Part shown: piece after piece, positions 1 through 64,000 of the stretch | Layout: each line of letters opens with the position of its first letter | How positions within the stretch are numbered: the first letter of the stretch is position 1 | Assembly (NCBI GenBank): GCA_919902675.1 | Contig: CAKKRH010000020.1 | Span: forward strand, 5,110 to 69,109 | DNA: 64,000 nt | Direction of reading: 5' to 3' | From: Omnitrophica bacterium GWA2_41_15 | GTDB lineage: Bacteria; Omnitrophota; Gorgyraeia; Gygaellales; UBA12090 | Notes under the pieces: generated by a model | What the model was told of the DNA's origin: nothing | Seen by the model: the letters and a program-made list of their open reading frames with translations, nothing else | Databases searched by the model: none | Made by a program: the position numbers and the translations under genes

Positions 1-3000
1 GCCAGCGCTATATTATTAAGCATGATGACGACAGGCTCGCCGTGGGATGGGCTTATCTGCGTCTGGGATATGTATACAAAAATTCGCTGAATGACGAGGA
101 ACGGGATGAGGAGCGAAGCTGCTATATTAAAGCCTATAACAACTTTCAGGCCGAATATCTTGACAGCGTCAATTTGGAGACAAGAAGTAGAATGGATAAT
201 GGCATCCAGGCAGTTAAAAGAGCCCTGAGGATAAAAGACGATTGTGGGGCGGAGGCGGTTAAAGTAACTGCTCTTTTCAGCCAGGATGTTTATGGATTAA
301 TCAAGTTTAACCTGGAGCCGTTCTTGAGGGTTATGCGCGCGCTGATTACGGATGAGCTGATATACGGCATAATAAAGTCAGGAGAGTTTGATTTAGCTGA
401 ATTTAGCGATGCTTTATGGCAGCGTAAAGAGAAGGGGTTTTCTGACATGGAAAGTAGGATGGCTTATGGAGCGGGGGCAGCGCTTTTTGAGCCTTGGGAC
501 CTTTTTCATGCAGTGCTTGGTTATTTGGACAGAGCTAAGGGGGAAGTTCTTGGCGGGATTGTCTGGATAGAGATAATGGTGGCTCCGGAAGGGGTTAAAA
601 AGGGAGTCCCGATTTGGTGTAGGATAGCAGACAAAGATAGGCCGGCTATAGAAGGTTTCGTTGAGAGTATGGATATAGGGGAAAAATACTTTGTGTATGT
701 TTATATAGGAGAGATGGGTAGACAGGTAAAGCAGCAGGCGTTGTCTAATCTTTCGGCTGGGAAAGGCAATCCCCGCGCGCTTATGAAACATAAAGGAAAA
801 GCTTCTTCAGCAGTTAATGGCTCTGCTATGCAGAAATGGAATGATTCTATTTCTGCGAATCACGGCGGTCTGTCTATCGGTGAGGCCGGCAGCCCGCTGG
901 GGGAGGAAGGCGTTATTTTGGGGCTGCGCTGTCAGTCTTTTGCCGATATTCCTATTTTAAGGAAATTGCCGATTAACATGATTGAGCTTAATCAATTCCC
1001 TCAGGGTGAAAGGCTTGTAATTCCTAAGGGTAACGGCTTTGAGGCGGTAGAAAAACATTTTATTGAGCTTAAAGAATTTATAGATGAAGAACAATTAACT
1101 TTACAAGTACATTTTCCCTTTCGGTTTGATGGCGAAGATAGAGAAATATCTATTGGGAATGTGGAAGACCATGAGCGTATTGTAGGATATCTTAGGTGCT
1201 GGGAATTAATAAGAAGGAAACTTTCCTTATCTGAGGAGTTAATTTTTACACTCCACCCTCCTTCAGGAAGACGAGTGGACCTGAAAGAAAAAATAAATCC
1301 AGACATGTTGCTTTCTAATGCCAATATATTATTGATGTGGCTTGGTGAGATCATTGAGGAAGAAGGCTGGGACATCAGGATTGGAGTAGAAAACCTCCCC
1401 GGCCCATTCATCAGTGATTTTTGGTTTTTAGGTAATCAAATAAAGGATTTTAGGCGCATGCTTGCGAATACCAAAGAGTGCATAGGAATAACCATTGATT
1501 CCGGGCACAGCCTTTTAACGCGCGACGCTTTGAATTTATACACTCTCTCTCGATTTGCCAAAGATGAGGGGAAAAGGATTATTACCATTCATTTTCATGA
1601 AAATAAGGGGTTAGGACGCGCCAAGAAAAGAAATCTGATGGAGCTTGACCTGCATGAATTCCCAACACGAAAAGGCCTGTCTGTATTTGATGAATGCCTG
1701 CGTCTTGCGGTGAAAGGAGTGCCGCTTACTTTAGAAATAGATATATCAAAGTACACGATTCCTGCTTTATACGCTTTGATTGATGATTTGTGGAAAGAGC
1801 TCAAAGCCTGCGATTCCGAAAGCTCTCCTGTCGGCGAGAGCAGCAGCCCTGTGGGGAGAGAGAAAAAAACTATCGCTGTCCCTATTTTTATAGTTTATTT
1901 TGCATCGGCTTCCTCTTCTTTAGGCGGTTCGCTGAAGCAGCTGCGGATTGTTTATGAGAAACTATTTTACTCTTCAGATAGTAGAGAAAGACAGCAAAAT
2001 TTCCGGACAATAGATGATGTTAAAAAGTCGCAAGAGGAAGACGCGCGGTTGTTAAAATTAAGTATTGCAACCTTGACAGAAGAAAACCAGAAAAAGATTT
2101 CAAAGCTATTGCCGGTTATGCGCAAGATTGATTCACTTGAGAAGGATTTAATCGGGCTCTCGGATGACCAACTAAAGGCAAAAACAAAAGAATTTAAGGC
2201 GCGATTTAAGAATGGGGAAACTCTTAACCAACTTCTCCCTGAAGCTTTCGCGGCGGTCAGGGAGGTGTTCTTGAGATTGACAGGAAAGCGGATTTACAGC
2301 GTGCAAATGCTTGGAGGGATCGTCATCCATCAAAAAAAGGTCGCGGAAATCAAAACAGGCGAGGGCAAGACTTTTGTGGCTATGCTTCCGGCTTATTTGA
2401 GGGTGTTGAGCGGACAAAAAGTCCATGTTATTACCCATAATCAATATTTGAGCACCAGGGATTTTAAAAAAACAGAACCTCTCTATCAATTCCTGGGAGT
2501 AGCGGTAAGCCTTAGAGTTGACAGCCGCAAGTGGAAAATCTTGAGGAAAATCTATGAGGCAGAGATCTTGTTTACTACGATAGAAACGGGATTTGATTTA
2601 ATGGCTGGAATTATTTCTCCGTCTCTATTGAAGAGCGTTTTTGCCATTATTGATGAAGCTGATTATTCCCTGATTGATTTAAATAACAATTCCTTAGTTT
2701 TTGTGCGAAAAGAAGGTGTCAATAGAAAATATTTTAAAATTATTAAGAAGATATCCGCGGAGATGAAACAGGGGCCGCATTATAAAATAGAATCCAGGTA
2801 TCAGGTCTTGTTGACAGAAGCCGGCGAAAAGTTTATTGCTGAATCTTTAGGAAGATTTAATTATCCATGGCTGAAAGGATATGAAACTGAAACCGAGCTT
2901 TTAATTCAAACCTATCTTGCGGTAGGGCTGCGTCATCAAAAAGGGATTCATTATTTGATCCATGGCCGCCAGGTTGTTCCTATTGACGAGTTTACGGGGC

Positions 3001-6000
3001 GCCTTAAAGAAATGCATCGATTCGGATTATATGTGCATCAACTTATTGAGCTAAGAGAGGGCGTGAGGGTTAGTGGAGATGAGCATTTTTTAATGTTGCC
3101 CGCGCCGGTGTTTTTTGATTATTATAAAGAAAAAGGAGGAATGACCGGCACGATTGATTTTCCCGTCGCGCGCCGTGAATTATCTAAAATTTGCGGAATT
3201 TTCGATGTTGCTGTTCTCCCGACAAGATATCCCAGCCAGAGAATGGATTTACCTCCAAGGGTTTTTTTAGATGAGCAGAAGCGAGATGTTAGTTTGGTGA
3301 GAAGAATTGAGGAGTTGCGCGCGCAAGGAAACCCGGTTCTTTTAATCACCCAATCTGTGAATGAATCCGAGACGTTGGAACGTTTATTGAAGGAGCGGAA
3401 GCTCCCTTGTGAGATTCTCAATGCTGAAAATGAATGTGAAGAAAATAAAATAATCCACCAGGCAGGAGGACAAGGGCAAATAACTATTTCAACTAATATG
3501 AGCGGCCGCGGAACGGATATTGTAATCAATGAGCAGGTAGCAGAAAAAGGCGGCCTTGCGGTGCTGATTACATTTAGGAGCGGCATAAGCCCGCGATTGG
3601 ACTATCAGGCAATGGGAAGGGCCGCAAGACAAGGTCAGCCTGGCAGCACGCAGTTTTTCCTTTACCTTGACCCAGCGTTAGTTGGTTTTAAGGAAGGCGA
3701 TTTCAAGATGCATGCGCAGGGAGGTATAGATTTAGAACAGCATCCTTATGTTTTGAACCTGATTGACAATCAGCAAATGTTGGCGGAAGAAGCAATCTTT
3801 AAAAATCATCTTACGCAATTTATGCTGGATTATAGCCTTTATTTGCAAGAAAGATTTAATCACACATTTAAAAATTCGATTATGGATTTCTGTCACGATT
3901 ATTTTTCTAAAAATGACAGGCCTTATAACGATGTGTATCCCTCGGAAGTGGGGGAATCTTTAGAGTCCGCCTGGAGGGGCTTTCTTTATAGAAGACAGAT
4001 ATATTTAACCTATTTTGATACTCAAATTTATACGAATAAGACGTATAAGGAATTCAATGACCGAATGAGTAAGTTTTTGGAAAAATCATTGTTTGAAGCA
4101 AAGCATATAAAGAAAATTCTGGCTAAAGAAGAGGAAATAGATCAAGAATTGAAGAAGGCATGGAAAGAAACGACAGAACAATTTGTAAGGACTGAAGCTT
4201 ATATTCTAAAAGGTATAAAATTGCCAGATGAACCGCCGGATAAAATAAGATTAGAATATCGTTACCGAGAGGTTTCAAGTTCGCCGTGTTTCATTCAAGT
4301 GTCAACGCAAGGGGATTTGAAGCTGAATTTCCGCGGCCCACTTAAGGAAAGGGAACTCGTCTCATTTTCGCCTAGTTTAAGTTCACAGCTCGCAGTTGGA
4401 GAATTTCCGGTTAAATTCAAAGCTTTGCTCATAACTTGTCAGAGTGTAGTCAAAAAGCTGATCAAGTCCTTCCATAGTCTGAATATGGAAGGACTTGATA
4501 TTGGCTCAAAACAAGACAGGTGTTATCCTGTGTCGGATGTAACTTTAGAAACTAAAGAAGCTGTTGATTTGACTAATGATAAGGCCGGCAGCCCGCTGGA
4601 AGGCTCTTTAGCCGCGTTGCCTTCGGCAGAGACAAATAAGACAAAAACAGCCTTAGGGGCGGTCTTAAACACCATGACTAGTAATAGCCCAGTCAGCCCG
4701 GCAAGAGTGGAGAAAGGCTTGCTTTATATCAAGTTTGACTATGCCCCGCGGGTGGACTGCACCTTAGTCAGAAGGTTTAAATTAAGCCAATCTTCAGTGC
4801 ATTTTCTGTTGCCTGTTGGCCGTAGAAGCCTTAAACCCGCGGAAGTCGCATCACTTGTTACTAACAAAGGCCCGCCCCGGCTTATTTTAAAAGCGCTCAG
4901 CTTAGCTTTTAATGACCAAAGCCTGTTTCTGTCAGTATTAATTATCCCGCCTGATTTTATCCCCGCGGCCCATTGGGCTGTTTTTGGACGGATGAAGCCT
5001 CTTATTGTCTTATCTGTCTATTATTGTCTTTTCTCCCGGACACAAATACAGCACAAAGAAGAAGAAAACCTCAGTTTATCTTCCTTGTCAGTTCGTCCTG
5101 GCAGCAGCCCTCTTGGGCAGAGTTTATCAACGTTTTTAAGGGATTTAAAGATCAGATTTAAACCCCTGTTTGGCGCGCATGCGCACGACTCAAAGCCCGC
5201 CCGGTCATATATCCTTGCTACGCACATGCAGGGCTTTGAGGATATGGATGTTATAGGAGAATTGCCGGTTAACGGGATTGAGATTAAGTTTGATGAATTT
5301 ATAGGCCGGGAGGCTTTATACCGCTGGTCTGACGGTTTTGTTGAGAACAAGCCTAATATGTCCAGGCTAGCCTGTTTCCTTAAGAAAAATAATTTAAAGG
5401 CCCAGGCGCATTTTCCTAAGCAGCTTGCCATTGAAACGGTAGACGGATGCATAAAGAAACTGTCTCTTGCCAGGAGCGAAGACCATAGTTATTTCCTGCG
5501 GTATTTTGAATTCTTGGAGGCTATAAGGAAAGAATATGAGTTGGCCTCGCGTTTAATTGTCACCCTGCATCCCCCGCGCCGCGTCTTGGATATGACCGTC
5601 AGAGAAATGCTTTCCGGTTTCAATATATTCCTTAAAGTCCTTGGAGAAAGAATAGAAAAAGAGCGATGGAATATTATTGTCGGCGTTGAGAATATGCCCA
5701 ATAGCTGGAATTGGCCAGCGGGAAATTCACCTGGACATTTTGAGATTATGCTTAAAGATACCGCGGAGTGCGTTGAGCTAACCTTTGATACCGGCCACGC
5801 GCTTTTAACCGGCCACGCTTTAAGCGACTACCTAATGCTGGCAGAAAAGATGCAGAAACGAGTCGTTAATATCCATTTTCACTCCAACGACGGTGATTAC
5901 GATGATCACCTTTTTCCGGATAATGTTAGGATTAATTATTTTGATAGCATCGCCGCCATGGCGTTAGAAGGGGCCTCTTTAAATATCGAGGTATTGTTCA

Positions 6001-9000
6001 GTTTATACAAGAAGAAGGAATTGATTCATCTTTTTAGCGTCTTGGATAAGCGTTTGTGCCAGGGCGCGAATGACCGGCAGGGACGGCTGACAAAAACTAA
6101 TGGTTCAATTTATTCTAACTCCGGCAGTCCGTTGGAAAGATGGACGCTGTTTCCGATTGCCCCGCTGGCAGGGCTTATTTTTGAGGCAGGCCAAAGAAGC
6201 GGGAATTATAAGCACTTTGTTATCGGAGCTATGGTAGGTTTGTTTTGGGCGGGGGTATCTTTTTGTCTTAAGTTGATTTTAAGAAATGAATCTAACCGCA
6301 GACAGTTTTTTGCAGGGCTTATCTTTGGTATGTATGCCCTATTGCATTTACAAAGCGCTCTAACGGCAGGTAATATTTTAAGCAGGATTGGCGGATTTAT
6401 AATCTTTTATATCCTTTCCTATAAGCTTCTTTTTCCAAAGCCAAGCCCGGCCGCGGACAGGCCCGATACTGGGAATACCGCGGCTAATCAAAACCATAGC
6501 GGCAAGGATAACGATAAGCCGCAAGGAAATGTCTCAAGCTCTATGGTATTGTCCAAACTGGCAATGGGGGATGATGCCGGTATCCAAGAGCAGGCGCAGA
6601 TAATTAATTCCATCGTTGAGGACATAAAACACGGCAGGCTGAGTAGGGAGAGTCTTACAAAAGAGCTTCTTTTGGCGATAGAAGGCGTTATTAGGGAAGG
6701 CCTGCCTTCCCAGGAGGTGGCCGGGAAATTTATCCGAATTTTAAACGGTGAACCCCTGATTAAGATTAAGCTGAAGGATTTTAATTCTAATAATTATAAT
6801 AAAATCGAGGAGAAGCGCGCGTTCGTAAAGATAGAGGTTTTGAATTTGGGAGATGAATTGGGATTTAAAAGGAAAGATGAAACCGCGATGCCGCTTTTTA
6901 CCGCCGCTATCCTAAGCCTCGAGCCGTCAACGGATTTGTGCTTGAGGATATTCCTGACTCGGGCCTTCGCGCGGGAAAGCAGCTATTCTCCGGAGATAAT
7001 TACCCAGGCGATTACGCATACGTTGAGTAAATTCCTGGGGCATGTTAACCTTCAGGCGGTCCTTGAGGAGTCCAGGTATAATAAAAATGGCAGGGATAGA
7101 ATTTTCAGCACTCTTGGCCGCTGGATTATCTGGTACGCGGCAGAAAGCAGGCGCTATGATTATTTGCTGGGCCTGCTTAAGCCCTGGAATAAGGAAGAAA
7201 GCCATAGCGTCAGGGCTTTAAGGACAAATAACTCGGTTACAGAGGAACATATTAAGTTCCTCATTGCGCAGGCCAAGGAATTATCTTATAAGACCGCCAG
7301 GGAGGCGGCTATTGCCTTATTGGCCTGCGCCGAGCCGAAGTATTTACTGAAGATGTCAAGGATATATTCTTTAGGCCATGACGGCTTTCATACCTTAGAT
7401 GACAGAATGAGCATCTTATCCGTCATAAAAATCTTAAACGGAACTTATGAAAACCTGCAGGCCTATCTTGTACCTATCGGAAACAGGCCTATGCCGAATG
7501 TAAGCATATATATTCTTCCTATTATCTTTAACGTCTTAGACAAGAAAGAAGGCCGGGCTTGCGAAGATACGCTTTTTAAGATCTTAGAATTTATTTATTC
7601 ATTTGAGCGGGGAGTTAGTTATTCAATTCCTGATTTTAATAAAGAGGTTATCCTGGGATCGTTGCGTATGGCCGCCATAGCTAAGGACGGTAAAACTCAA
7701 GATGCCGCCTGTAAATTATTTCATCTGCTTAACCGGAAATTGAACTCCTCTTCTTCGGCAGTTCAAGTTAGCCGTTTAGGCGGTTTAGGGATTTTGCCAA
7801 AGGCGCTAAATGGCCAGCTTTTCGGGGTTTCTTCATCTTTAGATGAAGAGGTGGATTTCTCTGACGGCCTGGGCCGAATAAGCTTTGGGGCTCAAACTAA
7901 GCCGCAAAGGATGGTCCTTATCAAAGATGGGTTAGAAAGCATTCTTAATGCTATGCCGGAAAATATTATCGCGGATTTGAAGCTGAATGTTCTTGCTGGA
8001 AAAGCCAAGATAGAAGTAATTTACAAAGATAAATTAGAGCTAAGCGGTATGCTTAAGAATAATGATAGGATATGCCTGAATATAGGCAAAGACGTCTTGC
8101 CTAAGAAATCCGATAATTTTGATTTGCTTTTACTATGGGATTTGCTGTCTGAAGGAATAGCTTCTTTAATGCTTAGAGATTACAGCGAGTTGAAGCAGGC
8201 GTCCCGGACTAATGAGAACGCCTATTTTAAGATAGGGCTGGTCAAGGCCCTATTGAATTATAAGGCCTATCTGCCTTTTTATCATAAGGCGCTTTATAGG
8301 CAGGTCTGGTTCCCTAACAATTACTGGAACAGAAAGACGCCTAACGAGAGGCAGGAACTTGAAGATAGGTATCTTAAGGCATTAAACGAGAATACCAGTG
8401 AGATGTCCGGCATTTATCAAGGCGATATATTCTGTAATGTTATGGGCGATGACGAAGCTATGTTTATAATAACCGAGTATATCCATATCCTTTCGAAGAA
8501 CCCGTTATTTAACGAAGATGTCATTGATAACATTATCAATAAGATTAGCGGACTGGATGTTTTAAAAAGGGTCAGCCTTGCTCGGATAAGGAACGTATAC
8601 AAAGAATTCTTCTTTAACGGAATAATCAGCCTGCCCGCGGGCGGTAATACCTTTGAGGATAGGTATTTTTTAAATAATTTTGACCATACCTCATATGTGT
8701 CCGGGTTAAAGGAAATCCTGCTTGCCGCGCGGGAGAGGAATGTTTTTTACCCCGGATTACGCCGGCTTATCAGTTATTTTCTCCCTTTAGGGGAAAAGGA
8801 TTTGGATGAAGAGATAGAGGTTTTATTTAAAGATGATGATAAGTTCTTTTCTCCCGCCAGGGAAGAGGCCATAAAAAGGGCAATCGGTGAAATATTCATC
8901 CGCCGTTTAGGCGAAAAAGCGCTTAGAGGCGTAATGAAATTCCTTAGCGGAGACAGAAGCCTTTATTCTATACCCTATCTGGACATATTACCCATAACCT

Positions 9001-12000
9001 TGAATAAAGATGACAATGCCGACGATTACGGATCTTTAGGAAACGTGTCTTTGGCAGATACCGGTTATAATTTTTTCCCCGGACAAGAAAATGATGAAGC
9101 TGTTGACTGGGTGAGCCGCTTGTTTCTGGTTTTGCCTAAAACAGGCGCTGGTAACGACGATTATATAAATTCCGGTTCGCCTTTGTTTAAAGAAAGGGAT
9201 GCTTATAATTCCGGCAGCCCGGTCGGGTCGGTTAAAATCAAGCTTTTGCAAGATAAATACAGGAAGGCGAAAAATCTTCTTACAAATGACAGTTTTCTTA
9301 ATTCTATGGAGATTTTTGAAGGCATGCGCAATGAATTAAAACGCGCGGAAAAATACGAAAAACTCGGTTTAACCGCGATAACCTTAAAGTGTAAAGTTGA
9401 AAATGGCCTGCGGGAAATAGAGGAGAATAAAAAGATGGAGGGGCTTAAGCGGCAGGTGAAAAGAGAGCATCTTAAGAAAGAACTTAACAGGAAATGGAAA
9501 AGCCCTAAAAAGGAAGCAAGTGATGTCCGTAACGCGCGTAAACACTTGAATGCGGATGTCTCTGGTCCAGGGAGCAGCCCTGTAATTTCAAAGGGATGGC
9601 AAATTATCGCGAATCAGGAGTTTGACGGTATTCGAAAAAAGTTAGCTATGATTCGCATGGAAGAAGAAAGAATCCACCCAAGCAATTCGAAAATAATGAT
9701 TAAGGGTTTTAGGTTAGTTACGGCAAAAAGGGGTAATTTTTCGAGCAATCAACAGGAACTGCTTCTTTCTAAGAAGATAAATTCAGAATTAGTTATACGG
9801 GTAGACCCCGGAGAATTTGTATATGCTGAACTGCGTAAAGGGCAGCGCGCGGCTATTTATTCACCGGATCATAATCAATGCCAATCTTGCTCATTTACCG
9901 CCCAAAGAGGGAACGCGATTATTATTGGCCACGCGCATTTAAGGCCGTATAGGTATCGAAAGATGATGACGCCGGTATATGAACAATACCTATGGCTTCT
10001 AGATTTTATATGTAACAGCGAGAATAAATTTAAAAACGCGCAAATCGCGTTAGCGTTAGACAGCCGTATGGAAGGGATCCGGGAGAAAATTACCATAAAA
10101 GACTTTGAAAAGGAAGCCTTGAAAAGAGGAATTAAGGTTTTTCCGGTGCATACCCGGCAGGCAGAGAAGAAAGGTCAGGACCTGTTTTGTGCTACGCTTG
10201 TGCGGCGGAAAGGCGTTTATATTTCATTGTCCAGTGATGAAAATGAAGGCATAGGATATTTAAAGATACATTGGCTTCGTAGAGTAAATGAAGAAGGAAA
10301 GGCTGATTCCTTAGGCAGCAGCCCGCTATTTAGAAGGGAGATTGAAAAGACGGCAGTTGCCCGCCACGTTCCTAATCTTGAACATAATAATTTCCGCGAA
10401 GCATCTTCCGCGGTAGCAAATGATCAGGTTTTAAGGGAATTAGAGGAACGGGCAGAATATATTTTAAGTTTAGGCTCTGATATGAAGAGACTAAGCAAGA
10501 AAGAATTAAGTAAAAAAGTGGACGGTTCTATTTGTTTGAGCAGCCCGCTGGGGGAGGAAGAAAATGACCGCTGTCCATATTTTAATCATTTGGTATCTTC
10601 AGAGATAGAAGGCGCAGGCAGCCCGATAGAGGAGGAATTACGCGAATCACTCTCTAGAGTTATCAGCGGTATAAATAACCCCTCACAAGCAGGATTAAGC
10701 GCTTCCGTAGATAGTCTTTGCGAGCTCTTGTTGGATCCGCAGTTAGGCCATCCTGGGATAACCCGCTTTTTTGATTGCCTTTCCAGGGCCCTTGATATGG
10801 CGGCAATCAAAACAGATTTATCCGCTTTAAAGAATAGAATATTAAAGCTTATTACTAACACCCTGGCAGAAAGGATTAAACTCTTGCCTCGCGATTCCAA
10901 TGAATATCCGCGCTGTGCGCATATCCTCTTTTATTTGACTCTGCCGTATGTCAAAATAGCGCTCAAGATAAAAAATACAGGTTTTCTCGATAAATTAGCC
11001 GGAGAATTTTATCTTACTTTCTTAAAGTGTGTGGATAATTATGATGAGCAAAAAGGCGCGCCTTGCGTTGCCTATTATATCAGCGCGCTGGAGAAAAATA
11101 AGAAGAGGAGAAGGTTTAATGCTCCTGTTTATGTTCAAGATTCAGGGGGAGATTATGGCGCTAAAGAATATTTTTTTGAAACAGTAACCGAAGAAAAGAG
11201 TAAAAATGAATACATTAGCCAACTCCGCCAGGGAAAGGAGATGGTTATTGACCAGGAAGAAATTAACATCCTGTCAGACGAGCTGTGGGGAAAAATCAAG
11301 GAAGGGATAAGAATTTTCTTGGATTTAGGGGAAGAAAGGGTGCCTTGTTTTGATATAAGCTTATTAGAAGATTGTTATAAAGTAATCAATGAATTCCGCA
11401 CCAAGAATAGAAAGTTTGATTGGGAGCTGATAATAGAAAAATTGGCTAAAACTAATATTCAAATAGCCAGACAGAGGGATTTTCTGAAACATAAAGTTTT
11501 TAAGGGTATAGAGTATCAATATGATGGGATAAATAATCAAATGACCATCCGCTTTACTAAAGACGGAAAGGATTATATACAGACTATAGATTTATATGAC
11601 GGAAATCATAGTAATAATCAGAATGGCGGCGAATATTTATGCGGCAGTAATGTAAAAATTGGAAACGCAGGCAGTCCGCTTGATGAAAAGGAATCTTTCC
11701 CATTTCACAGGGCATTTTCTTTGGTCAGACAAGCCTTCCGGCATTCGGCGGGATATTTTAAGCCTAAAGGAGGCGGGAATGAAGCGGACCGCAGTTTTCC
11801 CTCTCCGGAGGATATTAAAGCAAAACAAGGGGAAGAATGGGGGTTGTTAGAGGAGAGTATCAAAATACTGACGCCGGAAAATCAAACTAAAATTGCAGAG
11901 CTCTTGCCGATTATCCGCGAAATTGACTCTCTGGAAGAGGGCTTGAGCCGGATTTCCGATAATGAGCTTAAAAATAAAACAAATGAATTTAAATCACGGT

Positions 12001-14612
12001 TTAAGGCCGGGGAAACGCTTGACGGGCTTCTCCCCGAGGCCTTTGCGGTAGTGAGAGAGGCCTTCTTCAGGGTCTCCGGAAAGCGGCTTTATAATGTTCA
12101 GATGCTGGGAGGGATAGCCATCCATCAACAAAAGGTCGCGGAAATCAAGACCGGGGAGGGCAAGACCTTTGTGGCTATGCTGCCTGCCTATTTACGCGCT
12201 CTTAGCGGGCAAAAAGTCCATATTATTACCCATAATCCCTATTTGAGCTTTAGGGATTTTAAAATAACCAAGCCGCTTTACCAATTCTTGGGAATAATAG
12301 CTAACGTAAGGGTGGAAAGCAAAAAACGGGAAGTTTTACAGAAAGTCTATGACGCGGAAATCCTTTTCACTACTACGGACACGGGATTTGATTTGATGAG
12401 AGGAACGATATATACGTCTTTATTGGGCGGAGCCTTCGCTATTATTGACGAAGCGGATTATTCCTTGATTGATTTAAACGGCAACGCCCTGGTTCTTGCG
12501 CGCCAGCGCGAAGGCGACAAGGAATTCTTCAAGATTATTAAAAGGCTCTCCGAGATTATGAAAGAGGGATATGATTACGAAATAAAGCCTCTATGCCGGA
12601 TTGAGTTAACAAACATTGGTAAAAAAAGTTGTGAAGAATTCTTAGAAAAATTAAGTTCGGAAGAACTCAAAGAAACGGCAATCTTATTTGTTCACTGGTA
12701 TCTAAGCGCAGGGTTGCGTTATCAAAAGGGTATTCATTATGTAGTTTATGGGAGGCAGGTAATCCCCATTGATGGATTTACAGGACGGCTCAAAATTGAG
12801 CACAGGTTCGCGCTGTATGATCATCAATTTATTGAGTTAAAAGAAGGTATTAAGGCTATGGATGATGAACATGTTAAGACCTTGCCCCTGCCTGTATTCT
12901 TTAACTATTATGGAGAAAAGGCGGGCATGACCGGGACGATTGATTTTCCCATTCCCCGCGAAGAGTTATTCAGGATTTATGGTATCAATGATGTGGTTGC
13001 TATCCCGACAAAATACCCCAGCCAACGCCAAGATTTTGACCCAAGAGTTTTCCTGGCTAAAGAAGGACGGAATGCCTGTTTGCTTGAAAGGGCGCAAGAA
13101 TTGCGCGGGCAAGGTGTGCCTGTTCTTATCGTTACGCCTTCTGTCGTGGAATCAGAAGAGCTGGGGCGTTTGTTTAAAAAGTACCGGGTTCGGTATCGGC
13201 TCTTAAATGCTGAAAATGAATATCAAGAGAGGCGCATAATTTCCAGGGCAGGGCGAAAAGGAGCAATAACGATATCAACGAATATGAGCGGACGAGGAAC
13301 TGATATTAAAATAGACGGGGGATTGTCTGAAAAAACCGGGCTGGCTGTCCTGGCTACTTTTAAAAGCCGGATAAGCCCGCGCCTGGATTACCAATTGATG
13401 GGAAGGGCCGCAAGGCAGGGACAGCAGGGCAGTACGCAGTTCTTTCTTTATTGGAATCCGTCGGAGCATGGTTTAAAAGCAGATAATTTTAAGACCTCCC
13501 AAGATGGAGAAATAAATTTGCGCGATCACCCTGAAGTTTTGGAACTTATTAATAATACGCAGGAATTAGCCGAAAGAGAAATCTCCAGGAACCACCTGGT
13601 CCAATTCTTGCTGGATTATATGTTTTTCCGGCAGGAAGGCTTCGCAAGAAGATTTAGGACTGCGCTTATAGAAAGCTTTTTAAAAGATAGGGAAAACGGA
13701 TTTGATGCCAGAGATTCCCTGGAAAGAAAATTTTATGGTTGGGATCTTGTGGAGTCTTTGGAATCTGCTTGGAAGATATATTTATTACATAGACGTCTGG
13801 ATCTGACTTATTATGATAATCAGATATACACGGCTAAGAACTATGAAAAATTTAAAGAAAAAGATCGTGGAAAATTAAAGGAGCGTTTATTTGAAGAGAA
13901 AGAGCAGGTAAGAATTGTTTTGAGGAATAATGGGAGGCTGAAGCAGAAGTTGATGGAAGAATGGAATGAAATAATTGAAGGATTCGCGGCAATGGAATCC
14001 GTTATTTTAAAAGACATAAAATTACCGGATGAGGCTTCGGATAACATGAGGCCGGTATATCGTTATAAGGGATGTTCCAGCCCGTTAAAACAGCGTAATA
14101 GAGTAGTTTCTTCTCTATCCTTGCCGCCAGAGGAGCTGGCGGAATTGTTGGGTGCGGATGTGAATATTATTGCCGTGGTTCTGGAGCGGATAAACCAGAG
14201 AGTCAGCCGCGAAGGCTTAAATCCCTTCGCGCTGGAGAGCGAATACAGGCTGGGAAACGGCCCATCGTCGCCGATAGAGAATAAAGAAACGTTTTCAGTG
14301 TCTTTTCGGCGCGCTGAAATACGGCCAACAGTAAATAACTTGGGGGCGGCGGTAAACACCGGGACCAGCAATGTTCCGGCGAGTCCGATAGAGATGGAAA
14401 CAGGGATTATCCTTAAGAAAATCATAATTATGGGCCCCACATACAGTTCCCCGCTTCTTATAGACTTTGAATTAAGAAATCTATCTTCGCCTTTTTCGTG
14501 TTTTTTCAGGGCGGGAATCATTATGTCCGCGGAGGTTTCATCTAACATTACCAATAAGGGACCTCCGCCAGCGCGAGTATTAGAATTATTTTTGTTAATA
14601 ATATTGAAATAG
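1..14612 (+). CDS. Giant multidomain protein, 5'-partial: 2x SecA-like ATPase, 2x xylose-isomerase-like TIM barrel, internal TM cluster, large unassigned regions
   Basis: Stop-free frame from the first in-frame codon (pos 3, QRYIIKHDDDRLAV) through the GTG at 42 to TAG at 14610-14612, so the real start is probably upstream of the window. SecA and TIM-barrel motifs were read directly from the translation (see domain sub-features). Confidence 0.9.
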   Translation, partial: QRYIIKHDDDRLAVGWAYLRLGYVYKNSLNDEERDEERSCYIKAYNNFQAEYLDSVNLETRSRMDNGIQAVKRALRIKDDCGAEAVKVTALFSQDVYGLIKFNLEPFLRVMRALITDELIYGIIKSGEFDLAEFSDALWQRKEKGFSDMESRMAYGAGAALFEPWDLFHAVLGYLDRAKGEVLGGIVWIEIMVAPEGVKKGVPIWCRIADKDRPAIEGFVESMDIGEKYFVYVYIGEMGRQVKQQALSNLSAGKGNPRALMKHKGKASSAVNGSAMQKWNDSISANHGGLSIGEAGSPLGEEGVILGLRCQSFADIPILRKLPINMIELNQFPQGERLVIPKGNGFEAVEKHFIELKEFIDEEQLTLQVHFPFRFDGEDREISIGNVEDHERIVGYLRCWELIRRKLSLSEELIFTLHPPSGRRVDLKEKINPDMLLSNANILLMWLGEIIEEEGWDIRIGVENLPGPFISDFWFLGNQIKDFRRMLANTKECIGITIDSGHSLLTRDALNLYTLSRFAKDEGKRIITIHFHENKGLGRAKKRNLMELDLHEFPTRKGLSVFDECLRLAVKGVPLTLEIDISKYTIPALYALIDDLWKELKACDSESSPVGESSSPVGREKKTIAVPIFIVYFASASSSLGGSLKQLRIVYEKLFYSSDSRERQQNFRTIDDVKKSQEEDARLLKLSIATLTEENQKKISKLLPVMRKIDSLEKDLIGLSDDQLKAKTKEFKARFKNGETLNQLLPEAFAAVREVFLRLTGKRIYSVQMLGGIVIHQKKVAEIKTGEGKTFVAMLPAYLRVLSGQKVHVITHNQYLSTRDFKKTEPLYQFLGVAVSLRVDSRKWKILRKIYEAEILFTTIETGFDLMAGIISPSLLKSVFAIIDEADYSLIDLNNNSLVFVRKEGVNRKYFKIIKKISAEMKQGPHYKIESRYQVLLTEAGEKFIAESLGRFNYPWLKGYETETELLIQTYLAVGLRHQKGIHYLIHGRQVVPIDEFTGRLKEMHRFGLYVHQLIELREGVRVSGDEHFLMLPAPVFFDYYKEKGGMTGTIDFPVARRELSKICGIFDVAVLPTRYPSQRMDLPPRVFLDEQKRDVSLVRRIEELRAQGNPVLLITQSVNESETLERLLKERKLPCEILNAENECEENKIIHQAGGQGQITISTNMSGRGTDIVINEQVAEKGGLAVLITFRSGISPRLDYQAMGRAARQGQPGSTQFFLYLDPALVGFKEGDFKMHAQGGIDLEQHPYVLNLIDNQQMLAEEAIFKNHLTQFMLDYSLYLQERFNHTFKNSIMDFCHDYFSKNDRPYNDVYPSEVGESLESAWRGFLYRRQIYLTYFDTQIYTNKTYKEFNDRMSKFLEKSLFEAKHIKKILAKEEEIDQELKKAWKETTEQFVRTEAYILKGIKLPDEPPDKIRLEYRYREVSSSPCFIQVSTQGDLKLNFRGPLKERELVSFSPSLSSQLAVGEFPVKFKALLITCQSVVKKLIKSFHSLNMEGLDIGSKQDRCYPVSDVTLETKEAVDLTNDKAGSPLEGSLAALPSAETNKTKTALGAVLNTMTSNSPVSPARVEKGLLYIKFDYAPRVDCTLVRRFKLSQSSVHFLLPVGRRSLKPAEVASLVTNKGPPRLILKALSLAFNDQSLFLSVLIIPPDFIPAAHWAVFGRMKPLIVLSVYYCLFSRTQIQHKEEENLSLSSLSVRPGSSPLGQSLSTFLRDLKIRFKPLFGAHAHDSKPARSYILATHMQGFEDMDVIGELPVNGIEIKFDEFIGREALYRWSDGFVENKPNMSRLACFLKKNNLKAQAHFPKQLAIETVDGCIKKLSLARSEDHSYFLRYFEFLEAIRKEYELASRLIVTLHPPRRVLDMTVREMLSGFNIFLKVLGERIEKERWNIIVGVENMPNSWNWPAGNSPGHFEIMLKDTAECVELTFDTGHALLTGHALSDYLMLAEKMQKRVVNIHFHSNDGDYDDHLFPDNVRINYFDSIAAMALEGASLNIEVLFSLYKKKELIHLFSVLDKRLCQGANDRQGRLTKTNGSIYSNSGSPLERWTLFPIAPLAGLIFEAGQRSGNYKHFVIGAMVGLFWAGVSFCLKLILRNESNRRQFFAGLIFGMYALLHLQSALTAGNILSRIGGFIIFYILSYKLLFPKPSPAADRPDTGNTAANQNHSGKDNDKPQGNVSSSMVLSKLAMGDDAGIQEQAQIINSIVEDIKHGRLSRESLTKELLLAIEGVIREGLPSQEVAGKFIRILNGEPLIKIKLKDFNSNNYNKIEEKRAFVKIEVLNLGDELGFKRKDETAMPLFTAAILSLEPSTDLCLRIFLTRAFARESSYSPEIITQAITHTLSKFLGHVNLQAVLEESRYNKNGRDRIFSTLGRWIIWYAAESRRYDYLLGLLKPWNKEESHSVRALRTNNSVTEEHIKFLIAQAKELSYKTAREAAIALLACAEPKYLLKMSRIYSLGHDGFHTLDDRMSILSVIKILNGTYENLQAYLVPIGNRPMPNVSIYILPIIFNVLDKKEGRACEDTLFKILEFIYSFERGVSYSIPDFNKEVILGSLRMAAIAKDGKTQDAACKLFHLLNRKLNSSSSAVQVSRLGGLGILPKALNGQLFGVSSSLDEEVDFSDGLGRISFGAQTKPQRMVLIKDGLESILNAMPENIIADLKLNVLAGKAKIEVIYKDKLELSGMLKNNDRICLNIGKDVLPKKSDNFDLLLLWDLLSEGIASLMLRDYSELKQASRTNENAYFKIGLVKALLNYKAYLPFYHKALYRQVWFPNNYWNRKTPNERQELEDRYLKALNENTSEMSGIYQGDIFCNVMGDDEAMFIITEYIHILSKNPLFNEDVIDNIINKISGLDVLKRVSLARIRNVYKEFFFNGIISLPAGGNTFEDRYFLNNFDHTSYVSGLKEILLAARERNVFYPGLRRLISYFLPLGEKDLDEEIEVLFKDDDKFFSPAREEAIKRAIGEIFIRRLGEKALRGVMKFLSGDRSLYSIPYLDILPITLNKDDNADDYGSLGNVSLADTGYNFFPGQENDEAVDWVSRLFLVLPKTGAGNDDYINSGSPLFKERDAYNSGSPVGSVKIKLLQDKYRKAKNLLTNDSFLNSMEIFEGMRNELKRAEKYEKLGLTAITLKCKVENGLREIEENKKMEGLKRQVKREHLKKELNRKWKSPKKEASDVRNARKHLNADVSGPGSSPVISKGWQIIANQEFDGIRKKLAMIRMEEERIHPSNSKIMIKGFRLVTAKRGNFSSNQQELLLSKKINSELVIRVDPGEFVYAELRKGQRAAIYSPDHNQCQSCSFTAQRGNAIIIGHAHLRPYRYRKMMTPVYEQYLWLLDFICNSENKFKNAQIALALDSRMEGIREKITIKDFEKEALKRGIKVFPVHTRQAEKKGQDLFCATLVRRKGVYISLSSDENEGIGYLKIHWLRRVNEEGKADSLGSSPLFRREIEKTAVARHVPNLEHNNFREASSAVANDQVLRELEERAEYILSLGSDMKRLSKKELSKKVDGSICLSSPLGEEENDRCPYFNHLVSSEIEGAGSPIEEELRESLSRVISGINNPSQAGLSASVDSLCELLLDPQLGHPGITRFFDCLSRALDMAAIKTDLSALKNRILKLITNTLAERIKLLPRDSNEYPRCAHILFYLTLPYVKIALKIKNTGFLDKLAGEFYLTFLKCVDNYDEQKGAPCVAYYISALEKNKKRRRFNAPVYVQDSGGDYGAKEYFFETVTEEKSKNEYISQLRQGKEMVIDQEEINILSDELWGKIKEGIRIFLDLGEERVPCFDISLLEDCYKVINEFRTKNRKFDWELIIEKLAKTNIQIARQRDFLKHKVFKGIEYQYDGINNQMTIRFTKDGKDYIQTIDLYDGNHSNNQNGGEYLCGSNVKIGNAGSPLDEKESFPFHRAFSLVRQAFRHSAGYFKPKGGGNEADRSFPSPEDIKAKQGEEWGLLEESIKILTPENQTKIAELLPIIREIDSLEEGLSRISDNELKNKTNEFKSRFKAGETLDGLLPEAFAVVREAFFRVSGKRLYNVQMLGGIAIHQQKVAEIKTGEGKTFVAMLPAYLRALSGQKVHIITHNPYLSFRDFKITKPLYQFLGIIANVRVESKKREVLQKVYDAEILFTTTDTGFDLMRGTIYTSLLGGAFAIIDEADYSLIDLNGNALVLARQREGDKEFFKIIKRLSEIMKEGYDYEIKPLCRIELTNIGKKSCEEFLEKLSSEELKETAILFVHWYLSAGLRYQKGIHYVVYGRQVIPIDGFTGRLKIEHRFALYDHQFIELKEGIKAMDDEHVKTLPLPVFFNYYGEKAGMTGTIDFPIPREELFRIYGINDVVAIPTKYPSQRQDFDPRVFLAKEGRNACLLERAQELRGQGVPVLIVTPSVVESEELGRLFKKYRVRYRLLNAENEYQERRIISRAGRKGAITISTNMSGRGTDIKIDGGLSEKTGLAVLATFKSRISPRLDYQLMGRAARQGQQGSTQFFLYWNPSEHGLKADNFKTSQDGEINLRDHPEVLELINNTQELAEREISRNHLVQFLLDYMFFRQEGFARRFRTALIESFLKDRENGFDARDSLERKFYGWDLVESLESAWKIYLLHRRLDLTYYDNQIYTAKNYEKFKEKDRGKLKERLFEEKEQVRIVLRNNGRLKQKLMEEWNEIIEGFAAMESVILKDIKLPDEASDNMRPVYRYKGCSSPLKQRNRVVSSLSLPPEELAELLGADVNIIAVVLERINQRVSREGLNPFALESEYRLGNGPSSPIENKETFSVSFRRAEIRPTVNNLGAAVNTGTSNVPASPIEMETGIILKKIIIMGPTYSSPLLIDFELRNLSSPFSCFFRAGIIMSAEVSSNITNKGPPPARVLELFLLIILK
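1036..1805 (+). other. Domain: xylose isomerase-like / AP-endonuclease-2-like TIM barrel, copy 1
   Basis: Ordered motifs typical of the PF01261 fold: 'LQVHFPFRF', 'LIFTLHPPSG', 'IRIGVENLPGP', 'ITIDSGHSLL', 'ITIHFHENKG', 'LTLEID'. Boundaries are approximate. Confidence 0.65.
2075..4110 (+). other. Domain: SecA-like motor, copy 1 (NBD1, PPXD-like, NBD2, scaffold/wing-like)
   Basis: 'LLPEAFAAVREVF..RIYSVQMLGG', Walker A-region 'KTGEGKTFVAMLPAYL', 'IIDEADYSLID', 'VPIDEFTGRLKEMHRFGLYVHQLIELREGV', 'GGMTGTIDF', 'TNMSGRGTDI', 'RLDYQAMGRAARQGQPGSTQFFL', 'LESAWRGFLYRRQIYL'. These are colinear with E. coli SecA motifs as I recall them. Boundaries are approximate. Confidence 0.85.
5365..6055 (+). other. 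Domain: xylose isomerase-like TIM barrel, copy 2
   Basis: 'AQAHFPKQL', 'LIVTLHPPRR', 'IIVGVENMPNS', 'LTFDTGHALL', 'VNIHFHSNDGDYDDHLFP', 'LNIEVL'. Colinear with copy 1. Confidence 0.65.
6141..6445 (+). other. Hydrophobic cluster, about 4 predicted TM helices inside the giant protein
   Basis: 'WTLFPIAPLAGLIF', 'FVIGAMVGLFWAGVSFCLKLIL', 'FFAGLIFGMYALLHL', 'IGGFIIFYILSYKLLF'. Judged by eye, no predictor run. Confidence 0.6.
11870..13900 (+). other. Domain: SecA-like motor, copy 2
   Basis: Same motif series as copy 1 ('KTGEGKTFVAMLPAYL', 'IIDEADYSLID', 'GMTGTIDFP', 'TNMSGRGTDI', 'GRAARQGQQGSTQFFL', 'LESAWKIYLLHRRLDL'). 116/155 identical residues to copy 1 in a stretch I aligned by hand. Confidence 0.85.
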
Positions 14613-14613
14613 A

Positions 14614-14622
14614 TGGTATAAT
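14614..14622 (+). promoter_or_regulatory. Possible extended -10 promoter (TGgTATAAT) for the PilZ genes
   Basis: 'tggtataat' about 60 nt upstream of the 14682 start. The only -35-like hexamer (ttgtta, 14592-14597) has a 19-nt spacer. Confidence 0.3.
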
Positions 14623-14681
14623 AAATATTGTATCTTGTTGGGCTTATGTTAGTTGCACTGAAAAAATACTGACTGAAGGGG

Positions 14682-15056
14682 GTGATGAAAATGGAAAGAT
14701 TATTTGAACGCAGGGTATTCGCGAGGATTAACGCGGATTTCAGCGGATGGTACGCGTTAAAAGATGAAGGCGGCCAGATTCAGGGTGAGTTCTGGGGGTT
14801 TGATTTTAGCGGAAGCGGAGTCAGGATCCATTCTGTTAAAGAGATTGCTGAGGATAAAGTCTTAGAGGTGAGTATAGCCTCATCAACCCTAAGTCAGCCG
14901 ATACAGGAAACAGCCCGGGTGGCCTGGCAAAGGAGGATTGAGCCCGGTTTGTGGCAGGCAGGATTAAAGTTTTACCAGCCCAGGCTGATGCATTTCTGGC
15001 CGCTGGTAGAGTTAAAACAACACGAAATAGGGCAGTCAGGCGAAAGCGCGGGTTAA
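14682..15056 (+). CDS. PilZ domain protein (c-di-GMP receptor family)
   Basis: RxxxR 'RVFAR' plus DxSxxG 'DFSGSG'. RBS 'gaaggggg' upstream; ATG at 14685 is an alternative start. Confidence 0.75.
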   Translation: MMKMERLFERRVFARINADFSGWYALKDEGGQIQGEFWGFDFSGSGVRIHSVKEIAEDKVLEVSIASSTLSQPIQETARVAWQRRIEPGLWQAGLKFYQPRLMHFWPLVELKQHEIGQSGESAG

Positions 15057-15122
15057 TGACCAATGCCCAAATAAATGTTTTACGCTTACGCCTTTGAATT
15101 TTAACACAAGAGGGGGTGCCAG

Positions 15123-15509
15123 ATGAGAATTGAAGAAAACAGAAAGTTCGCGCGTTGGAATATCAGTCGTCCGGTACGCTTTAGCCTGGCGGGTAAAGAT
15201 AATGAGGAGGAGAAGATGGCCCTGCTTAAGGATATCAGCTTCGCCGGGGCCCGGATGTCTCTCTTTGAAAGTCTGCGCCTGAATGATAAGCTGGATATGT
15301 TTTTGGAGATTCCGGATGAAGAACACGCCATACACTGCGAAGGAAAAGTAGTTTGGCAAAAGTCGCTTGAGGACATGAATTCGCCGCCATTTGCCTGCGG
15401 CTTGTCTTTTACCAGGATAAAAGACCAGGATAAGGAAAAGATGTTCAAATATATGAGTCAGAACGCCACTGATGAAGTAAAGAAAAAATGGTGGGAGGGG
15501 GTAAAATAA
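15123..15509 (+). CDS. PilZ domain protein (c-di-GMP receptor family)
   Basis: RxxxR 'RKFAR' plus DxSxxG 'DISFAG'. RBS 'agaggggg' upstream. Confidence 0.75.
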   Translation: MRIEENRKFARWNISRPVRFSLAGKDNEEEKMALLKDISFAGARMSLFESLRLNDKLDMFLEIPDEEHAIHCEGKVVWQKSLEDMNSPPFACGLSFTRIKDQDKEKMFKYMSQNATDEVKKKWWEGVK

Positions 15510-15659
15510 GGCAGTTTTCCCGGCTTCGCGGCAAGCTTCTTGCGTAATATGTAATAATTATTAAGTTAAGGCGGAATCTCGCGCGCTACGCTAAATTTAC
15601 CAGGAAAACTTCGGTTCTTTTCAATTATTAAAAACCCGGGAGAGAACTTAAAAATTAAG

Positions 15660-15688
15660 TTGACGAAGCGCCGGAATTATGGTAAATT
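15660..15688 (+). promoter_or_regulatory. Sigma70-like promoter for the sugar ABC operon
   Basis: TTGACG, 17 nt, TAAATT, with TGg immediately upstream of the -10 (extended -10). Confidence 0.45.
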
Positions 15689-15810
15689 TTAATAACATTC
15701 TTTGCTATGTTATGAATAGCGACACAAGGTAATTATTTAGCTGTGTATTAAAATGATTTATAAAGTATAAAATAACAGCTTACTAAAAGAAAGAGGAGCT
15801 TCAGGATATA

Positions 15811-17142
15811 ATGGAAACAACATCTAACATAAGTAAGGGATTAAAAGGTTATTCAGGGTTAGTCTTATTTTTAATTTTCTCTTTTATGTTCTTTGGGTGC
15901 GCTCAGAAAAAAGAAGAATCTTTGACCGGAAAAACAGTTACTATCTGGCACTGGATGACTGACAGGGACCAGACCTTTCAGGAATTAGCCATGAGATATG
16001 AAGAGAAAACCGGAGTCAGAGTTGATTTCGAACTTTACGCCCCTTCGGATGCCTATTCCCAGAAGGTACGGGCCGCGGCCCAGGGTGAGAATCTTCCTGA
16101 TATTTTTGGCCTCCTGGCTGAGAAGCGGGATTTCGCCTCTTTTGTTAAGGCCGGTTATGTCAGCAATCTGACCGTCAATATGAAGGAAAATAACGCTGAA
16201 TGGGAAAAGAAATTCTTTCCCAAGGCCCTGGCAGTGAATGAATTCATAGACGGGAATTCATACAGCGTCCCAGCCGGGATATATGGAGTGCCTGTAGATG
16301 TAATGACCATAACCATGCTGTATAATAAAACCTTGTTTAAGGAATTGGGTTTAGACCCCAAGAAGCCGCCGGTTACCTGGAATGATTTTCTGGCTGTGGG
16401 AGAGAAAATAAAAGAGGCCAAGAAACAGGGCTTAGTCAGCGGCTGGGGTGAGATATGGATGATTGATTGTCTGGCCAGTAACTTCGCTTTTAATATTATG
16501 GGAAAAGATAAATTCTTAGCTACTCTCCGGGGGGAAGTTCCTTATACTGATCCGGACTGGATCAGGGTTTTGACTTTATTCAAGGAAATGCAGGACAGCG
16601 GCTTATTGTATAACGGTTTGGTGAGCATGGTGAACAAGACCGCGGAGCAGATTTTTGCCAACGAGAAGGCGGTTTTTGCTTTTAACGGTTCCTGGGGGGT
16701 TAACGTGTATAACGGGATGAATCCAAAATTGGATTATGGGGTGATGCTTCTTCCCAGGGTTTCGGATAAATTTCCGGTGAGCGTCTGGGGAGGGGCAGGT
16801 TCTTCCTTTATGGTTTATAATAAGTCTAAAAATAAAGATGAGGCAATTAAGTTTCTAAAGTGGCTGACTGAGAAAGAACAGCAGGTTTTCTTAGCCGTCC
16901 AGACCAAAAACCTTCCGGCCAACAAAGAGGCTATAGGTAATATTTCGCCGATAATGGCCCAATTTTCTTTAGGCCTGGAATACGCCACCCATCCTAATAC
17001 CTGGGGATTTTCCGAGTCTTCTCAGGTAACCGAGGCCTTTGATAAAGGGGTGCAGTCAATAATCATCGGGGAAAAGACGCCGGAGCAGGTAGCCGGCGAA
17101 GCGCGGAAAATAAAAGAAAGAGAATTAGCCAGGAAGAGATAA
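15811..17142 (+). CDS. ABC transporter extracellular solute-binding lipoprotein (CUT1/sugar type)
   Basis: Signal peptide with lipobox 'FMFFGC'. Length and overall composition fit family-1 sugar-binding proteins. Followed by MalF/MalG-type permeases. Confidence 0.8.
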   Translation: METTSNISKGLKGYSGLVLFLIFSFMFFGCAQKKEESLTGKTVTIWHWMTDRDQTFQELAMRYEEKTGVRVDFELYAPSDAYSQKVRAAAQGENLPDIFGLLAEKRDFASFVKAGYVSNLTVNMKENNAEWEKKFFPKALAVNEFIDGNSYSVPAGIYGVPVDVMTITMLYNKTLFKELGLDPKKPPVTWNDFLAVGEKIKEAKKQGLVSGWGEIWMIDCLASNFAFNIMGKDKFLATLRGEVPYTDPDWIRVLTLFKEMQDSGLLYNGLVSMVNKTAEQIFANEKAVFAFNGSWGVNVYNGMNPKLDYGVMLLPRVSDKFPVSVWGGAGSSFMVYNKSKNKDEAIKFLKWLTEKEQQVFLAVQTKNLPANKEAIGNISPIMAQFSLGLEYATHPNTWGFSESSQVTEAFDKGVQSIIIGEKTPEQVAGEARKIKERELARKR

Positions 17143-17186
17143 CAGGATAACGAATATTTAAAGAGCCGCCAGTAGCCAGCGAAATA

Positions 17187-18077
17187 ATGAAAATTAAGCT
17201 CAAATCCACTTTAGAGAATTACCTTTTTGTCCTGCCCGCCTTTGTTATTTTCTCTATTTTTTATATTTATCCTTTTTCTCAGGTGTTTTTTTTAGGGTTG
17301 TATGAGTGGGACGGTATTTTACCGACCAAGACCTTTGTGGGTTTAAATAATTTTAAGGATATATTTTTTTCTGACCCAATCTGGTGGAAGTCAATGCTCC
17401 AGGCCGGCTGGATTACCATAATTGCCCTGATCTTTCAGAATGTCCTGGCATTTCTTTTGGCCTGGGCCTGTGATAGAGAGATAAAACTTAAAAACTGGTA
17501 CCGGCTGATTTTCTTTCTTCCGCCTATTCTATCCGAGGTGGTGGTGGGTTTGGTCTGGCAGTGGATTTTGGAGGGCAATTATGGGCTCTTAAACAGCTGG
17601 CTGAATAATTTAGGGTTAGCCCATTTAACCAGAAATTGGCTGAACGATCCCAAAACCGCCCTTAACTGCGTGGCTATTGTGCACTGTTGGAAGGGTTTTG
17701 GCTGGGGATTTTTGATATTCCTGGCCGGCCTGCAGACCATACCCAGAGAACTTTATGAGGCGGCCAGGGTTGACGGGGCCAGTTCCTGGACAGCCTTTAG
17801 AAAGATCACTCTTCCTTTAATGGTTCCGGTGGCCATCTTAGTGGCCATTCTTACTATATTAGGCACAATGCAGGCCTTTGTTCTGATAATTTCCATGACC
17901 GGAGGCGGCCCGGCCTATCATACCCAGGTGCCGGTCTTAAGGATCCTGGCTTCAATGCGGGATTCCGGGCGTTTCGGCTATGCCTGCGCCCAGGGAATTG
18001 TCTTTGGGGTTATCTTAGTGGCTGTTTCTTTTATCCAATACCGCTTCTCCAAGAGAAGCCAGGCCCGAGGGGCGTAA
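17187..18077 (+). CDS. Sugar ABC transporter permease (MalF-like)
   Basis: Polytopic membrane protein with EAA loop 'EAARVDGASSWTAFRKITLPL'. Confidence 0.85.
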   Translation: MKIKLKSTLENYLFVLPAFVIFSIFYIYPFSQVFFLGLYEWDGILPTKTFVGLNNFKDIFFSDPIWWKSMLQAGWITIIALIFQNVLAFLLAWACDREIKLKNWYRLIFFLPPILSEVVVGLVWQWILEGNYGLLNSWLNNLGLAHLTRNWLNDPKTALNCVAIVHCWKGFGWGFLIFLAGLQTIPRELYEAARVDGASSWTAFRKITLPLMVPVAILVAILTILGTMQAFVLIISMTGGGPAYHTQVPVLRILASMRDSGRFGYACAQGIVFGVILVAVSFIQYRFSKRSQARGA

Positions 18078-18081
18078 GAAG

Positions 18082-18130
18082 CCTTCAGCTTTCAGCTGAT
18101 AGCCGAAAGCCGAAAACAGAAAGCCGAAAA
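18082..18130. repeat. Intercistronic word element built from 'ttcagc' and 'gccgaaa' words
   Basis: 'ccttcagctttcagctgatagccgaaagccgaaaacagaaagccgaaaa' fills the gap between the two permease genes. The arms are imperfectly complementary. It shares the 'ttcagc' word with 23865-23907. Confidence 0.55.
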
Positions 18131-18979
18131 ATGAAAAATCCTTTATATTATAAAACCAAGAATATCGCGGTTAATACAGTTATCCATATCTTTCTGCTTA
18201 CGATTGCGGTAAGCTGCGTCTTTCCTCTTTTATGGATGATTGGCTCAAGCCTCAAAACGCAGAGCACTATATTTTCGGATGTCTCTTTGATTCCCCGTCA
18301 GATGCATTGGGAAAATTATTATATTGCCTGGAAAGAAGGCGGATTCGGCAGGTATTTTATTAACAGCATTTTTTATACCACCGCGGTGGTTATCGGAATA
18401 ATCGTGGTCTCTTCTTTGGCGGCTTATGCCTTTTCCCGTTTTAATTTCCGTGGAAAAAATCTGATGTTTTACGCTTTTATGGCGGCAATGATGATACCTA
18501 TCCCGGGAAGCTTCGTTCCTTTATATGTCCTTTTAAATAAACTGCATTTGAGGAATACCCAGTTAGGCTATATTCTCTGTATGATAAATGTGGGACTATC
18601 CACCAGCATATTCTTGTTCAAGACTTTTTTTGACAAAATGCCCCGTGAGCTTGAGGACGCCGCCAGGATTGACGGCTGCACTAAATTCGGGATATGGTGG
18701 AATGTGGCTTTACCTTTAGCCAAGCCGGTTCTTGCGGTGGTGGTGGTTTTTAACGCTCTTAATGTCTGGAATGAGTATTTGCTGGCCCTGTTGATTTTTG
18801 ACAGCCGTTCTCTGATGCCTCTGCAGGTGGCTTTGATGACCTTTCAGGGGGAATATATTACCCGTTATCATCTTTTGATGGCCGGCCTGACCATAACCGC
18901 CATACCCATAATTATTGTCTATTGCCTGATGCAGAAATATATCGTCAAAGGCGTGACCCAGGGGGCGATTGTAGGATGA
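18131..18979 (+). CDS. Sugar ABC transporter permease (MalG-like)
   Basis: EAA loop 'EDAARIDGCTKFGIWWNVALPL'. Polytopic membrane protein. Confidence 0.85.
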   Translation: MKNPLYYKTKNIAVNTVIHIFLLTIAVSCVFPLLWMIGSSLKTQSTIFSDVSLIPRQMHWENYYIAWKEGGFGRYFINSIFYTTAVVIGIIVVSSLAAYAFSRFNFRGKNLMFYAFMAAMMIPIPGSFVPLYVLLNKLHLRNTQLGYILCMINVGLSTSIFLFKTFFDKMPRELEDAARIDGCTKFGIWWNVALPLAKPVLAVVVVFNALNVWNEYLLALLIFDSRSLMPLQVALMTFQGEYITRYHLLMAGLTITAIPIIIVYCLMQKYIVKGVTQGAIVG

Positions 18980-21291
18980 GAGCAAAAGGCAAAATTACAA
19001 GTAAAAACTTAAAAGTCGCTTACTTTTTACTTTTAAGTTTTGGTTTTACCTTTTTACTTTTTACTTTTGCCTTTGCGGATGGGGATTTATCTTCCTCTGA
19101 CCTGATCACCAAGGCTTGGGCGGCGCAGGGGGAGAAAAAATTTGAAGCGGTATTTAAGTATACTCAAGAGTGTATTGACCTCTATAAAGAGCAGGCGGAC
19201 AAGGAACATTCTACCTTAAAGGATTATCCGGCCAAAGAACAGGCTCCTTTATCTGATGTGGCAGTGGCTTATTTTATCCAAGCCGAGGCCCTGATGCGCC
19301 AGGGAAGGCTTAAAGAGGCCAGGGAAAAGTTTCAGTTTGTGTTTGAGCATTACCGTTACGCGGTGGCCTGGGATCCTTCCCGGGGAATTTATTGGAAGGT
19401 GGCCCAAGTCGCTAAAGAAAGCGTTGATAAAATCAGCGAAGAGCTTAGCGGACAAGGTAAAGAGTCCAAGGAGTCGGTTAAGCCTAAGGGGCCTAAGACT
19501 TCAATTACCCTTTATGATGCCGGGACCGAAGAGGTGGTTAACTATGAAAAATACGGCGAATTCACCAATATAGGAAGCAAAGAATATAAGTATATAATTA
19601 AAGATCAGGAGGGATTATCCCGCGCGGTCGGGGAGGGAATATATCCTAATACCACCTCAGTCAGATGGGACCCCAACTTCCAAAAGCTTAAAAAAGATAA
19701 GCGTATGGCAGGTTCGCATTGGGATTTTGTGAATTCACCGGATTTAGAAGCGGCTTTTTTAAAATGGGCCTCTTCCACCGAGCCGGAGGGGGTCCGACTT
19801 TACTATACCGGATTGATTTTAGAAAAAAGCGGCTTGTTAAAGTCCGCGATCAAGGCTTATTATTCAATCGCAGTGCATTATCCCGGGGCTATAGGCTGGA
19901 CCTATTGGCATACTCCTTGGTATGTGGGTCAGGCGGCAATTGCCAAGATAAGCTTTCTTCTCAAGCGGCATCCAGAACTGGGCTTAAGGCTGAGTGAGGC
20001 TAGGGTCCGTATTGTCAACGGCTATGATAATGACATAAGTAACGACATTATTATTACTAATCCGGGCAAGTTAGAAAAAATTTCGGTTAAAACCGCCAAT
20101 ATCTTAAGCAAGGCCAAGGATGTCTTTGGCAAGCTCGCCCGGAAGAAAGAAATTAAAAAGACTGTTGGTGAGGGTAAAGTTAAATTAGTACAGTATCAGG
20201 ATTCTTCCTGGCAGGTCTTAGTTGAGAATGAGCCTTTTGTGGTTAAGGCTCTTACCTATGCCCCGACAAAAATAGGCCAGTCGCCTGATGAAGGAACACT
20301 GGGTAATTGGATGAGAGAGGATTTCAACCACAACGGCAAAATCGACGGCCCTTACGATAGTTATTTAGAGGATAATCCTGGTAAGCCGGTCGGCGATTTT
20401 CAACTAATGAAGTATATGGGAGTAAATTCCATCCGGCTCTATCATCACCCTAAGGAAATCAATAAAGAATTGCTCCGGGATTTATACCACACCTACGGGA
20501 TAAGGGTAATGATCGGAGATTTTTTGGGAAAATACGCCCTGGGTTCAGGCGCTCCCTGGAATCCCGGCACTGACTATCGTAATCCTGAACACCAAAAAAA
20601 TATGCTGGAGTCGGTCCGGAAAATGGTTGAGGAATTTAAGGATGAGCCTTATGTTTTATTCTGGATTTTGGGAAATGAGAATGTCTATGGGGTGGCTTGT
20701 AACGCGGACAAAGACCCGGAGGGTTTTTTTCAATTTGCCAATCAGGCCGCGCTTTTAATAAAATCTTTGGATAAGGATCATCCGGTGGCCATTGCCAGCG
20801 GGGATGTCATCTACCTGGACCGTTTTGCCAAGTTTTCGCCGGATGTTGATATATTTGGCAGTAATGTCTACCGCGGAGATTATGGCTTCGGAAGCCTCTG
20901 GTATTCAGTGAAGGAGGAGGCGGATAAACCGGTTATGCTCACTGAATTCGGCTGTCCGGCTTATGCTGAAGGCCTCACTCAAGAAGAGGCGGAAGAGGCC
21001 CAGGCTAATTATCACAAGGGAGCCTGGGATGATATCCTCTGTAATATGAATGTTAACTGCGGCTCGGGAAACTCTATTGGCGGGATAGCCTTTGAGTTTA
21101 TGGATGAATGGTGGAAGGCCTATGAGCCCTCAAAGCACGATACCAAAGGTTTTTTTACCGGGCCTTTTCCTGATGGATATATGCATGAGGAGTGGCTGGG
21201 AATAGTATCTCAAGCCGACGGCAAGGACAGCCCTTTTAAGAGGCGCCCGCGCAAAAGCTATTATATGTATCAGAAGGCCTGGGAGCAGTAA
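18976..21291 (+). CDS. Secreted glycoside hydrolase, clan GH-A-like (beta/alpha)8 C-terminal half with TPR-like N-terminal half
   Basis: ATGA overlap with the permease stop (ATG 18976-18978, TGA 18977-18979). Signal peptide 'MRAKGKITSKNLKVAYFLLLSFGFTFLLFTFAFA'. 'ILGNENVYG' is a candidate NE acid/base and 'MLTEFGCPAY' a candidate nucleophile. The GH family is not assignable by eye. The track start at 18922 is less likely. Confidence 0.7.
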   Translation: MRAKGKITSKNLKVAYFLLLSFGFTFLLFTFAFADGDLSSSDLITKAWAAQGEKKFEAVFKYTQECIDLYKEQADKEHSTLKDYPAKEQAPLSDVAVAYFIQAEALMRQGRLKEAREKFQFVFEHYRYAVAWDPSRGIYWKVAQVAKESVDKISEELSGQGKESKESVKPKGPKTSITLYDAGTEEVVNYEKYGEFTNIGSKEYKYIIKDQEGLSRAVGEGIYPNTTSVRWDPNFQKLKKDKRMAGSHWDFVNSPDLEAAFLKWASSTEPEGVRLYYTGLILEKSGLLKSAIKAYYSIAVHYPGAIGWTYWHTPWYVGQAAIAKISFLLKRHPELGLRLSEARVRIVNGYDNDISNDIIITNPGKLEKISVKTANILSKAKDVFGKLARKKEIKKTVGEGKVKLVQYQDSSWQVLVENEPFVVKALTYAPTKIGQSPDEGTLGNWMREDFNHNGKIDGPYDSYLEDNPGKPVGDFQLMKYMGVNSIRLYHHPKEINKELLRDLYHTYGIRVMIGDFLGKYALGSGAPWNPGTDYRNPEHQKNMLESVRKMVEEFKDEPYVLFWILGNENVYGVACNADKDPEGFFQFANQAALLIKSLDKDHPVAIASGDVIYLDRFAKFSPDVDIFGSNVYRGDYGFGSLWYSVKEEADKPVMLTEFGCPAYAEGLTQEEAEEAQANYHKGAWDDILCNMNVNCGSGNSIGGIAFEFMDEWWKAYEPSKHDTKGFFTGPFPDGYMHEEWLGIVSQADGKDSPFKRRPRKSYYMYQKAWEQ
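18982..19076. repeat. Imperfect 95-bp word palindrome coinciding with the signal-peptide codons
   Basis: Exact core 'aaaacttaaaagt' (19004-19016) versus 'acttttaagtttt' (19029-19041). Outer 'gcaaaaggcaaaa' versus 'ttttgcctttgc'. Shares the 16-mer 'aaggcaaaagtaaaaa' with the element at 32367-32461 (here on the complementary strand). Confidence 0.75.
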
Positions 21292-21333
21292 AACAAAGCT
21301 AAGAGTTAAGAATTAAGAAAAGGAGGAAGTAAA

Positions 21334-22527
21334 ATGAATAAGAAAGTGTTGGTTGTTATGGTGGGTTTTTTGGCAGCTGCCAATCTTTGCCCGGCGGCGG
21401 AAGAGGCGGTTGTCCCCGCGGCAGTTAGTGAAAAAGAGGTTAGTCAGGTGAAAGAGGCCGTCAAGAGTTTTAAGGTTTATACCGATAGGCAGACTTCGGA
21501 TAACCACTATGCCCCTTCCGGGTGGATGGGCGATGTCGCCGATATTAAAATCAACGATCAGTCAACCGATAACCCTCACAGCGGGACAACCGCTATCCAG
21601 TTTACCTATAGTGCCAAAAAGTCTCAAGGTCAGGGTTGGGCGGGCGTATATTGGCAGAATCCGGCTAATAATTGGGGATCTAAAAAAGGCGGATTTGATT
21701 TAACCGGGATGACCAAGCTTTCCTTCTGGGCCAGAGGGCAAAAAGGGGGAGAGATAATCCAGAAAGTTAAGGTTGGGGGAATTAAGGGCGTCTATCCGGA
21801 TACCGCTGAGATAGAATCCGGCCCGATAGAGCTTACGGATAGCTGGCAGGAATATACCATTAATCTGGTTGATAAGGACCTTTCTTATATCAGCGGTGGT
21901 TTTTCCTGGGTGGCTACTGCCGACCAAAATTCGGAAGGGGCCGTATTCTTTCTGGATGATATAAAATTTGAGGCTGATGTATCGATAAAAGCGGCCAAGA
22001 AAGAAGCGCAAAAGATGCCTTTTTATGTCTTTGCCGACAGGCGTTCGGTGGGAAATCATTTTATCCCTTCCGGATGGATGGGCGATTACGGCGATATTAA
22101 GATAGATACCGGATGGAAAGATAATCCTTATATGGGAGATACCTGTGTTAAGATTACCTATAGCGGCAAGAATTCACAAGGGGCCCGCTGGGCCGGGATG
22201 TATTGGCAGAATCCTCCGAATAACTGGGGTTCTATTGACGGTGGTTATGATTTAAGCTCTGCCGGAAAGGTTACCTTTTGGGCCAGGGGCGAGAGTGGCG
22301 GCGAGAGAATTGAAGAGTTTAAGATCGGCGGGATTATGGGTGAGTTTTCAGACACGGATATCGCCTCAGTCGGCCCGGTGATTTTAACCAAAGAATGGCA
22401 GCAGTATTCCATTGATTTAAAAGGCAAAGACATTTCCTATATTAGCGGCGGTTTTTGTTGGGCTACCAACGTGGATGTAAATCCGGAAGGGGCCACATTT
22501 TATCTTGATGAAATAAAGTATGAATAA
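21334..22527 (+). CDS. Secreted protein with two tandem carbohydrate-binding-module-like domains
   Basis: Signal peptide. Two about 180-aa repeats sharing 'PSGWMGD..DIKI...DNP..G.T..(Q/K)(F/I)TYS.K.SQG..WAG(V/M)YWQNP.NNWGS..GG(F/Y)DL...K(L/V)(S/T)FWARG..GGE'. Confidence 0.6.
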   Translation: MNKKVLVVMVGFLAAANLCPAAEEAVVPAAVSEKEVSQVKEAVKSFKVYTDRQTSDNHYAPSGWMGDVADIKINDQSTDNPHSGTTAIQFTYSAKKSQGQGWAGVYWQNPANNWGSKKGGFDLTGMTKLSFWARGQKGGEIIQKVKVGGIKGVYPDTAEIESGPIELTDSWQEYTINLVDKDLSYISGGFSWVATADQNSEGAVFFLDDIKFEADVSIKAAKKEAQKMPFYVFADRRSVGNHFIPSGWMGDYGDIKIDTGWKDNPYMGDTCVKITYSGKNSQGARWAGMYWQNPPNNWGSIDGGYDLSSAGKVTFWARGESGGERIEEFKIGGIMGEFSDTDIASVGPVILTKEWQQYSIDLKGKDISYISGGFCWATNVDVNPEGATFYLDEIKYE

Positions 22528-23830
22528 TAAGAAATCGCTGAACTGCGCGGAACCATGCGGAATTTTCCGCGTAATTCCGCGTTCTGTTCCGCGTAGTTCA
22601 GCGATAACCCTGCTTTTTTCTTTTCTCTTTCTGACCGGAATGGCCTCCCGGCCGCTTCCGGAAGTCCGAATCCGCAAGCTGAAAAATAACGCCTACCAGT
22701 TATTAGTTAAAAATAAACCTTATTTTATCAAGGGAGTGTGTTATTCGCCTGTTCCGGTAGGCCAGGGGCATGAGTATGATTTTTGGTCTGATCCTAGCGA
22801 ACCCTGGAAGATAGACGGCAAGCTGATGCGGGAGATGGGGATAAATACCGTGCGTTTTTATCAGCTTCCGGTTAATCCGGATAGCGCTAAGAAGGTCATT
22901 AATGATTTGTATCAGCTTTATGGAATTCGCTCCATATTAGGTAATTGGCTGGGTTTCTGGGAATATCCCTGCCCAAGATACGCTGATAAAGACTTTAGGG
23001 AAAAAGTTAAAAAAGATGTGCTGGATATGGTCAGGACTTATAAAGATGAGCCAGGGGTTCTCTTGTGGATTATGGGAAACGAGAATAATTATTCATTCTC
23101 GGAGAGGATAAATTCGTGGGGTTCTCCGGAAATTGACGCGATTACCGATGTTCGAAAACGCTGTGATATCCGGGCGGGAATTTATTATAGTTTTGTTAAT
23201 GAATTAGCCAGGGAGATACATCTGATTGATTTTAATCATCCGGTGGCTTTGGGTAACGGGGAATTAATTTCCCTGGAGGCGGCTAATCAGGTTTGCCCGG
23301 ATATTGATTTGGTGGCGCTTATCGTCTATCGGGGAAAGACCTTTGGCAACCTTTTTAAGTCTTTGAGAGCGACTTTTGATAAGCCGCTTTTGATCAGCGA
23401 ATTTGGTGCCGATAGTTATGATGCTTACCTTAAGAAAGAAGACCAAAACGCGCAGGCGCTTTTCTTAGAGTCCCAATGGAGAGAAATTTTTAAACATTCA
23501 TATCCGAATAAGGAGGGGGCCCAGAATTGCTTAGGCGCGACGATGTTTGAGTGGACGGATGAATGGTGGAAGCATGATGAGGCTTCACCGGAAAGCTGGA
23601 AAATTCAGGATACCGAAAGCAACTGGTCAAACGGAAGTTATTATTTTGACATCAAAGCCGAGCGGAATATGAATATGAACGAGGAGTGGTTTGGGATCGC
23701 GGCCTTGTCCGAAGAGCTGGAAAATGGAGTAAATAAAAGGGTTTTGCGCAAGGCATATTATGTCTTGCGGGAATTTTGGAAAAATCCGGTTTTAAATCAT
23801 AAAGACAAAAAGAGGGTTAAGCCCAAATGA
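22520..23830 (+). CDS. Glycoside hydrolase, clan GH-A-like (paralogue of the C-terminal half of 18976-21291)
   Basis: 'IMGNENNYS', 'LISEFGADSY', 'FEWTDEWWKH', parallel to 'ILGNENVYG', 'LTEFGCPAY', 'FEFMDEWWKA'. 8-nt overlap with the upstream stop. The N-terminus is read through a GC-word palindrome, so the start is somewhat uncertain. Confidence 0.65.
   Translation: MNNKKSLNCAEPCGIFRVIPRSVPRSSAITLLFSFLFLTGMASRPLPEVRIRKLKNNAYQLLVKNKPYFIKGVCYSPVPVGQGHEYDFWSDPSEPWKIDGKLMREMGINTVRFYQLPVNPDSAKKVINDLYQLYGIRSILGNWLGFWEYPCPRYADKDFREKVKKDVLDMVRTYKDEPGVLLWIMGNENNYSFSERINSWGSPEIDAITDVRKRCDIRAGIYYSFVNELAREIHLIDFNHPVALGNGELISLEAANQVCPDIDLVALIVYRGKTFGNLFKSLRATFDKPLLISEFGADSYDAYLKKEDQNAQALFLESQWREIFKHSYPNKEGAQNCLGATMFEWTDEWWKHDEASPESWKIQDTESNWSNGSYYFDIKAERNMNMNEEWFGIAALSEELENGVNKRVLRKAYYVLREFWKNPVLNHKDKKRVKPK
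22534..22605. repeat. Nested GC-word palindrome ('cgcgtagttcagcg' family)
   Basis: 'atcgctgaactgcgcggaac' versus 'gttccgcgtagttcagcgat' (19/20 complementary), with inner 'gcggaattttccgc'. Related copies at 63078-63147 and 35914-35950. Confidence 0.75.
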
Positions 23831-25494
23831 CAAAGCAAAAGCAAAGATTGCTATTTATCTTTTTTTCAGCTTTCAGCCTTCAGCTTTCAGCCTTCAGCTT
23901 TCAGCTTGGAGCGCGAGAGCCTGACAGTGGAAGGCTTAAGCAATTAGAAGAGCAAATTTTGGCCAATCCTAAAGATAACTTAAGTTTACCAAAGTTAGAA
24001 GAGCTGAGCAGTTTATATTTGGAAGGTCATCAGTATAATCAGCTGGTGGATTTTTTACGCAAGCAGGAATTGATTGCTGTTTCTGGTTGTGAATTGCCTT
24101 TAGGCTACTATATAGGATTGTGCCGCTATCATCAATTAAGGCATTTGGAAGAAACCAAGAATTGGCAGGAGTATTTTGACCGGGGCGGCTTTTATAGAGA
24201 AGAGCTGTTTCAAGAGACCATGAAAACAGTTTCTTTATGCCTGGAATCTCCTTTGGTGATTAAAGCTCAGGTTATCAACTGGCTTGAACATAAGGCCCAA
24301 AATGACTCTTTAGGTAAAGGCGCCTTAGATAAATTGATAAGCTTACTTAACAACTATGTCCGACAAGACGCGGCAGGCCTTTCTTCTGTGGAGGGGGAAG
24401 TCTCGCCCTCTGGGTTAGATATGGAAGTAATCAAGGAAACAGCGGATATTTTACAAAGAGAAGGAGAGCCGGCTTTAGCCAGGGCCGCGTATAATCTTTA
24501 TGTCGGCCGTTTAGATGACTCTAAAACAGCTAAGGAAGAGCTGCGCTTGGCCGCCGAGAGCGCTTTAGAGAGCGGGAATATCTCTTTGGCTGAAATTATC
24601 TACGAACGTTATATCAATGGCATTAAGGGGTCTTTTTCTAAAGAAGATTTGGCTAAAGAGTTGACGGCGATTGCCGAACAATTCAGGTTTAAGGATATGG
24701 CTTATGCCGAGAAGATATCTGCTATTTTGGAAGAATCCTGCGGGACAGGCTGTTTCAGCGAGGAGCTTCAATACGCGCGGGCCTATAATTTACAGCGGTT
24801 AAGAGATTATTCTAAGGCGATACAGGAATATGAAAAGTTGGTGAAGAATTTTCCCGCGAGTCCGCGTATTGATGAGGCGGAATTTAAACTGGGCGTGCTT
24901 TATACCTATATAATATCTCAAAAGGAAGAAGGCTTAAATTATTGGCAAAAGGTTATTGAGCGCGATTCTGATTTAATCTTGGTTGTGGAAAGTTTATATC
25001 ATAAGGCCATGATCAACCAATACGCGCGATACTTTGATATGGCCATGGCGGACTACTCCAGGATTTTAGAGCGCGTTAATAACAATCCCGATTTTAAAGA
25101 ACTCACGGAGCGCGTCTACATAAGGCAAAAAGAGATTCAGGAGTCAAAACCTATGGAATATAACCTGAAGACCTTTCTTGACGTTTCTCTAAAAAAAGAG
25201 GGAATAATTGAATCTCAAGCATTAGCTCTTGATTTAATGGCTGAGCCTTTTAAGACAATTAGAGGCAGAGAGATAAAATTCAGCCTTAATCAGCCTCAGG
25301 TAATGACCGGTTGTCTAGTCCCCGCGCTTACTTATCTTTGGTCCGGAGATTTAGGCGGCATTTATCCCGTCCCCGTAACTCCGGAATTTTCCACTGCTTA
25401 TCAAACAAAAGGGGTCAAGGTTGTTAATGTGGTAGTCTTATCCGCCTTAGAGCCGGTGGGAAGCGCCTTGGAGATGGAGGATATAGATGAGTAA
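23827..25494 (+). CDS. Secreted TPR-repeat protein
   Basis: ATGA overlap with the upstream gene. Signal-like N-terminus. TPR-like segments such as 'YNLQRLRDYSKAIQEYEKLVKNFPASPRIDEAEFKLGVLY'. Confidence 0.6.
   Translation: MTKQKQRLLFIFFSAFSLQLSAFSFQLGAREPDSGRLKQLEEQILANPKDNLSLPKLEELSSLYLEGHQYNQLVDFLRKQELIAVSGCELPLGYYIGLCRYHQLRHLEETKNWQEYFDRGGFYREELFQETMKTVSLCLESPLVIKAQVINWLEHKAQNDSLGKGALDKLISLLNNYVRQDAAGLSSVEGEVSPSGLDMEVIKETADILQREGEPALARAAYNLYVGRLDDSKTAKEELRLAAESALESGNISLAEIIYERYINGIKGSFSKEDLAKELTAIAEQFRFKDMAYAEKISAILEESCGTGCFSEELQYARAYNLQRLRDYSKAIQEYEKLVKNFPASPRIDEAEFKLGVLYTYIISQKEEGLNYWQKVIERDSDLILVVESLYHKAMINQYARYFDMAMADYSRILERVNNNPDFKELTERVYIRQKEIQESKPMEYNLKTFLDVSLKKEGIIESQALALDLMAEPFKTIRGREIKFSLNQPQVMTGCLVPALTYLWSGDLGGIYPVPVTPEFSTAYQTKGVKVVNVVVLSALEPVGSALEMEDIDE
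23865..23907. repeat. Tandem 7-nt word repeat (tcagcyt x6) inside signal-peptide codons
   Basis: 'ttcagctttcagccttcagctttcagccttcagctttcagctt', translated as 'FSAFSLQLSAFSFQL'. Preceded by the A-rich word run 'caaagcaaaagcaaag' (23831-23846). Confidence 0.8.
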
Positions 25495-28400
25495 AAAACT
25501 CAAAACTCAAAACTCAAAACTCAAAATAAATATAAATGCCAAATATCAAAACTTAAATCAAATATTTTATCATTTGTCATTTGTGCTTTGTTATTATTTT
25601 GTCATCTGCGCTTTGTTATTTGTCATTAATCCTGTAACTGCTTTTGCCCAGGGCGCGATAGGCGATTATCTCTGCGAGATTGCCGAATCCTATTATCTTG
25701 ACGGCCGATATGAGGAAGCCTTGGATGAATTCAATAAGGCCCTGCTTGCCGATCCCGAGAATGTTAAGGCCAGGAAATATGTGGATAAGCTTAACGGAGA
25801 ATCTAAATGCGCGCTCAAGCTGAAAGAGGCCAAAGAAATAAAGATTAAAGAGAGCGCCTTGCCTGCCGGCAGACAAGGCAGGCAGGATTTTAACTTTTCT
25901 TCCCCGGAAGAAAAAGCCTACCCTTTTGAGCTATCCATTCCTTCTTCGGAAGAATCCCCCGCCCTTGGCGGGACAAGAGGGGCAGATTTACCTGTAGCAG
26001 AGGAGCCGGCCGCAATCCTTCCCCTTAAAAAAGAGAGCCTTGGCAAAAAGAAAGCCGCGGCTTTAACCGGTTCTCGTGAAGGCGCGCCAGAAGAATCCGT
26101 CTTAGCCAAAACCGGGCCAAAAAGAATAGAATCTAAAGCAAGTCCCGAACCAAAGGTTATTTCTGAAAGAAAACATACTGTTAAGTCGATTATTCCGGAA
26201 GAAACCAGGCCCAGGAAATTAATTGCCAGGAACGAGGCGGAAAAGAGAAAAATTATTTCCTCGACTTTGAATGATTATATAAAAGAGGAGAGGCTTAAAA
26301 AAGGCGAGGTCAGTCCGGTTGAGCTCTCCGGAGAATACCAGGTTTCCCTGGGCGCTACCTCCGAAGGCTTTGAATGGAAAAGGGCCAACGGAAATCTTAA
26401 TGAAAGGGATTATCATATTTTGTCGGACGCGGCCTTAAATAATCGCGAAAATACCTTTGACCACCGGGTATTCAGCCGTTTCCGGACCAACCTGGATGCT
26501 AAGAGTGATTACGGCCTGAGTTTCCATACCAATATTACGGTTGACCCTTGGAGCTTTACCGGTAAGACCGATAAGTTCACCCTTAGAAGCGCCTCCGGAA
26601 CGGACAGCGCCGAAATTGAGTTGAAATATTGGTCGGCTACCGGACGGATTTTTAACGAGACTTTTTACACCAAAAACTTAGGAGACTCTTTTGCCATTCC
26701 GGAAATCAAGGTCGAGGACGATATGACTTCGGCCCTGGCCCAGAAGACAACCTTTGGTGGGACTTTCAATATCCCTTCAAAGAAAATTCATCGCGAGTTC
26801 CAGCCTGTAAGGGAATTATGGTTTGATTACGCCATGGATGATGCTAAGCTCAGGGTTTTCCCTATGGCTTTAAGCGATCAGGCCCTAACCAGCGATGACC
26901 CTTTAGGGCTTTCTAACCACCATATTTACTGGGAGGAAAGCCCTTGGATTCTAAAATGGGAGCCGGGTCATTTTAACAGCGGTGCCGGAGCCAGCGATTT
27001 TAGCTTAGGAAAATGGAGCGATTCTTTGGCTTTTTCTACCCGCGACAGCGATATGGTCCGGTTGACCGCTTTAAGGGGATTGTCTTTTGACTATCAGCCA
27101 ACGGATGAAACCTCATTTAAGCTGACCGGTGCCTCCCCTAAGGGCCTCTGGCAGGAGTATAATAGTTTTGACAATTTTCCCCTGGCCGCGCGCCTTAAGC
27201 AGGGCGTAGGGGATAAGTTAACGTTGGGCACTACCTATACTTACCGTTTAGGCCTGAATGAAGACGAGAATTACGAGCGGGACGCGGTGAATTATACCTG
27301 GGGACTTGATTCCGGATACAGCCCGGTTACCGGGACCAAGATAGAAAGCCAGGTAGCGGCTTCACTTTCTAAACAGGACATATCTTCCTCTTATTCCAGT
27401 AATAAGCGGGGAATGGCCTATCATTTGGCTTTATTGGGTTCACCCGACATGGACCTTTTAGGCTTGAATTACCATTCTATCAAACCCGAAGAAACGGATT
27501 TTTCTTTCTTTAAAGGAAGGCTGCAATTTACCCATATGGGTGAAGGCTTTGACCCGGCTTTAGCCAGCTATCGGGAAACCCGTAAGGATAGATTTTGGTC
27601 CCGGCATATCCATTTTAGGAAACCCTTTGCCAGGTTTTACAGCGATACCGATTATAATGAGCCCAGTTTAAGCTGGGATGACATAGCCCCTTCTGCTATC
27701 GGCGACGGAATTGATATCGGCAGGAATGTCTTTGGTCTGCGCCTGGAGGCTTCAACTTTAGACCGTAAGCTGGATGAACTTTTTGATATTAGAAATGCGC
27801 ATAAATCTAACGGTAAATACCTGGAAAATGTAGCCCGTTCGGAAACCACCTATAAACCTACTGAGAAGCTAACCACCAAGGTTTTAGCGATTTATCACGA
27901 TATGCATCAAACCCATGCCGGGAAAGACCCTTATTTATCAGATGGAAGCGACAGAATTGTTGATAATAGCATTATCCCGGATGACAAAAACCCTTCAACG
28001 AAGACTTTTTCTTTAGGAGCGAATTATGATTTCTTTGATTGGGTGTCGGCGTATAGTATTTGGGAATATTCTAATGATATTAACGCGGCCTACGAAGCCT
28101 TTCCCCGGGGAATTTTAAACAGCGGAAGCTTTGAGACCTTCAGTGAATACGGAAAGACCTTTCGCAGGTCAACCACCTTTTTGTATAACCAATATTATTT
28201 TCCCCTGCCGCCCTATCCTTTTAATAATGCTTATAAATTCGGGATTACCCTGCGCCCGGCAAAAAAGTGGGAGATATTCTTGGATTTTACCCGCAATGAA
28301 TATGAATATGCCGGGCCAATCACTGATGACATTAACCACGCCGGAATAGAGATAGCCTACGCCTTCAGCGAAAAGCTGAAATTTTTCACCAAGTACGCCT

Positions 28401-28639
28401 TTAGCGAGATGAACGATTTAATAATGATGAATGCCGGCGAGAATGTGCGTTATGAAAATCATCACAATTTCTCTTTTGAAGGGAAATACAGCTTTACCTC
28501 TGATGATGAACTGACTTTTCAGTTTGGCGAGTTCGGGCGTTCGGCGATAAGCGCTTTGACTTTTGATCCCTTCAGCGGCTCGCTGGGAATTTTAGACACC
28601 CAGCATATTTATCGTCTTTATTACCGTCGTAAGTTCTAA
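25487..28639 (+). CDS. Large outer-membrane protein candidate (N-terminal TPR, long beta-rich C-terminal region)
   Basis: Signal peptide ending 'VTAFA/QG'. TPR 'YYLDGRYEEALDEFNKALLADPENVKA'. Aromatic-rich alternating C-terminal region ending in '...YYRRKF' (terminal Phe, typical of OMP beta-barrels). Confidence 0.5.
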   Translation: MSKKLKTQNSKLKININAKYQNLNQIFYHLSFVLCYYFVICALLFVINPVTAFAQGAIGDYLCEIAESYYLDGRYEEALDEFNKALLADPENVKARKYVDKLNGESKCALKLKEAKEIKIKESALPAGRQGRQDFNFSSPEEKAYPFELSIPSSEESPALGGTRGADLPVAEEPAAILPLKKESLGKKKAAALTGSREGAPEESVLAKTGPKRIESKASPEPKVISERKHTVKSIIPEETRPRKLIARNEAEKRKIISSTLNDYIKEERLKKGEVSPVELSGEYQVSLGATSEGFEWKRANGNLNERDYHILSDAALNNRENTFDHRVFSRFRTNLDAKSDYGLSFHTNITVDPWSFTGKTDKFTLRSASGTDSAEIELKYWSATGRIFNETFYTKNLGDSFAIPEIKVEDDMTSALAQKTTFGGTFNIPSKKIHREFQPVRELWFDYAMDDAKLRVFPMALSDQALTSDDPLGLSNHHIYWEESPWILKWEPGHFNSGAGASDFSLGKWSDSLAFSTRDSDMVRLTALRGLSFDYQPTDETSFKLTGASPKGLWQEYNSFDNFPLAARLKQGVGDKLTLGTTYTYRLGLNEDENYERDAVNYTWGLDSGYSPVTGTKIESQVAASLSKQDISSSYSSNKRGMAYHLALLGSPDMDLLGLNYHSIKPEETDFSFFKGRLQFTHMGEGFDPALASYRETRKDRFWSRHIHFRKPFARFYSDTDYNEPSLSWDDIAPSAIGDGIDIGRNVFGLRLEASTLDRKLDELFDIRNAHKSNGKYLENVARSETTYKPTEKLTTKVLAIYHDMHQTHAGKDPYLSDGSDRIVDNSIIPDDKNPSTKTFSLGANYDFFDWVSAYSIWEYSNDINAAYEAFPRGILNSGSFETFSEYGKTFRRSTTFLYNQYYFPLPPYPFNNAYKFGITLRPAKKWEIFLDFTRNEYEYAGPITDDINHAGIEIAYAFSEKLKFFTKYAFSEMNDLIMMNAGENVRYENHHNFSFEGKYSFTSDDELTFQFGEFGRSAISALTFDPFSGSLGILDTQHIYRLYYRRKF
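25494..25528. repeat. Tandem 7-nt word repeat (caaaact x4-5) inside n-region codons
   Basis: 'aaaaactcaaaactcaaaactcaaaactcaaaata'. A T-rich 7-nt word run follows ('tcatttg', 'tgctttg', 25570-25626) and encodes the hydrophobic core. Confidence 0.8.
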
Positions 28640-28646
28640 ATATTGT

Positions 28647-28674
28647 TTGACTTAGGATAAATTTGTTTTATAAT
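28647..28674 (+). promoter_or_regulatory. Sigma70-like promoter upstream of the ROK regulator
   Basis: TTGACT, 16 nt, TATAAT. Followed by the hairpin ggcaggc-ata-gcctgcc at 28719-28735. Confidence 0.5.
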
Positions 28675-28768
28675 TGAATTACGCTGTTACTTTGCGCAGA
28701 GTAGCGTAGATTTTTTCAGGCAGGCATAGCCTGCCGCTCATTAAAGCCACGGAGAAAGGCAACAAAGA

Positions 28769-30010
28769 ATGATTACTCCTTACTTAAGAGGTGAAGAGTG
28801 GACCGAAAGAGAAAAACGCAACTTAGCCATACTTGAGATAGTCCGGCGTTTTGGGCCGATTACCCGTCCGGAGATATCCCGCACCTTAGGTTTAAATATA
28901 GTTACGGTATCTAATTATATCGAAGAGTTCATTAATAAAAATCTGGTCTTTGAGAAAGAATTTGATATTTCCGAGGGCGGCAGGCGGCCTATTCTTTTAG
29001 ACATTAATCCTGAGAGCGGCTTTGTCATCGGTATCGGGGTAAACCTTTTAAACATTGTCGGAGTCTTGGTAGACTTTAAAGGAAAAGTCCTCACCCGCAG
29101 TTCTTTAGAGCGCAAGGATATCGGAGTCAGAGACATAGTCAACTGCATCATTGAGATAATCTCCCAGATAGTAAGTAAGACCAAAAACAATAACACCAAA
29201 ATAAAAGGCGTGGGTATCGGCATAGCCGGGATAATCAATAAAAAAGACGGCTCCCTGCGCTGGCCGGAAAAGGTAGGCAGCGGATACGACTATGCTTCCA
29301 TATATGTGCCCTTAAAGAATATTATTGAGAAGCAATTTGGCTTGCCGGTTATCATTGAAAACGATGCCACTTCCGCCTGTTTCGGGGAGCAGTGGCTGGA
29401 TTTAGAGCCGGGGATAAAACATCTGGTTTATATGTTTTCCGGGGTTGGCTGCGGGATTATGATCAACGGCGAGATATACACCGGCGCCGGCGGTTCGGCG
29501 GGCGAGGTCTCTATTTATAATCCCAAAGAAGAAACGCCTTTTAATTGTTCGGCGGGGAAACCCTGTTTCTTAAAGCGCTGGGATATTGATTTTGGGATGG
29601 CTCAGGAAGCCAGAAGAAGGATTATGGAGCAATCGGATGCCAAGGAAGAAGGCAAGAGGATTTTAGAGCTGGCCAATGGTGAGGTTAGGAATATAAACTT
29701 AAAACATATATTCCAGGCCGGAAAGGAAAGCGATCCCTTGGCGCTTGAATTGTTGGATCAGGCGGCAAAACAGCTGGGAATCAAGATAGCTTATTTAGTT
29801 AATTTTCTTAATCCTGAGGTAGTGATTATCGGCGGTGGGCTGGAAGAGGCCGGGGATGTGTTTTTAAATACCGTTCGCTCAACCGTAAGCGCCTGGGCCT
29901 TTGAAGAGATGGTTTCTAACGTGAGAATAGTATATTCCACATTAGGCGAGAACGCAGTAAGCCTGGGGGCCGCGAGCCTTCTGATGCGTCAGGTGTTTTG
30001 TCAGGCATAA
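28769..30010 (+). CDS. ROK-family transcriptional regulator (NagC/Mlc-like)
   Basis: N-terminal wHTH 'RRFGPITRPEISRTLGLNIVTVSNYIEEF'. ROK core 'GIGIAGIINKKDG', 'ENDATSACFGEQW', 'GVGCGIMINGEIYTGAGGSAGEV'. Confidence 0.8.
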   Translation: MITPYLRGEEWTEREKRNLAILEIVRRFGPITRPEISRTLGLNIVTVSNYIEEFINKNLVFEKEFDISEGGRRPILLDINPESGFVIGIGVNLLNIVGVLVDFKGKVLTRSSLERKDIGVRDIVNCIIEIISQIVSKTKNNNTKIKGVGIGIAGIINKKDGSLRWPEKVGSGYDYASIYVPLKNIIEKQFGLPVIIENDATSACFGEQWLDLEPGIKHLVYMFSGVGCGIMINGEIYTGAGGSAGEVSIYNPKEETPFNCSAGKPCFLKRWDIDFGMAQEARRRIMEQSDAKEEGKRILELANGEVRNINLKHIFQAGKESDPLALELLDQAAKQLGIKIAYLVNFLNPEVVIIGGGLEEAGDVFLNTVRSTVSAWAFEEMVSNVRIVYSTLGENAVSLGAASLLMRQVFCQA

Positions 30011-30032
30011 ATGAAAAAGTGAGGAGGAATAG

Positions 30033-31316
30033 ATGGATAAGAAGATAAAGCTTATTGCCATCATTTTAGGGGCGTTTTGTTTAGCGGCTTTATTTACTGC
30101 TTTCAGTTATGTCAATAAATACAAGGTGGTTGTCCGAGATAATCAGCAATTAGAGAAAGATAAACAGGACTTGCGTCAGGAAAACAACGTTCTGGCTCAA
30201 AAGGCAGCCTCTTCCCAGCAGGAGGCGTCCCGGCTTAAGGAGCGTTATGATGGCCTACAGTCGGAAAATAAGCATTTGACCTCTGAAAGGGATGACCTAA
30301 AGAAGAGATATGATGATATTTCCGAGGAAAAGAATAAACTGATAGATAAGCTTCAAGACACCCTGGCTAAAGGCATTGCTGAGGAGGCATCCGGCGCCCA
30401 AATGCCGGAAGTTATCGGGGATCAATATTGGGCTAATGTTTTAAAGGAAAAGCAGAATTTAGAACTTCAACTAGCGGATTTAAGGGATAAATTGAAAAAC
30501 AGCGAATTGATGATGTCTGAGCTTTCCGGGAATAAGAGCGATTTTGAGCTGGAACTTCAAAAGGTGAGCAAAGAGAAGGATGAAATTCAGCGCCGGCTTG
30601 AGTATAACGAAAAGATGGCTGACAGCTTATCTTTACAGTTGGTCAGGGAAAAAGACGATAAGCGTAAATTAGAAAAGCAGGCCAATCTCCTGAAAGAAGA
30701 GAATTATGCCCTAAGAAACCGGCTGAAAGAAGTTACCGGCACCAAGGTTTCTTTGGAGAAGAAACTCAAGGAGGCCGAAGACAAGCGTTTGGAATTATAT
30801 AATAGATTAAATCAGACGGATCAGCTTATGCAGGAAAAGCTCTCGGAGGTTATGGATGTCAAGCAGGATTTAAAAGATATCAGGAAAGGCTTAGCTCCTA
30901 TTTCCGGTTCAGCGGTTGAGCTTTCTCCTATTGTGGTTCATGGCAGTCAGGATGAGTCTGCTTTTAAGGAGCCTGAAGCCGCGGTCAAAGAACCTGAATT
31001 CCGACAGCTCGAGCCGGCATCGCCGCCTCTTGAAGTGCCCATATCTTCTCAGGAAATAACGGTGGACTCGCGCCAAGGCGCTGAGGATAGCCCCCACTTC
31101 TTAACCGCTAAAATTCGCAGTGTAGACAGTGATAATAATTTTGTGATTTTTGATGCCGGAGTGAATCAGGGAATCCGTAAGGGCCAGGTTCTGAATGTAT
31201 TCCGGAATTCTAAAATGATCGCGGCCTTAGAGGTTATTGAAACCAAGGCTAATGTCAGCGCCGCGGATATCAAGGAAAAGATTTCAGAGCCTCGATCCGG
31301 CGACATAGTAAGATAA
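30033..31316 (+). CDS. Membrane-anchored coiled-coil protein, function unknown
   Basis: N-terminal TM 'LIAIILGAFCLAALFTAF', followed by about 250 aa of heptad-like charged sequence. Confidence 0.5.
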   Translation: MDKKIKLIAIILGAFCLAALFTAFSYVNKYKVVVRDNQQLEKDKQDLRQENNVLAQKAASSQQEASRLKERYDGLQSENKHLTSERDDLKKRYDDISEEKNKLIDKLQDTLAKGIAEEASGAQMPEVIGDQYWANVLKEKQNLELQLADLRDKLKNSELMMSELSGNKSDFELELQKVSKEKDEIQRRLEYNEKMADSLSLQLVREKDDKRKLEKQANLLKEENYALRNRLKEVTGTKVSLEKKLKEAEDKRLELYNRLNQTDQLMQEKLSEVMDVKQDLKDIRKGLAPISGSAVELSPIVVHGSQDESAFKEPEAAVKEPEFRQLEPASPPLEVPISSQEITVDSRQGAEDSPHFLTAKIRSVDSDNNFVIFDAGVNQGIRKGQVLNVFRNSKMIAALEVIETKANVSAADIKEKISEPRSGDIVR

Positions 31317-31357
31317 ATTTCCCTCATAGTTTCACGATAACCACAATCCTTCCCAAG

Positions 31358-32359
31358 ATGAAAGAGAAAAAGACCGGCATCCAGGAAGTCGCGGACTTGG
31401 CCGGGGTATCCATCACTACCGTCTCCCGGGTAATCAATAAAATATCCAGCGTAAGCGAAGCCAATCGTAAAAGGGTGGAGGAGGCTGTGCGCAGGCTTAA
31501 GTTTGTTCCTTCACCTGCCGCCCAGGCCCTGGCCCGGGGAGTTACCCGCAATACCATATCCTTAGTTATCCCCAGATATGAAGGCATATTTTATTCCTTT
31601 TACGCTTTGGAGCTTATCCGGGGAATCGGCACCCTTTGCGACGCCTTAAAACTTGACCTTTTACTGCATTTGACCGACGGAAGAGATGCCTTAGGCTGTA
31701 AGGCAGTCTCTGGAATAATCTTTGCCGATATCATCGGAAACCGCCAGCAGTTAGAATGGGCCTTAAGCGAGAGAATACCCACAGTGGTTATTAATAACTT
31801 TGTTGAAGATCTCAAGGTAAGCTGTATTGCCGTTGATAATCTCAGAGGCTCAAAAGACGCGGTGAATTATCTTATCAGTTTGGGCCATAAGAAAATAGCC
31901 CATATTGCCGGAGATACCATAACTCAGTCCGCGGCCTTGCGCCTGGAAGGATATAAAGAGGCTTTAGTTGAGAATAAAATCAAGGAGAATCCGGAATATA
32001 TCATCAAAACCGATTATTCCCGGGGCGAGGCCCGCCAGGCTGCCGAGAAGTTTCTCTTGTTAAAAGACCCGCCTACCGCTATATTTATCGCCTCGGATTC
32101 AATGGCCTTGGAGGTAATCGCGGTAATTATGGAAAAAGGCAGAAAAGTGCCTGAGGATATCTCTATTGTCGGCTTCGATGACAATCCCTCCAGCCTCTAC
32201 GGCGCGGTTGCCATTACCACCGTGCGACAGCCTTTGATTAAGATGGCTGAAGAAGGGGTCAAGGAGTTAAACAGCTTAATTAACGGCAAAAAAGAACTGA
32301 CTACGCTTAAACTTCCCGCGGAACTGGTAATCAGAGATTCCTGCAAGGCAATCAAATAA
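31358..32359 (+). CDS. LacI-family transcriptional regulator
   Basis: HTH 'IQEVADLAGVSITTVSRVINK' and a periplasmic-binding-like core 'IVGFDDNP'. Confidence 0.85.
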   Translation: MKEKKTGIQEVADLAGVSITTVSRVINKISSVSEANRKRVEEAVRRLKFVPSPAAQALARGVTRNTISLVIPRYEGIFYSFYALELIRGIGTLCDALKLDLLLHLTDGRDALGCKAVSGIIFADIIGNRQQLEWALSERIPTVVINNFVEDLKVSCIAVDNLRGSKDAVNYLISLGHKKIAHIAGDTITQSAALRLEGYKEALVENKIKENPEYIIKTDYSRGEARQAAEKFLLLKDPPTAIFIASDSMALEVIAVIMEKGRKVPEDISIVGFDDNPSSLYGAVAITTVRQPLIKMAEEGVKELNSLINGKKELTTLKLPAELVIRDSCKAIK

Positions 32360-32366
32360 CTAAAAA

Positions 32367-32461
32367 GGCAAAAGTAAAAATTCAAAACTACAACTCAAAA
32401 TTAAAAAAAGTTTTGTCTTTTAACTTGTGATTTTGAGTTTTGCGTTTTTACTTTTGAGTTG
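32367..32461. repeat. Imperfect 95-bp A/T word palindrome (intergenic)
   Basis: Left 'ggcaaaagtaaaaattcaaaactacaactcaaaatt'. The reverse complement of the right arm reads 'caactcaaaagtaaaaacgcaaaactcaaaatcac'. Same word set as 18982-19076. Confidence 0.7.
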
Positions 32462-32462
32462 A

Positions 32463-33473
32463 ATGACTCCCCTTGTTTTAGACAGATTCCTAGCTATGGG
32501 TGTGGGCAGCCTTCCTCACGCCGAATCCGGCCCCGCCTGCCGATTGATTTTTAAACATCTTAAACGAGATGTTCCTTTCTGGCCGCAGTTACCCAAAAGA
32601 AACTTCAAAGAAAATATGTACGTCCAGTTTTCTCAAACGCTTCCCGGAGCGGTTATAGATGAGGCCGGGCAGAGAATATGGATTGATGCCTTAAAAGATG
32701 ATTATTCCCAAAGCGTAGAGGCGCTTTATGAACATTATCTCGCCGATGACCTGGATTATTTCGCCATCGGTAAAGATTACGCCAGGGGGTTTTATGAGTT
32801 CTTAAGCTGTTTAAAGGCTGAGCCCTGTTCTTATATTAAAGGCCATGTTATCGGCCCGATTAGTTTTGGACTGACAGTATCTTTTCAGGATAAAAAGGCG
32901 AGCATTTATAATCTTGAATTCCGCGATTGCTTGGTTAAGGCCTTGGAAATGAAGGCCAGATGGCAGGTCAGGGAAATGAAATCCATAAGCCCTTCTTCGC
33001 GGGTGATCATCTGTATCGACGAACCGTATCTAGTTTCAATCGGCTCAAGTTTTTTTAATATCAAGAGCGAAGAGGTAAGCGTTATGCTTAACGATGTGGT
33101 TAAGGCGATTCATAAGGAAGGCGCCTTCGCGGCTGTCCACTGCTGCGGAAATACCGATTGGGGAATTGTTTTAAAGACCGACATAGATATCCTGAATTTT
33201 GATGCCTACAATTATTTGGAGACCATTTTTATTTACCGCGAAGAGTTAGGGGATTTTTTTAAGCGAAAGGGCCTCCTGGCCTTTGGGATTATTCCCAACA
33301 GCGCCCAGGGCCAACTGCCCGAGCCAAATGTTTTGCTGGATAAAATCGGCCGCCAGGATAATTTTTGCTTAGTGAGCCCTTCCTGCGGATTAAGCGGAGT
33401 TTCAGAAGAGAGGGCTGATGAGGTGCTTAGCCTGGCCGCCGGTTTCAGCAGATTTCTCGACGGGGTTAAATAG
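32463..33473 (+). CDS. Hypothetical protein, possibly MetE-C-terminal/URO-D-like TIM barrel
   Basis: 336-aa ORF with no antisense competitor. 'GVGSLPH' and 'AVHCCGN' weakly resemble cobalamin-independent methionine-synthase-like proteins. The functional call is weak. Confidence 0.4.
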   Translation: MTPLVLDRFLAMGVGSLPHAESGPACRLIFKHLKRDVPFWPQLPKRNFKENMYVQFSQTLPGAVIDEAGQRIWIDALKDDYSQSVEALYEHYLADDLDYFAIGKDYARGFYEFLSCLKAEPCSYIKGHVIGPISFGLTVSFQDKKASIYNLEFRDCLVKALEMKARWQVREMKSISPSSRVIICIDEPYLVSIGSSFFNIKSEEVSVMLNDVVKAIHKEGAFAAVHCCGNTDWGIVLKTDIDILNFDAYNYLETIFIYREELGDFFKRKGLLAFGIIPNSAQGQLPEPNVLLDKIGRQDNFCLVSPSCGLSGVSEERADEVLSLAAGFSRFLDGVK

Positions 33474-33479
33474 GCAGAC

Positions 33480-33527
33480 ATACTATTTATTGTATGCCTA
33501 TATTATTTTCTCCACAATATGTAGTAT
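33480..33527 (+). promoter_or_regulatory. Two candidate NrdR boxes
   Basis: 'atactatttattgtat' (33480-33495) and 'ccacaatatgtagtat' (33512-33527). They match the recalled NrdR consensus acaCwAtATaTwGtgt at about 12/16 and 13/16. Starts are 32 bp apart, just upstream of the nrdJ promoter. Confidence 0.45.
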
Positions 33528-33532
33528 TTTAC

Positions 33533-33560
33533 TTGACAACGGTTTACCCTGTGTTATATT
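33533..33560 (+). promoter_or_regulatory. Sigma70-like promoter of nrdJ
   Basis: TTGACA, 16 nt, TATATT, with TGt just upstream (extended -10). About 50 nt before the ATG. Confidence 0.5.
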
Positions 33561-33610
33561 ATAAAAATCCCCCAATTTTCAAATAACCATTTCTAAAAGA
33601 GAGGTGTCGG

Positions 33611-35908
33611 ATGTCAGTAAAGCTCTCGGAAAACGCGCTCAAGGTTTTGGAGCGGCGTTATCTAAAAAAGGATTCAAGCGGTAAGGTGGTTGAGTCGTCT
33701 GATGACCTCTTTCGCCGGGTGGCCGCGACCATTGCCGGGGTAGAAAAGGCCTACGGCAGGAATGAATTCCAGATAAAAGACCTGGAGAATAAGTTCTACG
33801 AGATGATGGCCGGCCTTGAGTTTATGCCTAATTCCCCAACGCTAATGAACGCCGGAAGAGAGCTTTCCCAGTTATCGGCTTGTTTTGTCCTCCCTATCGA
33901 GGATTCGATGGAGTCTATTTTTGAGAGCCTTAAAGCCACAGCCCTGATACATAAGTCCGGGGGAGGGACTGGGTTTTCTTTTTCCAAACTCAGGGCTAAA
34001 AATAGCATGGTCCTTTCTACCGGAGGCATTGCCTCGGGCCCGGTTTCCTTTATGAAGGTTTACGACGCGGCTACTCAGGCGGTCAAGCAGGGAGGCACCC
34101 GTCGGGGCGCGAATATGGGGATACTGCGGATTGACCATCCGGACATATTGGAGTTTATCCAGTGCAAGGATACGGATAAAGAGATTACCAATTTTAATAT
34201 ATCGGTGGCCATAACCGAAGATTTTATGCGCAAGTTGGAAAAGGGTGAGGATTACGATTTGATTGATCCGCATACCAAGGCCCCGGTGAAACAGCTTAAT
34301 ACTAAATATGTCTTTGACCTGATTATCAAGCAAGCCCATAAGAATGGCGAACCAGGAGTTATTTTCATAGACCGAATGAATCAATTTAATCCTACGCCAA
34401 AATTAGGAAGCTATGAGGCTACTAATCCTTGCGGGGAACAGGTGCTTTTACCTTATGAGTCCTGCAACCTGGGGTCAATAAATCTAGAGAAGATTATTTT
34501 GAGCAAAGATGATCGGACGGAGGTTGATTGGCAGAAGCTGAAGGCGGTTACCCATCTGGCGGTGCAGTTTTTGGATAATGTCATTGACGCTAATAAATTC
34601 CCCCTCCTTGAGATTGAGAAAATGACCCGCTCTAACCGTAAGATAGGCCTGGGGGTAATGGGCTGGGCCAGCCTTTTGTGCCGGCTAGGTGTCCCCTATA
34701 ATTCCGAGGAGGCTTTGGCTTTGGCGGAAAAGGTGATGGCCTTTATCTGGAATGAGGCGCGCAAAAAGTCTGAGGAGTTGGCCAAGACTAAGGGAGTCTT
34801 CCCTTCTTTTAAAGGCAGCGCACTGGATAAGCCCGCTTCGCCGCGTCTGCGCAATGCCACCTTGACCACTATCGCTCCCACTGGCACCATCAGCATTATT
34901 GCTGGTCCGTGTTCTTCGGGGATTGAGCCGCTGTTCGCCATTTCCTATTACCGAATGGTGATGGATCAGGATAAATTGGTGGAGGTGGATCCGGTATTTA
35001 AGGAGATAGCCAAGAAAAGGGGTTTTTACTCCCAGGAATTGATGTCTAGGATAGCCGAGAAAGGCTGTATCCAGCAGATAGCCGAGGTCCCCGAAGATAT
35101 AAAGAAGGTCTTTGTGGTCGCCCATGATATCGCTCCCGAGTGGCACATCCGGATGCAGGCGGCCTTTCAGAAATATACCGATAACGCCACCTCCAAAACT
35201 ATCAATATGCCTCATGAAGCCTCTCTGGAGGATGTCTGCCAGGCCTATTTGATGGCTTATAATCTGGGGTGTAAAGGGATTACCATATATCGCGATCGTT
35301 CCCGGGAAGATCAAGTGTTGAACATTGAGCGAAAAGGAGCCAAGATGGAGAAAAAGGACATCTCTGAGCCGCAGAAATACGAATCCGGCGCGGATATGAT
35401 TGCCCCTCGGCCCAGACCGGAAGTAGTAATGGGAACCACTACTAAAGTAGCTACCGGATGCGGCAATCTTTATGTAACTATAAATTCTGACGAAGAGGAA
35501 ATGCCTTTTGAGGTTTTTACCCAGATGGGTAAGGCCGGCGGCTGTGCCGCCAGCCAGTTAGAGGCGATTGGCCGGTTGGTATCGCTCGCCTTTCGCTCCG
35601 GGATTGAGGTTAAGGCGATAATTGAGCAATTGCGCAATATCCGCTGCCCTTCGCCTTCCTGGGAAAAAGGGGTGCGGATTTTTTCCTGCGCCGACGCTAT
35701 TGCCCGGGTGGTTGAGAAGAGGCTTTTGAATATCGGCACCGCGCACAAACACAGGGAGATTTCCTCCAGGGCCACTAAAGCTGAAGAACATTTAATTGAA
35801 CAGAATATTACTTCTAATATAATCGGAGTTTGCCCTGACTGCGGCGGAGCCCTTCGCCACGAAGAAAGCTGTGTCAAGTGTCAGTCCTGCGGGTATTCTA
35901 AGTGCTAA
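33611..35908 (+). CDS. nrdJ: Class II (adenosylcobalamin-dependent) ribonucleotide reductase
   Basis: 'MPNSPTLMNAG', 'CFVLPIEDSMESIF', 'GGGTGFSFS', 'NPCGEQVLLPYESCNLGSINL', and a C-terminal Cys-rich tail 'CPDCGG...CVKCQSCGYSKC'. Confidence 0.9.
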   Translation: MSVKLSENALKVLERRYLKKDSSGKVVESSDDLFRRVAATIAGVEKAYGRNEFQIKDLENKFYEMMAGLEFMPNSPTLMNAGRELSQLSACFVLPIEDSMESIFESLKATALIHKSGGGTGFSFSKLRAKNSMVLSTGGIASGPVSFMKVYDAATQAVKQGGTRRGANMGILRIDHPDILEFIQCKDTDKEITNFNISVAITEDFMRKLEKGEDYDLIDPHTKAPVKQLNTKYVFDLIIKQAHKNGEPGVIFIDRMNQFNPTPKLGSYEATNPCGEQVLLPYESCNLGSINLEKIILSKDDRTEVDWQKLKAVTHLAVQFLDNVIDANKFPLLEIEKMTRSNRKIGLGVMGWASLLCRLGVPYNSEEALALAEKVMAFIWNEARKKSEELAKTKGVFPSFKGSALDKPASPRLRNATLTTIAPTGTISIIAGPCSSGIEPLFAISYYRMVMDQDKLVEVDPVFKEIAKKRGFYSQELMSRIAEKGCIQQIAEVPEDIKKVFVVAHDIAPEWHIRMQAAFQKYTDNATSKTINMPHEASLEDVCQAYLMAYNLGCKGITIYRDRSREDQVLNIERKGAKMEKKDISEPQKYESGADMIAPRPRPEVVMGTTTKVATGCGNLYVTINSDEEEMPFEVFTQMGKAGGCAASQLEAIGRLVSLAFRSGIEVKAIIEQLRNIRCPSPSWEKGVRIFSCADAIARVVEKRLLNIGTAHKHREISSRATKAEEHLIEQNITSNIIGVCPDCGGALRHEESCVKCQSCGYSKC

Positions 35909-35913
35909 TAAAA

Positions 35914-35950
35914 AGCGCTGAACTTACGCGGAATATATCAAGCGTAGTTT
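35914..35950. repeat. Degenerate copy of the 'gctgaact.cgcgg / gcgtagtt' word palindrome
   Basis: 'agcgctgaacttacgcggaatatatcaagcgtagttt' directly after the nrdJ stop. Confidence 0.45.
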
Positions 35951-35962
35951 AGGGATAATTAT

Positions 35963-37246
35963 ATGAAAAAAATATTATATGTTGTATTGGACGGATTGGG
36001 GGATTTACCGATAAAAGAACTGGGGGATAAGACGCCTTTAGAGGCGGCGTTAACACCCAATATGGATAAGCTGGCCCAAAAGGGAAAGACCGGCATAGTC
36101 TATCCGGTAGCTAAGGGAATCGCCCCGGAATCGGATGTGGCGGTAATTTGCCTGTTGGGCTATGACGCTCATAAATATTATACCGGCCGCGGCCCTCTGG
36201 AATCGTATGCCGAGGGATTAGAAATCCATGACGGCGATTTAGCGCTACGGGTTAATTTCGCGACTGTGGATAAAGACGGTAAAACTATTCTTGACCGCCG
36301 GGTGGGAAGGAACCTTGCTACCGAGGAAGCCAAGGAATTAGCCCAGGAAATAAATTCTAAGGTAATTTTAAGTTCCGGAACCTTTGAATTTCGCAGTACC
36401 ATCGGACATCGGGGGGTTTTGGTTATTCGAAGCCAGCGCGGCCGTTTATCCGGCTGGATTACCAATCCTGACCCGGCTTATGGCCGGGAAGGGGTATTTG
36501 GAGTGGCCTTAGAGAAGTTTCCTAATACCATTCAGGAATCAAAACCGGTTGAAGGCCATGAAAATGACCCCAAGGCGGTTGAGGCAGCCAAACTGATTAA
36601 TGAATTCACCCAAAAGGTTTTTCATGTCCTTCAGGAGACTAAGGTTAATAAAAGACGCGTTTCTGAAGGTAAAATGCCTGGTAATGCTATTGTTTCCCGT
36701 GATGCCGGGGATTGTCTACCTAAGTTTCCTTCTTTTACAAAAGCCAACGGCCTGAGGTTTGGTTCTTTTGTCCAGATGCCGGTGGAAAAAGGGATTGCCC
36801 TTTTAACAGGGATTGATGTAGTGAATTTACCCTTATCCACGGGAAATTCGGAAATAGATTATCCTTTGTGGGCGGAGACTGCCGTTAAAAAGAGTAAAGA
36901 TTTTGACGGCCTGTATATCCATATCAAAGGCCCGGATGAACCGGCCCACGACGGTAATTTTAACAAGAAAAAGGCCTCAATTGAAGAAATAGATAAGTTT
37001 TTCTTCGGCAGCCTCCTGCCCAAGATTGATTTGAACGATTTCATCATTGCGATAACCGCGGACCATTCTACCCCCTGCAAGCTCAAAAGCCACTCGGCTG
37101 ACCCTGTGCCGCTTTTAGCTGTCGGCGGCAATATCAAGCCCGACGGCTCTTTGAGCTTCTCCGAAAAGACCGCCAAGCTCGGCTCAATAGGCGAACTCAC
37201 CGGCCAGGAAATTTTGCCTTTCCTTGTGCAACACGCTAAAAAATAG
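35963..37246 (+). CDS. apgM: Cofactor-independent phosphoglycerate mutase, archaeal-type
   Basis: 'ILYVVLDGLGDLP', 'TPNMDKLA', 'PESDVAVICLLGYD', 'ITADHSTPC'. Confidence 0.8.
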   Translation: MKKILYVVLDGLGDLPIKELGDKTPLEAALTPNMDKLAQKGKTGIVYPVAKGIAPESDVAVICLLGYDAHKYYTGRGPLESYAEGLEIHDGDLALRVNFATVDKDGKTILDRRVGRNLATEEAKELAQEINSKVILSSGTFEFRSTIGHRGVLVIRSQRGRLSGWITNPDPAYGREGVFGVALEKFPNTIQESKPVEGHENDPKAVEAAKLINEFTQKVFHVLQETKVNKRRVSEGKMPGNAIVSRDAGDCLPKFPSFTKANGLRFGSFVQMPVEKGIALLTGIDVVNLPLSTGNSEIDYPLWAETAVKKSKDFDGLYIHIKGPDEPAHDGNFNKKKASIEEIDKFFFGSLLPKIDLNDFIIAITADHSTPCKLKSHSADPVPLLAVGGNIKPDGSLSFSEKTAKLGSIGELTGQEILPFLVQHAKK

Positions 37247-37307
37247 GGACACATCCCATTTTTTCACAAGGTAAGGAAAGGAAAAATGGGATGTGTCCCT
37301 ATTTTTT
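37238..37307. repeat. REP/BIME-like inverted doublet, copy 1 (may also act as a bidirectional terminator)
   Basis: Perfect 26-nt arms 'aaaaaatagggacacatcccattttt' and 'aaaaatgggatgtgtccctatttttt'. Each arm contains its own small hairpin (ggga-caca-tccc). Overlaps the apgM stop and ends 7 nt before the RayT-like ATG. Confidence 0.8.
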
Positions 37308-37314
37308 ATAAAGT

Positions 37315-38019
37315 ATGCCCCGTATTGCAAGAGTCGTTGCCGCTGATTATCCCCACCATATTATCCAAAGAGGCAATAACCGCCAGTTGGTATTTTTTGA
37401 TGATGCCGATAGGCAGTTGTATTTAAAACTATTAAGAAAGTATAGCTTGGAATGCGGTTGCAGAGTAAAAGCATACTGTCTTATGGACAACCACGTTCAT
37501 CTTTTGCTGGTTCCTCTTGAAGGCGTGGCGCTTGCCAAAACAATGCAAAAGCTGAGCTTGACCTTTACTCAACATATAAACAAGAAATATAAGAGGACAG
37601 GCCGGTTATGGGAATGCAGGTTTCATTCTTGTTTGGTGGATAAAGATGTTTATTTGTGGGCTGTATGCAAATATATAGAGAGGAATCCGGTGCGCGCGGG
37701 AATCGTTGTTTATCCGCAGGAATATTCCTGGTCGAGCGCAAGAATTAGCACTGCTTTAAATTGCCAGAATAACTGGGTAGAGCCTGTCTGGAAGGATTAT
37801 CTGGGAAGCAGAGAAGAGTATGCTAAATTCTTGAATCAGGCAGAATTAGAAAAAGAGTTGGAAGAAATGCAGAAAGCTGTTTTTAGCGGAAAGCCTATCG
37901 GCACAGAGCAGTTTCTAGAGATGATGCATAAACAACAGGCAGGAATTAATATGGCGATTCGTGCGGTAGGAAGGCCAAGGAAACACGGAAGAGCCAGTGT
38001 TTCTCCTTTAAGAAAATGA
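37315..38019 (+). CDS. REP-associated tyrosine transposase-like protein (IS200/IS605 Y1 HUH family)
   Basis: 'DYPHHIIQRGNNRQ', HUH motif 'DNHVHLLL', catalytic-Tyr region 'CKYIERNPVRAGIV'. No TnpB partner present. Confidence 0.8.
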   Translation: MPRIARVVAADYPHHIIQRGNNRQLVFFDDADRQLYLKLLRKYSLECGCRVKAYCLMDNHVHLLLVPLEGVALAKTMQKLSLTFTQHINKKYKRTGRLWECRFHSCLVDKDVYLWAVCKYIERNPVRAGIVVYPQEYSWSSARISTALNCQNNWVEPVWKDYLGSREEYAKFLNQAELEKELEEMQKAVFSGKPIGTEQFLEMMHKQQAGINMAIRAVGRPRKHGRASVSPLRK

Positions 38020-38945
38020 TTAAGACTAAAACCCTGTTTATCCTAGGGGCTGGAGCAAGTAAACCTTTTGGTTACCCTACCGGAATTGAATTGCGAGAAA
38101 TGATTCTTAGAAGGTCTGTGTTGCCCGAAGTAGTCAGCGCGTTAACACCCATAAATGAACAATCTAAAGAGTATGAGAATAGTGCTCTGAATTTTATCAG
38201 CGAATTTTCAAAAAGCAGTGTTTATTCAATCGACTATTTCTTGGAGAAACGGACTGAATTTACGGAGATAGGTAAAATGTCAATAGCGGCTTGTTTGATT
38301 GGTTATGAGAATGATCAGGAGCTTAGAAAGCACTCAAATGGCAACTGGTATATGTATTTATATGATAGGCTTAAATCATCATTTGAAGATTTCGATAAAA
38401 ACAATATTTCTTTTATCACGTTTAATTATGATAGATCACTTGAGCAATTTTTCTATAATGCCTTAAAGAGCACTTTTAACAAATCTGACCAGGAATGCGC
38501 GGCTAAGCTTAAGAAAATCCCGATTGTTCACCTTTACGGGTATATAGGTTTATTGCCATGGCAGCCTCAAGATGTTAATAATGAGGTTTGTTTTTCGTAT
38601 ACGCAGGAAGTTTCTAAACAGCGTCTCCGGGATGCGTTGAAAACTCTTAAATTGATTGGTTCTGAGAGAAGGATTGAAGATAGAGATGAATTTAAAGTAG
38701 CGAATAAATTAATAGAATCCGCGCAAAGAGTTTATTTTATAGGTTTTGGCTTTGATGAAATCAATTTGGAGCGGCTAGACATTAAGTTAATGAGTGGAAA
38801 ACCCTTAATAGGTACTGCTTACGGATTAGAAATATCTAAGCAGCGATGGGTAAAGCAATGTTTTAAGGATAGGGCGAATTCAGAGATTTTCTTATTTGAG
38901 AAAGATGTTTTGTCTTTACTAAAAGACGATCTTAAATATGAATAA
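38016..38945 (+). CDS. SIR2-like (SIR2_2-type) protein, possible NAD-consuming effector
   Basis: '[17 protein letters not shown]', '[11 protein letters not shown]' (compare the TTNYD.L.E motif), 'IVHLYGYIG', '[14 protein letters not shown]'. ATGA overlap with the upstream Y1 gene. Sampled 60-nt lines give 23% and 45% GC versus visibly higher GC in mnmG. Confidence 0.55.
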
Positions 38946-38989
38946 GTTTTGAATTTGAAAATTATATTGGGGTTAAATATAGCTGTATT

Positions 38990-40873
38990 ATGAAAAAGTA
39001 TGACATCATTGTAGTCGGCGCCGGCCATGCCGGGATTGAAGCCGGTTTGTCTGCCAGCCGCATGGGCTGTGAGGTTTTACTGATTACTATGCGCTTAGAA
39101 GCAATCGGCCATATGAGTTGTAATCCGGCCATCGGCGGGGTAGGCAAGGGCCAATTAGTTAAGGAGATTGACGCTCTGGGCGGGGAGATGGCTAAAGCCG
39201 CGGATGCCTGCGGTATACAATTTCGGGTGTTAAACAGCTCTAAAGGCCCGGCAGTGCAGTCATCCCGGGCCCAGGAAGACAGGCACCGCTATAAGGCTTA
39301 TATGAAAAGCGTTATCAAAAGACAGAAAGGCCTTAAGATAAAACAAGGAGAGGTTATCGAGCTATTAGTCAAAGATAATACTGTTTACGGAGTGAAATTA
39401 GCCGGTGGTGAAAGTATTTTAGGAAAGGCTGTTGTGGTTACTCCAGGCACATTCCTTAATGGCTTAATGCATATTGGCTTGGAACATACTCCGGGTGGAA
39501 GGATCGGTGAGCCGCCTTCAGTAGGTTTAGCCGGGTCGCTTAAGAATTTAGGCTTTAACATCTTGCGTTTTAAAACCGGAACCTGCGCCCGCTTGGATTG
39601 CCGCAGTATAAACTTTAAGAAATTACAGATTCAGGAAGGCGATAAAGAGCCTCGCTTGTTTTCTTTTTCCACTAGAAAACTTAAACTCAAGCAAGTTCCC
39701 TGCTACATTACTCATACCAATGAAAAAACCCACGAAATCATCCGCTCCGGGCTTGACCGTTCTCCTCTTTATACCGGAAAAATCAAGGCTACCGGGGTGC
39801 GCTATTGCCCGTCAATAGAAGATAAAATCGTTAAATTCGCGGATAAAGAGCGCCATCAGGTATTTTTAGAGCCGGAAGGTTTAGATACTATTGAGTATTA
39901 TCCTAACGGCGTTTCTACCAGCCTGCCTTTGGATATCCAAATGAAGATGCTGCGTTCAATTGAAGGCTTAGAAAATGTGGAGATAACCAAGCCGGGTTAC
40001 GGCATTGAGCATGATGTGGTTGATCCCTTAGAGCTTTATCCGACCTTAGAAACTAAACGCGTGCGTAATCTCTATCTGGCCGGTCAAATTAACGGCACTA
40101 CCGGTTATGAAGAAGCCGCGGCTCAAGGTTTAATTGCCGGGATTAACGCGGCCTTAAGGCTTAAGGGTAAGCCTCCGCTTGTCTTAGACCGCGCCAGCAG
40201 CTATATCGGAGTTTTGATTGATGATTTAACTACTAAAGGCACAAATGAGCCGTATCGGATGTTTACCTCCCGGGTGGAATACCGCCTGCTTATCCGCGAG
40301 GATAACGCGGACCTGCGCCTGCGTAAAATCGGCTATGAAATCGGGCTTATCAAAGAGAGTGAATTCAAAAAGGCGCAAAAGAAGGAAAAAGAAATACAGG
40401 AGGGGATTGCCTATTTAAGGAAAACAAGCGTTTTTCCGACAACAGAGGTGAATAAAATCCTTCAGGGGTTAAACACCGCGGTGATACATAAGAAAATAAC
40501 TCTTGAGAATTTGCTGAAACGCCCGCAGATAGATATTGCTTTCTTAAAGGATTTTTGCAGTATCAATCTTAGGAATGGCGCGGCAAGACAGATAGAAATC
40601 GAAGTAAAGTATGGGGGTTTTATCCAGCGCCAGCTTAAAGAGGTGGAGAGGTTTAAGAATCTGGAAAAGATAAAGCTTCCGCAGGATTTGGATTATATGG
40701 CGATCCCCAGCCTGTCCCGCGAAATCAAAGAGAAGCTTATTAAAGGCAGGCCCCTTACTTTAGGCCAGGCCTCGCGGATTTCCGGGGTGACCCCGGTCGC
40801 GATTTCGGTATTGATGATCTGGCTGAAGAAGAAAGGATCTATCGGTGAAGATACTGGTGGTAGAGGACAATAA
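38990..40873 (+). CDS. mnmG: tRNA uridine-5-carboxymethylaminomethyl modification enzyme
   Basis: '[16 protein letters not shown]', '[23 protein letters not shown]', 'RYCPSIEDK', '[18 protein letters not shown]'. Confidence 0.95.
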
Positions 40874-41522
40874 AGACATTCAGAAGCTCCTGCGCCTGAA
40901 TCTCATCCAGGAGAATTTTGAGGTCATCCAGGCCTTTGATGGAGAAGAAGGCCTGTCTTTGGCTAAAGAGTCAAGCCCGGATTTGATACTCCTGGATATA
41001 AACCTGCCCAAGATAAACGGCATAGAGCTCTGCCGGCAGTTAAAAAGCAATCCCGCCTTAAGGCATATCCCGATTCTTATCCTTACCGTAAGAAAAGAAG
41101 AAGTAGACCGGATTATCGGATTTGAATTGGGGGCCGAAGATTATGTAGCCAAGCCCTTTAGCCCCAGAGAGCTGATCTTAAGGATAAAGGCGATACTCCG
41201 GCGCCAGGACAAACCGCAAGGGTTTTTAAGGCTTGAGGCCGGGGACTTAAGCCTGGATGAGAACAGCTTTGAGGTAAAGGTGGCCGGCAAGGTTAAGCCG
41301 CTTACCTCTACCGAGTTCAAACTCCTGAAATATCTTATGTTGAATAAGGGGCGGCTTTTGAGTCGGGAAAACCTATTACATAATGTCTGGGGATACAATC
41401 ACGAGATAGACAGCCGCACCGTGGATGCCCACATAAAGAGCCTGCGCAGGAAAATACCCTCCAGAAAGGTCAAGATCGCCACGATTATAGGTATGGGCTA
41501 CAAGCTTAGCGAAGATGTTTAA
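40845..41522 (+). CDS. OmpR-family response regulator
   Basis: Receiver 'ILVVEDNKD...[10 protein letters not shown]' plus a winged-helix C-terminus '[13 protein letters not shown]'. GTG start overlaps the mnmG end. Confidence 0.85.
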
Positions 41523-42918
41523 GCACCTGCGCAACAAAATACTTTTTTCTTATTTTCTGGTGCTTTTGTTGTGTTTTATGGTGGTCCTGATTACCACTTC
41601 CCTGTTTATCCGCCGGACATATTTTTCCTACGCCCTCCATGACCTAAGCGATGACGCCGGTCTGTTCATTGATGAATTTACTAGAGAGGCCATTCTTGCC
41701 AAGGATTCGGTTTTGCTTAAGAAGATACTGGCCAAGGCCGAGGATAATTATACGATAGATATCCTGGATGTTTCAGCCGTGGTCCTGGGGAGTTCGCAAA
41801 AGGCCTCCGGTTCCCTGCCGCAGGAGGCCATAGGCCGTCGGGATGAGTTCCAGATTATCCCTTCCCGGGGTTACGGATACAGCTTAAGAGAGGCCCAAAA
41901 CGGCGTAAAGACAATCTATGTGGTCCTGCCGGTTGAAAAAGATGGGGCGGGAATAGGCTTTGTCCGGATCTCCACCCCTTTAGTCTATATTGAGAAAACC
42001 ATCTCCAGGCTGAATGTCTATGTGATCATCATCTTTGTTTTGGCAATGGCGGTTTCATCTTTGTTAAGCTTTATCCTGGCCAGGAACCTGTCTTCGCCCC
42101 TCCTGAAAATGGCTGAAGCAGCCAGGGAGATCTCCAGCGGCAACCTTCAGGGCCGGGTAGAGATAAAAAAGAGGCAGGATGAGATAGGCCTCCTGGTCCA
42201 GGCCTTTAACGAGATGATAGAAAGGCTTAAAATAGTACGGGAGGAAAGGAAGAATATCCTAAGTAATATTTCGCATGAATTGCTCACCCCGATCACCAAT
42301 ATCCGGGGGTTTGCCGAGACCCTTTACGAAGGCAGGCTTAAGGATAAAAAAGAGATTGAGGAGTGCATTGAGGTGATTAAGCGGGAGTCTGATTACCTGG
42401 AGGGCCTGATAGAGGAACTGCGCCTGCTTTCCCGGCTGGACTCCTTGTCAATGCGCTATGACTTCCAGCCATTACAGGTTAGCGAGGTGGTCCTGGAGGC
42501 GGAAAAATCGCTTTCGCTAAAGGCGCTTGCCAAAAGGATAAGCATACATAACGACTTTATGCCGGATTGTCCTTTGGTAAAGGCCGATTATAAGGCCTTG
42601 CGCCAGGTTTTTATCAACCTCCTGGATAATGCCCTCAAGTATTCTTATCCTGATCAAGAGGTGCGGGTTTCGTTAGAGAGGGCGGATAGATTTTTAAAGA
42701 TATCGGTTGCCGATAAAGGCATCGGTATCGCGGAGCAGGACCAGGAAAAAATCTTTGAGCGTTTTTACCGGATTGAGGACCCCCGGCACAGCGAAAAAGG
42801 CTTAGGCCTGGGCCTGGCGATTGTCAAAGAAATCCTCTCCTCACACCGCGCGCTTATAGAAGTAAAAAGTTCACCTTCCCAAGGCGCGGAATTCATCATC
42901 AGCTTTCCGTTAGCCTGA
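41515..42918 (+). CDS. Sensor histidine kinase (TM, HAMP, HisKA, HATPase)
   Basis: H-box 'SNISHELLTPITNIRGF', N-box 'LDNALKYS', G-box 'GLGLGLAIVKEI'. 8-nt overlap with the regulator. Confidence 0.85.
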   Translation: MFKHLRNKILFSYFLVLLLCFMVVLITTSLFIRRTYFSYALHDLSDDAGLFIDEFTREAILAKDSVLLKKILAKAEDNYTIDILDVSAVVLGSSQKASGSLPQEAIGRRDEFQIIPSRGYGYSLREAQNGVKTIYVVLPVEKDGAGIGFVRISTPLVYIEKTISRLNVYVIIIFVLAMAVSSLLSFILARNLSSPLLKMAEAAREISSGNLQGRVEIKKRQDEIGLLVQAFNEMIERLKIVREERKNILSNISHELLTPITNIRGFAETLYEGRLKDKKEIEECIEVIKRESDYLEGLIEELRLLSRLDSLSMRYDFQPLQVSEVVLEAEKSLSLKALAKRISIHNDFMPDCPLVKADYKALRQVFINLLDNALKYSYPDQEVRVSLERADRFLKISVADKGIGIAEQDQEKIFERFYRIEDPRHSEKGLGLGLAIVKEILSSHRALIEVKSSPSQGAEFIISFPLA

Positions 42919-42986
42919 TTCTCCCTTCACATAAATTTTACAGAGAATTCCTTGGGGTTTCATAGGCCTTTGGTAGAATCCCCCTT

Positions 42987-44063
42987 ATGCTTAATCATAT
43001 AGAAGAGCTATGGGCGAAGGCCGGATTGCTTAAGGAATCCTTTGAGGAATACAGCCTTTGCGCCTCCGGGGTTTATTCCAAGGCGCAAGAGCTGGTCCGC
43101 TGTCCCGAAGATGTCCCGGCGGAATTTAGGGTTTCCTGCCTGCCTGTGCCGGCGGAATTTTTTTCTTTAAGGAAGAATCTCTTTTCCACATTGTTCCAGT
43201 CGGTATACCGGATTTTGGGGGTTAAAGAGGAGAGGCGCCGTCTTTACGGAGGGCTGAACCATCTTTTCCGGGTATGGGTAACTTCGGCGGACAATCTTCT
43301 GGATGGCGAAGACAAGATAACCCTGCCCCTGAAGATGCCGGGAGAATCCCGGATTATGCGCCAGGTAATTTCCATAATGGCCGCGGACCGGATAATGAAG
43401 CGGATGTTGGATGAAGCGCAAGGTAAGGCCGTTATCACAAGAGAGGAATCGTCTATTCTTTCTGAGCGGTCGCTCCAGATACTCCTTCCCAGCGCCGCGG
43501 AAGAGGCTTCCGAGGAAGGGGGGATCTGGCGAAGGCCGCATCCGGATTATGTGCTGAATACCATCCACAAGCTCAAGACTGGACTGCTTTTTCATATCCC
43601 TTTCCTGGGGCCGGAGGCGATAGAGGCAGGTATGGACACAGATAAGCTCTTTGCCTGTAAGGAAGGCCTGGCAAGATTCGGGCTGGGCTGTCAGCTCCTG
43701 GATGATATCCGGGATATGGCCGGGGATTATCTGGAAAAAAGGCATAATTATGTCCTGTCCTGGATTTTCTGGAAAGAGCGCTCCGGGGACATAGAACTGC
43801 TTAAGGAATTAGAAAAGGATATGCGCATCCAGGATAAGATTTTCCCGTATTTTAAGGGGGCAGTCCCTGCCGCGGCGGATTTGGCCGGGGATTTACTGCT
43901 GGATGGGCTTACTATCCTGGATAAACGCGGATTGGGTCTGGGCGAATATGCCATAAAGCGTATGGCCTTGTCTATGTTTAAGGTTTTGGATGTGGGAGAA
44001 TTGGCAAAATGCAGACTTCAGGCCGCACCCTTGACTATGCAGCCGGCGTTTATGACTTCTTAA
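42987..44063 (+). CDS. Hypothetical protein, possible class I isoprenoid synthase fold
   Basis: 'GCQLLDDIRDMAGD' resembles the second Asp-rich motif of polyprenyl synthases. The first motif is degenerate ('SADNLLDGED'). Confidence 0.35.
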   Translation: MLNHIEELWAKAGLLKESFEEYSLCASGVYSKAQELVRCPEDVPAEFRVSCLPVPAEFFSLRKNLFSTLFQSVYRILGVKEERRRLYGGLNHLFRVWVTSADNLLDGEDKITLPLKMPGESRIMRQVISIMAADRIMKRMLDEAQGKAVITREESSILSERSLQILLPSAAEEASEEGGIWRRPHPDYVLNTIHKLKTGLLFHIPFLGPEAIEAGMDTDKLFACKEGLARFGLGCQLLDDIRDMAGDYLEKRHNYVLSWIFWKERSGDIELLKELEKDMRIQDKIFPYFKGAVPAAADLAGDLLLDGLTILDKRGLGLGEYAIKRMALSMFKVLDVGELAKCRLQAAPLTMQPAFMTS

Positions 44064-44647
44064 GCCCGCTAATGACCTTCGGCCAGGAGGGGCGTTTAGG
44101 CAGGAAGGCGATTGGCTTATTAGGGCTTAAGGCCAGGAATAAGGTCCTGGATATCGGCTGCGGCACCGGGACCTTGAGTATTGAGATAGCCGGATTGATG
44201 CCGGCTAACCCGGATTCCCTGGCGGTGGGTTTGGATGCCGCTCCTAAAATGATAGAGCGGGCAAGGCAAAAGGCCAGGGGCCTGCGGAACATCCGCTTTG
44301 ATGTCGCCATAGCCGAGAGCCTGCCTTATCCGGACGGGTATTTTGACTGCGCCGTCTCCACCTTCTTTTTCCACCACATTAATTTTGGGCTTAAGAGAAA
44401 ATCCCTGGCCGAGATATGGCGGGTGTTAAAGAAAGACGGAGAGCTGGTCATAGTGGACGCGGCCCGGCCGTATAATCTCTGGGGCCGGCTTTGCGCCTGG
44501 AGCGGCTATTTTCTTTTTAAGCAGGAAGAGATTAAGGAGAACATCCTGGGTAAATTGGAGGAGGCCTTTGGTCTTTCTCCCTTTCGCTCCTGGCATAAGG
44601 TGTCTTCGCATTTGGGCTATGTGTCGGTGTTTAAGCTGGTAAAATAG
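44009..44647 (+). CDS. Class I SAM-dependent methyltransferase (UbiE/COQ5-like)
   Basis: 'VLDIGCGTGTLS', 'FDCAVSTFFFHHI', 'LKKDGELVIVD'. Confidence 0.75.
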   Translation: MQTSGRTLDYAAGVYDFLSPLMTFGQEGRLGRKAIGLLGLKARNKVLDIGCGTGTLSIEIAGLMPANPDSLAVGLDAAPKMIERARQKARGLRNIRFDVAIAESLPYPDGYFDCAVSTFFFHHINFGLKRKSLAEIWRVLKKDGELVIVDAARPYNLWGRLCAWSGYFLFKQEEIKENILGKLEEAFGLSPFRSWHKVSSHLGYVSVFKLVK

Positions 44648-44658
44648 GAGGGAAGAAA

Positions 44659-45285
44659 ATGAAGAAGATGGTTTTCGCGCTTTTTGCCATAGCCTTTAAT
44701 TTTTTCTTGGCCGCTCGAGGGCTGGCTTTGAGCGAGGCGGAATTGGTCCAAGGGGCTAAGGCCTATTTTGAGGACAAGTTTACCAGGCTTTCGCAAGTGG
44801 CCAGGCAGTATCCGACGATAGAGACATACCGTCAACTGATGCGTCCGCAGGCGGAGAAAATAGAGGGTTTTTTCGGGGGCAGTCTGATCGGGCCGGATTT
44901 TGTCATCCGGCAGGTGTATCATCCCAGCCACTTCCTGGCCCGGGGCTATGATTTAAAGAAGGTGATAGAGCTTAAGTATTTTTATAAGAAGATGACGGAG
45001 GCCCCGTCGCCGCAATTAAGCGAGCCGGCCCACGGCAGCCTGGTCCAGCCGCGGCTGATTGCGATGCGCTATCCGGTGCTTAAGGACGGTAAATTGGAGA
45101 ATATAATCTCTATGATGGTGCGCACCGAATATTTTTTAAAGGCGGTGGGTCTGGATAAATGCAAGGCGTTTAAAATAATTTGTCTGGGTGAGCCGGCCGA
45201 GGGAAAGGGAGTCTTATCCGATAAATTTAAAGAGGTAACTTTGGACCTGCCTTGCACCAAGTGGAGGATCCAGTATGAGGAATGA
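44659..45285 (+). CDS. Secreted hypothetical protein
   Basis: Signal peptide 'MKKMVFALFAIAFNFFLAARGLA'. No recognisable motif. Confidence 0.5.
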   Translation: MKKMVFALFAIAFNFFLAARGLALSEAELVQGAKAYFEDKFTRLSQVARQYPTIETYRQLMRPQAEKIEGFFGGSLIGPDFVIRQVYHPSHFLARGYDLKKVIELKYFYKKMTEAPSPQLSEPAHGSLVQPRLIAMRYPVLKDGKLENIISMMVRTEYFLKAVGLDKCKAFKIICLGEPAEGKGVLSDKFKEVTLDLPCTKWRIQYEE

Positions 45286-46144
45286 TGCCAATGTCCTGGT
45301 AGCCGGCGCCGGTGGGGTGTTGGGCCGGAACATCGTCGAGGCTTTTTATAAAAGAGGGGTTAAGGTTATTGGCCTGGGCCTTGGCGAGCGCGAGTTTGAC
45401 GGGATAAGGGACAAGTTTGCTAAGACCGTATGCTGTAATGTCGCTGACCCCGGACAGTTAAGAGGGGCATGCCGGGGGGCGGATATTGTGATTTCCTGTA
45501 TCGGCATAAACCGGCTCAAGGGAAAATTAAGCCATATGGATGTGGATTACCGGGGTAATCTCAACCTGCTTAAAGAGGCCCAAGAGTCGGGGGTGAAGAA
45601 GTTTGTCTTTATATCCCCGGCAGGAGTGGATCTGGGGCATAGGCATGTGCCTCTTTTTAAGGCCAAGCATCTTTTTGAGCAAGAGTTAAAGAAGAGCGGG
45701 CTCAAATGGCTGATTTTCAGGTCAGGAGGGTTCTTTCGGGATTTGGCCGAGATGGGTAAATCCGCGAGCAAAGGGATGATGTTTGTTATTGGCAGCGGTA
45801 GAAATAAATTCACTCCTATTGACGTCCGGGACCTGGCCGAGATTATGGCCGAAGACAGCCTGGACAAGGAGAACCAGCTTATAGAGGCAGGCGGCCCTGA
45901 CGATATGAGCTGGAAAGAAATATGTTATGCCTGTTTTGAATCTTCAGGCCGTAAGGCACGGATTATCCATTGTCCTGTCTGGATGTGTAAATTCGCGGCG
46001 TTTCTTATCCGGCCGTTCTCGCGAAAGTATCACGCGATGGCCAGGCTTATATTGTTTACTTCCCTTACCAATCTACCCACCCGGAAACGGGGCCGGATTT
46101 CCTTCCAGGACTATCTTAGAGAGCAATATTCAAGGCAGCAATAA
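45275..46144 (+). CDS. NAD(P)-binding Rossmann protein (NmrA/atypical SDR-like)
   Basis: 'VLVAGAGGVLGRNIVEA' glycine-rich loop. Confidence 0.65.
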   Translation: MRNDANVLVAGAGGVLGRNIVEAFYKRGVKVIGLGLGEREFDGIRDKFAKTVCCNVADPGQLRGACRGADIVISCIGINRLKGKLSHMDVDYRGNLNLLKEAQESGVKKFVFISPAGVDLGHRHVPLFKAKHLFEQELKKSGLKWLIFRSGGFFRDLAEMGKSASKGMMFVIGSGRNKFTPIDVRDLAEIMAEDSLDKENQLIEAGGPDDMSWKEICYACFESSGRKARIIHCPVWMCKFAAFLIRPFSRKYHAMARLILFTSLTNLPTRKRGRISFQDYLREQYSRQQ

Positions 46145-46186
46145 TTTTCACGAATATTAAACCCCCGCCCCGCCAATTTACTTTCC

Positions 46187-46216
46187 TTGACCTCCGGATG
46201 TTTAGAGGTGTATAAT
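46187..46216 (+). promoter_or_regulatory. Sigma70-like promoter of the phoB/phoR-like operon
   Basis: TTGACC, 18 nt, TATAAT, 10 nt upstream of the ATG region. Confidence 0.5.
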
Positions 46217-46226
46217 CAAAGGCATT

Positions 46227-46922
46227 ATGGCTAAAGAGAAGATATTAATTATTGAGGATGAGCCGGATATCGTCAGGATGCTGGAGTATAACCTTAAGAA
46301 AGAAGGCTTCCGGGTTGTCAGCGCGCCAGACGGCCAGGAGGGTTTAAGGCAGGCGCGCAAACAATGCCCGGATATCATCCTCCTGGACCTGATGCTTCCC
46401 GAGATTGACGGATTAGAGGTCTGCCGGGCCTTAAGGCAGGAGCGGGATACCGCCGGCATCCCGGTGATTATGCTTACGGCTAAGGGCCGGGAGAGCGATA
46501 AGGTGGTGGGATTAGAGCTGGGGGCGGACGATTATATCACCAAGCCCTTCAGCCTGGGCGAGTTGATTGCCAGGGTCAAGGCGGTGCTTCGGCGTTCGCG
46601 GGACAAGGAGAAGCAGCCGGATATTTTTAAGGCGGGAAGTTTAACCATAGATTTTTCTAAAATAAAGGTGAGTGTCGGGAATAAGCGCTTAGAGCTTACG
46701 GCCAAGGAGTTTGAGTTGTTATCGGCCTTGATTAAAGCCAAGGGCAGGGTCCTGTCGCGGGATTATCTTCTGGATAATATCTGGGGTTTTGACAATGCCC
46801 TGGAGATCCAAAGCCGCACCGTGGATGTGCATATCCAGACCCTGCGCAAAAAGCTAAAACAAGAGGCAAAACGGATTGTTACCGTGAAAAACTATGGTTA
46901 CCGTTTTGAGATAGAGGAGTAA
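46227..46922 (+). CDS. phoB: OmpR-family response regulator, PhoB-like by context
   Basis: Receiver 'ILIIEDEPDI...DIILLDLMLPEIDG' plus a winged helix 'RTVDVHIQTLRKKL'. Adjacent to the PhoR-like kinase and pst genes. Confidence 0.7.
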   Translation: MAKEKILIIEDEPDIVRMLEYNLKKEGFRVVSAPDGQEGLRQARKQCPDIILLDLMLPEIDGLEVCRALRQERDTAGIPVIMLTAKGRESDKVVGLELGADDYITKPFSLGELIARVKAVLRRSRDKEKQPDIFKAGSLTIDFSKIKVSVGNKRLELTAKEFELLSALIKAKGRVLSRDYLLDNIWGFDNALEIQSRTVDVHIQTLRKKLKQEAKRIVTVKNYGYRFEIEE

Positions 46923-46930
46923 TTTTAGCA

Positions 46931-48136
46931 ATGTTTTTCTGGCGCGATAGACAACAGATAAGAAAGATAAAGGCGGTATTAGAGAAAATTGAGAAAGGCG
47001 ATACCAGCCAGAGAATAAACATTTATTCCCGGGACAGGCTTGGGCGGCTGGCCCAAGCCATAGACAGGGCCATATCCGCTTTAGGCCTTCGGATCTCCGG
47101 GTTAGAGAAAGAGGCTATCCAGGCCCGGGCTATACTCTCCGGGATGTCGGAAGGGGTCCTCGCCATAGGCGATGATGAGCGGATTCTATTGGTTAATCCC
47201 GCCGCCGAGGAGATATTTGGTATCAAGAAACAAGAGGCCGAAGGCAGGCTGTTCTTAGAGGTTGTCCGCAACAATGATATTTCCGAGATTATAAACACAG
47301 CCTTAAAAGAAGGCCGGACTATATCAAGAGAGCTGATCCTGGTCCTGCCGGTGCAAAAGACCTTTAAAATCAACGCCTCTCCTATTCTTGAGAATGAGCG
47401 CGTCTCTGGCTGTGTCCTGGTGGTCCACGACATTACCCAGATGCGCCGGCTGGAGAAGGTTCGCTCGGACTTTGTGGCCAATGTCTCCCACGAGCTAAAG
47501 ACCCCGCTTACCTCTATTAAGGGTTTTGTGGAGACCCTCCTTTCGGGCGCTTTAGAGGAAAAGGAAAACAGCCGGGAATTCTTAAAGATCATCCAGGAAC
47601 AGGCCGATAGGCTGGATGCCTTGAGTAACGATTTGCTGAATCTGGCCTCTTTGGAGGAACCGGGGATAGCCTTTAAGAAAGAAAAGGTGAATTTGAAGGC
47701 CTTGACGGATAAGGCCCTGGCTGTTTTTGACGCGGAATTAAAGAAGAAAGAGATAAAGACCGCCAATGAACTGGCTGAAGACCTCTCTGTGAGCGCGGAT
47801 AAGAATAAGATTGAGCAGGTCTTTACCAATCTCATTGATAACGCCGTTAAATTCAACCGCCAAAATGGGAGCATAACAATCCGCTCCGCGGAATGCCCCG
47901 GCAATAAAATAAAGATTACGGTCAAGGATTCCGGGATAGGAATCCCTGATAGAGACCTCTTGCGCGTGTTTGAGCGCTTCTACCGGGTGGATAAGGCCCG
48001 CTCCCGCGGCTTAGGCGGCACCGGGCTGGGGCTGTCAATAGTCAAGCATATCGTTGAGCTGCACGGCGGCGCGGTGAGCCTGGAAAGCACCGAAGGCCAG
48101 GGCTCGGAATTCTCCTTCACCCTCTCCAAAAAATAG
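46931..48136 (+). CDS. phoR: PhoR-like histidine kinase (PAS, HisKA, HATPase), no TM segment visible
   Basis: PAS 'GVLAIGDDERILLVNPAAEEIFG', H-box 'FVANVSHELKTPLTSIKGFVETL', 'GGTGLGLSIVKHIVELHGG'. The N-terminus is hydrophilic and only 8 nt separate it from phoB. Confidence 0.7.
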   Translation: MFFWRDRQQIRKIKAVLEKIEKGDTSQRINIYSRDRLGRLAQAIDRAISALGLRISGLEKEAIQARAILSGMSEGVLAIGDDERILLVNPAAEEIFGIKKQEAEGRLFLEVVRNNDISEIINTALKEGRTISRELILVLPVQKTFKINASPILENERVSGCVLVVHDITQMRRLEKVRSDFVANVSHELKTPLTSIKGFVETLLSGALEEKENSREFLKIIQEQADRLDALSNDLLNLASLEEPGIAFKKEKVNLKALTDKALAVFDAELKKKEIKTANELAEDLSVSADKNKIEQVFTNLIDNAVKFNRQNGSITIRSAECPGNKIKITVKDSGIGIPDRDLLRVFERFYRVDKARSRGLGGTGLGLSIVKHIVELHGGAVSLESTEGQGSEFSFTLSKK

Positions 48137-48142
48137 TTCTCT

Positions 48143-48211
48143 AAAATAGGGACACATCCCATTTTTTCCGGGAAATAGCTCTGGAAAAATGGGATGTGTC
48201 CCTATTTTTTT
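48143..48211. repeat. REP/BIME-like inverted doublet, copy 2
   Basis: Same arms as 37238-37307 ('aaaatagggacacatcccatttttt' and 'aaaaatgggatgtgtccctattttttt') with a different 17-nt spacer. Directly after the phoR stop. Confidence 0.8.
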
Positions 48212-48212
48212 A

Positions 48213-48267
48213 TTTTACCCGGATTTTACATTGTCTTGAAGCGGATTTTACCCGCATAGTTTATACT
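48213..48267 (+). promoter_or_regulatory. Candidate Pho-box array plus -10
   Basis: TTTTAC at 48213, 48224 and 48246 (11- and 22-bp phasing). TATACT at 48262-48267, 10 nt after the last repeat, with no canonical -35. Confidence 0.4.
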
Positions 48268-48311
48268 TTAGTTGAAAAATAAAAAGGAAAAAGAAAGGAG
48301 GTGAGGAGAAG

Positions 48312-48503
48312 ATGACGGAAGTATTATTGAACATGGAAAAGGATTTTCTTGCCAGCTCACTTCGGGCGCTGATTGACCGTTTAAAAAATGTGTTATCAGC
48401 AATAGAAGAAGGAGAGAGCATAGAAAATGAGTTCACCAACAACAGCCTTAAGTCCGTGGAAACACAACTGCGCCAGATACGCAGATTTTGCGCCAATGGA
48501 TAA
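48312..48503 (+). CDS. Small helical hypothetical protein (63 aa)
   Basis: Strong RBS 'aaaggaggtgagg' 6-18 nt upstream. Lies between the candidate Pho promoter and the porin gene. Confidence 0.45.
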   Translation: MTEVLLNMEKDFLASSLRALIDRLKNVLSAIEEGESIENEFTNNSLKSVETQLRQIRRFCANG

Positions 48504-48551
48504 AAAGTACTCAAAGATGTATGATAAATTATTAAGAAAGGAGAAATACAG

Positions 48552-49814
48552 ATGGTGAAGAAAATATGGATAATGGTTTTAGCGGTATGGTTTTTGGGGC
48601 TTAATCCCTTATGTTTCGCCGCGACTACCCAGGTGGACGCCTTAATTGAGAAGTTGGTGGAGAAAGGTATATTGGACCGCCAGGAGTCAATCAAGCTTAA
48701 GAGCGAGATTGCCGAAGATGAAAAGATAGTCCGGGAAGAAGGGCTGAAGCAGAGCCTCCCTAGCTGGGTTAGGGAAATGAAGTTAAAGGGAGATTTTCGC
48801 CTGCGCTATCAGTATGAGAAGAAAAAGGGCAGTAATACCAACGCCGGAAATACCACCGAGCGCGACCGGGCAAGGATCAGGTTCAGGTTGGGCGCGGAAA
48901 CCAAGGTGAATGACCAGACAAAAGTGCTTTTTGGTCTGGCCAGCGGAGGAACTGACCCCCGCTCCACCAACCAGACCCTGGAAAACAGCTTTGAGCTTAA
49001 GGATATCCGGCTGGACTATGTCTACGGCGAATACGCGCCTTTTAGCTGGGCCGCGTTTTCAGGCGGAAGAATGAAGAACCCGCTCTGGGAACCCGGGGAC
49101 CTGCTTTGGGATACGGATATCAATCCCGAAGGGCTGGCTGCCAAGTTAAGCGGCAAAGTAAACGACCGTTTAGAAGCCTATCTTAATACCGGAACGTTTA
49201 TCCTTGATGAGAACGCGGCCGCCTCCGACCCCTGGATATACGCCTTACAGCCGGGGCTGAAGTGGAAGTTGAATGATAAGGTGAGTTCCAACATCGCTGT
49301 TTCGTATTACGGAAGCAGCCAGGTCAAGGGGGCGATCCTGGACTATTCCGCCGGGAGTAACACCAATAACGGCAGGCGCGGCCTGCTATACGGTCTTAGC
49401 GCCTTTAGCCCGAGTGTGGAATTAGCCGTTAAAGACCCCTTGCGGTCCCTGGGTATAGGCTTGCCTTATGCTTCGTTCTTTGGCGAATATGTGCATAACC
49501 TGCCTTCGGCAAAGAGCGGATACCTTGGCGGACTTAAAATAGGCCACGAAAAGGTAAGTAATGCCAGGCAATGGCAGCTGCGCTATTTTTATAGTATGCT
49601 GGCCACCGACGCCTGGTTAGATATCCTGCCGGATTCGGATAGATACGGCGGAAGGACCGGTATCCGCGGCCATGAACTACTGCTGACCTATGGCCTGGGC
49701 AAGAACTGGAGCCTGGAGTTGGATTACTATCGCACGGATTTGACCACCACCCACGCGGATACCGCGGCGAAAACCGAGAATATCTTCCAGGCGGATTTGA
49801 ATTTCAAGTTTTGA
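48552..49814 (+). CDS. Outer-membrane porin candidate (possibly phosphate-selective by context)
   Basis: Signal peptide, N-terminal coiled segment, alternating beta-like pattern, C-terminal '...ADLNFKF'. Immediately upstream of pstS. Confidence 0.5.
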
Positions 49815-49827
49815 TTATATTGATTAT

Positions 49828-50850
49828 ATGAAAGGAAAAGAGAAAATGAAAAAGTTTCTGAATTTGTTTATAGCAATAAGCGCCCTGATCGGCGGCTTGT
49901 CCGGTCAGGTATTTGCCGCTTCCAAATTGATCAAGGTGGACGGCTCAAGCACGGTGTTTCCCATCACCGAGGCCGTGGCCGAGGAATTCCAAAAGGAAAA
50001 CAGCGGGATAAAGGTGATGGTGGGTATCTCTGGGACCGGCGGCGGGTTTAAAAGGTTTGGCCGGGGAGAGACCGATATCAGCGATGCCTCTCGTCCCATA
50101 AAACAAAAAGAGGTGGATTTGGCCAGGGAAAATAATATTGAATACATAGAGCTTCCGGTGGCCTATGACGGCTTGGCAGTGGTAGTCAGCTCGCGAAATA
50201 CCTGGGCGGATCATCTTACGGTCAAGGAATTAAAGAAGATCTGGGAGCCGGACGCCCAAGGCGCAGTTACTAAATGGAGCCAGATACGGGCGGGTTTTCC
50301 GGATACGGAATTGCGGCTTTACGGCCCGGGGACAGACTCGGGCACATTTGATTATTTTACCGAGGCAATCTGCGCTAAATCCGGGGCCAGCCGCGGCGAT
50401 TATACCGCCAGCGAAGACGATAATGTCCTGGTTGAAGGGGTTTCTTCGGAAGCCAATGGTTTGGGGTATTTCGGCCTGGCCTATTATGAGCAGAATAAGG
50501 ATAAGCTTAAGCTGGTGGCTATTGATGATGAGAATGACGTTAACGGCAGAGGGCCGATCGCGCCGTCAATGGAGACGGTAATGGATTCAACCTATCAGCC
50601 TTTGGCCCGGCCCATATTTATCTATGTGAGCGTCCAGGCCGCCCAAAAGGAAGAGGTAGCAAAGTTTGTTGACTTTTACCTTACCCATGCCGGGCAATTA
50701 GTAAAAGAAGTCGGTTACATACCTTTGCCGGATACCGCGTATCAGGCGGCCTTAGAGCGTTTTAATGCCCGGATCACAGGCTCTGTCTTTGGCAGTAAGG
50801 GCGCGACTATAGGGGTCAAGATTGAAGATTTGCTCAAGCGCAAAAAATAG
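49828..50850 (+). CDS. pstS: Phosphate ABC transporter substrate-binding protein
   Basis: '[18 protein letters not shown]', '[12 protein letters not shown]', 'DISDASRPI'. Confidence 0.85.
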
Positions 50851-50859
50851 CTTAAAGAT

Positions 50860-51756
50860 ATGTTCAAGAAGAAAGAGTTTCAAAAATTAAAGGAATATCT
50901 GATTGAGAAACTGCTTTTTCTCTTTAGCTTAGTTTCCATCCTTGCCACCGTGGGGATTGTCGCGGTCTTATCCTTCGAGACTTTCGCCTTTTTTAATGAG
51001 GTATCGCTTTTAAAGTTCTTTACCGATACCCAGTGGACGCCGCTTTTTGTCAAGAAGCATTTTGGCATCCTGCCGCTTTTGTGCGGGACACTTCTGACTA
51101 CTCTAATTGCGATGCTTATCGCGCTTCCTGTCGGCTTGATAAGCGCGGTGTATTTAAGCGAATATTCCTCTGAAAAGGCAAAAAACATCATCAAACCGAT
51201 AATGGAAATATTAGCGGCAATCCCTACAGTGGTATATGGTTACTTCGCGCTTTTGTTTGTTACCCCATTGTTAAGGAAATGTATCCCCGGGATGAGCGGG
51301 TTTAATTCTCTTTCCAGTGGATTTGTAATGGGGATAATGATTATCCCTTTGATTTCATCTCTAAGCGAAGACGCCTTTCACGCCGTGCCTATGGGCCTGC
51401 GCGAGGCAGGGTATGCCTTAGGCTCAAACAGACTGCAGGTGTCCTTAAGGATAGTTTTTCCGGCTGCCTTTTCCGGGGTCTTGGCGGCCTGCGTTTTGGC
51501 CGTATCCCGGGCGGTGGGTGAGACGATGATTGTGGCTATTGCCGCAGGTCAGCAGCCCCGGTTGACCTTAAATCCCCTGGTTCCGGTTGAGACAATTACC
51601 GCTTATATTGTCCAGGTGAGCTTAGGCGATACTCCCCATGGCAGCCTGGAATACCGCACTATCTTTGCCTGCGGGATGTTTTTGTTTGTGATGACCTATT
51701 TTCTAAATATCGTAAGTTATAAATTAAGAAGGCGTTTTCAACAGGTATATGAATAA
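50860..51756 (+). CDS. pstC: Phosphate ABC transporter permease PstC
   Basis: Polytopic membrane protein with '[23 protein letters not shown]' EAA-type loop. Operon position supports the call. Confidence 0.9.
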
Positions 51757-52657
51757 TAGAGTAATCAATAAAAGATTGGATGGGCTGTTTAAAGCGCTGG
51801 GCATACTGACCACAGTTTTCGGGTTATCGGTGCTTTTGGTCCTGTTTATTGATGTGTTCTTAGACGGGGCCTCAAGGCTAAGCCTTGATTTTTTTACCAG
51901 CTTTCCCTCCCGTAAGCCGGAAGCCGCGGGGATACTTTCGGCCTGGGTGGGCACGATCTGGATTATGGCGGTTACCGGATGTATCGCGCTTCCTTTGGGA
52001 ATAGGTTCAGGCATTTATCTTGAGGAATACGCCCCAAAAAACAGGCTCACCGCTTTGATTGAGATAAGCATCGCTAACCTTGCCGGGGTGCCCTCGGTAA
52101 TTTTCGGGCTTCTGGGGTTAGGGCTTTTTGTGCGCTGGTTTAACTTAGACAGGAGCGTCTTAGCCGGAGGCCTTACTTTAGCCATTTTAGTCTTACCGGT
52201 AATCATTCTTTCCACGCGGGAGGCGCTTCGGGCCATACCTTTTTCCATCAGGGAGGCCTCCTACGCCGTAGGGGCGACCAAGTGGCAGACGGTATATTGC
52301 CAGGTGCTCCCCGCAGCACTCGGCAATATTATGACCGGGGTCATCCTGGCAATGTCCCGGGCAGTGGGGGAGACCGCCCCCTTAATCACCATAGGCGCCC
52401 TTACCTATATCGCTTTCCTGCCCCAGGCTCCGGTTGCTTTTTCGGGAGAGTTCCCTTTTATCCATTTGAGCCTTCAAGGGTTATTTGACCCTTTCACTGC
52501 CCTGCCTATTCAGATATTTAACTGGGTGTCCCGTCCGCAAAAGGGCTTTTCGGTGAATGCCTCGGCAGGGATTATCGTTCTTCTGGGGATTACTTTGGCA
52601 ATGAACAGTGTCGCCATAATTTTACGTTATCGTCAACGAAAAAAGACAAGGTGGTAA
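51749..52657 (+). CDS. pstA: Phosphate ABC transporter permease PstA
   Basis: '[23 protein letters not shown]'. 8-nt overlap with pstC. Confidence 0.9.
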
Positions 52658-53418
52658 AGATGAATAACACAGCTTTCAGCATAAAACAAATGCGCGCCTT
52701 TTACGGAGCAAAAGAGGTGATAAAGGGGGTGGATATTTCCATTATGCCCAATACGGTTACGGCCTTAATCGGGCCTTCCGGATGCGGCAAGAGCACCTTT
52801 ATACGCTCGCTTAACCGCATCAACGACCTGATTCCTTCTTTTCGGATCTCCGGCGATATAATGTACCGGCAGAAGGATATTTATGACAAGGAAACGGATG
52901 TGGTGGAGCTGCGCCGGCGCGTGGGCATGGTGTTCCAGAAACCTAATCCGTTCCCAAAATCCATTTACGAGAATATCGCCTATGGCTTAAGGATTCACGG
53001 CTTAAACATCAAAGACACCATAGATGAGATCGTGGAATCCAGCCTTAAAAAAGCCGCCCTCTGGGATGAGGTAAAGGATAATCTGAAACAAAACGCCCTC
53101 ACTCTTTCCGGAGGCCAGCAGCAGCGGCTCTGCATTGCCCGGACATTAGCCACCCAGCCGGAGGTTATCCTTTTTGATGAGCCATGCTCCGCGCTTGACC
53201 CGATTTCCACCGCCAAGATAGAGGAGCTCATTCATCACTTAAAACAAAATTACACTATCGTTATTGTTACCCACAATATGCAGCAGGCAGCAAGGGTTTC
53301 TGACTATTCCGGATTCTTCCTGCTGGGCGAGCTGATTGAGGTTGGCAGGACCCATGAGATATTCACCGCGCCCAAAGATAAGCGCACGGAAGAGTATATC
53401 ACGGGGAGGTTTGGATAG
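52651..53418 (+). CDS. pstB: Phosphate ABC transporter ATPase PstB (all motifs canonical)
   Basis: Walker A 'GPSGCGKST', Q-loop 'VFQKPNPFP', signature 'LSGGQQQRL', Walker B 'ILFDEP', H-loop 'VTHN'. Confidence 0.95.
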
Positions 53419-53532
53419 CAGTCTCGGGTCACCAGTCGCCAGTCTCGGGTTTCTGGTCTCGAGTCATCGGTGACCGGTGACTCGAGATTGGCGACTGAAA
53501 ACCAGCGACCGACGACCGGAGACTGGAGACTG
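53419..53532. repeat. 114-bp imperfect word palindrome filling the pstB-phoU spacer ('cagtctcgggtc' family)
   Basis: Starts at the base after the pstB stop and ends 5 nt before the phoU ATG. Centre '...ctcgagtcatcggtgac|cggtgactcgag...'. The outer ends 'cagtctcgggtc...' and '...ggagactggagactg' are imperfectly complementary. Confidence 0.75.
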
Positions 53533-53537
53533 ATAAA

Positions 53538-54203
53538 ATGGAACGGCATTTGGACAAGGAATTGCAGGAGCTCAAGACAGAGATTCTGCGTATGGGCGGC
53601 CTGGTGGAAAATGCTATCGGGGTCTCCGTGGAAGCCTTGAAACAATTAGACAGGCTTGCGGCGGAAAAGGTCATCTGCTCTGATAAGGCAATTGACGAGT
53701 TGGAGCTTGGCATTGATGAGAAGAGCCTGGATTTGCTTGCCTTGTATCAGCCTATGGCTGTGGACCTGCGGTTTATCACTATGGCAATGAAGATTTCCAC
53801 CGACCTGGAGCGGATGGCGGATCTGGCAGTTGATATTGCCCAGAGGGTTCTGGAGCTTTCCGGCAAACCCCTGCTTAAGCCTTTGGTGGATATCCCGCGC
53901 TTAGCCGCCGTGGCGCAGGATATGACAAAGGGGGCGATAGATTCCTTTGTCGGGGCGGATGTGTCTTTGGCAAAAAATGTGATTCTGCGCGATACGGAGG
54001 CGGACAGCCTGCGCAATAAAGTTCAGGTTGAATTGATCAATGACTATATAGCCAAAGATAAATCCAGCGTTTCCCGGGCCATCCCCTTGCTTCTGATTGC
54101 CCGCCATCTGGAGCGCGTCTGCGACCACGCCACCAATATCGCCGAAGACGTGATTTATATGGTTGAGGCCAGGGTGGTCAGGCATCATCAGGAAAAGCTG
54201 TAA
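53538..54203 (+). CDS. phoU: Phosphate signalling regulator PhoU
   Basis: 221 aa with two PhoU repeats: 'DLRFITMAMKISTDLERMADLAVDIA' and 'ARHLERVCDHATNIAEDVIYM'. Confidence 0.9.
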   Translation: MERHLDKELQELKTEILRMGGLVENAIGVSVEALKQLDRLAAEKVICSDKAIDELELGIDEKSLDLLALYQPMAVDLRFITMAMKISTDLERMADLAVDIAQRVLELSGKPLLKPLVDIPRLAAVAQDMTKGAIDSFVGADVSLAKNVILRDTEADSLRNKVQVELINDYIAKDKSSVSRAIPLLLIARHLERVCDHATNIAEDVIYMVEARVVRHHQEKL

Positions 54204-54263
54204 ATTCCTTACCGCCATTTTGTGTCATTATCCCGGAATTTGGCGCGTGTATTTTGCGGGAAA

Positions 54264-54506
54264 CTATGGAAGCTTTAGATAAGGGGGAAGGCGTTCAGAC
54301 AGCCATACCTTTATAACGGATTGCCGGGGGATGCCCAGTCGTTTAGCTTCTCGGTCCAAAGAGTGAATCATCCAGATAGGGAAATCAACATTGACCCGTT
54401 TTTGTTCCTGGTTGGGCCTTAGGGCCTTTGAGATGTTAAGATGTTTAGATATATCCTCCCCGGAATCAAACTTTTTGTCAAATTCCTTAGCTTTCATAAA
54501 TATCAA
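54264..54506 (-). CDS. brnA: BrnA-like antitoxin (RHH/CopG-type)
   Basis: 'RVNVDFPIWMIHSLDREAKRLGIPRQSVIKVWLSERL'. Downstream of and overlapping the BrnT-like gene. Confidence 0.65.
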   Translation of the reverse strand: MIFMKAKEFDKKFDSGEDISKHLNISKALRPNQEQKRVNVDFPIWMIHSLDREAKRLGIPRQSVIKVWLSERLPPYLKLP

Positions 54507-54747
54507 CCTCCTCTTGCCTGGCGCGGCGCGCGGAAATGATTCTTATTCTTTCTCCTCTACGCGTAATCACGGCAGACCAATGTTTGTCTTGTATGCGCCC
54601 TATTATCAAAAATCTTGGTTCATCGCCCGTTTTAGCCGGGATTTCAATGAAATCCGGGTTCTTCCATAATAATTGCGCTTCAATAAAATCAATCCCGTGT
54701 TTATTCTTGTTAGTTTGGCTCTTTACGGGGTCATATTCAAATTCCAT
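54487..54747 (-). CDS. brnT: BrnT-like toxin (DUF497)
   Basis: 'MEFEYDPVKSQTNKNKHGIDFIEA...ERIRIISARRARQEE'. Start placed at the internal ATG (54747) rather than the track start at 54786. Confidence 0.75.
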   Translation of the reverse strand: MEFEYDPVKSQTNKNKHGIDFIEAQLLWKNPDFIEIPAKTGDEPRFLIIGRIQDKHWSAVITRRGERIRIISARRARQEEVDIYES

Positions 54748-54895
54748 AGTATATAAAATATACCATAAATATACCTTTATTGTCAACTTTTTTATGGTAT
54801 CAGAGTATCCTTTTTAAAAAATCTAAGATAATTTCTTGCGCAGGCAGGCCGTCTTCGGTTCAGGTCTGTTTTTGTGCCTACTTGCTTCTTTTCTG

Positions 54896-54924
54896 TTTAC
54901 AGGGGGTAAATAAGATTATATAAT
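54896..54924 (+). promoter_or_regulatory. Sigma70-like promoter of the second pst operon
   Basis: TTTACA, 17 nt, TATAAT. The -35 hexamer has the same TTTAC word as the candidate Pho boxes at 48213-48251, but no phased upstream repeats were found. Confidence 0.4.
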
Positions 54925-54952
54925 GAGGCTTCATAAAATGAAGGTATAAGTT

Positions 54953-55840
54953 ATGCGCTCATTAAGGAGGGATAAAGCAATGCGTTATGTGAAAACAGCA
55001 GCGGTGGCTTCATTAGTTTCTTTGTTTTTGGCGGGTGCGGTGAGGGCGGAAGATCTTAAAGGTTCAATCCAAATCAAGGGCTCAGATACGATGGTCAATT
55101 TGGCTCAAGCCTGGGCTGAAGAGTTCAGCAAGAATAATCCCGGGGTGAACGCCGCGGTAACCGGAGGCGGCTCGGGGACCGGGATTGCGGCGATGATTGC
55201 CGGAACCGCGGATATCGCTATTTCCTCGCGGACAATGAAGGAGAAGGAAATCAATAAGGCCAAACAGAACGGGATTGAGCCTTTTGAGATCAAGGCGGCC
55301 TTAGACGGGCTGGCGGTGGTGGCGCATCCCTCTAATCCGGTCTCCCAGTTGACCATTGACCAGCTCTCGGATATCTTTACCGGTAAGATTAAGAACTGGA
55401 AGGAAGTGGGGGGTAATAACCTGCAGATAGTCATTCTCTCCAGGGAAATAAATTCCGGCACCCATGTTTATTTTAAAGAGCATGTTTTAAGGAAGGGCGA
55501 TGAGAAATCGTTTGAGGAATTTTCTCCCATGGCCCTCTTAATGTCCTCCAGCCAGGCCATTGCCGAGGAGGTCTCCCAGAATCCTAATGCCATCGGTTAT
55601 TACGGGATGGGTTATATCAGCCCAAAACAGAAGGTGATTTCCGTGGCTAAAGACGCTAATTCTCCATATATCGGGCCGGTAATCGAGAATGTGCAGGATA
55701 ATTCTTATCCTATTTCCCGGCCGCTTCTGCTCTATACCAAAGGCCAGCCGCAGGGGATAGTCAAGGCCTTTGTGGACTTTGCTTTATCAACAGAGGGACA
55801 GGAGATTGTGAAGAAGACGGATTTTGTGCCGATAAAATAA
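54953..55840 (+). CDS. pstS: Phosphate ABC transporter substrate-binding protein, second copy
   Basis: 'GSDTMVNLAQAWAEEF', 'GGGSGTGIAAMIAGTADIAISSR'. ATG at 54980 is an alternative start. Confidence 0.8.
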   Translation: MRSLRRDKAMRYVKTAAVASLVSLFLAGAVRAEDLKGSIQIKGSDTMVNLAQAWAEEFSKNNPGVNAAVTGGGSGTGIAAMIAGTADIAISSRTMKEKEINKAKQNGIEPFEIKAALDGLAVVAHPSNPVSQLTIDQLSDIFTGKIKNWKEVGGNNLQIVILSREINSGTHVYFKEHVLRKGDEKSFEEFSPMALLMSSSQAIAEEVSQNPNAIGYYGMGYISPKQKVISVAKDANSPYIGPVIENVQDNSYPISRPLLLYTKGQPQGIVKAFVDFALSTEGQEIVKKTDFVPIK

Positions 55841-55842
55841 AG

Positions 55843-55912
55843 ACGCGAATACGCGCGAATTAAAATATTCGCGAATAAACCTGAAATGGCAGTGATTCGC
55901 GTACACTCGCGT
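55843..55912. repeat. Nested 'cgcgaat/attcgcg' word palindrome (pstS2-pstC2 spacer)
   Basis: Exact 'cgcgaat-taaaat-attcgcg' core, flanked by further cgcgaat/attcgcg words. Confidence 0.6.
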
Positions 55913-55918
55913 TAAAAA

Positions 55919-56791
55919 ATGAACATTCGCTCAGTCAAAGAATTCATTATTGAGAAGCTGATTTTCCTAAGCGGTATAGCTTCCATACTTTTTGTTGTTC
56001 TCATCTTTGTTTTTTTGCTTAAAGAGGGAATAGCTTTCTTTAAGGAGGTTCCGGCCGGGGCTTTTGTCGGCGGGAAATACTGGTATCCCATATCTGATCC
56101 GGAGCGCTTTGGTATATTGCCGCTTATTCTGGGTTCATTGCTGGTTACTTTCGGGGCGATACTTGTTTCGGTGCCGGTAAGCATTGCCTCTGCCTTTTAT
56201 ATCTCTGAGGTAGCCCCGGCTAAATTAAAGGATATTTTAAAGACCGGGATTGAGATGCTGGCGGCTATTCCTTCGGTAGTCCTGGGTTTTATCGGGATGA
56301 CCACCTTGGTTCCCTGGGTAAAGAAAACATTCCACCTGCCTACCGGACTGACTGCCTTATCCGGCTCAATTATGCTGGGGTTGATGGCCATGCCCACCAT
56401 TATCAGTATATCGGAAGACGCCATCAATGCCGTGCCCAAGTCTTACAAGGAAGGGGCCCTGGCCTTGGGGGCGACCCGCTGGCAGGCAATGTATAGGGTA
56501 GTTATTCACGCCGCGCTTCCCGGGATTATTGCCGCCTCAATGCTGGGTATCGGCCGGGTGATCGGCGAGACTATGGCGGTGATGATGATTACCGGAAATG
56601 CCGCGGTCATTCCTCAGACCTTTTTACAGCCGGTGCGCACCCTGACTGCCACTATTGCCGCGGAGATGGGGGAGACGGTGCACGGATCAAACCATTATTA
56701 TTCCCTCTTTGCCATCGGGATAATCCTCTTTATACTCACCTTTATTATCAATATTACCGCGGATATGTTCCTGCACCGGAATAAGAAATGA
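55919..56791 (+). CDS. pstC: Phosphate ABC transporter permease PstC, second copy
   Basis: 'KEGALALGATRWQAMYRVVIHAALPG'. Polytopic membrane protein. Confidence 0.9.
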   Translation: MNIRSVKEFIIEKLIFLSGIASILFVVLIFVFLLKEGIAFFKEVPAGAFVGGKYWYPISDPERFGILPLILGSLLVTFGAILVSVPVSIASAFYISEVAPAKLKDILKTGIEMLAAIPSVVLGFIGMTTLVPWVKKTFHLPTGLTALSGSIMLGLMAMPTIISISEDAINAVPKSYKEGALALGATRWQAMYRVVIHAALPGIIAASMLGIGRVIGETMAVMMITGNAAVIPQTFLQPVRTLTATIAAEMGETVHGSNHYYSLFAIGIILFILTFIINITADMFLHRNKK

Positions 56792-57633
56792 AAACCACCA
56801 CCAAACAAAAAATTGCCTTTAGTATGCTCTTTCTTTGTACCATTATCGTGATCTTGCCGGTTTTGTTTGTTTTAGGGGTGATCATTAAAAATGGCGCTAA
56901 GGGGATAAGCTGGAATTTCTTGACTACTATGCCCTCTGACGGGATGCGCCAGGGAGGGATTTATCCGGCAATCGTCGGGACATTATACCTGGTTTCCTTG
57001 TCAATAGTCTTTTCCCTGCCGGTGGGGGTAATGGCCGCGATATATCTTAATGAATACGCCAAAGATAATCTTTTGACCCGCCTGATTAGGCTGGCGATTG
57101 TAAACCTGGCCGGGGTTTCTTCGGTGGTTTACGGATTATTCGGGCTGGCCTTATTTGTTACCTTTATGAAATTCGGGGTTTCTATTCTTTCCGGGGCGCT
57201 GACTCTGGCGATAATGAACCTGCCGGTGATTATTACTGCCTCGCGGGAGGCCTTGGCCAGCGTGCCTTATTCCTTCCGGGAAGTGAGTCTTTCTTTGGGC
57301 TTAAGCCGCTGGCAGACCATCAGACATTCGGTTTTACCTTTCGCTATCCCCGGCATTCTCACCGGGGCGATTTTGAGCCTGGCCCGGGCCGCCGGGGAAA
57401 CCGCGCCGATTCTCTTTACGGTGGCCGCTTTTTATCTGCCTAATCTGCCTGCTTCCGTATTTGACCAGGCAATGGCTTTGCCTTATCATCTTTATATTAT
57501 TTCCACCCAGATACCCAATATATCCATTCAGACCCGCTATGCCACGGCCTTTGTCCTGGTGGGGATAGTCTTTACGATGAATATTATTGCCGTGGTTCTG
57601 CGCGCGCGTTTGAGGAAAAAGAAGAAATGGTAG
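56788..57633 (+). CDS. pstA: Phosphate ABC transporter permease PstA, second copy
   Basis: 'REVSLSLGLSRWQTIRHSVLPFAIPG'. ATGA overlap with pstC2. Confidence 0.9.
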   Translation: MKTTTKQKIAFSMLFLCTIIVILPVLFVLGVIIKNGAKGISWNFLTTMPSDGMRQGGIYPAIVGTLYLVSLSIVFSLPVGVMAAIYLNEYAKDNLLTRLIRLAIVNLAGVSSVVYGLFGLALFVTFMKFGVSILSGALTLAIMNLPVIITASREALASVPYSFREVSLSLGLSRWQTIRHSVLPFAIPGILTGAILSLARAAGETAPILFTVAAFYLPNLPASVFDQAMALPYHLYIISTQIPNISIQTRYATAFVLVGIVFTMNIIAVVLRARLRKKKKW

Positions 57634-58418
57634 AAAACAAAGGTAAGAGTCAAAAGGAAAAAGGCAAAAGCCAGGTAAAGATTGAAGTTAAAGAGTTGAA
57701 TATCTGGTTTGGAAAGGCTTTGGCCCTAAACAGCCTTAACCTGGAAATTCAGGCCAATGAAATCCTGGGGGTGATTGGCCCGGCCAATAGTGGAAAGACC
57801 TCTTTTTTAAGGCAGTTGAACCGGCTTAATGAGTTAGAGCTGAGTTTTAAAATGAGCGGAGAGGCCTTTCTGGATGCTAAGAATATTAATCAGCTTAAGC
57901 CTGAGGTTTTAAGGAAAAGGGTAGGGATGATTTTTGCTTTGCCCCAGGTCTTGCCGATGTCTATTTACGACAATGTTACCTACGGCCCCAGGATGCACGG
58001 GATAAATAACAAACAAGAGTTAGCCCGGATAACGGAAGAAGCGCTCAAGGCCTCTTTTTTATGGGATGAGGTCAAGGATAGGCTTAAGGAATTTGCCACC
58101 AAGCTTTCCGGAGGCCAGCAGCAACGTTTATGTATATCCCGCACCCTGGCAGTCCGGCCGGAGGTCATACTTTTTGATGAGCCGTGCTCCGGGCTGGACC
58201 CTATTTCCACCGCCAAGGTTGAGGAGTCAATGCTCCGGCTTAAAGAGCAGTATACTATCGTTCTGGTTACCAATAACACCAAACAGGCCGCCAGGGTGGC
58301 TGACCGCACCGCGTTTTTTCTGATGGGTGAGCTGATAGAAATAGATAAGACGCATAAGATATTTACCGCGCCCCGGGACAAGAAGACAGAGGATTATATA
58401 CAGGGGAAGTTTGGATAA
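57627..58418 (+). CDS. pstB: Divergent PstB ATPase: H-loop His replaced by Asn, Q-loop Gln replaced by Ala, signature intact
   Basis: 'GPANSGKTS', 'MIFALPQVLP' (Ala codon 57936-57938 aligns to the Q-loop Gln), 'LSGGQQQRL', 'ILFDEP', 'LVTNNTKQ' (Asn codon 58272-58274 aligns to the H-loop His). Confidence 0.85.
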   Translation: MVENKGKSQKEKGKSQVKIEVKELNIWFGKALALNSLNLEIQANEILGVIGPANSGKTSFLRQLNRLNELELSFKMSGEAFLDAKNINQLKPEVLRKRVGMIFALPQVLPMSIYDNVTYGPRMHGINNKQELARITEEALKASFLWDEVKDRLKEFATKLSGGQQQRLCISRTLAVRPEVILFDEPCSGLDPISTAKVEESMLRLKEQYTIVLVTNNTKQAARVADRTAFFLMGELIEIDKTHKIFTAPRDKKTEDYIQGKFG

Positions 58419-58442
58419 CAGTCTCGGGTCTCGAGTCGCCAG
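58419..58442. repeat. Left-arm fragment of the 'cagtctcgggtc' element
   Basis: 'cagtctcgggtctcgagtcgccag' begins at the base after the pstB2 stop, exactly as at 53419. Confidence 0.6.
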
Positions 58443-58510
58443 CCAACCTTGACCCGCCTCTCCACCTTTGGCGGAGGGCGAGGTCTCGTCAAATTGCTAC
58501 GCAATTTGAC

Positions 58511-58527
58511 GGACGCTCAGGCGAACT
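58511..58527. repeat. Left inverted repeat bounding a 1.48-kb cassette
   Basis: 'ggacgctcaggcgaact'. The reverse complement of 59974-59989 is 'ggacgccaggcgaact' (identical except for one extra t). Preceded by a perfect 10-bp hairpin, cgtcaaattg-ctacg-caatttgacg (58487-58511). Confidence 0.6.
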
Positions 58528-58558
58528 ATAGTATCGCCAATAACAAAAGAGGTGCAAA

Positions 58559-58981
58559 ATGTTTAAAAAAGTGTGGCTTCTGATTTTGTTAGTAGGTAGC
58601 ATTCTAGCAATATATTGCTACGCGCAAGGAAATGAAGAGATTGTGTTTTCTGGAGTTCCAGCTGTCAAAATTAGCGAAGGCGGCGTTAGTCGTGTAGTCG
58701 AAGATTTGAAAGGGGCTAAGGTATCGGAAGCAGAATGCGTAATTACTAAAACCGGCGATAAATATTTTTGGAAGACCAGAAATAATACGGAACTATTTAT
58801 GATTAAAAGCGGCGCTTTTGTGAGTTTTATCGCAACGAATGGGTCAGGCTACGTACGTATTATTCCTTCTGATTTTAAAGAAGCGGCATCTTTAATGGAC
58901 GAAACAGAAAAGAAATACGATTATGCCGAACACTTATTAATAGGTCTTAGGTCTGTCACCTATTACGGGAAGTCAAAATAA
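58559..58981 (+). CDS. Small secreted hypothetical protein
   Basis: Signal peptide 'MFKKVWLLILLVGSILAIYCYA'. RBS 'aaagaggtg'. AT-rich. Confidence 0.5.
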   Translation: MFKKVWLLILLVGSILAIYCYAQGNEEIVFSGVPAVKISEGGVSRVVEDLKGAKVSEAECVITKTGDKYFWKTRNNTELFMIKSGAFVSFIATNGSGYVRIIPSDFKEAASLMDETEKKYDYAEHLLIGLRSVTYYGKSK

Positions 58982-59042
58982 CAATCGGTTGTCATTTAGG
59001 TTATCATTTTTAATTCTAGCAGAAACATATTAAAGGCGTTCA

Positions 59043-59774
59043 ATGTCAGTAATAGTGTATCTTGATGAAAGCGGGGATCATTCACTTGAGCTTGTTGATA
59101 AAGACTTTCCATTCTTTGCTCTTGCAATGTTTATTTGCGAGGAAAAAGTATATAATCAGAAAATCTCCCCAGCGATTAACCAGTTTAAAATGGATTTTTT
59201 TGGGCACGAAGCGGTTATAATTCATTCGCGAGATATACGTAAAGCCCAGCACGATTTCGGAATTCTTACTAATCCTGTTAAGCGAGAAGAATTTTATAAG
59301 AAATTAAACCTGATAATGTCGGATTCAGATTACCAGTTAATAGTTTCTGTGATAAAAAAGCAAGACCATAAGGAAAAGTATGGTATATTTGCAGATAATC
59401 CTTATGACTTGGCAATGACATTCTGTATGGAGAGGCTCTTACCATTACTCGAAGAGAAGGGGCAGGGCAAAGTTCAGCTTATCGCAGAAAGTCGCGGCAA
59501 AAAGGAAGACGATGAGTTAATGCTTAGTTTTTTGCGGATTGCTAATCAAGGTACCGATTATGTGCCCGAAGATCGATTTAAAAAGATAAATTTTAAGTTG
59601 AAATTTGTTCCCAAAATGATGAATGTGGTAGGCACGCAGTTAGCGGATTTGGCAGCCTATCCGGTCGCTCGTTATATACACAATCCTAATAAGCCGAATC
59701 CTGCATATGATATTGTAAAAACGAAATTTTACAAGGGCAAAGGAGGGATACAGGGGTTAAAAATATTCCCATAA
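59043..59774 (+). CDS. DUF3800-family protein
   Basis: N-terminal 'VIVYLDESGDH' and 'IIHSRDIRK', typical of DUF3800 as I recall it. One sampled 60-nt line gives 32% GC. Confidence 0.65.
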   Translation: MSVIVYLDESGDHSLELVDKDFPFFALAMFICEEKVYNQKISPAINQFKMDFFGHEAVIIHSRDIRKAQHDFGILTNPVKREEFYKKLNLIMSDSDYQLIVSVIKKQDHKEKYGIFADNPYDLAMTFCMERLLPLLEEKGQGKVQLIAESRGKKEDDELMLSFLRIANQGTDYVPEDRFKKINFKLKFVPKMMNVVGTQLADLAAYPVARYIHNPNKPNPAYDIVKTKFYKGKGGIQGLKIFP

Positions 59775-59778
59775 AAAC

Positions 59779-59808
59779 AAAAAGCTCCGATTTGCATCAG
59801 AGCTTTTT
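59779..59808 (+). terminator. Candidate rho-independent terminator
   Basis: 'aaaaagctccga-tttgca-tcagagcttttt'. About 10-bp stem with one mismatch, then a T-run. 5 nt after the stop of 59043-59774. Confidence 0.45.
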
Positions 59809-59973
59809 GCCGACCGGGAATCCCCAGTCCCTTGAATCAAATTATATATAAACTATACATGAAAGAACGCTATTTGTCAAGGCTTTTGTTAGAAATTAGC
59901 CCAACCGGATAAATCCGCCTTTATAATGGCGAACAGTTATCTTCACAAGTAGGTGAAGCACTTGAGGTTCTGA

Positions 59974-59989
59974 AGTTCGCCTGGCGTCC
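59974..59989. repeat. Right inverted repeat bounding the cassette
   Basis: 'agttcgcctggcgtcc', partner of 58511-58527. Confidence 0.6.
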
Positions 59990-59997
59990 AGTTCGGG

Positions 59998-60079
59998 CAG
60001 TCTCTGGTTTTTAGTCTTGAGATGGGTGAAAAAACCATAGAATTAATTTTAAAAATGACTGGAGACCGGCGACTAAAAT
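59998..60079. repeat. Decayed copy of the 'cagtctcgggtc' palindrome upstream of pstB3
   Basis: 'cagtctctggtttttagtcttgagatgggtg' parallels 'cagtctcgggtttctggtctcgagtcatcggtg' (53441-53473), with mostly transition differences. It ends 'gactggagaccggcgactaaaat', like 53519-53537. Confidence 0.55.
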
Positions 60080-60081
60080 AT

Positions 60082-60837
60082 ATGTCTAAAATAGTCACTA
60101 AAAATCTAAATCTCTGGTATGGCGCCTTTCAGGCCTTGAAAAGCGTTAACCTGTCTTTCGAGCCAAACCGGATTACCGCGATTATCGGTCCTTCGGGATG
60201 CGGCAAATCCACGCTTTTGAGAGTTTTTAACCGGATGAACGATTTGATTGACGGAGTGCGCCTGGAAGGCGAGGCGCGCATTGATGATGAAAATATTTTA
60301 GGCGGCAATTTTGATGATTTGGTGCGCTTACGCAAAAAAGTAGGCATGGTTTTTCAAAGGCCTAATCCCTTCCCGCTCTCGGTGTATGAAAACATAACTT
60401 TCGGGCTTAAGGTGCACCATTTAGCCAAAAAAAAAGACTTTGACGCCATTGTCCAGGAGGCTTTAGAGTCGGTAATGCTTTGGAAGGATTTAAGGGATAA
60501 ATTGCGTAAAGATGCCTTAGGGTTATCTTTGGAGCAGAAGCAGAGGCTGTGCATTGCCAGAACAATCGCGGTTAAACCGGATATCGTGTTGATGGATGAG
60601 CCCTGCTCGGCCCTTGACCCCCAGGCAACTTTAAAGATAGAAGAGCTGATGCAGAAACTCAAAAAAGATTACACGATTGTGATTGTTACCCATAATATGC
60701 AGCAGGCCGCGCGGGTCTCTGATGATACCGGTTTTATGCTTTTAGGCGAGTTGGTTGAATTTGGAAAGACAGTGGAAATATTTACCGCGCCCAAAGATAA
60801 AAGGACGGAAGAGTATATCACGGGAAGATATGGATAA
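60082..60837 (+). CDS. pstB: PstB paralogue with degenerate ABC signature (LSLEQ); other motifs canonical
   Basis: 'GPSGCGKST', 'VFQRPNPFP', 'LSLEQKQRL' (60523-60537), 'VLMDEP', 'VTHN'. Start moved to ATG 60082 because the track start at 60022 lies inside the repeat. Its 3' end is nearly identical to the pstB1 3' end at the DNA level. Confidence 0.85.
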   Translation: MSKIVTKNLNLWYGAFQALKSVNLSFEPNRITAIIGPSGCGKSTLLRVFNRMNDLIDGVRLEGEARIDDENILGGNFDDLVRLRKKVGMVFQRPNPFPLSVYENITFGLKVHHLAKKKDFDAIVQEALESVMLWKDLRDKLRKDALGLSLEQKQRLCIARTIAVKPDIVLMDEPCSALDPQATLKIEELMQKLKKDYTIVIVTHNMQQAARVSDDTGFMLLGELVEFGKTVEIFTAPKDKRTEEYITGRYG

Positions 60838-60840
60838 ATT

Positions 60841-60975
60841 AAACCCTAAATTCAAAACCCTAAATCCTAAATAAACTCAAAATTCCAAACTCGAAATCTA
60901 AAACAAACTTTTTAGTTTAAAGTTTGTGATTTTGGATTTGTTTAGAGTTTAGAATTTAGTGTTTAGAGTTTATTA
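60841..60975. repeat. About 135-bp imperfect 'ctaaa/tttag' word palindrome filling the pstB3-phoU2 spacer
   Basis: Left arm is rich in 'ccctaaa', 'tcctaaa', 'ctcaaaa'. Right arm is rich in 'tttagag', 'tttagaa', 'tttggat'. Centre 'caaactt...aagtttg'. Confidence 0.6.
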
Positions 60976-60989
60976 AAGCGGAGGAAGAA

Positions 60990-61655
60990 ATGGAACGTAT
61001 ATTTGATGAAGAATTAAAGCAATTGCGTCAATATATATTGACTATGGCATCTTTGGTTGAAGAAGCCATTTTTAAATCAATAGAGGCGCTTAAGCAAAGG
61101 GATAAATCGCTGGCCGAGGCGGTCATCGCCTCCGACAAAAGAATAGACGAGTTGGAGAATAAGATCGATGAATTTTGTCTTGATCTTATCGCCCTTCGCC
61201 AGCCGGTGGCCCAGGACTTGCGTTTTATTACCATGGCGATGCAAAGCGATGCTGACCTTGAGCGGATGGCGGACTTGGCGGTAGACATTGCCCAGAGGGC
61301 GCAAGAGCTCACTGCCCAGCCGCCGTTAAAACCGTTAATTGATATTCCGAAATTGGCGGAAATCGCTCAGAAAATGGTAAAAGAAGCAATCGATGCCTTT
61401 ATTAATAAGGACGTAGAATTAGCAAAGAAGGTTGTCTTTGCGGATAGAGAAGCGGACGCGCTTCGTGATTTGATTCAGAAGGAATTGATTTACGATTATA
61501 TGGTAAAAGACGGCTCAACCGCGCCTCGCGCGGTTCCCTTAATTTTAGTTACCCGCCATTTAGAGCGTATCTGCGACCACGCCACCAATATCGCTGAAGA
61601 CGTGATTTATATGACAGACGCGAAGATGGTCAGGCATCATCCTGAGAAACTCTGA
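60990..61655 (+). CDS. phoU: PhoU, second copy
   Basis: 221 aa, colinear with 53538-54203. A run of about 44 nt differs from copy 1 at only one position ('gaccacgccaccaatatcgc.gaagacgtgatttatatg'). Confidence 0.9.
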   Translation: MERIFDEELKQLRQYILTMASLVEEAIFKSIEALKQRDKSLAEAVIASDKRIDELENKIDEFCLDLIALRQPVAQDLRFITMAMQSDADLERMADLAVDIAQRAQELTAQPPLKPLIDIPKLAEIAQKMVKEAIDAFINKDVELAKKVVFADREADALRDLIQKELIYDYMVKDGSTAPRAVPLILVTRHLERICDHATNIAEDVIYMTDAKMVRHHPEKL

Positions 61656-61692
61656 TACGCGTATAGCATATGGTAAAACAATAAGTAATTAT

Positions 61693-62385
61693 ATGGGGAA
61701 AGAAGAAAACTATAAAAGAATCAAGAAATTCTGCCTTAATTGGGGCGCGGATTTATTCGGCACAGCCGATGTTTCTTCGCTTAAGGATGGCTTTGCCGTT
61801 TCAGTTAAGGCCGCCAAAGATTTAAACACCGCGATTTCTCTGGGGGTGCGGGTTTCGTCAGGGGTTCTTTCTGAAATCGAAAATCAACCGACCAAGCTTT
61901 ACTTTCATCACTATCGCGTGGTAAATATGTTTCTGGATCAGCTGGCCATGCGCCTGAGTAACTTTATCCAGAACTCAGGCTCTCAAGCCCTGCCTATCCC
62001 GGCTTCAATAATCGTGGACTGGCAAAGACAGACCGCCCATCTTTCGCATAAACATATAGGATATTTAGCCGGCATGGGCTGGATAGGCCGGAATAATCTA
62101 TTGGTGAATAGGGCCCTGGGCAGTCAATTCCGCCTGATAACCGTGCTTACGGATATGCCTTTAAAATACGATAAACCGGAAAAAGAAGATTGTGGAAATT
62201 GCCGGGCTTGTGTGGTAGTATGTCCGGTAAAGGCTATAAAGGAAAAAAAAGAGGATTTTGACCATTTGGGCTGCTTTGAACTGCTTAAGGATTTTCAGAG
62301 GCAGAAAATTGTAGACCAGTATATCTGCGGGATATGCGTTAATATTTGCCGGGGGAAAAATGCCAAAAGCCGCCAATCATATTGA
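61693..62385 (+). CDS. QueG-like / reductive-dehalogenase-superfamily Fe-S protein
   Basis: 'AGMGWIGRNNLLVNRALGSQFRLITVLTDMPL' followed by the ferredoxin motif 'CGNCRACVVVCPVKAI'. Shorter than typical QueG. Confidence 0.45.
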   Translation: MGKEENYKRIKKFCLNWGADLFGTADVSSLKDGFAVSVKAAKDLNTAISLGVRVSSGVLSEIENQPTKLYFHHYRVVNMFLDQLAMRLSNFIQNSGSQALPIPASIIVDWQRQTAHLSHKHIGYLAGMGWIGRNNLLVNRALGSQFRLITVLTDMPLKYDKPEKEDCGNCRACVVVCPVKAIKEKKEDFDHLGCFELLKDFQRQKIVDQYICGICVNICRGKNAKSRQSY

Positions 62386-63055
62386 AGCCCTTTCCAAGAT
62401 AGCCCAGGCTATTACTTCAGAGCTTTATCTGGATGACATCCTGCGCCTGATAGTTACGGTTACCGCCCAGACCCTGGGTTCAAAAATCTGCTCTTTGATG
62501 CTCTTAGATGAGAAGAAACAGGAGCTGATTATCCGGGCAACCCAGTCTATATCCGAGAGCTATAACAAAAAGCCGCCTCTAAAAATCGGCGAGGGCATTG
62601 CCGGTAAGGCAGTCGCAGAAAAAAGGCCGATCGCGGTGTATGATGTCCTTCAGGAAAAGGAGTATAAATATAAAGATATAGCCAAGAAGGAAGGCCTGGC
62701 TTCTTTGTTGTGTGTTCCGATGATGGTAAAAGGAAAGGTAATCGGAGTTATCAATCTTTATACTTCCAAGCCTCATAGCTTTACCAAGAACGAAATCCAT
62801 ATGCTGACTACCGTGGCCAATCAGGCGGCAATGGTGATTGAAAATACCGAACTGATAGTAAAGAGCCGGATTATTCAGGAAGAGCTGGAAACCCGCAAGG
62901 TTGTGGAAAAGGCCAAAGGGATATTGATGCGGGAACAAGGCCTGCCTGAGGATGAGGCCTATCGGACGATTCAGAAATACAGTATGAATTCGCGCAAGTC
63001 AATGCGCCAGGTAGCCGAGGCGATTGTTACGGCTCAGGCAGTAAAAGAGAGATAA
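62360..63055 (+). CDS. GAF-ANTAR RNA-binding antiterminator-type regulator
   Basis: GAF-like N-terminal half. ANTAR 'RKVVEKAKGILMREQGLPEDEAYRTIQKYSMNSRKSMRQVAEAIV'. Confidence 0.75.
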   Translation: MPKAANHIEALSKIAQAITSELYLDDILRLIVTVTAQTLGSKICSLMLLDEKKQELIIRATQSISESYNKKPPLKIGEGIAGKAVAEKRPIAVYDVLQEKEYKYKDIAKKEGLASLLCVPMMVKGKVIGVINLYTSKPHSFTKNEIHMLTTVANQAAMVIENTELIVKSRIIQEELETRKVVEKAKGILMREQGLPEDEAYRTIQKYSMNSRKSMRQVAEAIVTAQAVKER

Positions 63056-63077
63056 ATACAATGCGCGCTAGCTACAT

Positions 63078-63147
63078 GGAACTTTACGCGCAACCACGCA
63101 ATAGAAGTTATGCGTAGTTCTGCGTCGCGTTCCGCGTAGTTCAGCGG
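63078..63147. repeat. Copy of the 'gcgtagttc' GC-word palindrome family
   Basis: 'gttccgcgtagttcagcg' (63129-63146) is identical to 22586-22603. Left half 'ggaactttacgcgcaaccacgca' is imperfectly complementary. Confidence 0.6.
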
Positions 63148-63154
63148 TACTTAA

Positions 63155-63427
63155 ATGGATTGGAAGATATTTTTTACCGCCTTCGGGACCATATTCCTGG
63201 CAGAGTTGGCGGATAAGACCGAGATGGCGGTTTTAAGCCTGACCGCCAAGACTAAATCTCCCTGGCCGGTATTCTGTGGGGCGATGCTGGCCTTTGGAAT
63301 AGCCACTCTACTGGCAGTGGTTTTTGGCGGGGCCATCGGGAAATTTGTCCCGGAGAATATTTTGCGCATGGTAAGCGCCGGGATATTTATCCTTATTGGA
63401 GTCTTGACCTTGATGGGAAAGCTTTAG
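63155..63427 (+). CDS. UPF0016 (GDT1/TMEM165) half-size cation transporter
   Basis: 90 aa, three hydrophobic segments, signature 'ELADKTEM' (E-x-x-D-K-T). Confidence 0.65.
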   Translation: MDWKIFFTAFGTIFLAELADKTEMAVLSLTAKTKSPWPVFCGAMLAFGIATLLAVVFGGAIGKFVPENILRMVSAGIFILIGVLTLMGKL

Positions 63428-63428
63428 G

Positions 63429-64000
63429 ATGGGGGAAAAAGAGGCGGTAACTGAGGCGGCCAAGATTATCGGAATCTCTATCCGCACCGCGCCCAAAAGC
63501 GCCGGCGTGGATGATATTTCATATAAGATATTAAGTGATTCTGAAAAGACAGCCCTGGTTAATGAAATTAAGAAGATGGCCGTCTTTCTGATTAAGGAAA
63601 ATAGCGAAGAAAAAACCAAGAAGGCGATAGAATTGGATTGGCATAGCGACGCGGACGCGATTGATAAGTCTGATTGCCTGATTATTATAGGAGTCAAAGG
63701 CAGAAAGCCTTTAGGCTTTAACTGCGCAGGATGCGGCTTTAAAGGCTGTCAGGAATTTTTAAGCGCTCCTCGTCCGGAAACCATATTTATGCCCGGCCCT
63801 TTCTGCGTATTTAAGCTCTTGGATTTAGGCATTGCCATCTCCAGCGCCGCCAAGAGCGCCTCTACCCTGAACATTGATAACCGGATAATGTACCGGGCGG
63901 GGCTGGCCGGATATAAATTAGGCCTGCTGAATGAGTGTAATCCCGTTCTCGGGCTTCCCCTTTGTTCGTCCGGAAAAAATATTTATTTTGACCGTAAGGA
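63429..64000 (+). CDS. DUF2148-like ferredoxin-domain protein, 3'-partial (not in ORF track because no stop lies in the window)
   Basis: My own translation from ATG 63429: 'MGEKEAVTEAAKIIGISIRTAPKSAGVDD...LIIIGVKGRKPLGFNCAGCGFKGCQEF...'. The frame stays open to the window end. Confidence 0.55.
   Translation, partial: MGEKEAVTEAAKIIGISIRTAPKSAGVDDISYKILSDSEKTALVNEIKKMAVFLIKENSEEKTKKAIELDWHSDADAIDKSDCLIIIGVKGRKPLGFNCAGCGFKGCQEFLSAPRPETIFMPGPFCVFKLLDLGIAISSAAKSASTLNIDNRIMYRAGLAGYKLGLLNECNPVLGLPLCSSGKNIYFDRK

Follow-up and report, generated by a model that had tools for sequence, protein, structure and literature searches.

Tandem-word palindromic repeats in Omnitrophota that are probably read in frame as secretion signals

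In-frame copies of the Rickettsia palindromic elements (RPEs) are translated and are tolerated in permissive parts of proteins. The elements themselves, dispersed and ~100-150 nt long, reportedly occur both in intergenic DNA and in frame within genes, as Ogata and colleagues are said to have described in 2000. The Omnitrophota elements considered here are likewise dispersed palindromes found between genes and as translated in-frame copies, a likeness that is architectural; no sequence relationship is expected. RPEs have conserved family sequences, lack tandem 7-nt words and do not lie specifically on signal peptides, whereas the Omnitrophota elements are inserted at the first codons behind a stop/start overlap and their product has signal-peptide anatomy. 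REP and REPIN sequences are also short palindromic repeats dispersed at gene junctions, and REPs at cistron junctions can stabilise the mRNA upstream of them, as in malE-malF of E. coli. By definition REPs lie outside genes, whereas the Omnitrophota elements are often translated. PARCELs resemble them as coding DNA with dyad symmetry that has spread within and between genomes and has been co-opted into membrane-targeted proteins, but a PARCEL is a 25-residue domain, repeated in tandem in the mature part of the protein rather than supplying one export signal at the N-terminus, and it does not consist of 7-nt words. In the opa genes of Neisseria a non-triplet tandem repeat, CTCTT, encodes the hydrophobic core of the signal peptide; these long perfect tracts vary out of frame and switch expression. 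The Omnitrophota repeats differ from them in being arranged palindromically and in showing frame-preserving changes only. The hydropathic complementarity of sense and antisense readings of the genetic code, which Blalock and Smith are said to have noted in 1984, explains why one arm of a palindrome is hydrophilic and the other hydrophobic. It is a property of the code and not a genetic element, and it accounts for the pre-adaptation of copies with the A-rich arm first. A full-text literature search on Omnitrophota palindromes, on MITE or REP sequences with signal peptides and on heptanucleotide phase variation gave no description of the elements, which look like a new form of in-frame palindromic repeats.

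The window analysed is a stretch of 64,000 nt from an Omnitrophota groundwater contig. Its three signal-peptide genes of interest, starting at 18976, 23827 and 25487, are all held in one sugar-uptake/glycoside-hydrolase operon. ATG 18976 shares an ATGA overlap with the permease stop, ATG 23827 overlaps the preceding stop in the same way and the gene starting at ATG 25487 shares 8 nt with the gene before it; a Shine-Dalgarno-like motif lies upstream of each start. A preliminary description had placed low-complexity elements on the signal-peptide codons at these starts. When re-checked, all three sites stood as described, with their translations, 7-nt words and stop/start overlaps, and so did the exact 13-bp inverted repeat. 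The elements and segments in the window are as follows.

18976-19077, forward strand: signal-peptide coding segment of the GH2-like/TPR gene 18976-21291 (MRAKGKITSKNLKVAYFLLLSFGFTFLLFTFAFA, putatively cleaved before DG), starting at the ATGA shared with the permease stop
18982-19076, forward strand: word palindrome 1, two arms with an exact 13-bp core (19004-19016 / 19029-19041)
23825-23910, forward strand: element 2, signal peptide of the TPR gene 23827-25494; left end AATGACAAAGCAAAAGCAAAG, then a TTTCAGC/CAGCYTT array (23864-23907)
25487-25648, forward strand: element 3, forming the whole putative signal peptide (54 aa, AFA before QG) of gene 25487-28639; right end ATTTGTCATT
32360-32461, forward strand: intergenic word palindrome, A-rich arm first, z -2.8, stops in all frames
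53416-53535, forward strand: intergenic GC-rich word palindrome of GTCACCA/GTCGCCA words, between an ABC-ATPase stop (53418) and a phoU-like ATG (53538)
60838-60975, forward strand: intergenic word palindrome, TAAATCC/AAACCCT words pairing with GTTTAGA words, dG -38.5, z -5.1
18084-18130, forward strand: intergenic word element in opposite orientation, CTTCAGCTTTCAGC then AGCCGAA x3
22534-22605, forward strand: GC-rich nested hairpin of a different kind, dG -53.6, z -9.3

Word palindrome 1 consists of an A-rich left arm of GCAAAAG-type words (18982-19016) and a T-rich right arm of TTTTTAC/TTTTGCC words (19022-19076), and in its core the repeat AAAACTTAAAAGT (19004-19016) matches the reverse complement of 19029-19041 exactly. 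Compared with its orthologous copies P0002 and P0004, this palindrome is shortened by three GCAAAAG words (21 nt); those two copies reach inverted-repeat scores of 19 and 24.5. The three gaps at 32360-32461, 53416-53535 and 60838-60975 are non-coding and have the same architecture as the signal-peptide elements. The first runs from the stop of a lacI-type gene (32359) to the next ATG (32463), and the third is flanked by the stop of the second ABC-ATPase gene (60837) and by the second phoU-like gene (60990). The element at 18084-18130 lies directly 5' of the permease-2 ATG at 18131 and has the CAGCTTT word in common with element 2. The hairpin at 22534-22605 falls within the codons for the n-region of the gene 22520-23830 signal peptide, and the start of that gene overlaps the end of the preceding one; orthologues carry a hairpin at this junction too, some in the gap and others in the signal peptide.

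All three sites contain arrays of 7-nt words. The arrays comprise TTACTTT x7 (19020-19068), TTTCAGC x6.3 (23864-23907) and, in element 3, a perfect AAAACTC x4.6 (25495-25526) followed by a right arm of TTTGTCA x9 (25566-25627). Period-7 self-identity at sites 1-3 was 0.60, 0.62 and 0.60, against 0.37, 0.35 and 0.39 in synonymous recodings, and the native value was reached by none of 500 recodings at any of the sites, so that the periodicity is a property of the nucleotide level. The same period stands out in 1.33 Mb of Omnitrophota DNA, with 30 exact tandem arrays of period 7 compared to 3-4 for periods 5, 6 and 8; TRF gave 288 rows at period 7 versus 114 and 84. An ungapped inverted-repeat scan of this DNA (score >=13, loop <=60) found 140 hairpins and none in Markov-shuffled copies. 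Site 1 alone is a true palindrome, as had been stated earlier: its score of 13 was attained by 0.3% of recodings, while the scores at sites 2 and 3 were matched by 52% and 9% and are unexceptional.

The preliminary description held that AAA/AAG (Lys) codons, being complementary to TTT/CTT (Phe/Leu), make a basic n-region followed by a hydrophobic core inherently hairpin-prone. The codon complementarity is real, and it is the reason that A-first copies are pre-adapted to serve as signal peptides. It does not, however, render signal peptides palindromic in general, and as an account of the elements it is already contradicted by the evidence. The 57 plain signals among the orthologues of the 18976 gene score only 4.5-9, which is where synonymous recodings of the three window sites also fall (mean about 7), and a 7-nt period cannot arise from protein-level constraint. 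Furthermore, GC-rich word copies give non-hydrophobic arms (ADRRQATGDQ, ANRKPQTANR), and identical elements are found in non-coding DNA. A by-product of composition is therefore hardly credible.

The elements are dispersed and present in multiple copies. The TGACAAA/TTTGTCA family, to which element 3 belongs (25487, ~150 nt), was found at 12 metagenome loci; L028 and L035 each have at least three copies within 17 kb, and L085 has two. The ends of its copies are visible as AATGACAAAT...ATTTGTCATT, and the flanks are often T...A. In-frame copies occur in the genes of a lipoprotein, of a secretin-like protein and of one further exported protein. Copies also occur between genes of cytoplasmic type, resembling pgk and tpiA, and upstream of trpE-like and hldE-like genes, these four likenesses being judged by eye from the first ORF residues and not by a family-library scan. 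The left end of element 2, AATGACAAAGCAAAAGCAAAG, is similar to the left terminal repeat of this family and provides the ATGA stop/start; the element 2 orthologues in L003, L018, L028, L035 and L070 begin MTK(S/P)KI.. and are of the same family. For the 18976 element, BLAST against 80 loci gave no second family member outside its own orthologues, and the same search gave no convincing family members for the 23827, 32360, 53416 and 22534 elements and short word matches only for the 60838 element. The 18976 element may be assigned to the mobile class by analogy with the 25487 family.

Placement was assessed in 45 heptamer palindromes; as this census covers 80 genomes but is centred on a single operon, its junctions are not fully independent. 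One palindrome was intragenic and 42 adjoined a gene start, beginning -22 to +146 nt relative to the end of the upstream gene. Twenty-eight of the 42 were stop-free in the frame of the downstream gene, against 5 and 9 in the other two frames. Twenty-four of these 28 fall in N-termini with a hydrophobic core, and none of the 28 in the N-terminus of a cytoplasmic protein. Family 21334, at which the genes are separated by an intergenic gap, is a natural control for placement: the hairpin was in the gap in 12 of 68 cases and in the signal peptide in 1 of 77, in contrast to the overlapping families, where the hairpins lie within the signal peptide.

The anatomy of the three N-termini fits export. 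The net charge of the n-region is +5 (18976), +3 (23827) and +6 (25487), and the best 12-aa Kyte-Doolittle window scores 2.36, 1.98 and 2.69, respectively, the value for 23827 being borderline because Gln and Ser break up the core. Putative cleavage sites follow AFA, before D at 18976 and before Q at 25487, while that of 23827 is ambiguous. At 18976 the site is followed by the conserved SS(S/G)(D/E)LIxKAW, and in the orthologues of this glycoside hydrolase (GH) gene (n=80) conservation begins directly after an FA(Q/E)(D/E)-type site. From this anatomy and orthology, export and cleavage are predicted for all three genes.

That these stretches are translated rather than intergenic, as the preliminary description had argued, is borne out by the stop/start overlaps, the Shine-Dalgarno-like motif and the lack of an alternative in-frame start ahead of the h-region. 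The conserved mature N-terminus after an AxA-type site in 80 orthologues, indels in multiples of 3 and the strong excess of openness in the gene's frame give further support. If the starts were mis-annotated, the elements would be 5' leaders with translation beginning downstream, and a second ATG does stand just before the h-region in some orthologues (for example L028, MSNIKTN...), while the L002 allele of the 23827 gene was called from TTG 23959. Such an error is scarcely conceivable, since at 18976 the stretch from the element to the mature domain contains no ATG, GTG or TTG in frame, the sole candidates at 25487 fall inside the h-region, the right arm of the element encodes the h-region required for export and openness is frame-specific (28 versus 5 and 9).

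Comparison of orthologues showed rapid turnover of the signal. A signal peptide is present in 80/80 orthologues of the GH gene, and 23 of the 80 carry an inverted repeat (score >=10). The median signal-peptide length is 54 aa in these carriers versus 31 aa in the rest, a difference of ~23 aa (rho 0.69). Orthologues with 88-93% protein identity have three unrelated elements between the conserved ATGA and the mature N-terminus. In the alignment of five such sequences (A3), 44 of 50 columns up to the ATGA are identical in all, and homology returns at the mature N-terminus. In close orthologues one arm shortens or mutates without compensation, and word copy number differs between relatives.

Signals also move between genes. 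Over 145-152 nt the DNA of element 3 shares 90.8-91.7% identity with the signal-peptide DNA of another gene, namely the GH orthologue of the nearest species, L003; the 25487 orthologue of L003 itself has a different signal peptide. An assembly chimera was excluded as the source of this swap: both flanks remain syntenic, and two switches within 150 nt would be required. A word-indexed protein search with the 56-aa signal peptide of 25487 gave no candidates. An exhaustive HMMER search of 1.84 billion representatives gave three hits, two orthologues and one lipoprotein, in which variation in left-arm length keeps the frame.

Non-triplet tandem words in the 5' coding region of exported proteins, with copy numbers that differ between relatives, are what contingency loci would show, where slipped-strand changes in the 7-nt words shift the frame and switch export on or off. 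A population variant in L002, G-to-T at 23908, even completes an extra CAGCTTT word and creates an in-frame TGA. However, copy numbers are identical in three assemblies of the same population (window, L001 and L002), the arrays are short (2-6 units) and mostly imperfect, and every copy-number difference seen, with indels of 21, 6, 21 and 18 nt, is a multiple of 3. Phase switching is thus highly improbable.

The preliminary description had proposed that the hairpin masks the downstream start until the upstream ribosome opens it, enforcing translational coupling. The overlap with the upstream stop at all three starts suits this proposal, as does the minimum free energy (MFE) fold of site 1, where the AGGGGG Shine-Dalgarno-like motif is base-paired to the element's 3' end. 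Closer comparison gave the proposal no support. The MFE was not below that of synonymous recodings (z -0.2, -1.0 and -0.4 for sites 1-3), and against dinucleotide shuffles z was only -2.1, -1.2 and -2.4. In P0002 and P0004 the Shine-Dalgarno motif and the AUG are outside the hairpin of the element. Since the hairpin lies 3' of the stop, a terminating ribosome would open only its base. Moreover, the inverted repeat is missing (score <10) in 57 of the 80 orthologues and the hairpin in most of those with the same ATGA overlap, although an overlap or abutment of start and upstream stop is common to most orthologues, and the arms decay without compensation. We consider a role in coupling very unlikely.

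Hairpins could instead be selected at cistron junctions as REP-like mRNA stabilisers, processing sites or partial terminators. They would then set the ratio of upstream to downstream expression, and it would be a side effect of compact spacing that they are translated as signal peptides. In many genomes the same junctions bear hairpins from several unrelated sequence classes, a junction-specific recurrence that selected hairpins would also give; the hairpins begin right behind the upstream stop, and copies in intergenic DNA have good folding scores (z -2.8 and -5.1). In the direction of transcription most AT-rich copies, even those in gaps, have the A-rich arm first, by a hand tally of ~11 to 4 that is not significant; this bias, if real, would point toward an RNA-level constraint. 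Nevertheless, the hairpin is present at the GH junction in only 23/80 orthologues, coding copies decay asymmetrically (one arm -21 nt or nearly gone, the h-region arm kept), T-first intergenic copies occur (L086, L090 and window 18084-18130) and the MFE at the three sites is unexceptional. Selection for junction hairpins therefore seems unlikely to us. A consensus terminator/promoter scan of 15000-34000 gave counts equal to those of shuffles and none at the elements, and Rfam 15 at gathering threshold gave no match across the whole window.

The explanation that we consider probable is that tandem-word palindromic repeats, dispersed in Omnitrophota, are read in frame as secretion signals at genes for exported proteins. 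Exaptation of repeats had been raised as an alternative in the preliminary description, and it is backed by the dispersal, the in-frame reading and the 25487/L003 swap. The elements would form a REP- or MITE-resembling class built from tandem words, mostly of 7 nt, that builds up at gene junctions right behind the upstream stop codon. At a junction with an intergenic gap the element would lie in the gap and carry stop codons; at an ATGA junction before an exported protein it would lie just past the start codon, in frame, stop-free and translated. As A at the second codon position gives polar or basic residues and T gives hydrophobic ones, the A-rich arm would yield a Lys/Asn/Gln/Ser-rich n-region and the T-rich arm or T-rich loop a Phe/Leu/Ile/Val/Cys-rich h-region, after which a normal AxA signal-peptidase site would come. 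The element would thereby lengthen an existing signal peptide or be the signal peptide itself. Turnover is fast, by change in word copy number, by swap for an unrelated element and by transfer between genes. Translation as a secretion signal would make the signal look like a fast-changing cassette and not an RNA switch.

The elements are presumably mobilised in some way, and their copies may be merely tolerated or positively selected. No transposase, RAYT with matching ends, target-site duplication or empty site was found linked to the heptamer elements, and no copy of the TTTGTCA family was found in viral contigs. The window does contain a RAYT-like gene (37315-38019; 71.4 bits on NF047646, below the cut-off of 80) that adjoins a perfect REPIN-like palindrome of another sequence class (GGGAC...GTCCC), and nothing ties this gene to the heptamer elements. 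More tentatively, Omnitrophota may carry self-contained mobile signal-peptide cassettes, in which one element brings the TGA that ends the upstream gene, the ATG, the basic n-region and the hydrophobic h-region. If such cassettes are real, one insertion or exchange at a junction would be enough to give a gene a new export signal, a longer one or a different one.

The findings bear on annotation, since N-termini in Omnitrophota and related metagenomic sequences are long, of low complexity and unrelated between orthologues; unless such elements are taken into account, programs that call starts, predict signal peptides or cluster proteins will handle these N-termini wrongly. The elements also form a natural library of very different sequences that presumably all serve as signal peptides for the same mature protein. 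If confirmed, they would show concretely, and across a phylum, that selfish or repeat DNA can be read as a protein-targeting signal, with signal peptides that arise, lengthen and swap between genes by DNA-level events and not by point mutation. Should the cassettes prove real, repeat mobility would be a routine source of new, interchangeable secretion signals across the phylum, which would explain the hypervariable and oddly long signal peptides of Omnitrophota.

The genes of the focal region form a single co-directional operon, in which the genes are named here by start position:

no start given: solute-binding protein and two permeases
18976: TPR plus GH2-like hydrolase (the GH gene)
21334: 397-aa protein without a Pfam match
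22520: second GH-like protein
23827: TPR protein
25487: 1050-aa TPR protein

Relatives of the window were Omnitrophota without exception, and two Hainich groundwater metagenome contigs matched it with 24-26 SNPs per 22 kb. Re-inspection of the word repeats on the signal-peptide codons of genes 18976, 23827 and 25487 (elements 1, 2 and 3) found all sequence features listed in the preliminary description. The ATG of 18976 shares ATGA with the stop codon of the ABC permease gene that precedes it, that of 23827 likewise lies in an ATGA overlap with the upstream stop, and that of 25487 is part of an 8-nt overlap with the upstream gene; a Shine-Dalgarno-like motif is present at each start. The 34 codons following ATG 18976 are MRAKGKITSKNLKVAYFLLLSFGFTFLLFTFAFA. 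They include an exact inverted repeat, AAAACTTAAAAGT at 19004-19016, which is the reverse complement of 19029-19041, and with the flanks included element 1 has 33-nt arms of 73-76% complementarity. The 7-nt words detected at the three sites by Tandem Repeats Finder were TTACTTT x7, TTTCAGC x6.3, AAAACTC x4.6 (perfect) and TTTGTCA x9.

Other features were observed in and around the operon. Between the two permease genes an intergenic element in the opposite orientation (18084-18130) consists of CTTCAGCTTTCAGC followed by AGCCGAA x3 and has the word CAGCTTT in common with the signal peptide of 23827. Within gene 25487 the palindrome GCCTTGCCTGCCGGCAGACAAGGC (25856-25879) is translated as ..LPAGRQGRQ... 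The same CCTGCC..GGCAGG palindrome also occurs inside the A-rich arm of other word elements (P0033, P0042, L035, L083), where it translates as IPACRQAGK or IPAWTAGRQ; loci L085 and L089 carry a nested CCGCC..GGCGG palindrome in its place. A giant ORF (42-14612) that is open at the window start encodes 4856 aa here and 6572 aa in the public contig, and two PilZ-domain genes lie downstream of it. Giant proteins are a known trait of Omnitrophota.

The view that the elements are translated N-termini was upheld by the stop/start overlaps and by several further observations. Among 80 orthologues of 18976 most have a start that overlaps or abuts the permease stop, all have a strongly hydrophobic core, and conservation starts with (K/R)PSSGELIxKAW immediately past a site of the FA(Q/E)(D/E) type. 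At 18976 no in-frame alternative start was found between element 1 and the mature domain. Indels between orthologous copies of one element were 21, 6, 21 and 18 nt, each a multiple of 3. The n-regions of 18976, 23827 and 25487 have a net charge of +5, +3 and +6, respectively. The elements at all three sites are translated and have signal-peptide anatomy, with export predicted and putative cleavage sites at AFA|D and AFA|Q; DGDLSSSDLITK would be an example of a mature N-terminal peptide after cleavage.

The complementarity of Lys codons to Phe/Leu codons had been proposed to make signal peptides inherently hairpin-prone. This is contradicted by 57 orthologues with plain signal peptides, whose inverted-repeat scores of 4.5-9 were within the range of synonymous recodings (mean about 7). 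Period-7 self-identity was 0.60, 0.62 and 0.60 at the three sites as compared to 0.37, 0.35 and 0.39 in recodings using the codon usage of the window, and none of 500 recodings reached the native value. Since constraint at the protein level cannot yield a 7-nt period, the composition of signal peptides does not account for the palindromes. In some orthologues the words are GC-rich, the right arm encodes charged peptides (ADRRQATGDQ, ANRKPQTANR) and the hydrophobic core is in the loop; in others, such as L077 and L020, the core is positioned beyond the entire palindrome. The overall preference for 7-nt words is strong, but word length is not always 7: the element of P0003, an orthologue with 93% identity to the 18976 protein, has 8-nt words (AAGGTCAC x4 in one arm and words of the GTGACC type in the other; L095, about 1505-1540).

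A second proposal was that the hairpin enforces translational coupling. Folding of the three sites gave z-scores of -2.1, -1.2 and -2.4 against dinucleotide shuffles and of -0.2, -1.0 and -0.4 against synonymous recodings; relative to RNAs that encode the same peptide, the native sequence therefore has no excess of structure. The hairpin is absent from most 18976 orthologues with the same start/stop overlap. The left arm is reduced from 25 to 18 and then 12 residues across orthologues of 25487, whose right-arm peptide, IFYHLSF(A/V)LCYYFVICALLFVINP, is conserved, and in orthologue P0002 uncompensated changes break the 13-bp core. Together these observations place the constraint on the peptide, chiefly its h-region, rather than on the structure. 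A coupling-enforcing hairpin is thus not supported. The main rival reading, that junction hairpins in general have a weaker RNA-level role, in stability or attenuation, is considered less probable. At gene 22520, whose start overlaps the end of the preceding gene, the codons of the signal-peptide n-region contain a very stable GC-rich nested hairpin (22534-22605; ΔG -53.6 kcal/mol, z -9.3), with a T-rich tract encoding the h-region 3' of it; the orthologous junctions have hairpins of unrelated sequence, located either in the gap or within the signal peptide.

The placement of hairpins was surveyed by an ungapped inverted-repeat scan of 1.33 Mb, comprising the window and 80 Omnitrophota loci and centred on one operon. 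The scan returned 140 hairpins, as compared to none in shuffled sequence. Heptamer-word palindromes accounted for 45, of which 42 adjoin a gene start and one is internal to a gene; they start at -22 to +146 nt relative to the end of the upstream gene. The frame of the downstream gene was stop-free in 28 of the 42, the other two frames in 5 and 9. Within these 28, 24 lie in N-termini bearing a hydrophobic core, the remaining four are actually 5' of the start of cytoplasmic proteins, and none is inside the N-terminus of a cytoplasmic protein. In family 21334 an intergenic gap is usual, which makes it a natural control for placement: hairpins occur in the gap in 12/68 cases and in the signal peptide in 1/77. 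In the overlapping families the hairpin is within the signal peptide in 23/80 (GH) and 10/44 (23827). Elsewhere in the window, word palindromes fill three non-coding gaps:

32360-32461: downstream of a lacI-type gene
53416-53535: junction of an ABC-ATPase gene with a phoU-like gene
60838-60975: junction of an ABC-ATPase gene with a phoU-like gene

The last two occupy the same type of junction, in two gene clusters for phosphate transport that appear to be paralogous. At 57639-57670 an A-rich 7/14-nt array (AAAGGAAAAAGGCA) encodes the N-terminal extension MVENKGKSQKEKGKSQVK of a cytoplasmic ABC-ATPase-like protein, the gene of which overlaps the preceding gene at its start. This half element lacks the T-rich arm and is apparently tolerated on a non-exported protein.

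Comparison of copies indicates that these are short-lived elements, both dispersed and exchanged. The 25487 signal-peptide DNA (25496-25647) has 90.8-91.7% identity to the signal peptide of a different gene, the GH orthologue, in L003, the nearest species. Orthologous genes in this pair of genomes show 85-94% identity, and the L003 orthologue of 25487 has an unrelated signal peptide. Among copies of this element the left-arm word varies coherently (AAAACTC x4, AAAATTC x4, AAAATCC x4), which points to array turnover. A scan of metagenome contigs with a 24-nt core of the TGACAAA/TTTGTCA family, to which element 3 belongs, gave 12 loci, with both orientations represented. In-frame copies are carried by a lipoprotein (..ISGC), a secretin-like protein and another exported protein. 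Non-coding copies lie between pgk-like and tpiA-like genes and 5' of trpE-like and hldE-like genes; these likenesses were judged by visual inspection of no more than the first residues of the downstream ORFs. At least 3 copies, with ends AATGACAAAT...ATTTGTCATT, are present within 17 kb in each of L028 and L035. At its left end (AAATGACAAAGCA...) element 2 is similar to the terminal repeat of this family, so the ATGA overlap itself seems to be supplied by an element word. At the 18976 junction of five close relatives, 44/50 alignment columns are identical as far as GGATGA and the sequences become alignable anew from the mature N-terminus; three unrelated elements occupy the stretch between. 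Element 1 of the window is the P0002/P0004 copy less three GCAAAAG words, and the fuller copies are better palindromes (inverted-repeat scores 19 and 24.5, versus 13 in the window). No copies of the 18976 element were detected outside its orthologues.

Arrays were identical in three assemblies of the same population, and differences among relatives all kept the frame, none being frame-shifting. In L002, one of two matching public assemblies, a G-to-T change at 23908 (L002 position 14933) converts GGA, codon 28 of gene 23827, to TGA, an in-frame stop, and also completes an extra CAGCTTT word; the gene caller placed the L002 start at TTG 23959, omitting the signal peptide. This single case shows array homogenisation in conflict with the reading frame.

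No enzyme could be linked to the heptamer elements, including the RAYT-like Y1 transposase gene of the window (37315-38019; 71.4 bits on NF047646, cut-off 80, and 59.8 bits on Pfam Y1_Tnp), beside which lies a palindrome of a different class. That palindrome, perfect with 27-nt arms (TAAAAAATAGGGACACATCCCATTTTT, 37237-37308) and 7 nt 5' of the gene, is of the GGGAC...GTCCC class and has a second copy after a histidine-kinase gene (48143-48208). A related family of this class, AAAAATAGAACCGTCCCC..GGGGACGGTTCTATTTTT, is common at junctions of other Omnitrophota loci, and one copy (L029, 9888-9960) is translated in frame within a signal-peptide n-region.

Full-text searches of the literature gave no description of heptamer signal-peptide elements in Omnitrophota. 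The closest known systems include PARCELs (PMC2996958) and the CTCTT repeats of Neisseria opa genes; Rickettsia palindromic elements are alike in being palindromic repeats translated in frame, and REP/REPIN-RAYT systems in having junction palindromes. The union of palindromic tandem 7-nt words with systematic placement and use as signal peptides sets the Omnitrophota elements apart from all four.

Follow-up and report, generated by a model that had tools for sequence, protein, structure and literature searches.

As summarized in Table 1, both pstB–phoU spacers in the DNA that we analyzed (one stretch of 64,000 nt, hereafter the window) are occupied by long palindromes whose arms consist of 7-nt words. 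Heptamer tracts of this kind form a fast-changing repeat class that abounds both in the present genome, a Candidatus Omnitrophota from groundwater, and in several lineages related to it. Judging from sequence comparisons, they are probably STRR-like repeats generated at the DNA level, by slippage plus either duplication in inverted orientation or copying, for which gene junctions are a tolerated location; any effects on the RNA would be secondary.

Table 1. Heptamer tracts and associated genes and sites in the window
Feature	Position	Strand	Basis
Main element: GC-rich heptamer-word palindrome filling the pstB1–phoU1 spacer	53419..53532	+	Fold, lag-7, inverted repeats
pstB1 (b-type PstB), cistron upstream of the main element	52651..53418	+	NCBIfam TIGR00972, 414 bits
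phoU1, cistron downstream of the main element	53538..54203	+	NCBIfam TIGR02135, 195 bits
phoU1 Shine–Dalgarno GGAG, from the last right-arm words, paired at the hairpin base	53525..53528	+	Sequence reading
Second element: AT-rich palindrome in the pstB3–phoU2 spacer, with TAAAnnC heptamers followed by GTTTAGA heptamers	60840..60972	+	Fold, lag-7
pstB3 (b-type PstB); conserved part from near 60085	60022..60837	+	NCBIfam TIGR00972, 368 bits, alignment from residue 24; paralogue typing
phoU2	60990..61655	+	NCBIfam TIGR02135, 208 bits
Heptamer-word palindrome (xxCAAAA then TTTTGxx), spacer after LacI-family gene	32369..32456 (within 32367–32461)	+	Lag-7 z 5.3; fold z −2.8 (dinucleotide shuffles), −3.6 (arm-wise shuffles)
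Heptamer array in the spacer separating two sugar ABC permease genes: CTTCAGC/TTTCAGC words followed by CCGAAAG words	18082..18130	+	Lag-7 z 7.0; TRF period 7; weak hairpin, z about −2
Orphan half-array, GC word family of the main element (CAGTCTCGGGTCTCGAGTCGCCAG), straight after the pstB2 stop	58419..58442	+	Pattern match, blastn
GC word family, third site: weaker palindrome just upstream of pstB3; arms 59998–60021 and 60057–60075	59998..60075	+	Pattern matches on both strands; fold −25.7, z −2.9
Short weak heptamer tract (TAAGAAT-type words), 42-nt spacer	21295..21333	+	TRF; lag-7 segment; z only 2.1
Short heptamer tract (AAAAGGA/AAAAGGC), pstA2/pstB2 junction, in the pstB2 N-terminal extension	57634..57675	+	TRF period 7/14; lag-7 z 2.9
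Heptamer-word palindrome in signal-peptide codons of a GH2-like secreted protein	18976..19089	+	Lag-7 z 6.4 vs −0.8 in adjacent mature codons; translation MRAKGKITSKNLKVAYFLLLSFGFTFLLFTFAFADG
Near-perfect (TTTCAGC)x6 array in 5' codons of a TPR protein; word family shared with 18082	23846..23910	+	TRF, lag-7 z 6.2–6.9
Perfect (AAAACTC)x4.6 array then TTTGTCA-type words, 5' codons of a 1050-aa TPR protein	25487..25640	+	TRF 100% matches; lag-7 z 8.0–8.2; translation
RAYT-like Y1 transposase gene	37315–38019		NCBIfam REP_Tyr_transpos 71 bits (below the 80-bit cut-off); Pfam Y1_Tnp 3.6e-16

The palindromes between pstB and phoU

The initial annotation had described an imperfect palindrome of GC-rich words between pstB1 and phoU1 and another, of A/T words, between pstB3 and phoU2, and both proved to be real. 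The first measures 114 nt, its outermost pair being C53419–G53532, and comprises about seven GTCNCNN words (53421–53469) followed by about nine reverse-complement words (53470–53532), all of them degenerate; inverted repeats (I1–I6) and direct higher-order repeats of 21 and 14 nt were found in its interior. Its lag-7 autocorrelation is 0.63 (z 9.1), and TRF reports a period-7 row at 53514. For the second element the corresponding value is 0.57 (z 6.3), with period-7 rows across its whole length. In each case the only other lag that stands out is 14.

The following minimum free energies were predicted for the RNAs: −71.0 kcal/mol for the main element, against −40.1 ± 3.9 in shuffles (z −8.0), and −38.5 kcal/mol for the second, against −21.3 ± 3.4 (z −5.1). 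None of the 200 dinucleotide-preserving shuffles made for each element matched the native value, and an arm-wise shuffle control gave z −9.2 for the main element. Structures no more stable than shuffled controls had been named in advance as the outcome that would speak against a structural role; both hairpins are far more stable than such controls.

The palindromes also lie as tightly between the flanking genes as first described. The left edge of the main element is 1 nt past the pstB1 stop TAG (53416–53418) and its right edge 5 nt before the phoU1 ATG (53538), while the second element begins 3 nt past the pstB3 stop TAA (60835–60837) and ends 8 nt before the Shine–Dalgarno (SD) sequence GGAGG of phoU2 (60980–60984). 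The main element recurs without a single base change in seven independent metagenome assemblies, as does the second element in six, which excludes an assembly artefact for both. No length polymorphism of either element was seen across these 6–7 assemblies, which may all sample one clonal population.

The two hairpins stand in opposite relations to the SD sequences downstream. That of phoU1 is buried (probability of pairing about 0.99, and 0.98–0.99 at three of its four bases), whereas that of phoU2 lies outside the element and is free (about 0.05). When 9–18 nt past the pstB1 stop were forced open in the folding, the phoU1 SD was mostly still paired, because the periodic arms slip to a new register. 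We therefore reject, as modeled, translational coupling of the classic type, in which ribosomes halting at the pstB1 stop would melt the stem and expose the phoU1 SD.

Strong hairpins straight after a stop codon might also be intrinsic terminators or attenuators acting between pstB and phoU, but we regard this as very improbable. Neither stem has a U-tract behind it (the sequences there being AUAAAAUGG and UUAAAGCGG), and no terminator-like site on the + strand was scored at either element, in a scan whose total count equaled that of shuffles. Promoter consensus sequences were likewise absent at both elements, as were promoter-like sites for phoU in the spacer, in agreement with the initial view of the hairpins as intra-operon structures. 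The recognizable terminators of this genome look different, having perfect stems with T-runs (37246–37308 and 48149–48210). A search of the whole window against Rfam 15 gave no match at gathering thresholds, and at E<=1 only sub-threshold look-alikes of plant miRNA-precursor hairpins.

Heptamer tracts at other gene boundaries

At one threshold, the window contains 11 seven-periodic segments totaling 895 nt, as compared to 0–7 segments and at most 309 nt for the other lags from 4 to 12. All 11 are at gene boundaries, three of them inside signal-peptide codons, and the elements are thus not specific to pst operons. Among relatives, 32 lag-7 segments were found in 80 related loci (463 kb), concentrated in lineages such as L009 and L011.

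Three further spacers had been listed at the outset as holding similar elements, and they fared differently. The spacer after the LacI-family gene does contain a heptamer palindrome; that between the two permease genes contains a heptamer array, with a hairpin that is marginal. The pstS2–pstC2 spacer (55843–55912) forms a hairpin (z −3.3) but has a lag-7 z of −1.8 and carries CGCGAAT/ATTCGCG motifs, so that we rejected it from the heptamer class as a different kind of element.

The words of the main element recur at two other sites, giving one GC word family at three places within 64 kb with 19–24 nt in common; the other tracts of the window are made of other words. The half-array behind pstB2 matches a 19-nt pattern taken from 53419 with no mismatches (blastn, 91% over 34 nt), so the same words follow the stops of pstB1 and pstB2, though the two proteins are only 54% identical. 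Gene order in relatives is pstB_a-[element]-pstB_b-[element]-phoU. From the sequence, the half-array and the weaker palindrome upstream of pstB3 are probably the remains of a former pstB2/pstB3 junction element whose halves were separated when 1.55 kb of DNA was inserted. The pair of genes that lies between pstB2 and pstB3 (a DUF3800 gene and one with no hit) was considered as a source of transposase for the GC-word element and rejected, as no transposase domain was found.

Within coding 5' ends, the palindrome of the GH2-like protein shows a 21-nt (three-word) indel relative to orthologues, the window differing from L175 and L174 by exactly 3 x GCAAAAG. Seven orthologues of one secreted protein keep the palindrome architecture while the words change, which could also mean selection for the hairpin; these seven were picked for their repetitive-looking N-termini, and two plain-looking ones lacked an array. 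Homology of the signal-peptide palindrome with the one downstream of lacI was not accepted, because their alignment is carried solely by periodic A4/T4 words; what they have in common is a word family only. In the TPR protein at 23846–23910, TRF gives 6.3 copies of period 7 with 89% matches, and 100% matches at period 14. The perfect arrays at 23865 and 25495 are read as young.

Turnover, copying and the level of selection

In the relatives L002 and L089–L092 (five contigs, PstB 92–93% identical), the orthologous pstB–phoU junction is a spacer of 14 nt (TAA-TCGGAGGAAAAATA-ATG), and in three other close relatives it holds arrays of unrelated words: ATCAGCC in L094, ACGAAGG in L088 and TAGTTTA in L001. 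Among 137 distinct related pstB–phoU junctions, 47 are shorter than 30 nt, 23 contain an extra gene and 67 are of middle length; 11 of these 67 are seven-periodic, and 31 fold into hairpins with z <= −3. In one clade, the junction carries a sequence-conserved hairpin that is not made of heptamers (CACCCGGCGC-loop-GCGCCGGTG). The proposal that structure and placement are conserved while sequence is not was therefore only partly right: it fails at close range, where the nearest relatives have an empty junction or unrelated arrays. On the other hand, the hairpins in nearly half of the mid-length spacers and the conserved one of that clade indicate that a structure may be favored at this junction.

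The second element is about 72% alignable to elements in L151 and L119. Its vertical inheritance was rejected, since the closer pstB3 orthologues L033 and L014 (75–78% identity) have short spacers, whereas the more distant L151 (71%) has a similar element. In L011, three copies of an element, including a conserved loop, are about 81% identical and have similar ends. Another element, E1, occurs in both L009 and L011 at junctions that are not orthologous; its copies there are 85% identical, as compared to 77–82% for the pstB and phoU coding DNA of the two. Relative to the empty site TAA|TCGG, the inserts of L001 and L094 are flanked by TAA...TAA.

Findings of this sort (dispersed families, the conserved L011 loop, one element at non-orthologous junctions, one word family at three sites of the window, and the TAA flanks) would suit non-autonomous mobile elements, REPIN- or MITE-like, moved by a transposase encoded elsewhere, such as the RAYT-like gene of the window; the periodicity would then be a feature of the family and not a product of slippage in situ. 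We nonetheless judge this explanation rather unlikely. The RAYT-like gene was rejected as the mobilizer, having no heptamer arrays beside it and being preceded by a hairpin of another family, perfect and non-periodic (GGGACACATCCCATTTTT, with a second copy at 48149–48202). The TAA flank could be due to chance in an AT-rich context and is absent in L088. Moreover, the perfect tandem arrays and the 21-nt whole-word indel show growth in place, and the 84 arrays that we compared have about 60 different consensus heptamers, with no common core and no common termini. A shared core of the type NAGT/CAGT (compare STRR CCCCAGT and TAACTGA) was rejected, ACT/AGT, the best 3-mer besides AAA, being only weakly enriched (30 observed vs 20.4 expected, z 2.6).

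As a side observation on the same words, the enrichment of AAA is compositional, and ATG/CAT are depleted (z −3.4).

The regular spacing of short motifs, and the location of both flagged sites in pst operons, could point to arrays of protein-binding sites, either on DNA (for a Pho regulator) or on RNA (for a multimeric protein that recognizes a motif at 7-nt intervals, in the manner of HutP and UAG-N4). For the TAACTGA repeats, located just upstream of start codons, MacGregor did suggest protein binding (PMC4679880). However, here the words are wholly different between sites, the tracts also occur in sugar-utilization operons and in coding regions, and close relatives do without them. Pho boxes, moreover, have a period of 11 bp and not 7. 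We consider such a role for the tracts highly unlikely.

A more serious contender, which we still deem unlikely, is a selected RNA structural element whose hairpin sets the ratio between cistrons, as a barrier to 3'-exonucleases, a site for RNase III or RNase E, or a control of phoU translation, while its sequence is free to vary. The great stability of the hairpins, their intercistronic position lacking a terminator tail, the buried phoU1 SD, the structured mid-length spacers and the palindromy kept by the seven secreted-protein orthologues all speak for it, but the 14-nt spacer of the closest relatives, the opposite SD relations and the presence of like tracts at unrelated junctions and in coding 5' ends do not. 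When arms were aligned to each other without bias, sense-strand mismatches amounted to 55 G·U vs 60 A·C, and to 14 vs 12 in a second set, counts that are modest and come from alignments made ambiguous by the periodicity of the arms. An excess of G·U, the signature expected of RNA selection, is thus absent, so that the palindromy looks DNA-level. In the pstB_b–phoU element of L011, furthermore, one C that mismatches the left arm is common to all words of the right arm, i.e., a change that disrupts pairing in the sense RNA has spread through one whole arm, and this spacer is no more stably folded than its shuffles (z about −1.1 to −1.2).

Words are homogenized within an arm, word families differ among sites and lineages, and arrays change in length by whole words.

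Known heptamer repeats, origin and meaning

The STRR heptamers of cyanobacteria are CCCCAGT (STRR1), TTGGTCA (STRR2) and CAACAGT (STRR3). Between hupS and hupL of Nostoc, Anabaena and Lyngbya, such 7-bp repeats form hairpins, for which roles in transcript stability or translational coupling have been proposed (PMC2670836), and heptamer repeats are over-represented in some bacterial genomes (PMC4692102). The Omnitrophota tracts resemble STRRs in their 7-nt unit, tandem arrangement, placement in intergenic spacers within operons and capacity to form hairpins. They differ in having degenerate words specific to a site or lineage (GTCNCNN, TAAAnnC/GTTTAGA) instead of a few defined heptamers, in the systematic pairing of the array with its reverse complement (giving palindromes of 100–180 nt) and in occurring also inside signal-peptide codons. 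The host differs as well, belonging to the phylum Omnitrophota and not to the cyanobacteria (the best relatives are Candidatus Omnitrophota MAGs, and the source contigs derive from metagenomes of Hainich groundwater).

TAACTGA repeats are found in marine Beggiatoaceae, some Cyanobacteria and Bacteroidetes, with a patchy distribution across phyla and no known mechanism (MacGregor 2015; PMC4679880). They too are intergenic heptamer arrays a few nt upstream of start codons, but consist of one conserved heptamer in 2–6 copies, nearly all direct (one indirect set among 170), and form no long palindromes. The multicopy heptanucleotide elements of Geobacter metallireducens (GGGACCG x4, MTYCTGA x5), for which a regulatory role has been suggested (PMC2700814), are similarly dispersed families of short heptamer arrays between and within genes; unlike the present tracts, they have a fixed consensus and copy number (4–5 words), and that paper describes no long palindromes with complementary arms. 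The initial remark that arms made of repeated 7-nt words are unusual does not, then, hold, as the signature is known from cyanobacteria, Xanthomonas/Nostoc, Beggiatoaceae and Geobacter (PMC2670836, PMC4692102, PMC4679880, PMC2700814).

The likening of the hairpins to intercistronic REP elements, made in the same place, is apt. REP hairpins stabilize upstream mRNA, and the REP elements of E. coli malE–malF are an established intercistronic precedent, which also lends weight to the RNA-element reading. The related REPINs of Pseudomonas fluorescens are dispersed extragenic inverted-repeat palindromes, often intercistronic, that form hairpins in ssDNA or mRNA and diverge fast between strains (PMC3116915). 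Like them, the main element is extragenic and has inverted repeats with a spacer between them, which together form a hairpin. However, REPINs have a conserved abundant 16-mer and are linked to RAYTs, which mobilize them, whereas the arms of the arrays compared here are 7-periodic with no conserved core, and the RAYT-like gene of the window is flanked by its separate, non-periodic hairpin family. MITEs such as Correia of Neisseria are inserted palindromes, short and non-coding, which are transcribed together with neighboring genes, form long hairpins and are possible RNase III substrates; they have defined terminal inverted repeats, target-site duplications and near-identical copies. No such termini were seen in the elements compared here, the nearest feature being the weak TAA...TAA flank in two relatives.

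On the reading that we prefer, namely STRR-like repeats arising in the DNA, slipped-strand expansion in units of 7 nt (or 14/21 nt) would build the arrays, inverted duplication or template switching would make and re-copy the complementary arm, and recombination or some form of mobilization would copy elements among junctions. Selection would tolerate the tracts only where they are harmless, i.e., in the gap between stop codon and RBS or in loosely constrained signal-peptide codons. The exact filling of the spacers would then be only apparent: the ancestral spacer would have measured about 14 nt, so that the element is the spacer.

The transcript would have to form a very stable, non-terminating hairpin, and an effect on the pstB/phoU expression ratio, and so on expression of the operon, is plausible. 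As the hairpin loops out the insertion, the pstB stop and the phoU start would be only a few nt apart in space; as it buries the phoU1 SD, synthesis of PhoU1 should drop or rely on ribosomes that come in from pstB1. In addition, each of the hairpins might be a barrier to 3'-exonucleases or an RNase III site, uncoupling the mRNA levels of pstSCAB and phoU. Such effects would be side-effects, sometimes perhaps co-opted, and not the reason why the elements exist.

A bolder version of this idea, which we offer only tentatively and think unlikely as a whole, is that the tracts are self-renewing junction DNA of the Omnitrophota, whose arms evolve in concert (molecular drive) and have repeatedly been co-opted for secretion signals and for looped-out stop/start hairpins. 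In secreted proteins, the A-rich arm would supply the Lys-rich n-region and the T-rich arm the hydrophobic core, with length adjusted in 21-nt steps. At phoU1, the looped-out hairpin with its permanently buried SD would serve shunt-like coupling by termination and reinitiation.

Heptamer repeats are known elsewhere, and to these cases the Omnitrophota, an uncultivated phylum, add arrays that are plentiful, form palindromes and evolve fast; we found no earlier report of such palindromes in this phylum in the literature. To our knowledge, there is no accepted reason for the seven-base unit, or for a role of the arrays, in the scattered bacterial phyla that carry heptanucleotide repeats. The junctions described here provide natural experiments, with empty and filled versions of orthologous junctions, one element at different junctions of related genomes, and signal-peptide arrays that change by exactly three words. 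They also serve as a caution that an intercistronic hairpin is not always a regulator. If the elements are neutral, repeat dynamics strongly shape operon junctions in these bacteria; if they alter the PstB:PhoU ratio, they would give bacteria of oligotrophic groundwater a quick evolutionary dial on phosphate signaling.

Heptamer palindromes in the pstB–phoU spacers

The palindromes that the initial annotation had described between pstB and phoU, behind the b-type genes pstB1 and pstB3, were confirmed in both spacers. Folded as RNA, the first, GC-rich element forms a single long hairpin (outermost pair C53419–G53532) of –71.0 kcal/mol, compared with –40.1 ± 3.9 kcal/mol for dinucleotide-preserving shuffles (z = –8.0; 0/200 as stable). 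The second, AT-rich element reaches –38.5 kcal/mol (z = –5.1), so that both free energies, which had been left to be computed, lie far below those of the shuffles. When each arm was shuffled separately, keeping the A-rich/T-rich asymmetry, z was still –9.2 and –5.3, respectively.

The arms of both elements are arrays of 7-nt words. From 53421 the first element reads, in register, GTCTCGG GTCACCA GTCGCCA GTCTCGG GTTTCTG GTCTCGA GTCATCG, then complementary words to GAGACTG GAGACTG, and 14- and 21-nt higher-order repeats occur inside its arm. The lag-7 autocorrelation of the two elements was 0.63 (z = 9.1) and 0.57 (z = 6.3), respectively, lag 14 being the sole other lag that stood out in both. 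The elements are not assembly artefacts, since they recur base for base in seven (first) and six (second) independent metagenome assemblies, including long contigs from Hainich groundwater well H52.

Coordinates of the genes and elements discussed
Feature	Coordinates	Strand	Remarks
Giant ORF	42–14612		first 14.6 kb
GH2-like protein gene	18976–21291	+	signal-peptide codons form heptamer-word palindrome 18976–19089
Other signal-peptide/5'-codon arrays	23846–23910, 25487–25640	+	secreted or TPR proteins
RAYT-associated hairpin	37246–37299		upstream of RAYT-like gene
RAYT-like gene	37315–38019		Y1 tyrosine transposase
RAYT-associated hairpin, second copy	48149–48202		after histidine kinase gene
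pstB1	52651–53418	+	stop TAG 53416–53418; NCBIfam-confirmed
First element	53419–53532		pstB1–phoU1 spacer
phoU1	ATG at 53538	+	NCBIfam-confirmed
BrnT toxin/CopG-type antitoxin pair	54264–54786	–	between phoU1 and pstS2
Segment between pstB2 and pstB3	58443–59997		1.55 kb
pstB3	60022–60837	+	upstream of second element
Second element	60840–60972		pstB3–phoU2 spacer
phoU2	60990–61655	+	downstream of second element
GAF + ANTAR domain protein	62360–63055		two genes 3' of phoU2
Small uncharacterised ORF	63308–63697	–	

The list of similar elements that accompanied the original claim fared unevenly. The segment at 32367–32461 does belong to the class, with a lag-7 z of 5.3 and a fold z of –2.8 to –3.6, and that at 18082–18130 carries a clear heptamer array but a marginal hairpin (z about –2). 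The one at 55843–55912 is a different thing: the hairpin of this pstS2–pstC2 spacer (55842–55913, –25 kcal/mol, z = –3.3) has no 7-nt period and consists of CGCGAAT/ATTCGCG motifs that recur roughly every 10 nt.

A sliding-window census of the 64-kb window returned 11 seven-periodic segments (895 nt in total), all at gene boundaries; the same threshold at lags 4–12 gave 0–7 segments and at most 309 nt. Three of the 11 (18976, 23827, 25487) lie within the first 100–150 nt of ORFs whose start codon overlaps the upstream stop codon and which encode signal-peptide-like N-termini. Periodic 5' ends occur in only 3 of the 44 window genes, and the other signal peptides in the window have no 7-nt periodicity at their 5' ends. 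The heptamer tracts are thus neither pst-specific nor general to secretion signals.

GC skew is positive across the whole window, and the called genes (≥100 codons) are all on the + strand, except for the toxin–antitoxin pair and one small ORF. The giant ORF has at least 4,856 codons. The ANTAR domain (an RNA-binding antiterminator) is encoded in the same gene string as phoU2.

Relatives and signal-peptide arrays

The host belongs to Candidatus Omnitrophota, and nearly all PhoU matches were to Omnitrophota MAGs, the closest among species-representative genomes and JGI metagenomes being 86–87% identical. It had been proposed that structure and placement are conserved at these junctions, a view that the closest relatives (PstB 87–93%, PhoU 80–87% identical) contradict. 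In five contigs the spacer is TAA-TCGGAGGAAAAATA-ATG, 14 nt and unstructured. L094 instead has 53 nt of palindromic ATCAGCC-type words, L088 a palindrome with ACGAAGG-type words, L001 a TAGTTTA-type array and L093 a spacer of 98 non-periodic nt. Judging from these sequences, the ancestral spacer would have been little more than a ribosome-binding site, which is why the elements seem to fill it exactly; the interval from stop codon to ribosome-binding site would be the sole position where they are tolerated.

Among 137 distinct pstB–phoU junctions, the spacer is shorter than 30 nt in 47, and 23 hold an extra gene (spacer >300 nt, most about 393 nt), which in the one example scanned (L097, 2612–2998) encodes a low-molecular-weight phosphatase/ArsC-type protein (Pfam LMWPc, E = 2e-25). 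The remaining 67 have spacers of 30–300 nt, with a hairpin at z ≤ –3 in 31 and 7-periodicity in 11. Across the phylum, then, structured spacers are frequent at this junction without being at all well conserved, and heptamer arrays are one of several forms that they take. Another Omnitrophota clade (L045, L064, L067, L071, L072; also L056 and L063) has, at about positions 2940–3000, a sequence-conserved, non-heptamer pstB–phoU hairpin. It consists of CACCCGGCGC, an 11–13-nt loop and GCGCCGGTG; one variant looks compensatory (CCCGCGC/GCGCGGG), and this hairpin could be an RNA element that is truly conserved at the junction.

The signal-peptide arrays were surprising. Seven GH2-like orthologues (L174–L180, positions 401–580), whose selection for repetitive-looking N-termini biases the frequency, all have strongly 7-periodic signal-peptide codons (z = 5.2–9.4), and their adjoining mature-protein codons are not periodic (z = –0.2 to –1.5). 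Each lineage uses words of its own (GCAAAAG, AAAAATC, TATCAAA, TTTTGCC, AAGGGTC/AACCCTT). The Lys-rich n-region is encoded by the A-rich arm, the hydrophobic core by the T-rich one. Arm complementarity is greater than composition would account for (arm-wise shuffle z = –2.9 to –6.8; –2.6 in the window). Two orthologues with plain-looking signal peptides showed neither periodicity nor arm complementarity, meaning that the pattern is lineage-dependent, as at pstB–phoU.

Origin and turnover of the arrays

Two kinds of observation point to growth in place. Some arrays are perfect, with 100% matches, such as (AAAACTC)x4.6 at 25495 and, at 23865, a 14-nt unit x2.9. Also, a comparison of signal-peptide codons with those of two orthologues, at 93% and 88% protein identity, shows a length difference of precisely 21 nt, or three GCAAAAG words. 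In the pstB_b–phoU element of the related locus L011, the right-arm words are all AACCCGN, against the AACTCGN expected from the left arm; the variant makes an A·C mismatch in the sense RNA, yet has spread through the whole arm, which points to within-arm homogenisation. The fold of this spacer is no more stable than those of shuffled controls (z about –1.1 to –1.2).

Comparison of sites suggests that elements are also copied between them. CAGTCTCGGGTCnCnnGTCGCCAG comes after the pstB1 stop codon and again after that of pstB2, although the two proteins share only 54% identity, and L011 has three copies of one palindrome within 3 kb, non-periodic loop TTTTGAAAAAGCATTTAAT included. An element with a distinctive GC core occupies the pstB_b–phoU junction in L009, but the pstB_a–pstB_b junction in L011; the two copies share 85% identity, against 77–82% for pstB and phoU coding DNA. 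The segment between pstB2 (a-type) and pstB3 holds a 140-aa gene without family match, a DUF3800 gene and a terminator-like hairpin, and is flanked on both sides by GC-word half-arrays, as if it had been inserted into a palindrome; in relatives the two pstB genes are adjacent, with no such segment between.

When left arms were aligned to the reverse complement of right arms, with both transition types scored alike, mismatches in the mRNA sense were 55 G·U versus 60 A·C (14 versus 12 in the signal-peptide set). Selection on an mRNA helix should favour G·U, which is not in excess, and palindromy looks like a property of duplex DNA. The RNA-structural role proposed initially is hence possible as a consequence, but unsupported as the reason for the elements' existence. 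A sequence-specific binding protein is argued against by 84 arrays (window plus 160 loci; about 60 consensus heptamers), among which no significant shared core was found. ATG/CAT is depleted in the consensus heptamers of these arrays (window plus L001–L167; 6 observed, 18.4 expected, z = –3.4), which would agree with selection that keeps accidental start codons out of junction arrays. DNA-level repeat dynamics would generate the elements and turn them over, with stop-codon/ribosome-binding-site junctions tolerating them.

Predicted RNA consequences and known systems

Both stems lack a trailing U-tract, and a consensus scan placed no + strand terminator or promoter at either element, so transcription is expected to read through both. 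With helices of 19+10 bp and about 60 bp, the elements would be plausible candidates for 3'-exonuclease barriers or RNase III substrates. In the predicted fold, the phoU1 Shine-Dalgarno sequence (GGAG, 53525–53528) falls within the final word and is base-paired (P about 0.99), and that of phoU2 (GGAGG, 60980–60984) is left unpaired beyond the stem (pairing P about 0.05). Forcing open 9–18 nt past the pstB1 stop, to mimic a terminating ribosome, let the 7-periodic arms re-register with the phoU1 site still largely paired, which does not support a simple "melting" coupling. The prediction is that little PhoU1 is translated, or that its translation may rely on ribosomes passed on at the base of the stem.

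Dispersed inverted REP doublets that go with RAYT transposases are known as REPINs (PMC3116915). A RAYT-like gene is indeed present in the window (NCBIfam REP_Tyr_transpos, 71 bits, cut-off 80; Pfam Y1_Tnp, E = 3.6e-16), but with its own family of perfect, non-periodic hairpins, apart from the heptamer arrays; the upstream copy is REPIN-like (GGGACACATCCCATTTTT-loop-complement plus T-run). In filamentous cyanobacteria, 7-bp STRR repeats make hairpins in the hupS–hupL spacer, for which transcript stabilisation or translation coupling has been suggested, the function being still unknown (PMC2670836). Heptameric repeats are over-represented in some bacteria, with inverted arrangements in Xanthomonas and Nostoc (PMC4692102); Beggiatoaceae have TAACTGA arrays just 5' of start codons (PMC4679880), and Geobacter metallireducens has dispersed heptanucleotide-repeat families (PMC2700814). 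For Omnitrophota, full-text literature searches turned up nothing on heptamer repeats or palindromes. The most fitting label for the first element is that of an STRR-like heptanucleotide palindrome, here in a new phylum.

Follow-up and report, generated by a model that had tools for sequence, protein, structure and literature searches.

Why does a phosphate-transport operon encode two different ATPase subunits, each departing from the PstB consensus in motifs that the other retains? The question is raised by the second pst operon in a 64,000-nucleotide stretch of DNA from Omnitrophica bacterium GWA2_41_15 (GCA_919902675.1 CAKKRH010000020.1:5110-69109), referred to here as the window. The original prediction held that these subunits, PstB2 and PstB3, form an asymmetric heterodimer. 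In ABC dimers, each ATP site combines the Walker A, Walker B, Q-loop and H-loop of one subunit with the signature of the other.

ORF calling and profile scores give the gene order pstS2-pstC2-pstA2-pstB2-[insertion]-pstB3-phoU2, with the following features:

52651..53418, + strand: pstB1, canonical PstB of the first pst operon, listed for contrast only and outside the B2/B3 pair (TIGR00972, 414.4 bits)
54953..55840, + strand: pstS2, phosphate-binding protein (TIGR02136, 267.7 bits, cut-off 206.6)
55919..56791, + strand: pstC2, permease (TIGR02138, 288.8 bits, cut-off 196.45)
56788..57633, + strand: pstA2, permease (TIGR00974, 285.2 bits, cut-off 193.45)
57627..58418, + strand: pstB2, ATPase subunit of the B2 type (TIGR00972 PstB, 327.1 bits, under the 343.2 cut-off)
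58419..60021, + strand: insertion between pstB2 and pstB3, missing from the closest relatives
60022..60837, + strand: pstB3, ATPase subunit of the B3 type (TIGR00972, 368.1 bits, over the cut-off)
60990..61655, + strand: phoU2 (TIGR02135, 208.6 bits, cut-off 130.25)

Both pstB2 and pstB3 are thus co-encoded with pstS, pstC, pstA and phoU genes, as in a regular PstB operon, and the end of pstA2 overlaps the start of pstB2 by 7 nt. Judged against the curated equivalog cut-off of TIGR00972 (NCBIfam PstB; whole-protein score), PstB1 and PstB3 lie above the limit and PstB2 lies just under it, although TIGR00972 is by far the best-scoring family for this protein as well. Homologues and the DNA alignment to the related locus L001 suggest that pstB3 starts at the ATG at 60082 (MSKIV...) rather than at 60022.

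The motifs of PstB2 and PstB3 were aligned with those of the window PstB1 and of Escherichia coli PstB. Each of the two proteins shares about 50% identity with E. coli PstB, and no gaps interrupt the alignment in any motif:

57777..57803, + strand: PstB2 Walker A, GPANSGKTS; Lys and Thr kept, Cys-to-Ser and Ser-to-Thr specific to the B2 type
57936..57938, + strand: PstB2 Ala104 at the Q-loop Gln position; Ala in 103/106 B2-type proteins
58104..58118, + strand: PstB2 signature, consensus LSGGQ; SGGQ invariant in 81/81 B2-type proteins
58167..58199, + strand: PstB2 Walker B ILFDEP and D-loop SGLD; Asp184 and catalytic Glu185 kept, D-loop Ala-to-Gly
58272..58274, + strand: PstB2 Asn216 at the H-loop His position; Asn in 105/106 B2-type proteins
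60187..60213, + strand: PstB3 Walker A, consensus by motif alignment
60523..60537, + strand: PstB3 signature LSLEQ; Leu170 and Glu171 in place of the two glycines

The two substitutions first claimed for PstB2, Ala for the Q-loop Gln (codon GCT) and Asn for the H-loop His (codon AAT), and the PstB3 signature LSLEQ fall exactly at the positions originally given, and mis-alignment is excluded because there are no gaps around any motif. The alignment likewise bears out the retention of LSGGQ in PstB2, the fully canonical nature of PstB1 and the description of PstB3 as canonical outside its signature, with consensus Walker A, Q-loop, Walker B, D-loop and H-loop. PstB2 differs further from the consensus than was noticed at first, with a D-loop SGLD and not SALD, the above Walker A where the consensus has GPSGCGKST, and NNTKQ after the H-loop where the canonical segment is HNMQQ. 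The A-loop aromatic residue is retained. PstB2 and PstB3 both carry the Walker A (GxxxxGK[ST]) and Walker B (hhhhDE) motifs that define ABC ATPases, and PstB1 is the only one of the three proteins to combine the Q-loop Gln, LSGGQ and the H-loop His in a single chain.

These departures are fixed far beyond this genome. Among 106 proteins of the B2 type, the Walker A Lys is present in all, with GK[ST] retained, as are the Walker B Asp and Glu, and the D-loop Gly is found in 105. The invariance of the catalytic Glu contrasts with most known degenerate sites. Two database searches, each contributing 120/120, yielded 240 PstB2 homologues reaching into Verrucomicrobiota, Kiritimatiellales, Bacteroidota and Ignavibacteriales, all of which contain FA[LM]P, VTNN, SGLD and LSGGQ. 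With the sole exception of V115P, the B2-specific fixed positions lie in the Walker A, Q-loop, D-loop or H-loop. In B3-type proteins the signature is the only recurrent change: its third position is Leu in 85/106 and its fourth is acidic in 103/106 (Glu 90, Asp 13, Tyr 2, Gly 1), and the Q-loop Gln, the Walker B Asp/Glu and the H-loop His are each present in 106/106. Judged by their fixation among 106 proteins per type, the substitutions in B2 and B3 are far beyond what chance would produce.

The two types also travel together. In a survey of 160 fetched loci, we identified 116 adjacent B2-B3 pairs, whose genes lie a median of 26 nt apart and often overlap, so that two non-identical ATPase subunits are encoded side by side. 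A B3-type gene comes next in 116 of the 120 cases where sequence is available downstream of a B2-type gene, and every B3-type gene with upstream sequence (116/116) is preceded by a B2-type gene; for canonical PstB genes with upstream room, the corresponding figure is 0/36. The expectation that the complementary substitutions co-occur in related genomes is thereby borne out in both directions. At four loci, from Elusimicrobiota/Endomicrobia, no B3-type gene was seen in up to 10 kb around the B2-type gene. Wherever a related locus extends far enough upstream, PstS, PstC and PstA are encoded ahead of the pair, and PhoU follows B3 in most related loci, in the conserved order pstS-pstC-pstA-B2-B3-phoU. 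At most B2/B3 loci of other phyla, no canonical PstB was seen within 10 kb, and a tandem layout with a canonical pst operon occurs in at least eight Omnitrophota-type loci (L002, L004, L005, L012, L013, L018, L019, L032). In a neighbour-joining tree, the B2-type (n = 81) and B3-type (n = 69) proteins each form a monophyletic, multi-phylum clade. Comparison of the window with L001 gives dN/dS values of 0.11 for B2 and 0.05 for B3, indicating purifying selection. On this comparative evidence, the gene pair is ancient and spread over many bacterial phyla. We found no literature description of such paired, complementarily altered PstB subunits.

In the window, 1.6 kb separate pstB2 from pstB3. L001, L002 and L004, the closest relatives, lack the insertion and show a gap of 50-105 nt between the two genes; the insertion is lineage-specific. 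It has a GC content of 0.42 as against about 0.49, similar short repeats at 58419 and 59998, and a cargo consisting of a hypothetical ORF with a signal-peptide-like sequence (58559-58981) and a DUF3800 ORF (59043-59774; E = 3e-11). Since the pair is split and a terminator-like hairpin lies 3' of the inserted DUF3800 gene, co-expression of pstB2 and pstB3 is not assured in the window.

Motif bookkeeping agrees with the site arithmetic of the original prediction: neither a B2/B2 nor a B3/B3 dimer contains an all-consensus site, whereas a B2/B3 dimer contains one. With the head-to-tail geometry of established ABC structures assumed, all deviations fall in one composite B2/B3 site and the other is fully consensus. 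Reciprocal gene pairing, monophyly, purifying selection and this arithmetic all support the heterodimer reading. The B3 segments that covary most strongly with the Walker A, Q-loop and H-loop columns of B2 are the D-loop and the signature; the B3 signature window ranks 10/233 (Mann-Whitney p = 0.048), a weak signal confounded by phylogeny. We infer a physical B2/B3 heterodimer, which is well supported by the comparative evidence, and, by analogy with characterized transporters, a catalytic asymmetry with hydrolysis lost at the second site. Taken as a whole, it is probable that PstB2 and PstB3 are the obligate heterodimer of one importer, with one hydrolysing consensus site and a second site that hydrolyses ATP poorly or not at all.

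In this model, PstS2-PstC2-PstA2-PstB2-PstB3 would form a single phosphate importer with two distinct ATPase subunits, PstB2 and PstB3 docking on the PstC2/PstA2 membrane pair as a head-to-tail, obligate heterodimer. The consensus site would unite the A-loop, Walker A, Q-loop Gln, Walker B and H-loop His of PstB3 with the LSGGQ of PstB2, and its hydrolysis of ATP would power transport. The non-consensus site would combine the PstB2 Walker A and B, with Ala in the Q-loop and Asn in the H-loop, with the PstB3 LSLEQ, whose Glu occupies the second glycine position. As PstB2 keeps the A-loop aromatic residue, the Walker A Lys and the Walker B Asp/Glu, nucleotide binding is probably preserved at this site. 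Little or no hydrolysis is predicted there, nor closure on the ATP gamma-phosphate in the manner of a standard site, from which a structural or regulatory role and a cost of about one ATP per cycle would follow. In CFTR, an acidic residue at the equivalent signature glycine (G551D/E) blocks ATP-driven closure through charge repulsion of the gamma-phosphate, and a similar signature, LNVEQ, occurs at the non-hydrolytic site of Pdr5. A single intact site suffices in the histidine type I importer, according to a review.

One may go a step further and propose that B2/B3 importers are an ancient, multi-phylum class of type I importers with an obligatorily asymmetric ATPase, in which the non-consensus site is purpose-built rather than dead. 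The B3 signature carboxylate, with the Asn and Ala of B2, might then occupy or exclude the gamma-phosphate position, so that the site could hold the dimer together with ADP or empty, or could sense cytoplasmic nucleotide or phosphate and signal to PhoU. If true, one ATP per cycle would fit the mostly anaerobic, energy-limited host lineages. This proposal is tentative, and we give it only a modest chance of being right.

Alternatively, both sites of a B2/B3 heterodimer may be competent, the substitutions tuning kinetics or coupling and silencing nothing; for example, Asn could stand in for His, and the PstB3 Glu could be catalytic or bind Mg. The full conservation of the PstB2 Walker A Lys and Walker B Asp/Glu would be unusual for a dead site, and the replacement residues (Ala, Asn, Glu/Asp) are strictly conserved, with no drift. 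Moreover, His-to-Asn and His-to-Gln mutants of the MRP1 NBD2 H-loop keep wild-type-like transport, which means that the site on the PstB2 side could retain activity. Against this, three contacts to the gamma-phosphate or the attacking water are altered together in one composite site, the acidic residue in CFTR G551D/E stops ATP-driven closure, and LNVEQ of Pdr5 sits in a site that does not hydrolyse. We regard full competence of both sites as unlikely.

PstB2 and PstB3 could also act apart, either as alternative homodimers or as a true ATPase and an accessory or regulatory paralogue, an arrangement that would recall the tandem PstB1 and PstB2 of Enterococcus faecalis, whose adjacent pstB genes are non-equivalent and in which surplus PstB2 can substitute for PstB1. 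The four loci with B2 but no adjacent B3 and the physical split in the window point the same way. Yet both sites of a B3/B3 dimer would carry an acidic signature devoid of glycines, both sites of a B2/B2 dimer would be without Q-loop Gln and H-loop His, and the near-perfect reciprocal co-occurrence of overlapping or abutting genes favours a 1:1 complex, making separate action very improbable in our view. Still less credible is the partnering of PstB2 or PstB3 with the canonical PstB1 on either permease pair. Either mixed dimer (B1/B2, B1/B3) would also hold one consensus site, and pstB1 lies about 5 kb upstream in a tandem arrangement that recurs in the Omnitrophota-type loci listed above; most B2/B3 loci of other phyla nevertheless lack a canonical PstB within 10 kb, the adjacency of B2 and B3 is far tighter than any link to B1, and only B2 facing B3 explains the complementary pattern. 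Finally, decay of redundant paralogues (incipient pseudogenes) or sequencing or assembly artefacts, suggested by the sub-threshold score of PstB2 and by the canonical system in the same genome, are refuted by identical substitutions in all 240 homologues from many phyla, dN/dS values of 0.05-0.11, intact ORFs and otherwise invariant motifs, and have practically no chance of being the explanation.

The obligate B2/B3 heterodimer, which we favour, would matter beyond this locus. Asymmetric ATP sites have been studied almost solely in exporters and channels (TAP, CFTR, MRP1, TM287/288, Pdr5), and reviews call them an exporter feature. B2/B3 would provide a natural, strongly conserved asymmetric case in a simple type I importer, for whose symmetric counterpart, E. 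coli PstSCAB, structures of several states are now available. Such a clean comparison bears on the purpose of non-consensus sites, be it energy economy, subunit engagement or regulation. In databases, both subunit types are annotated as phosphate ABC transporter ATP-binding protein or PstB, so that metabolic reconstructions of Omnitrophota, Elusimicrobiota, Kiritimatiellota, Verrucomicrobiota, Bacteroidota and other phyla reveal neither the pairing nor the likely one-ATP stoichiometry.

Judged by the literature that we found, the pattern is, as originally proposed, unusual for PstB. The window shares the operon logic of E. coli PstSCAB (PDB 9k3x, 9k3y, 9k3s; pstS, pstC, pstA, pstB, phoU), in which a PstB homodimer places one PstB on PstA and one on PstC. 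There, however, one canonical PstB is used twice, giving two consensus sites, whereas B2/B3 consists of two diverged genes with one consensus site as read from the motifs. The tandem PstBs of Firmicutes (E. faecalis PstB1/PstB2; Bacillus subtilis PstBA/PstBB) are also adjacent paralogues in a pst-phoU operon, and a heteromeric PstBA-PstBB complex has been assumed in structure-prediction work. They are canonical, the two E. faecalis proteins having identical motifs, and no complementary degeneration has been reported for them; PstB2 and PstB3, which both deviate, do not belong to this type.

The proposed likeness to TM287/288, TAP1/2 and CFTR holds in part. Like the heterodimeric exporters (TM287/288, TmrAB, BmrCD, PatAB, TAP1/2) and CFTR/MRP1, B2/B3 has deviations on the P-loop side of one subunit and in the signature of the other, which gathers them in a single composite site and keeps one consensus site. 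The likeness fails at the Walker B Glu, which is changed in TM287/288, TAP1 and CFTR and whose change, often with that of the H-loop His, is usually the hallmark of degenerate sites in type IV systems: PstB2-type proteins retain DEP in 106/106 and have changed the Q-loop Gln and H-loop His instead. Furthermore, TM287/288-type exporters and CFTR are type IV systems with fused membrane domains, whereas the ATPase subunits B2 and B3 are free-standing and serve a type I importer. The CUT2-type importers RbsA and NupO are bacterial ABC importers with one ATP site degenerate by sequence, but they belong to another importer class, have fused domains in one polypeptide and have lost the Walker A Lys or Walker B residues.

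The closest resemblance to the PstB3 signature is LNVEQ of yeast Pdr5 and Candida Cdr1, in which a hydrophobic residue followed by Glu likewise replaces the two glycines, opposite a P-loop side with a changed H-loop. Pdr5 is a single-chain eukaryotic exporter that, unlike PstB2, has also lost the Walker A Lys and the Walker B Glu, and the resemblance is convergent. CFTR G551D and G551E place an acidic side chain on the same second signature glycine as PstB3 Glu171. These mutations are pathogenic and lie in the consensus site, whereas the acidic residue of PstB3 is a conserved wild-type feature of the non-consensus site, offering a natural system in which to study how such a site stays functional.

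ORF calls and family scans place two tandem phosphate-transport (pst) operons in the window, both on the forward strand; PstB1 belongs to the first, and PstB2 and PstB3 to the second. By its database matches the sequence is from a Candidatus Omnitrophota MAG. The features of this region are:

46931-48136, putative phoR-like histidine kinase ORF, assigned by sequence
48552-49814, gene for an outer-membrane porin of the Porin_5 family (E = 9e-48)
49828-53418, forward strand, first operon, pstS1-pstC1-pstA1-pstB1
53538-54203, forward strand, phoU1 of the first operon
54264-54786, minus strand, BrnT toxin (PF04365, E = 1.5e-25) and CopG/BrnA-like antitoxin pair
54953-55840, forward strand, pstS2 of the second operon
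55919-56791, forward strand, pstC2 of the second operon
56788-57633, forward strand, pstA2 of the second operon
57627-58418, forward strand, pstB2 of the second operon
58559-58981, forward strand, unrelated ORF in an inserted segment, signal-peptide-like hypothetical protein, no family match
59043-59774, forward strand, unrelated ORF in the same inserted segment, DUF3800
60022-60837, forward strand, pstB3 of the second operon, as listed
60990-61655, forward strand, phoU2 of the second operon

The Porin_5 gene, which follows the kinase ORF and directly precedes pstS1, may encode a phosphate-regulon porin. The BrnT/BrnA-like pair is placed between both operons on the opposite strand. The pstB3 ORF as listed begins at ATG 60022; its true start is probably ATG 60082, with ATG 60055 as an alternative candidate, because homologues begin with MSKI.. 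and DNA similarity to the closest relative of the window (locus L001) begins at 60076.

The original prediction held that PstB1 is fully canonical, and that complementary motif degeneration in PstB2 and PstB3 points to an asymmetric heterodimer. We aligned the three proteins with E. coli PstB, and PstB1 of the window served as an independent canonical reference. Mis-alignment as a source of the substitutions is ruled out, since the alignment is gap-free in and near every motif and the residues come out the same when extracted pairwise against PstB1. Every motif of PstB1 is indeed canonical, and the predicted deviations of PstB2 and PstB3 were all recovered, at exactly the codons where they had been placed. 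PstB2 has Walker A GPANSGKTS, IFALP with Ala104 at the Q-loop Gln, the signature LSGGQ, Walker B ILFDEP, the D-loop SGLD and VTNN with Asn216 at the H-loop His; the changes in the D-loop and Walker A were absent from the prediction. The H-loop segment of PstB3 reads VTHN. Scores against NCBIfam TIGR00972 (cut-off 343.2 bits) are 414.4 bits for PstB1, 368.1 for PstB3 and 327.1 for PstB2.

The co-occurrence of the two deviant types in related genomes, proposed as a check of the prediction, proved to be nearly complete. We fetched 80 loci from a scan of a genome collection with PstB2 and 80 from a metagenome scan with PstB3, in each case the best 80 matches rather than a random sample, and classed each PstB-like ORF by its motifs as B2-type (Q-loop Ala, H-loop Asn, SGLD, intact LSGGQ), B3-type (canonical P-loop side, altered signature) or canonical. 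The record labels of the genome scan cover Omnitrophota, Aminicenantes/Acidobacteriota, Planctomycetota, Elusimicrobiota/Endomicrobia, Desantisbacteria, Margulisbacteria, Kiritimatiellota, Verrucomicrobiota, Lentisphaerae, Bacteroidota/Ignavibacteria, Spirochaetota, Hydrogenedentota and Eubacteriales. Across the 160 loci, a B3-type gene directly follows a B2-type gene in 116 cases, at a median distance of 26 nt between aligned cores and with numerous overlaps. All B3-type genes with upstream sequence (116/116) have a B2-type gene ahead of them, as against none of the 36 canonical pstB genes that have room upstream. Truncation prevented scoring of five B2-type genes, of which four lie at a contig end and the fifth is that of L016, with a partner that stops short of its signature, and of three B3-type genes at contig ends. 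Four B2-type genes have room for a partner and none in the locus, all from Elusimicrobiota/Endomicrobia (L011, L043, L070 and L079) and all in the order pstS-pstC-pstA-B2. No B3-type gene was found through 10 kb downstream in L043 and L079, and in L043 the genes after B2 lie on the opposite strand; these four loci may have their B3 partner elsewhere in the genome or be true exceptions. Most loci share the order pstS-pstC-pstA-B2-B3-phoU, and in a neighbour-joining tree 81 B2-type and 69 B3-type proteins each form one clade without intruders. The pairing counts, the shared gene order and the separate clades together show that the B2-B3 pair derives from an old duplication and was inherited as a unit.

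The substitutions themselves are also strongly conserved. The 120 nearest relatives of PstB2 in the database, at 70-100% identity, all have FA[LM]P, VTNN and SGLD together with an intact LSGGQ, and the same pattern recurs in 120/120 further proteins retrieved with a profile that combines 22 B2-type sequences from other phyla. In 106 full-length B2-B3 pairs, the B2-type proteins retain the A-loop aromatic (104/106), the Walker A Lys and the Walker B Asp and Glu (106/106 each), and carry Ala at the Q-loop (103/106), Asn at the H-loop (105/106) and Gly in the D-loop (105/106). Their B3-type partners retain each P-loop-side motif in 106/106, and the signature is their sole recurrent change: its first glycine position is mostly Leu (85/106), and its second is Glu in 90, Asp in 13, Tyr in two and Gly in one. 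The columns fixed specifically in B2-type proteins (E. coli numbering) are T39L, C47S, S50T, Q98A, F103L, V115P, A183G, I207L, H210N and Q213K, all of them, V115P excepted, in the Walker A, Q-loop, D-loop or H-loop region. Comparison of the window with L001 gives a dN/dS of 0.11 in pstB2 and of 0.05 in pstB3. This conservation and the low dN/dS rule out a pseudogene or decay; the substitutions are conserved states under purifying selection.

Some variation exists around this pattern. The B2-type proteins of L052, L067 and L075 have also changed the Walker A glycine ahead of the Lys (GPSGSAKTT, GPAGSAKTT), a further departure from consensus at the same site. In one sub-lineage (L112-L114, L116, L122, L136 and L155), B2 has VSNN and FA[KVT]P or LS[TK]P, and B3 has LTEEQ, LSEE[MI] or LSDEQ, that is, two acidic signature residues; this is co-variation at the level of the lineage on both faces of the non-consensus site. 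In a search of 1.84 billion representatives, where the 50% identity clusters leave only about nine B2-type entries among the top 150, several representatives (P0146, P0147, P0194 and P0208) have another partially deviant signature, LS[LIV]GQ. An intermediate-looking pair occurs in L149 (2910-4765): its first gene has FALP, with Gln changed to Ala, and retains the H-loop His, while the second has ISLGQ, in which the first glycine alone is lost, and VTHS. This pair and the LS[LIV]GQ variants may be earlier steps towards PstB asymmetry or parallel cases of it.

In head-to-tail ABC dimers, each ATP site combines the A-loop, Walker A and B, Q-loop and H-loop of one subunit with the signature of the other. 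In a B2/B2 dimer, both sites would lack the Q-loop Gln and the H-loop His, and in a B3/B3 dimer both would face an acidic, glycine-less signature. As judged from the motifs, only B2/B3 is predicted to yield one fully consensus site, formed by the P-loop side of B3 and the LSGGQ of B2, with all deviations collected in the other site. Covariation across 98 non-redundant pairs is suggestive only: the D-loop and signature segments of B3 covary most with the Walker A, Q-loop and H-loop columns of B2, and the window over the signature has rank 10 of 233 (Mann-Whitney p = 0.048), a weak and phylogeny-confounded signal in the expected direction. We favour the reading that PstB2 and PstB3 form an obligate heterodimer with one power site, whose second site probably still binds nucleotide and would stand outside the standard cycle of closure and hydrolysis. 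We consider this overall picture likely; we hold the heterodimer itself more firmly, and the catalytic silence of the second site less firmly.

The second operon of the window also has features of its own. In the closest relatives L001, L002 and L004, pstB2 and pstB3 are 50-105 nt apart, whereas in the window a 1.6 kb segment of lower GC content (0.42; 58419-60021), absent from these relatives, separates them. Two copies of a short repeat, CAGTCTCGGGT(n)GGTC..., stand directly behind the stop of pstB1 (53419-53475); a third directly follows the pstB2 stop (58419-58454) and a fourth lies just before pstB3 (59998-60033), so that the copies at 58419 and 59998 bracket the inserted segment. The ends of pstB1 and pstB2 are also alike, with 82% identity over the final 33 nt of each gene and the 24 nt beyond it. 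The repeat may be a target of recombination or insertion, or a regulatory element. After the DUF3800 ORF, at about 59781-59809, we noticed by eye the hairpin AAAAAGCTCCGATTTGCATCAGAGCTTTTT, whose 9-bp stem has A/T pairs among its base pairs and closes a loop of 12 nt; with its T-run it looks like a two-way terminator, and it could uncouple transcription of pstB3-phoU2 from that of pstS2C2A2B2. A consensus scan returned no terminator in the inserted segment, because this 12-nt loop exceeds its loop limit. Despite the insertion pstB3 is intact, and its protein is 95.9% identical to PstB3 of L001. DNA identity to L001 over 55642-61843 is mosaic (pstC2 87%, the start of pstA2 94%, the end of pstA2 and pstB2 about 80%, pstB3 about 91%, phoU2 about 90%), and dS is 1.03 for pstB2 versus 0.42 for pstB3. 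Recombination within the second operon, perhaps connected with the insertion, is suggested by these differences.

Among experimental precedents, CFTR G551D/G551E comes closest to the B3 signature change: an acidic side chain on the signature glycine blocks ATP-dependent site closure by repelling the gamma-phosphate, while Ser and Lys do not block it. The B3 signature is also strikingly similar to that of the non-hydrolytic site of yeast Pdr5, LNVEQ, which stands opposite an altered H-loop. A review of work on the type I importer of histidine reports that one active site suffices there. Two observations count against a simple dead site: the catalytic Glu of PstB2 is present in every B2-type sequence, and in NBD2 of MRP1 transport was preserved after a His-to-Asn or His-to-Gln change.

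In the structures of E. coli PstSCAB, PstA and PstC each carry one copy of the same PstB chain, and no regulatory domain keeps the ATPase subunits together in the resting state. Both B2-type and B3-type proteins go under the ordinary name of phosphate ABC transporter ATP-binding protein in the source annotations. A paper on the tandem pstB genes of Enterococcus faecalis states that such genes had never been compared in earlier work. Searches of the open-access literature brought up no paper that describes a degenerate PstB pair, an absence that is not proof. Reviews treat the pairing of one consensus site with one degenerate ATP site as an exporter feature, and the only importers with degenerate sites noted in the literature we found are the fused RbsA and NupO proteins. 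The conserved and widespread form that asymmetric sites take in these Pst importers appears to be unreported, while the principle itself is familiar.
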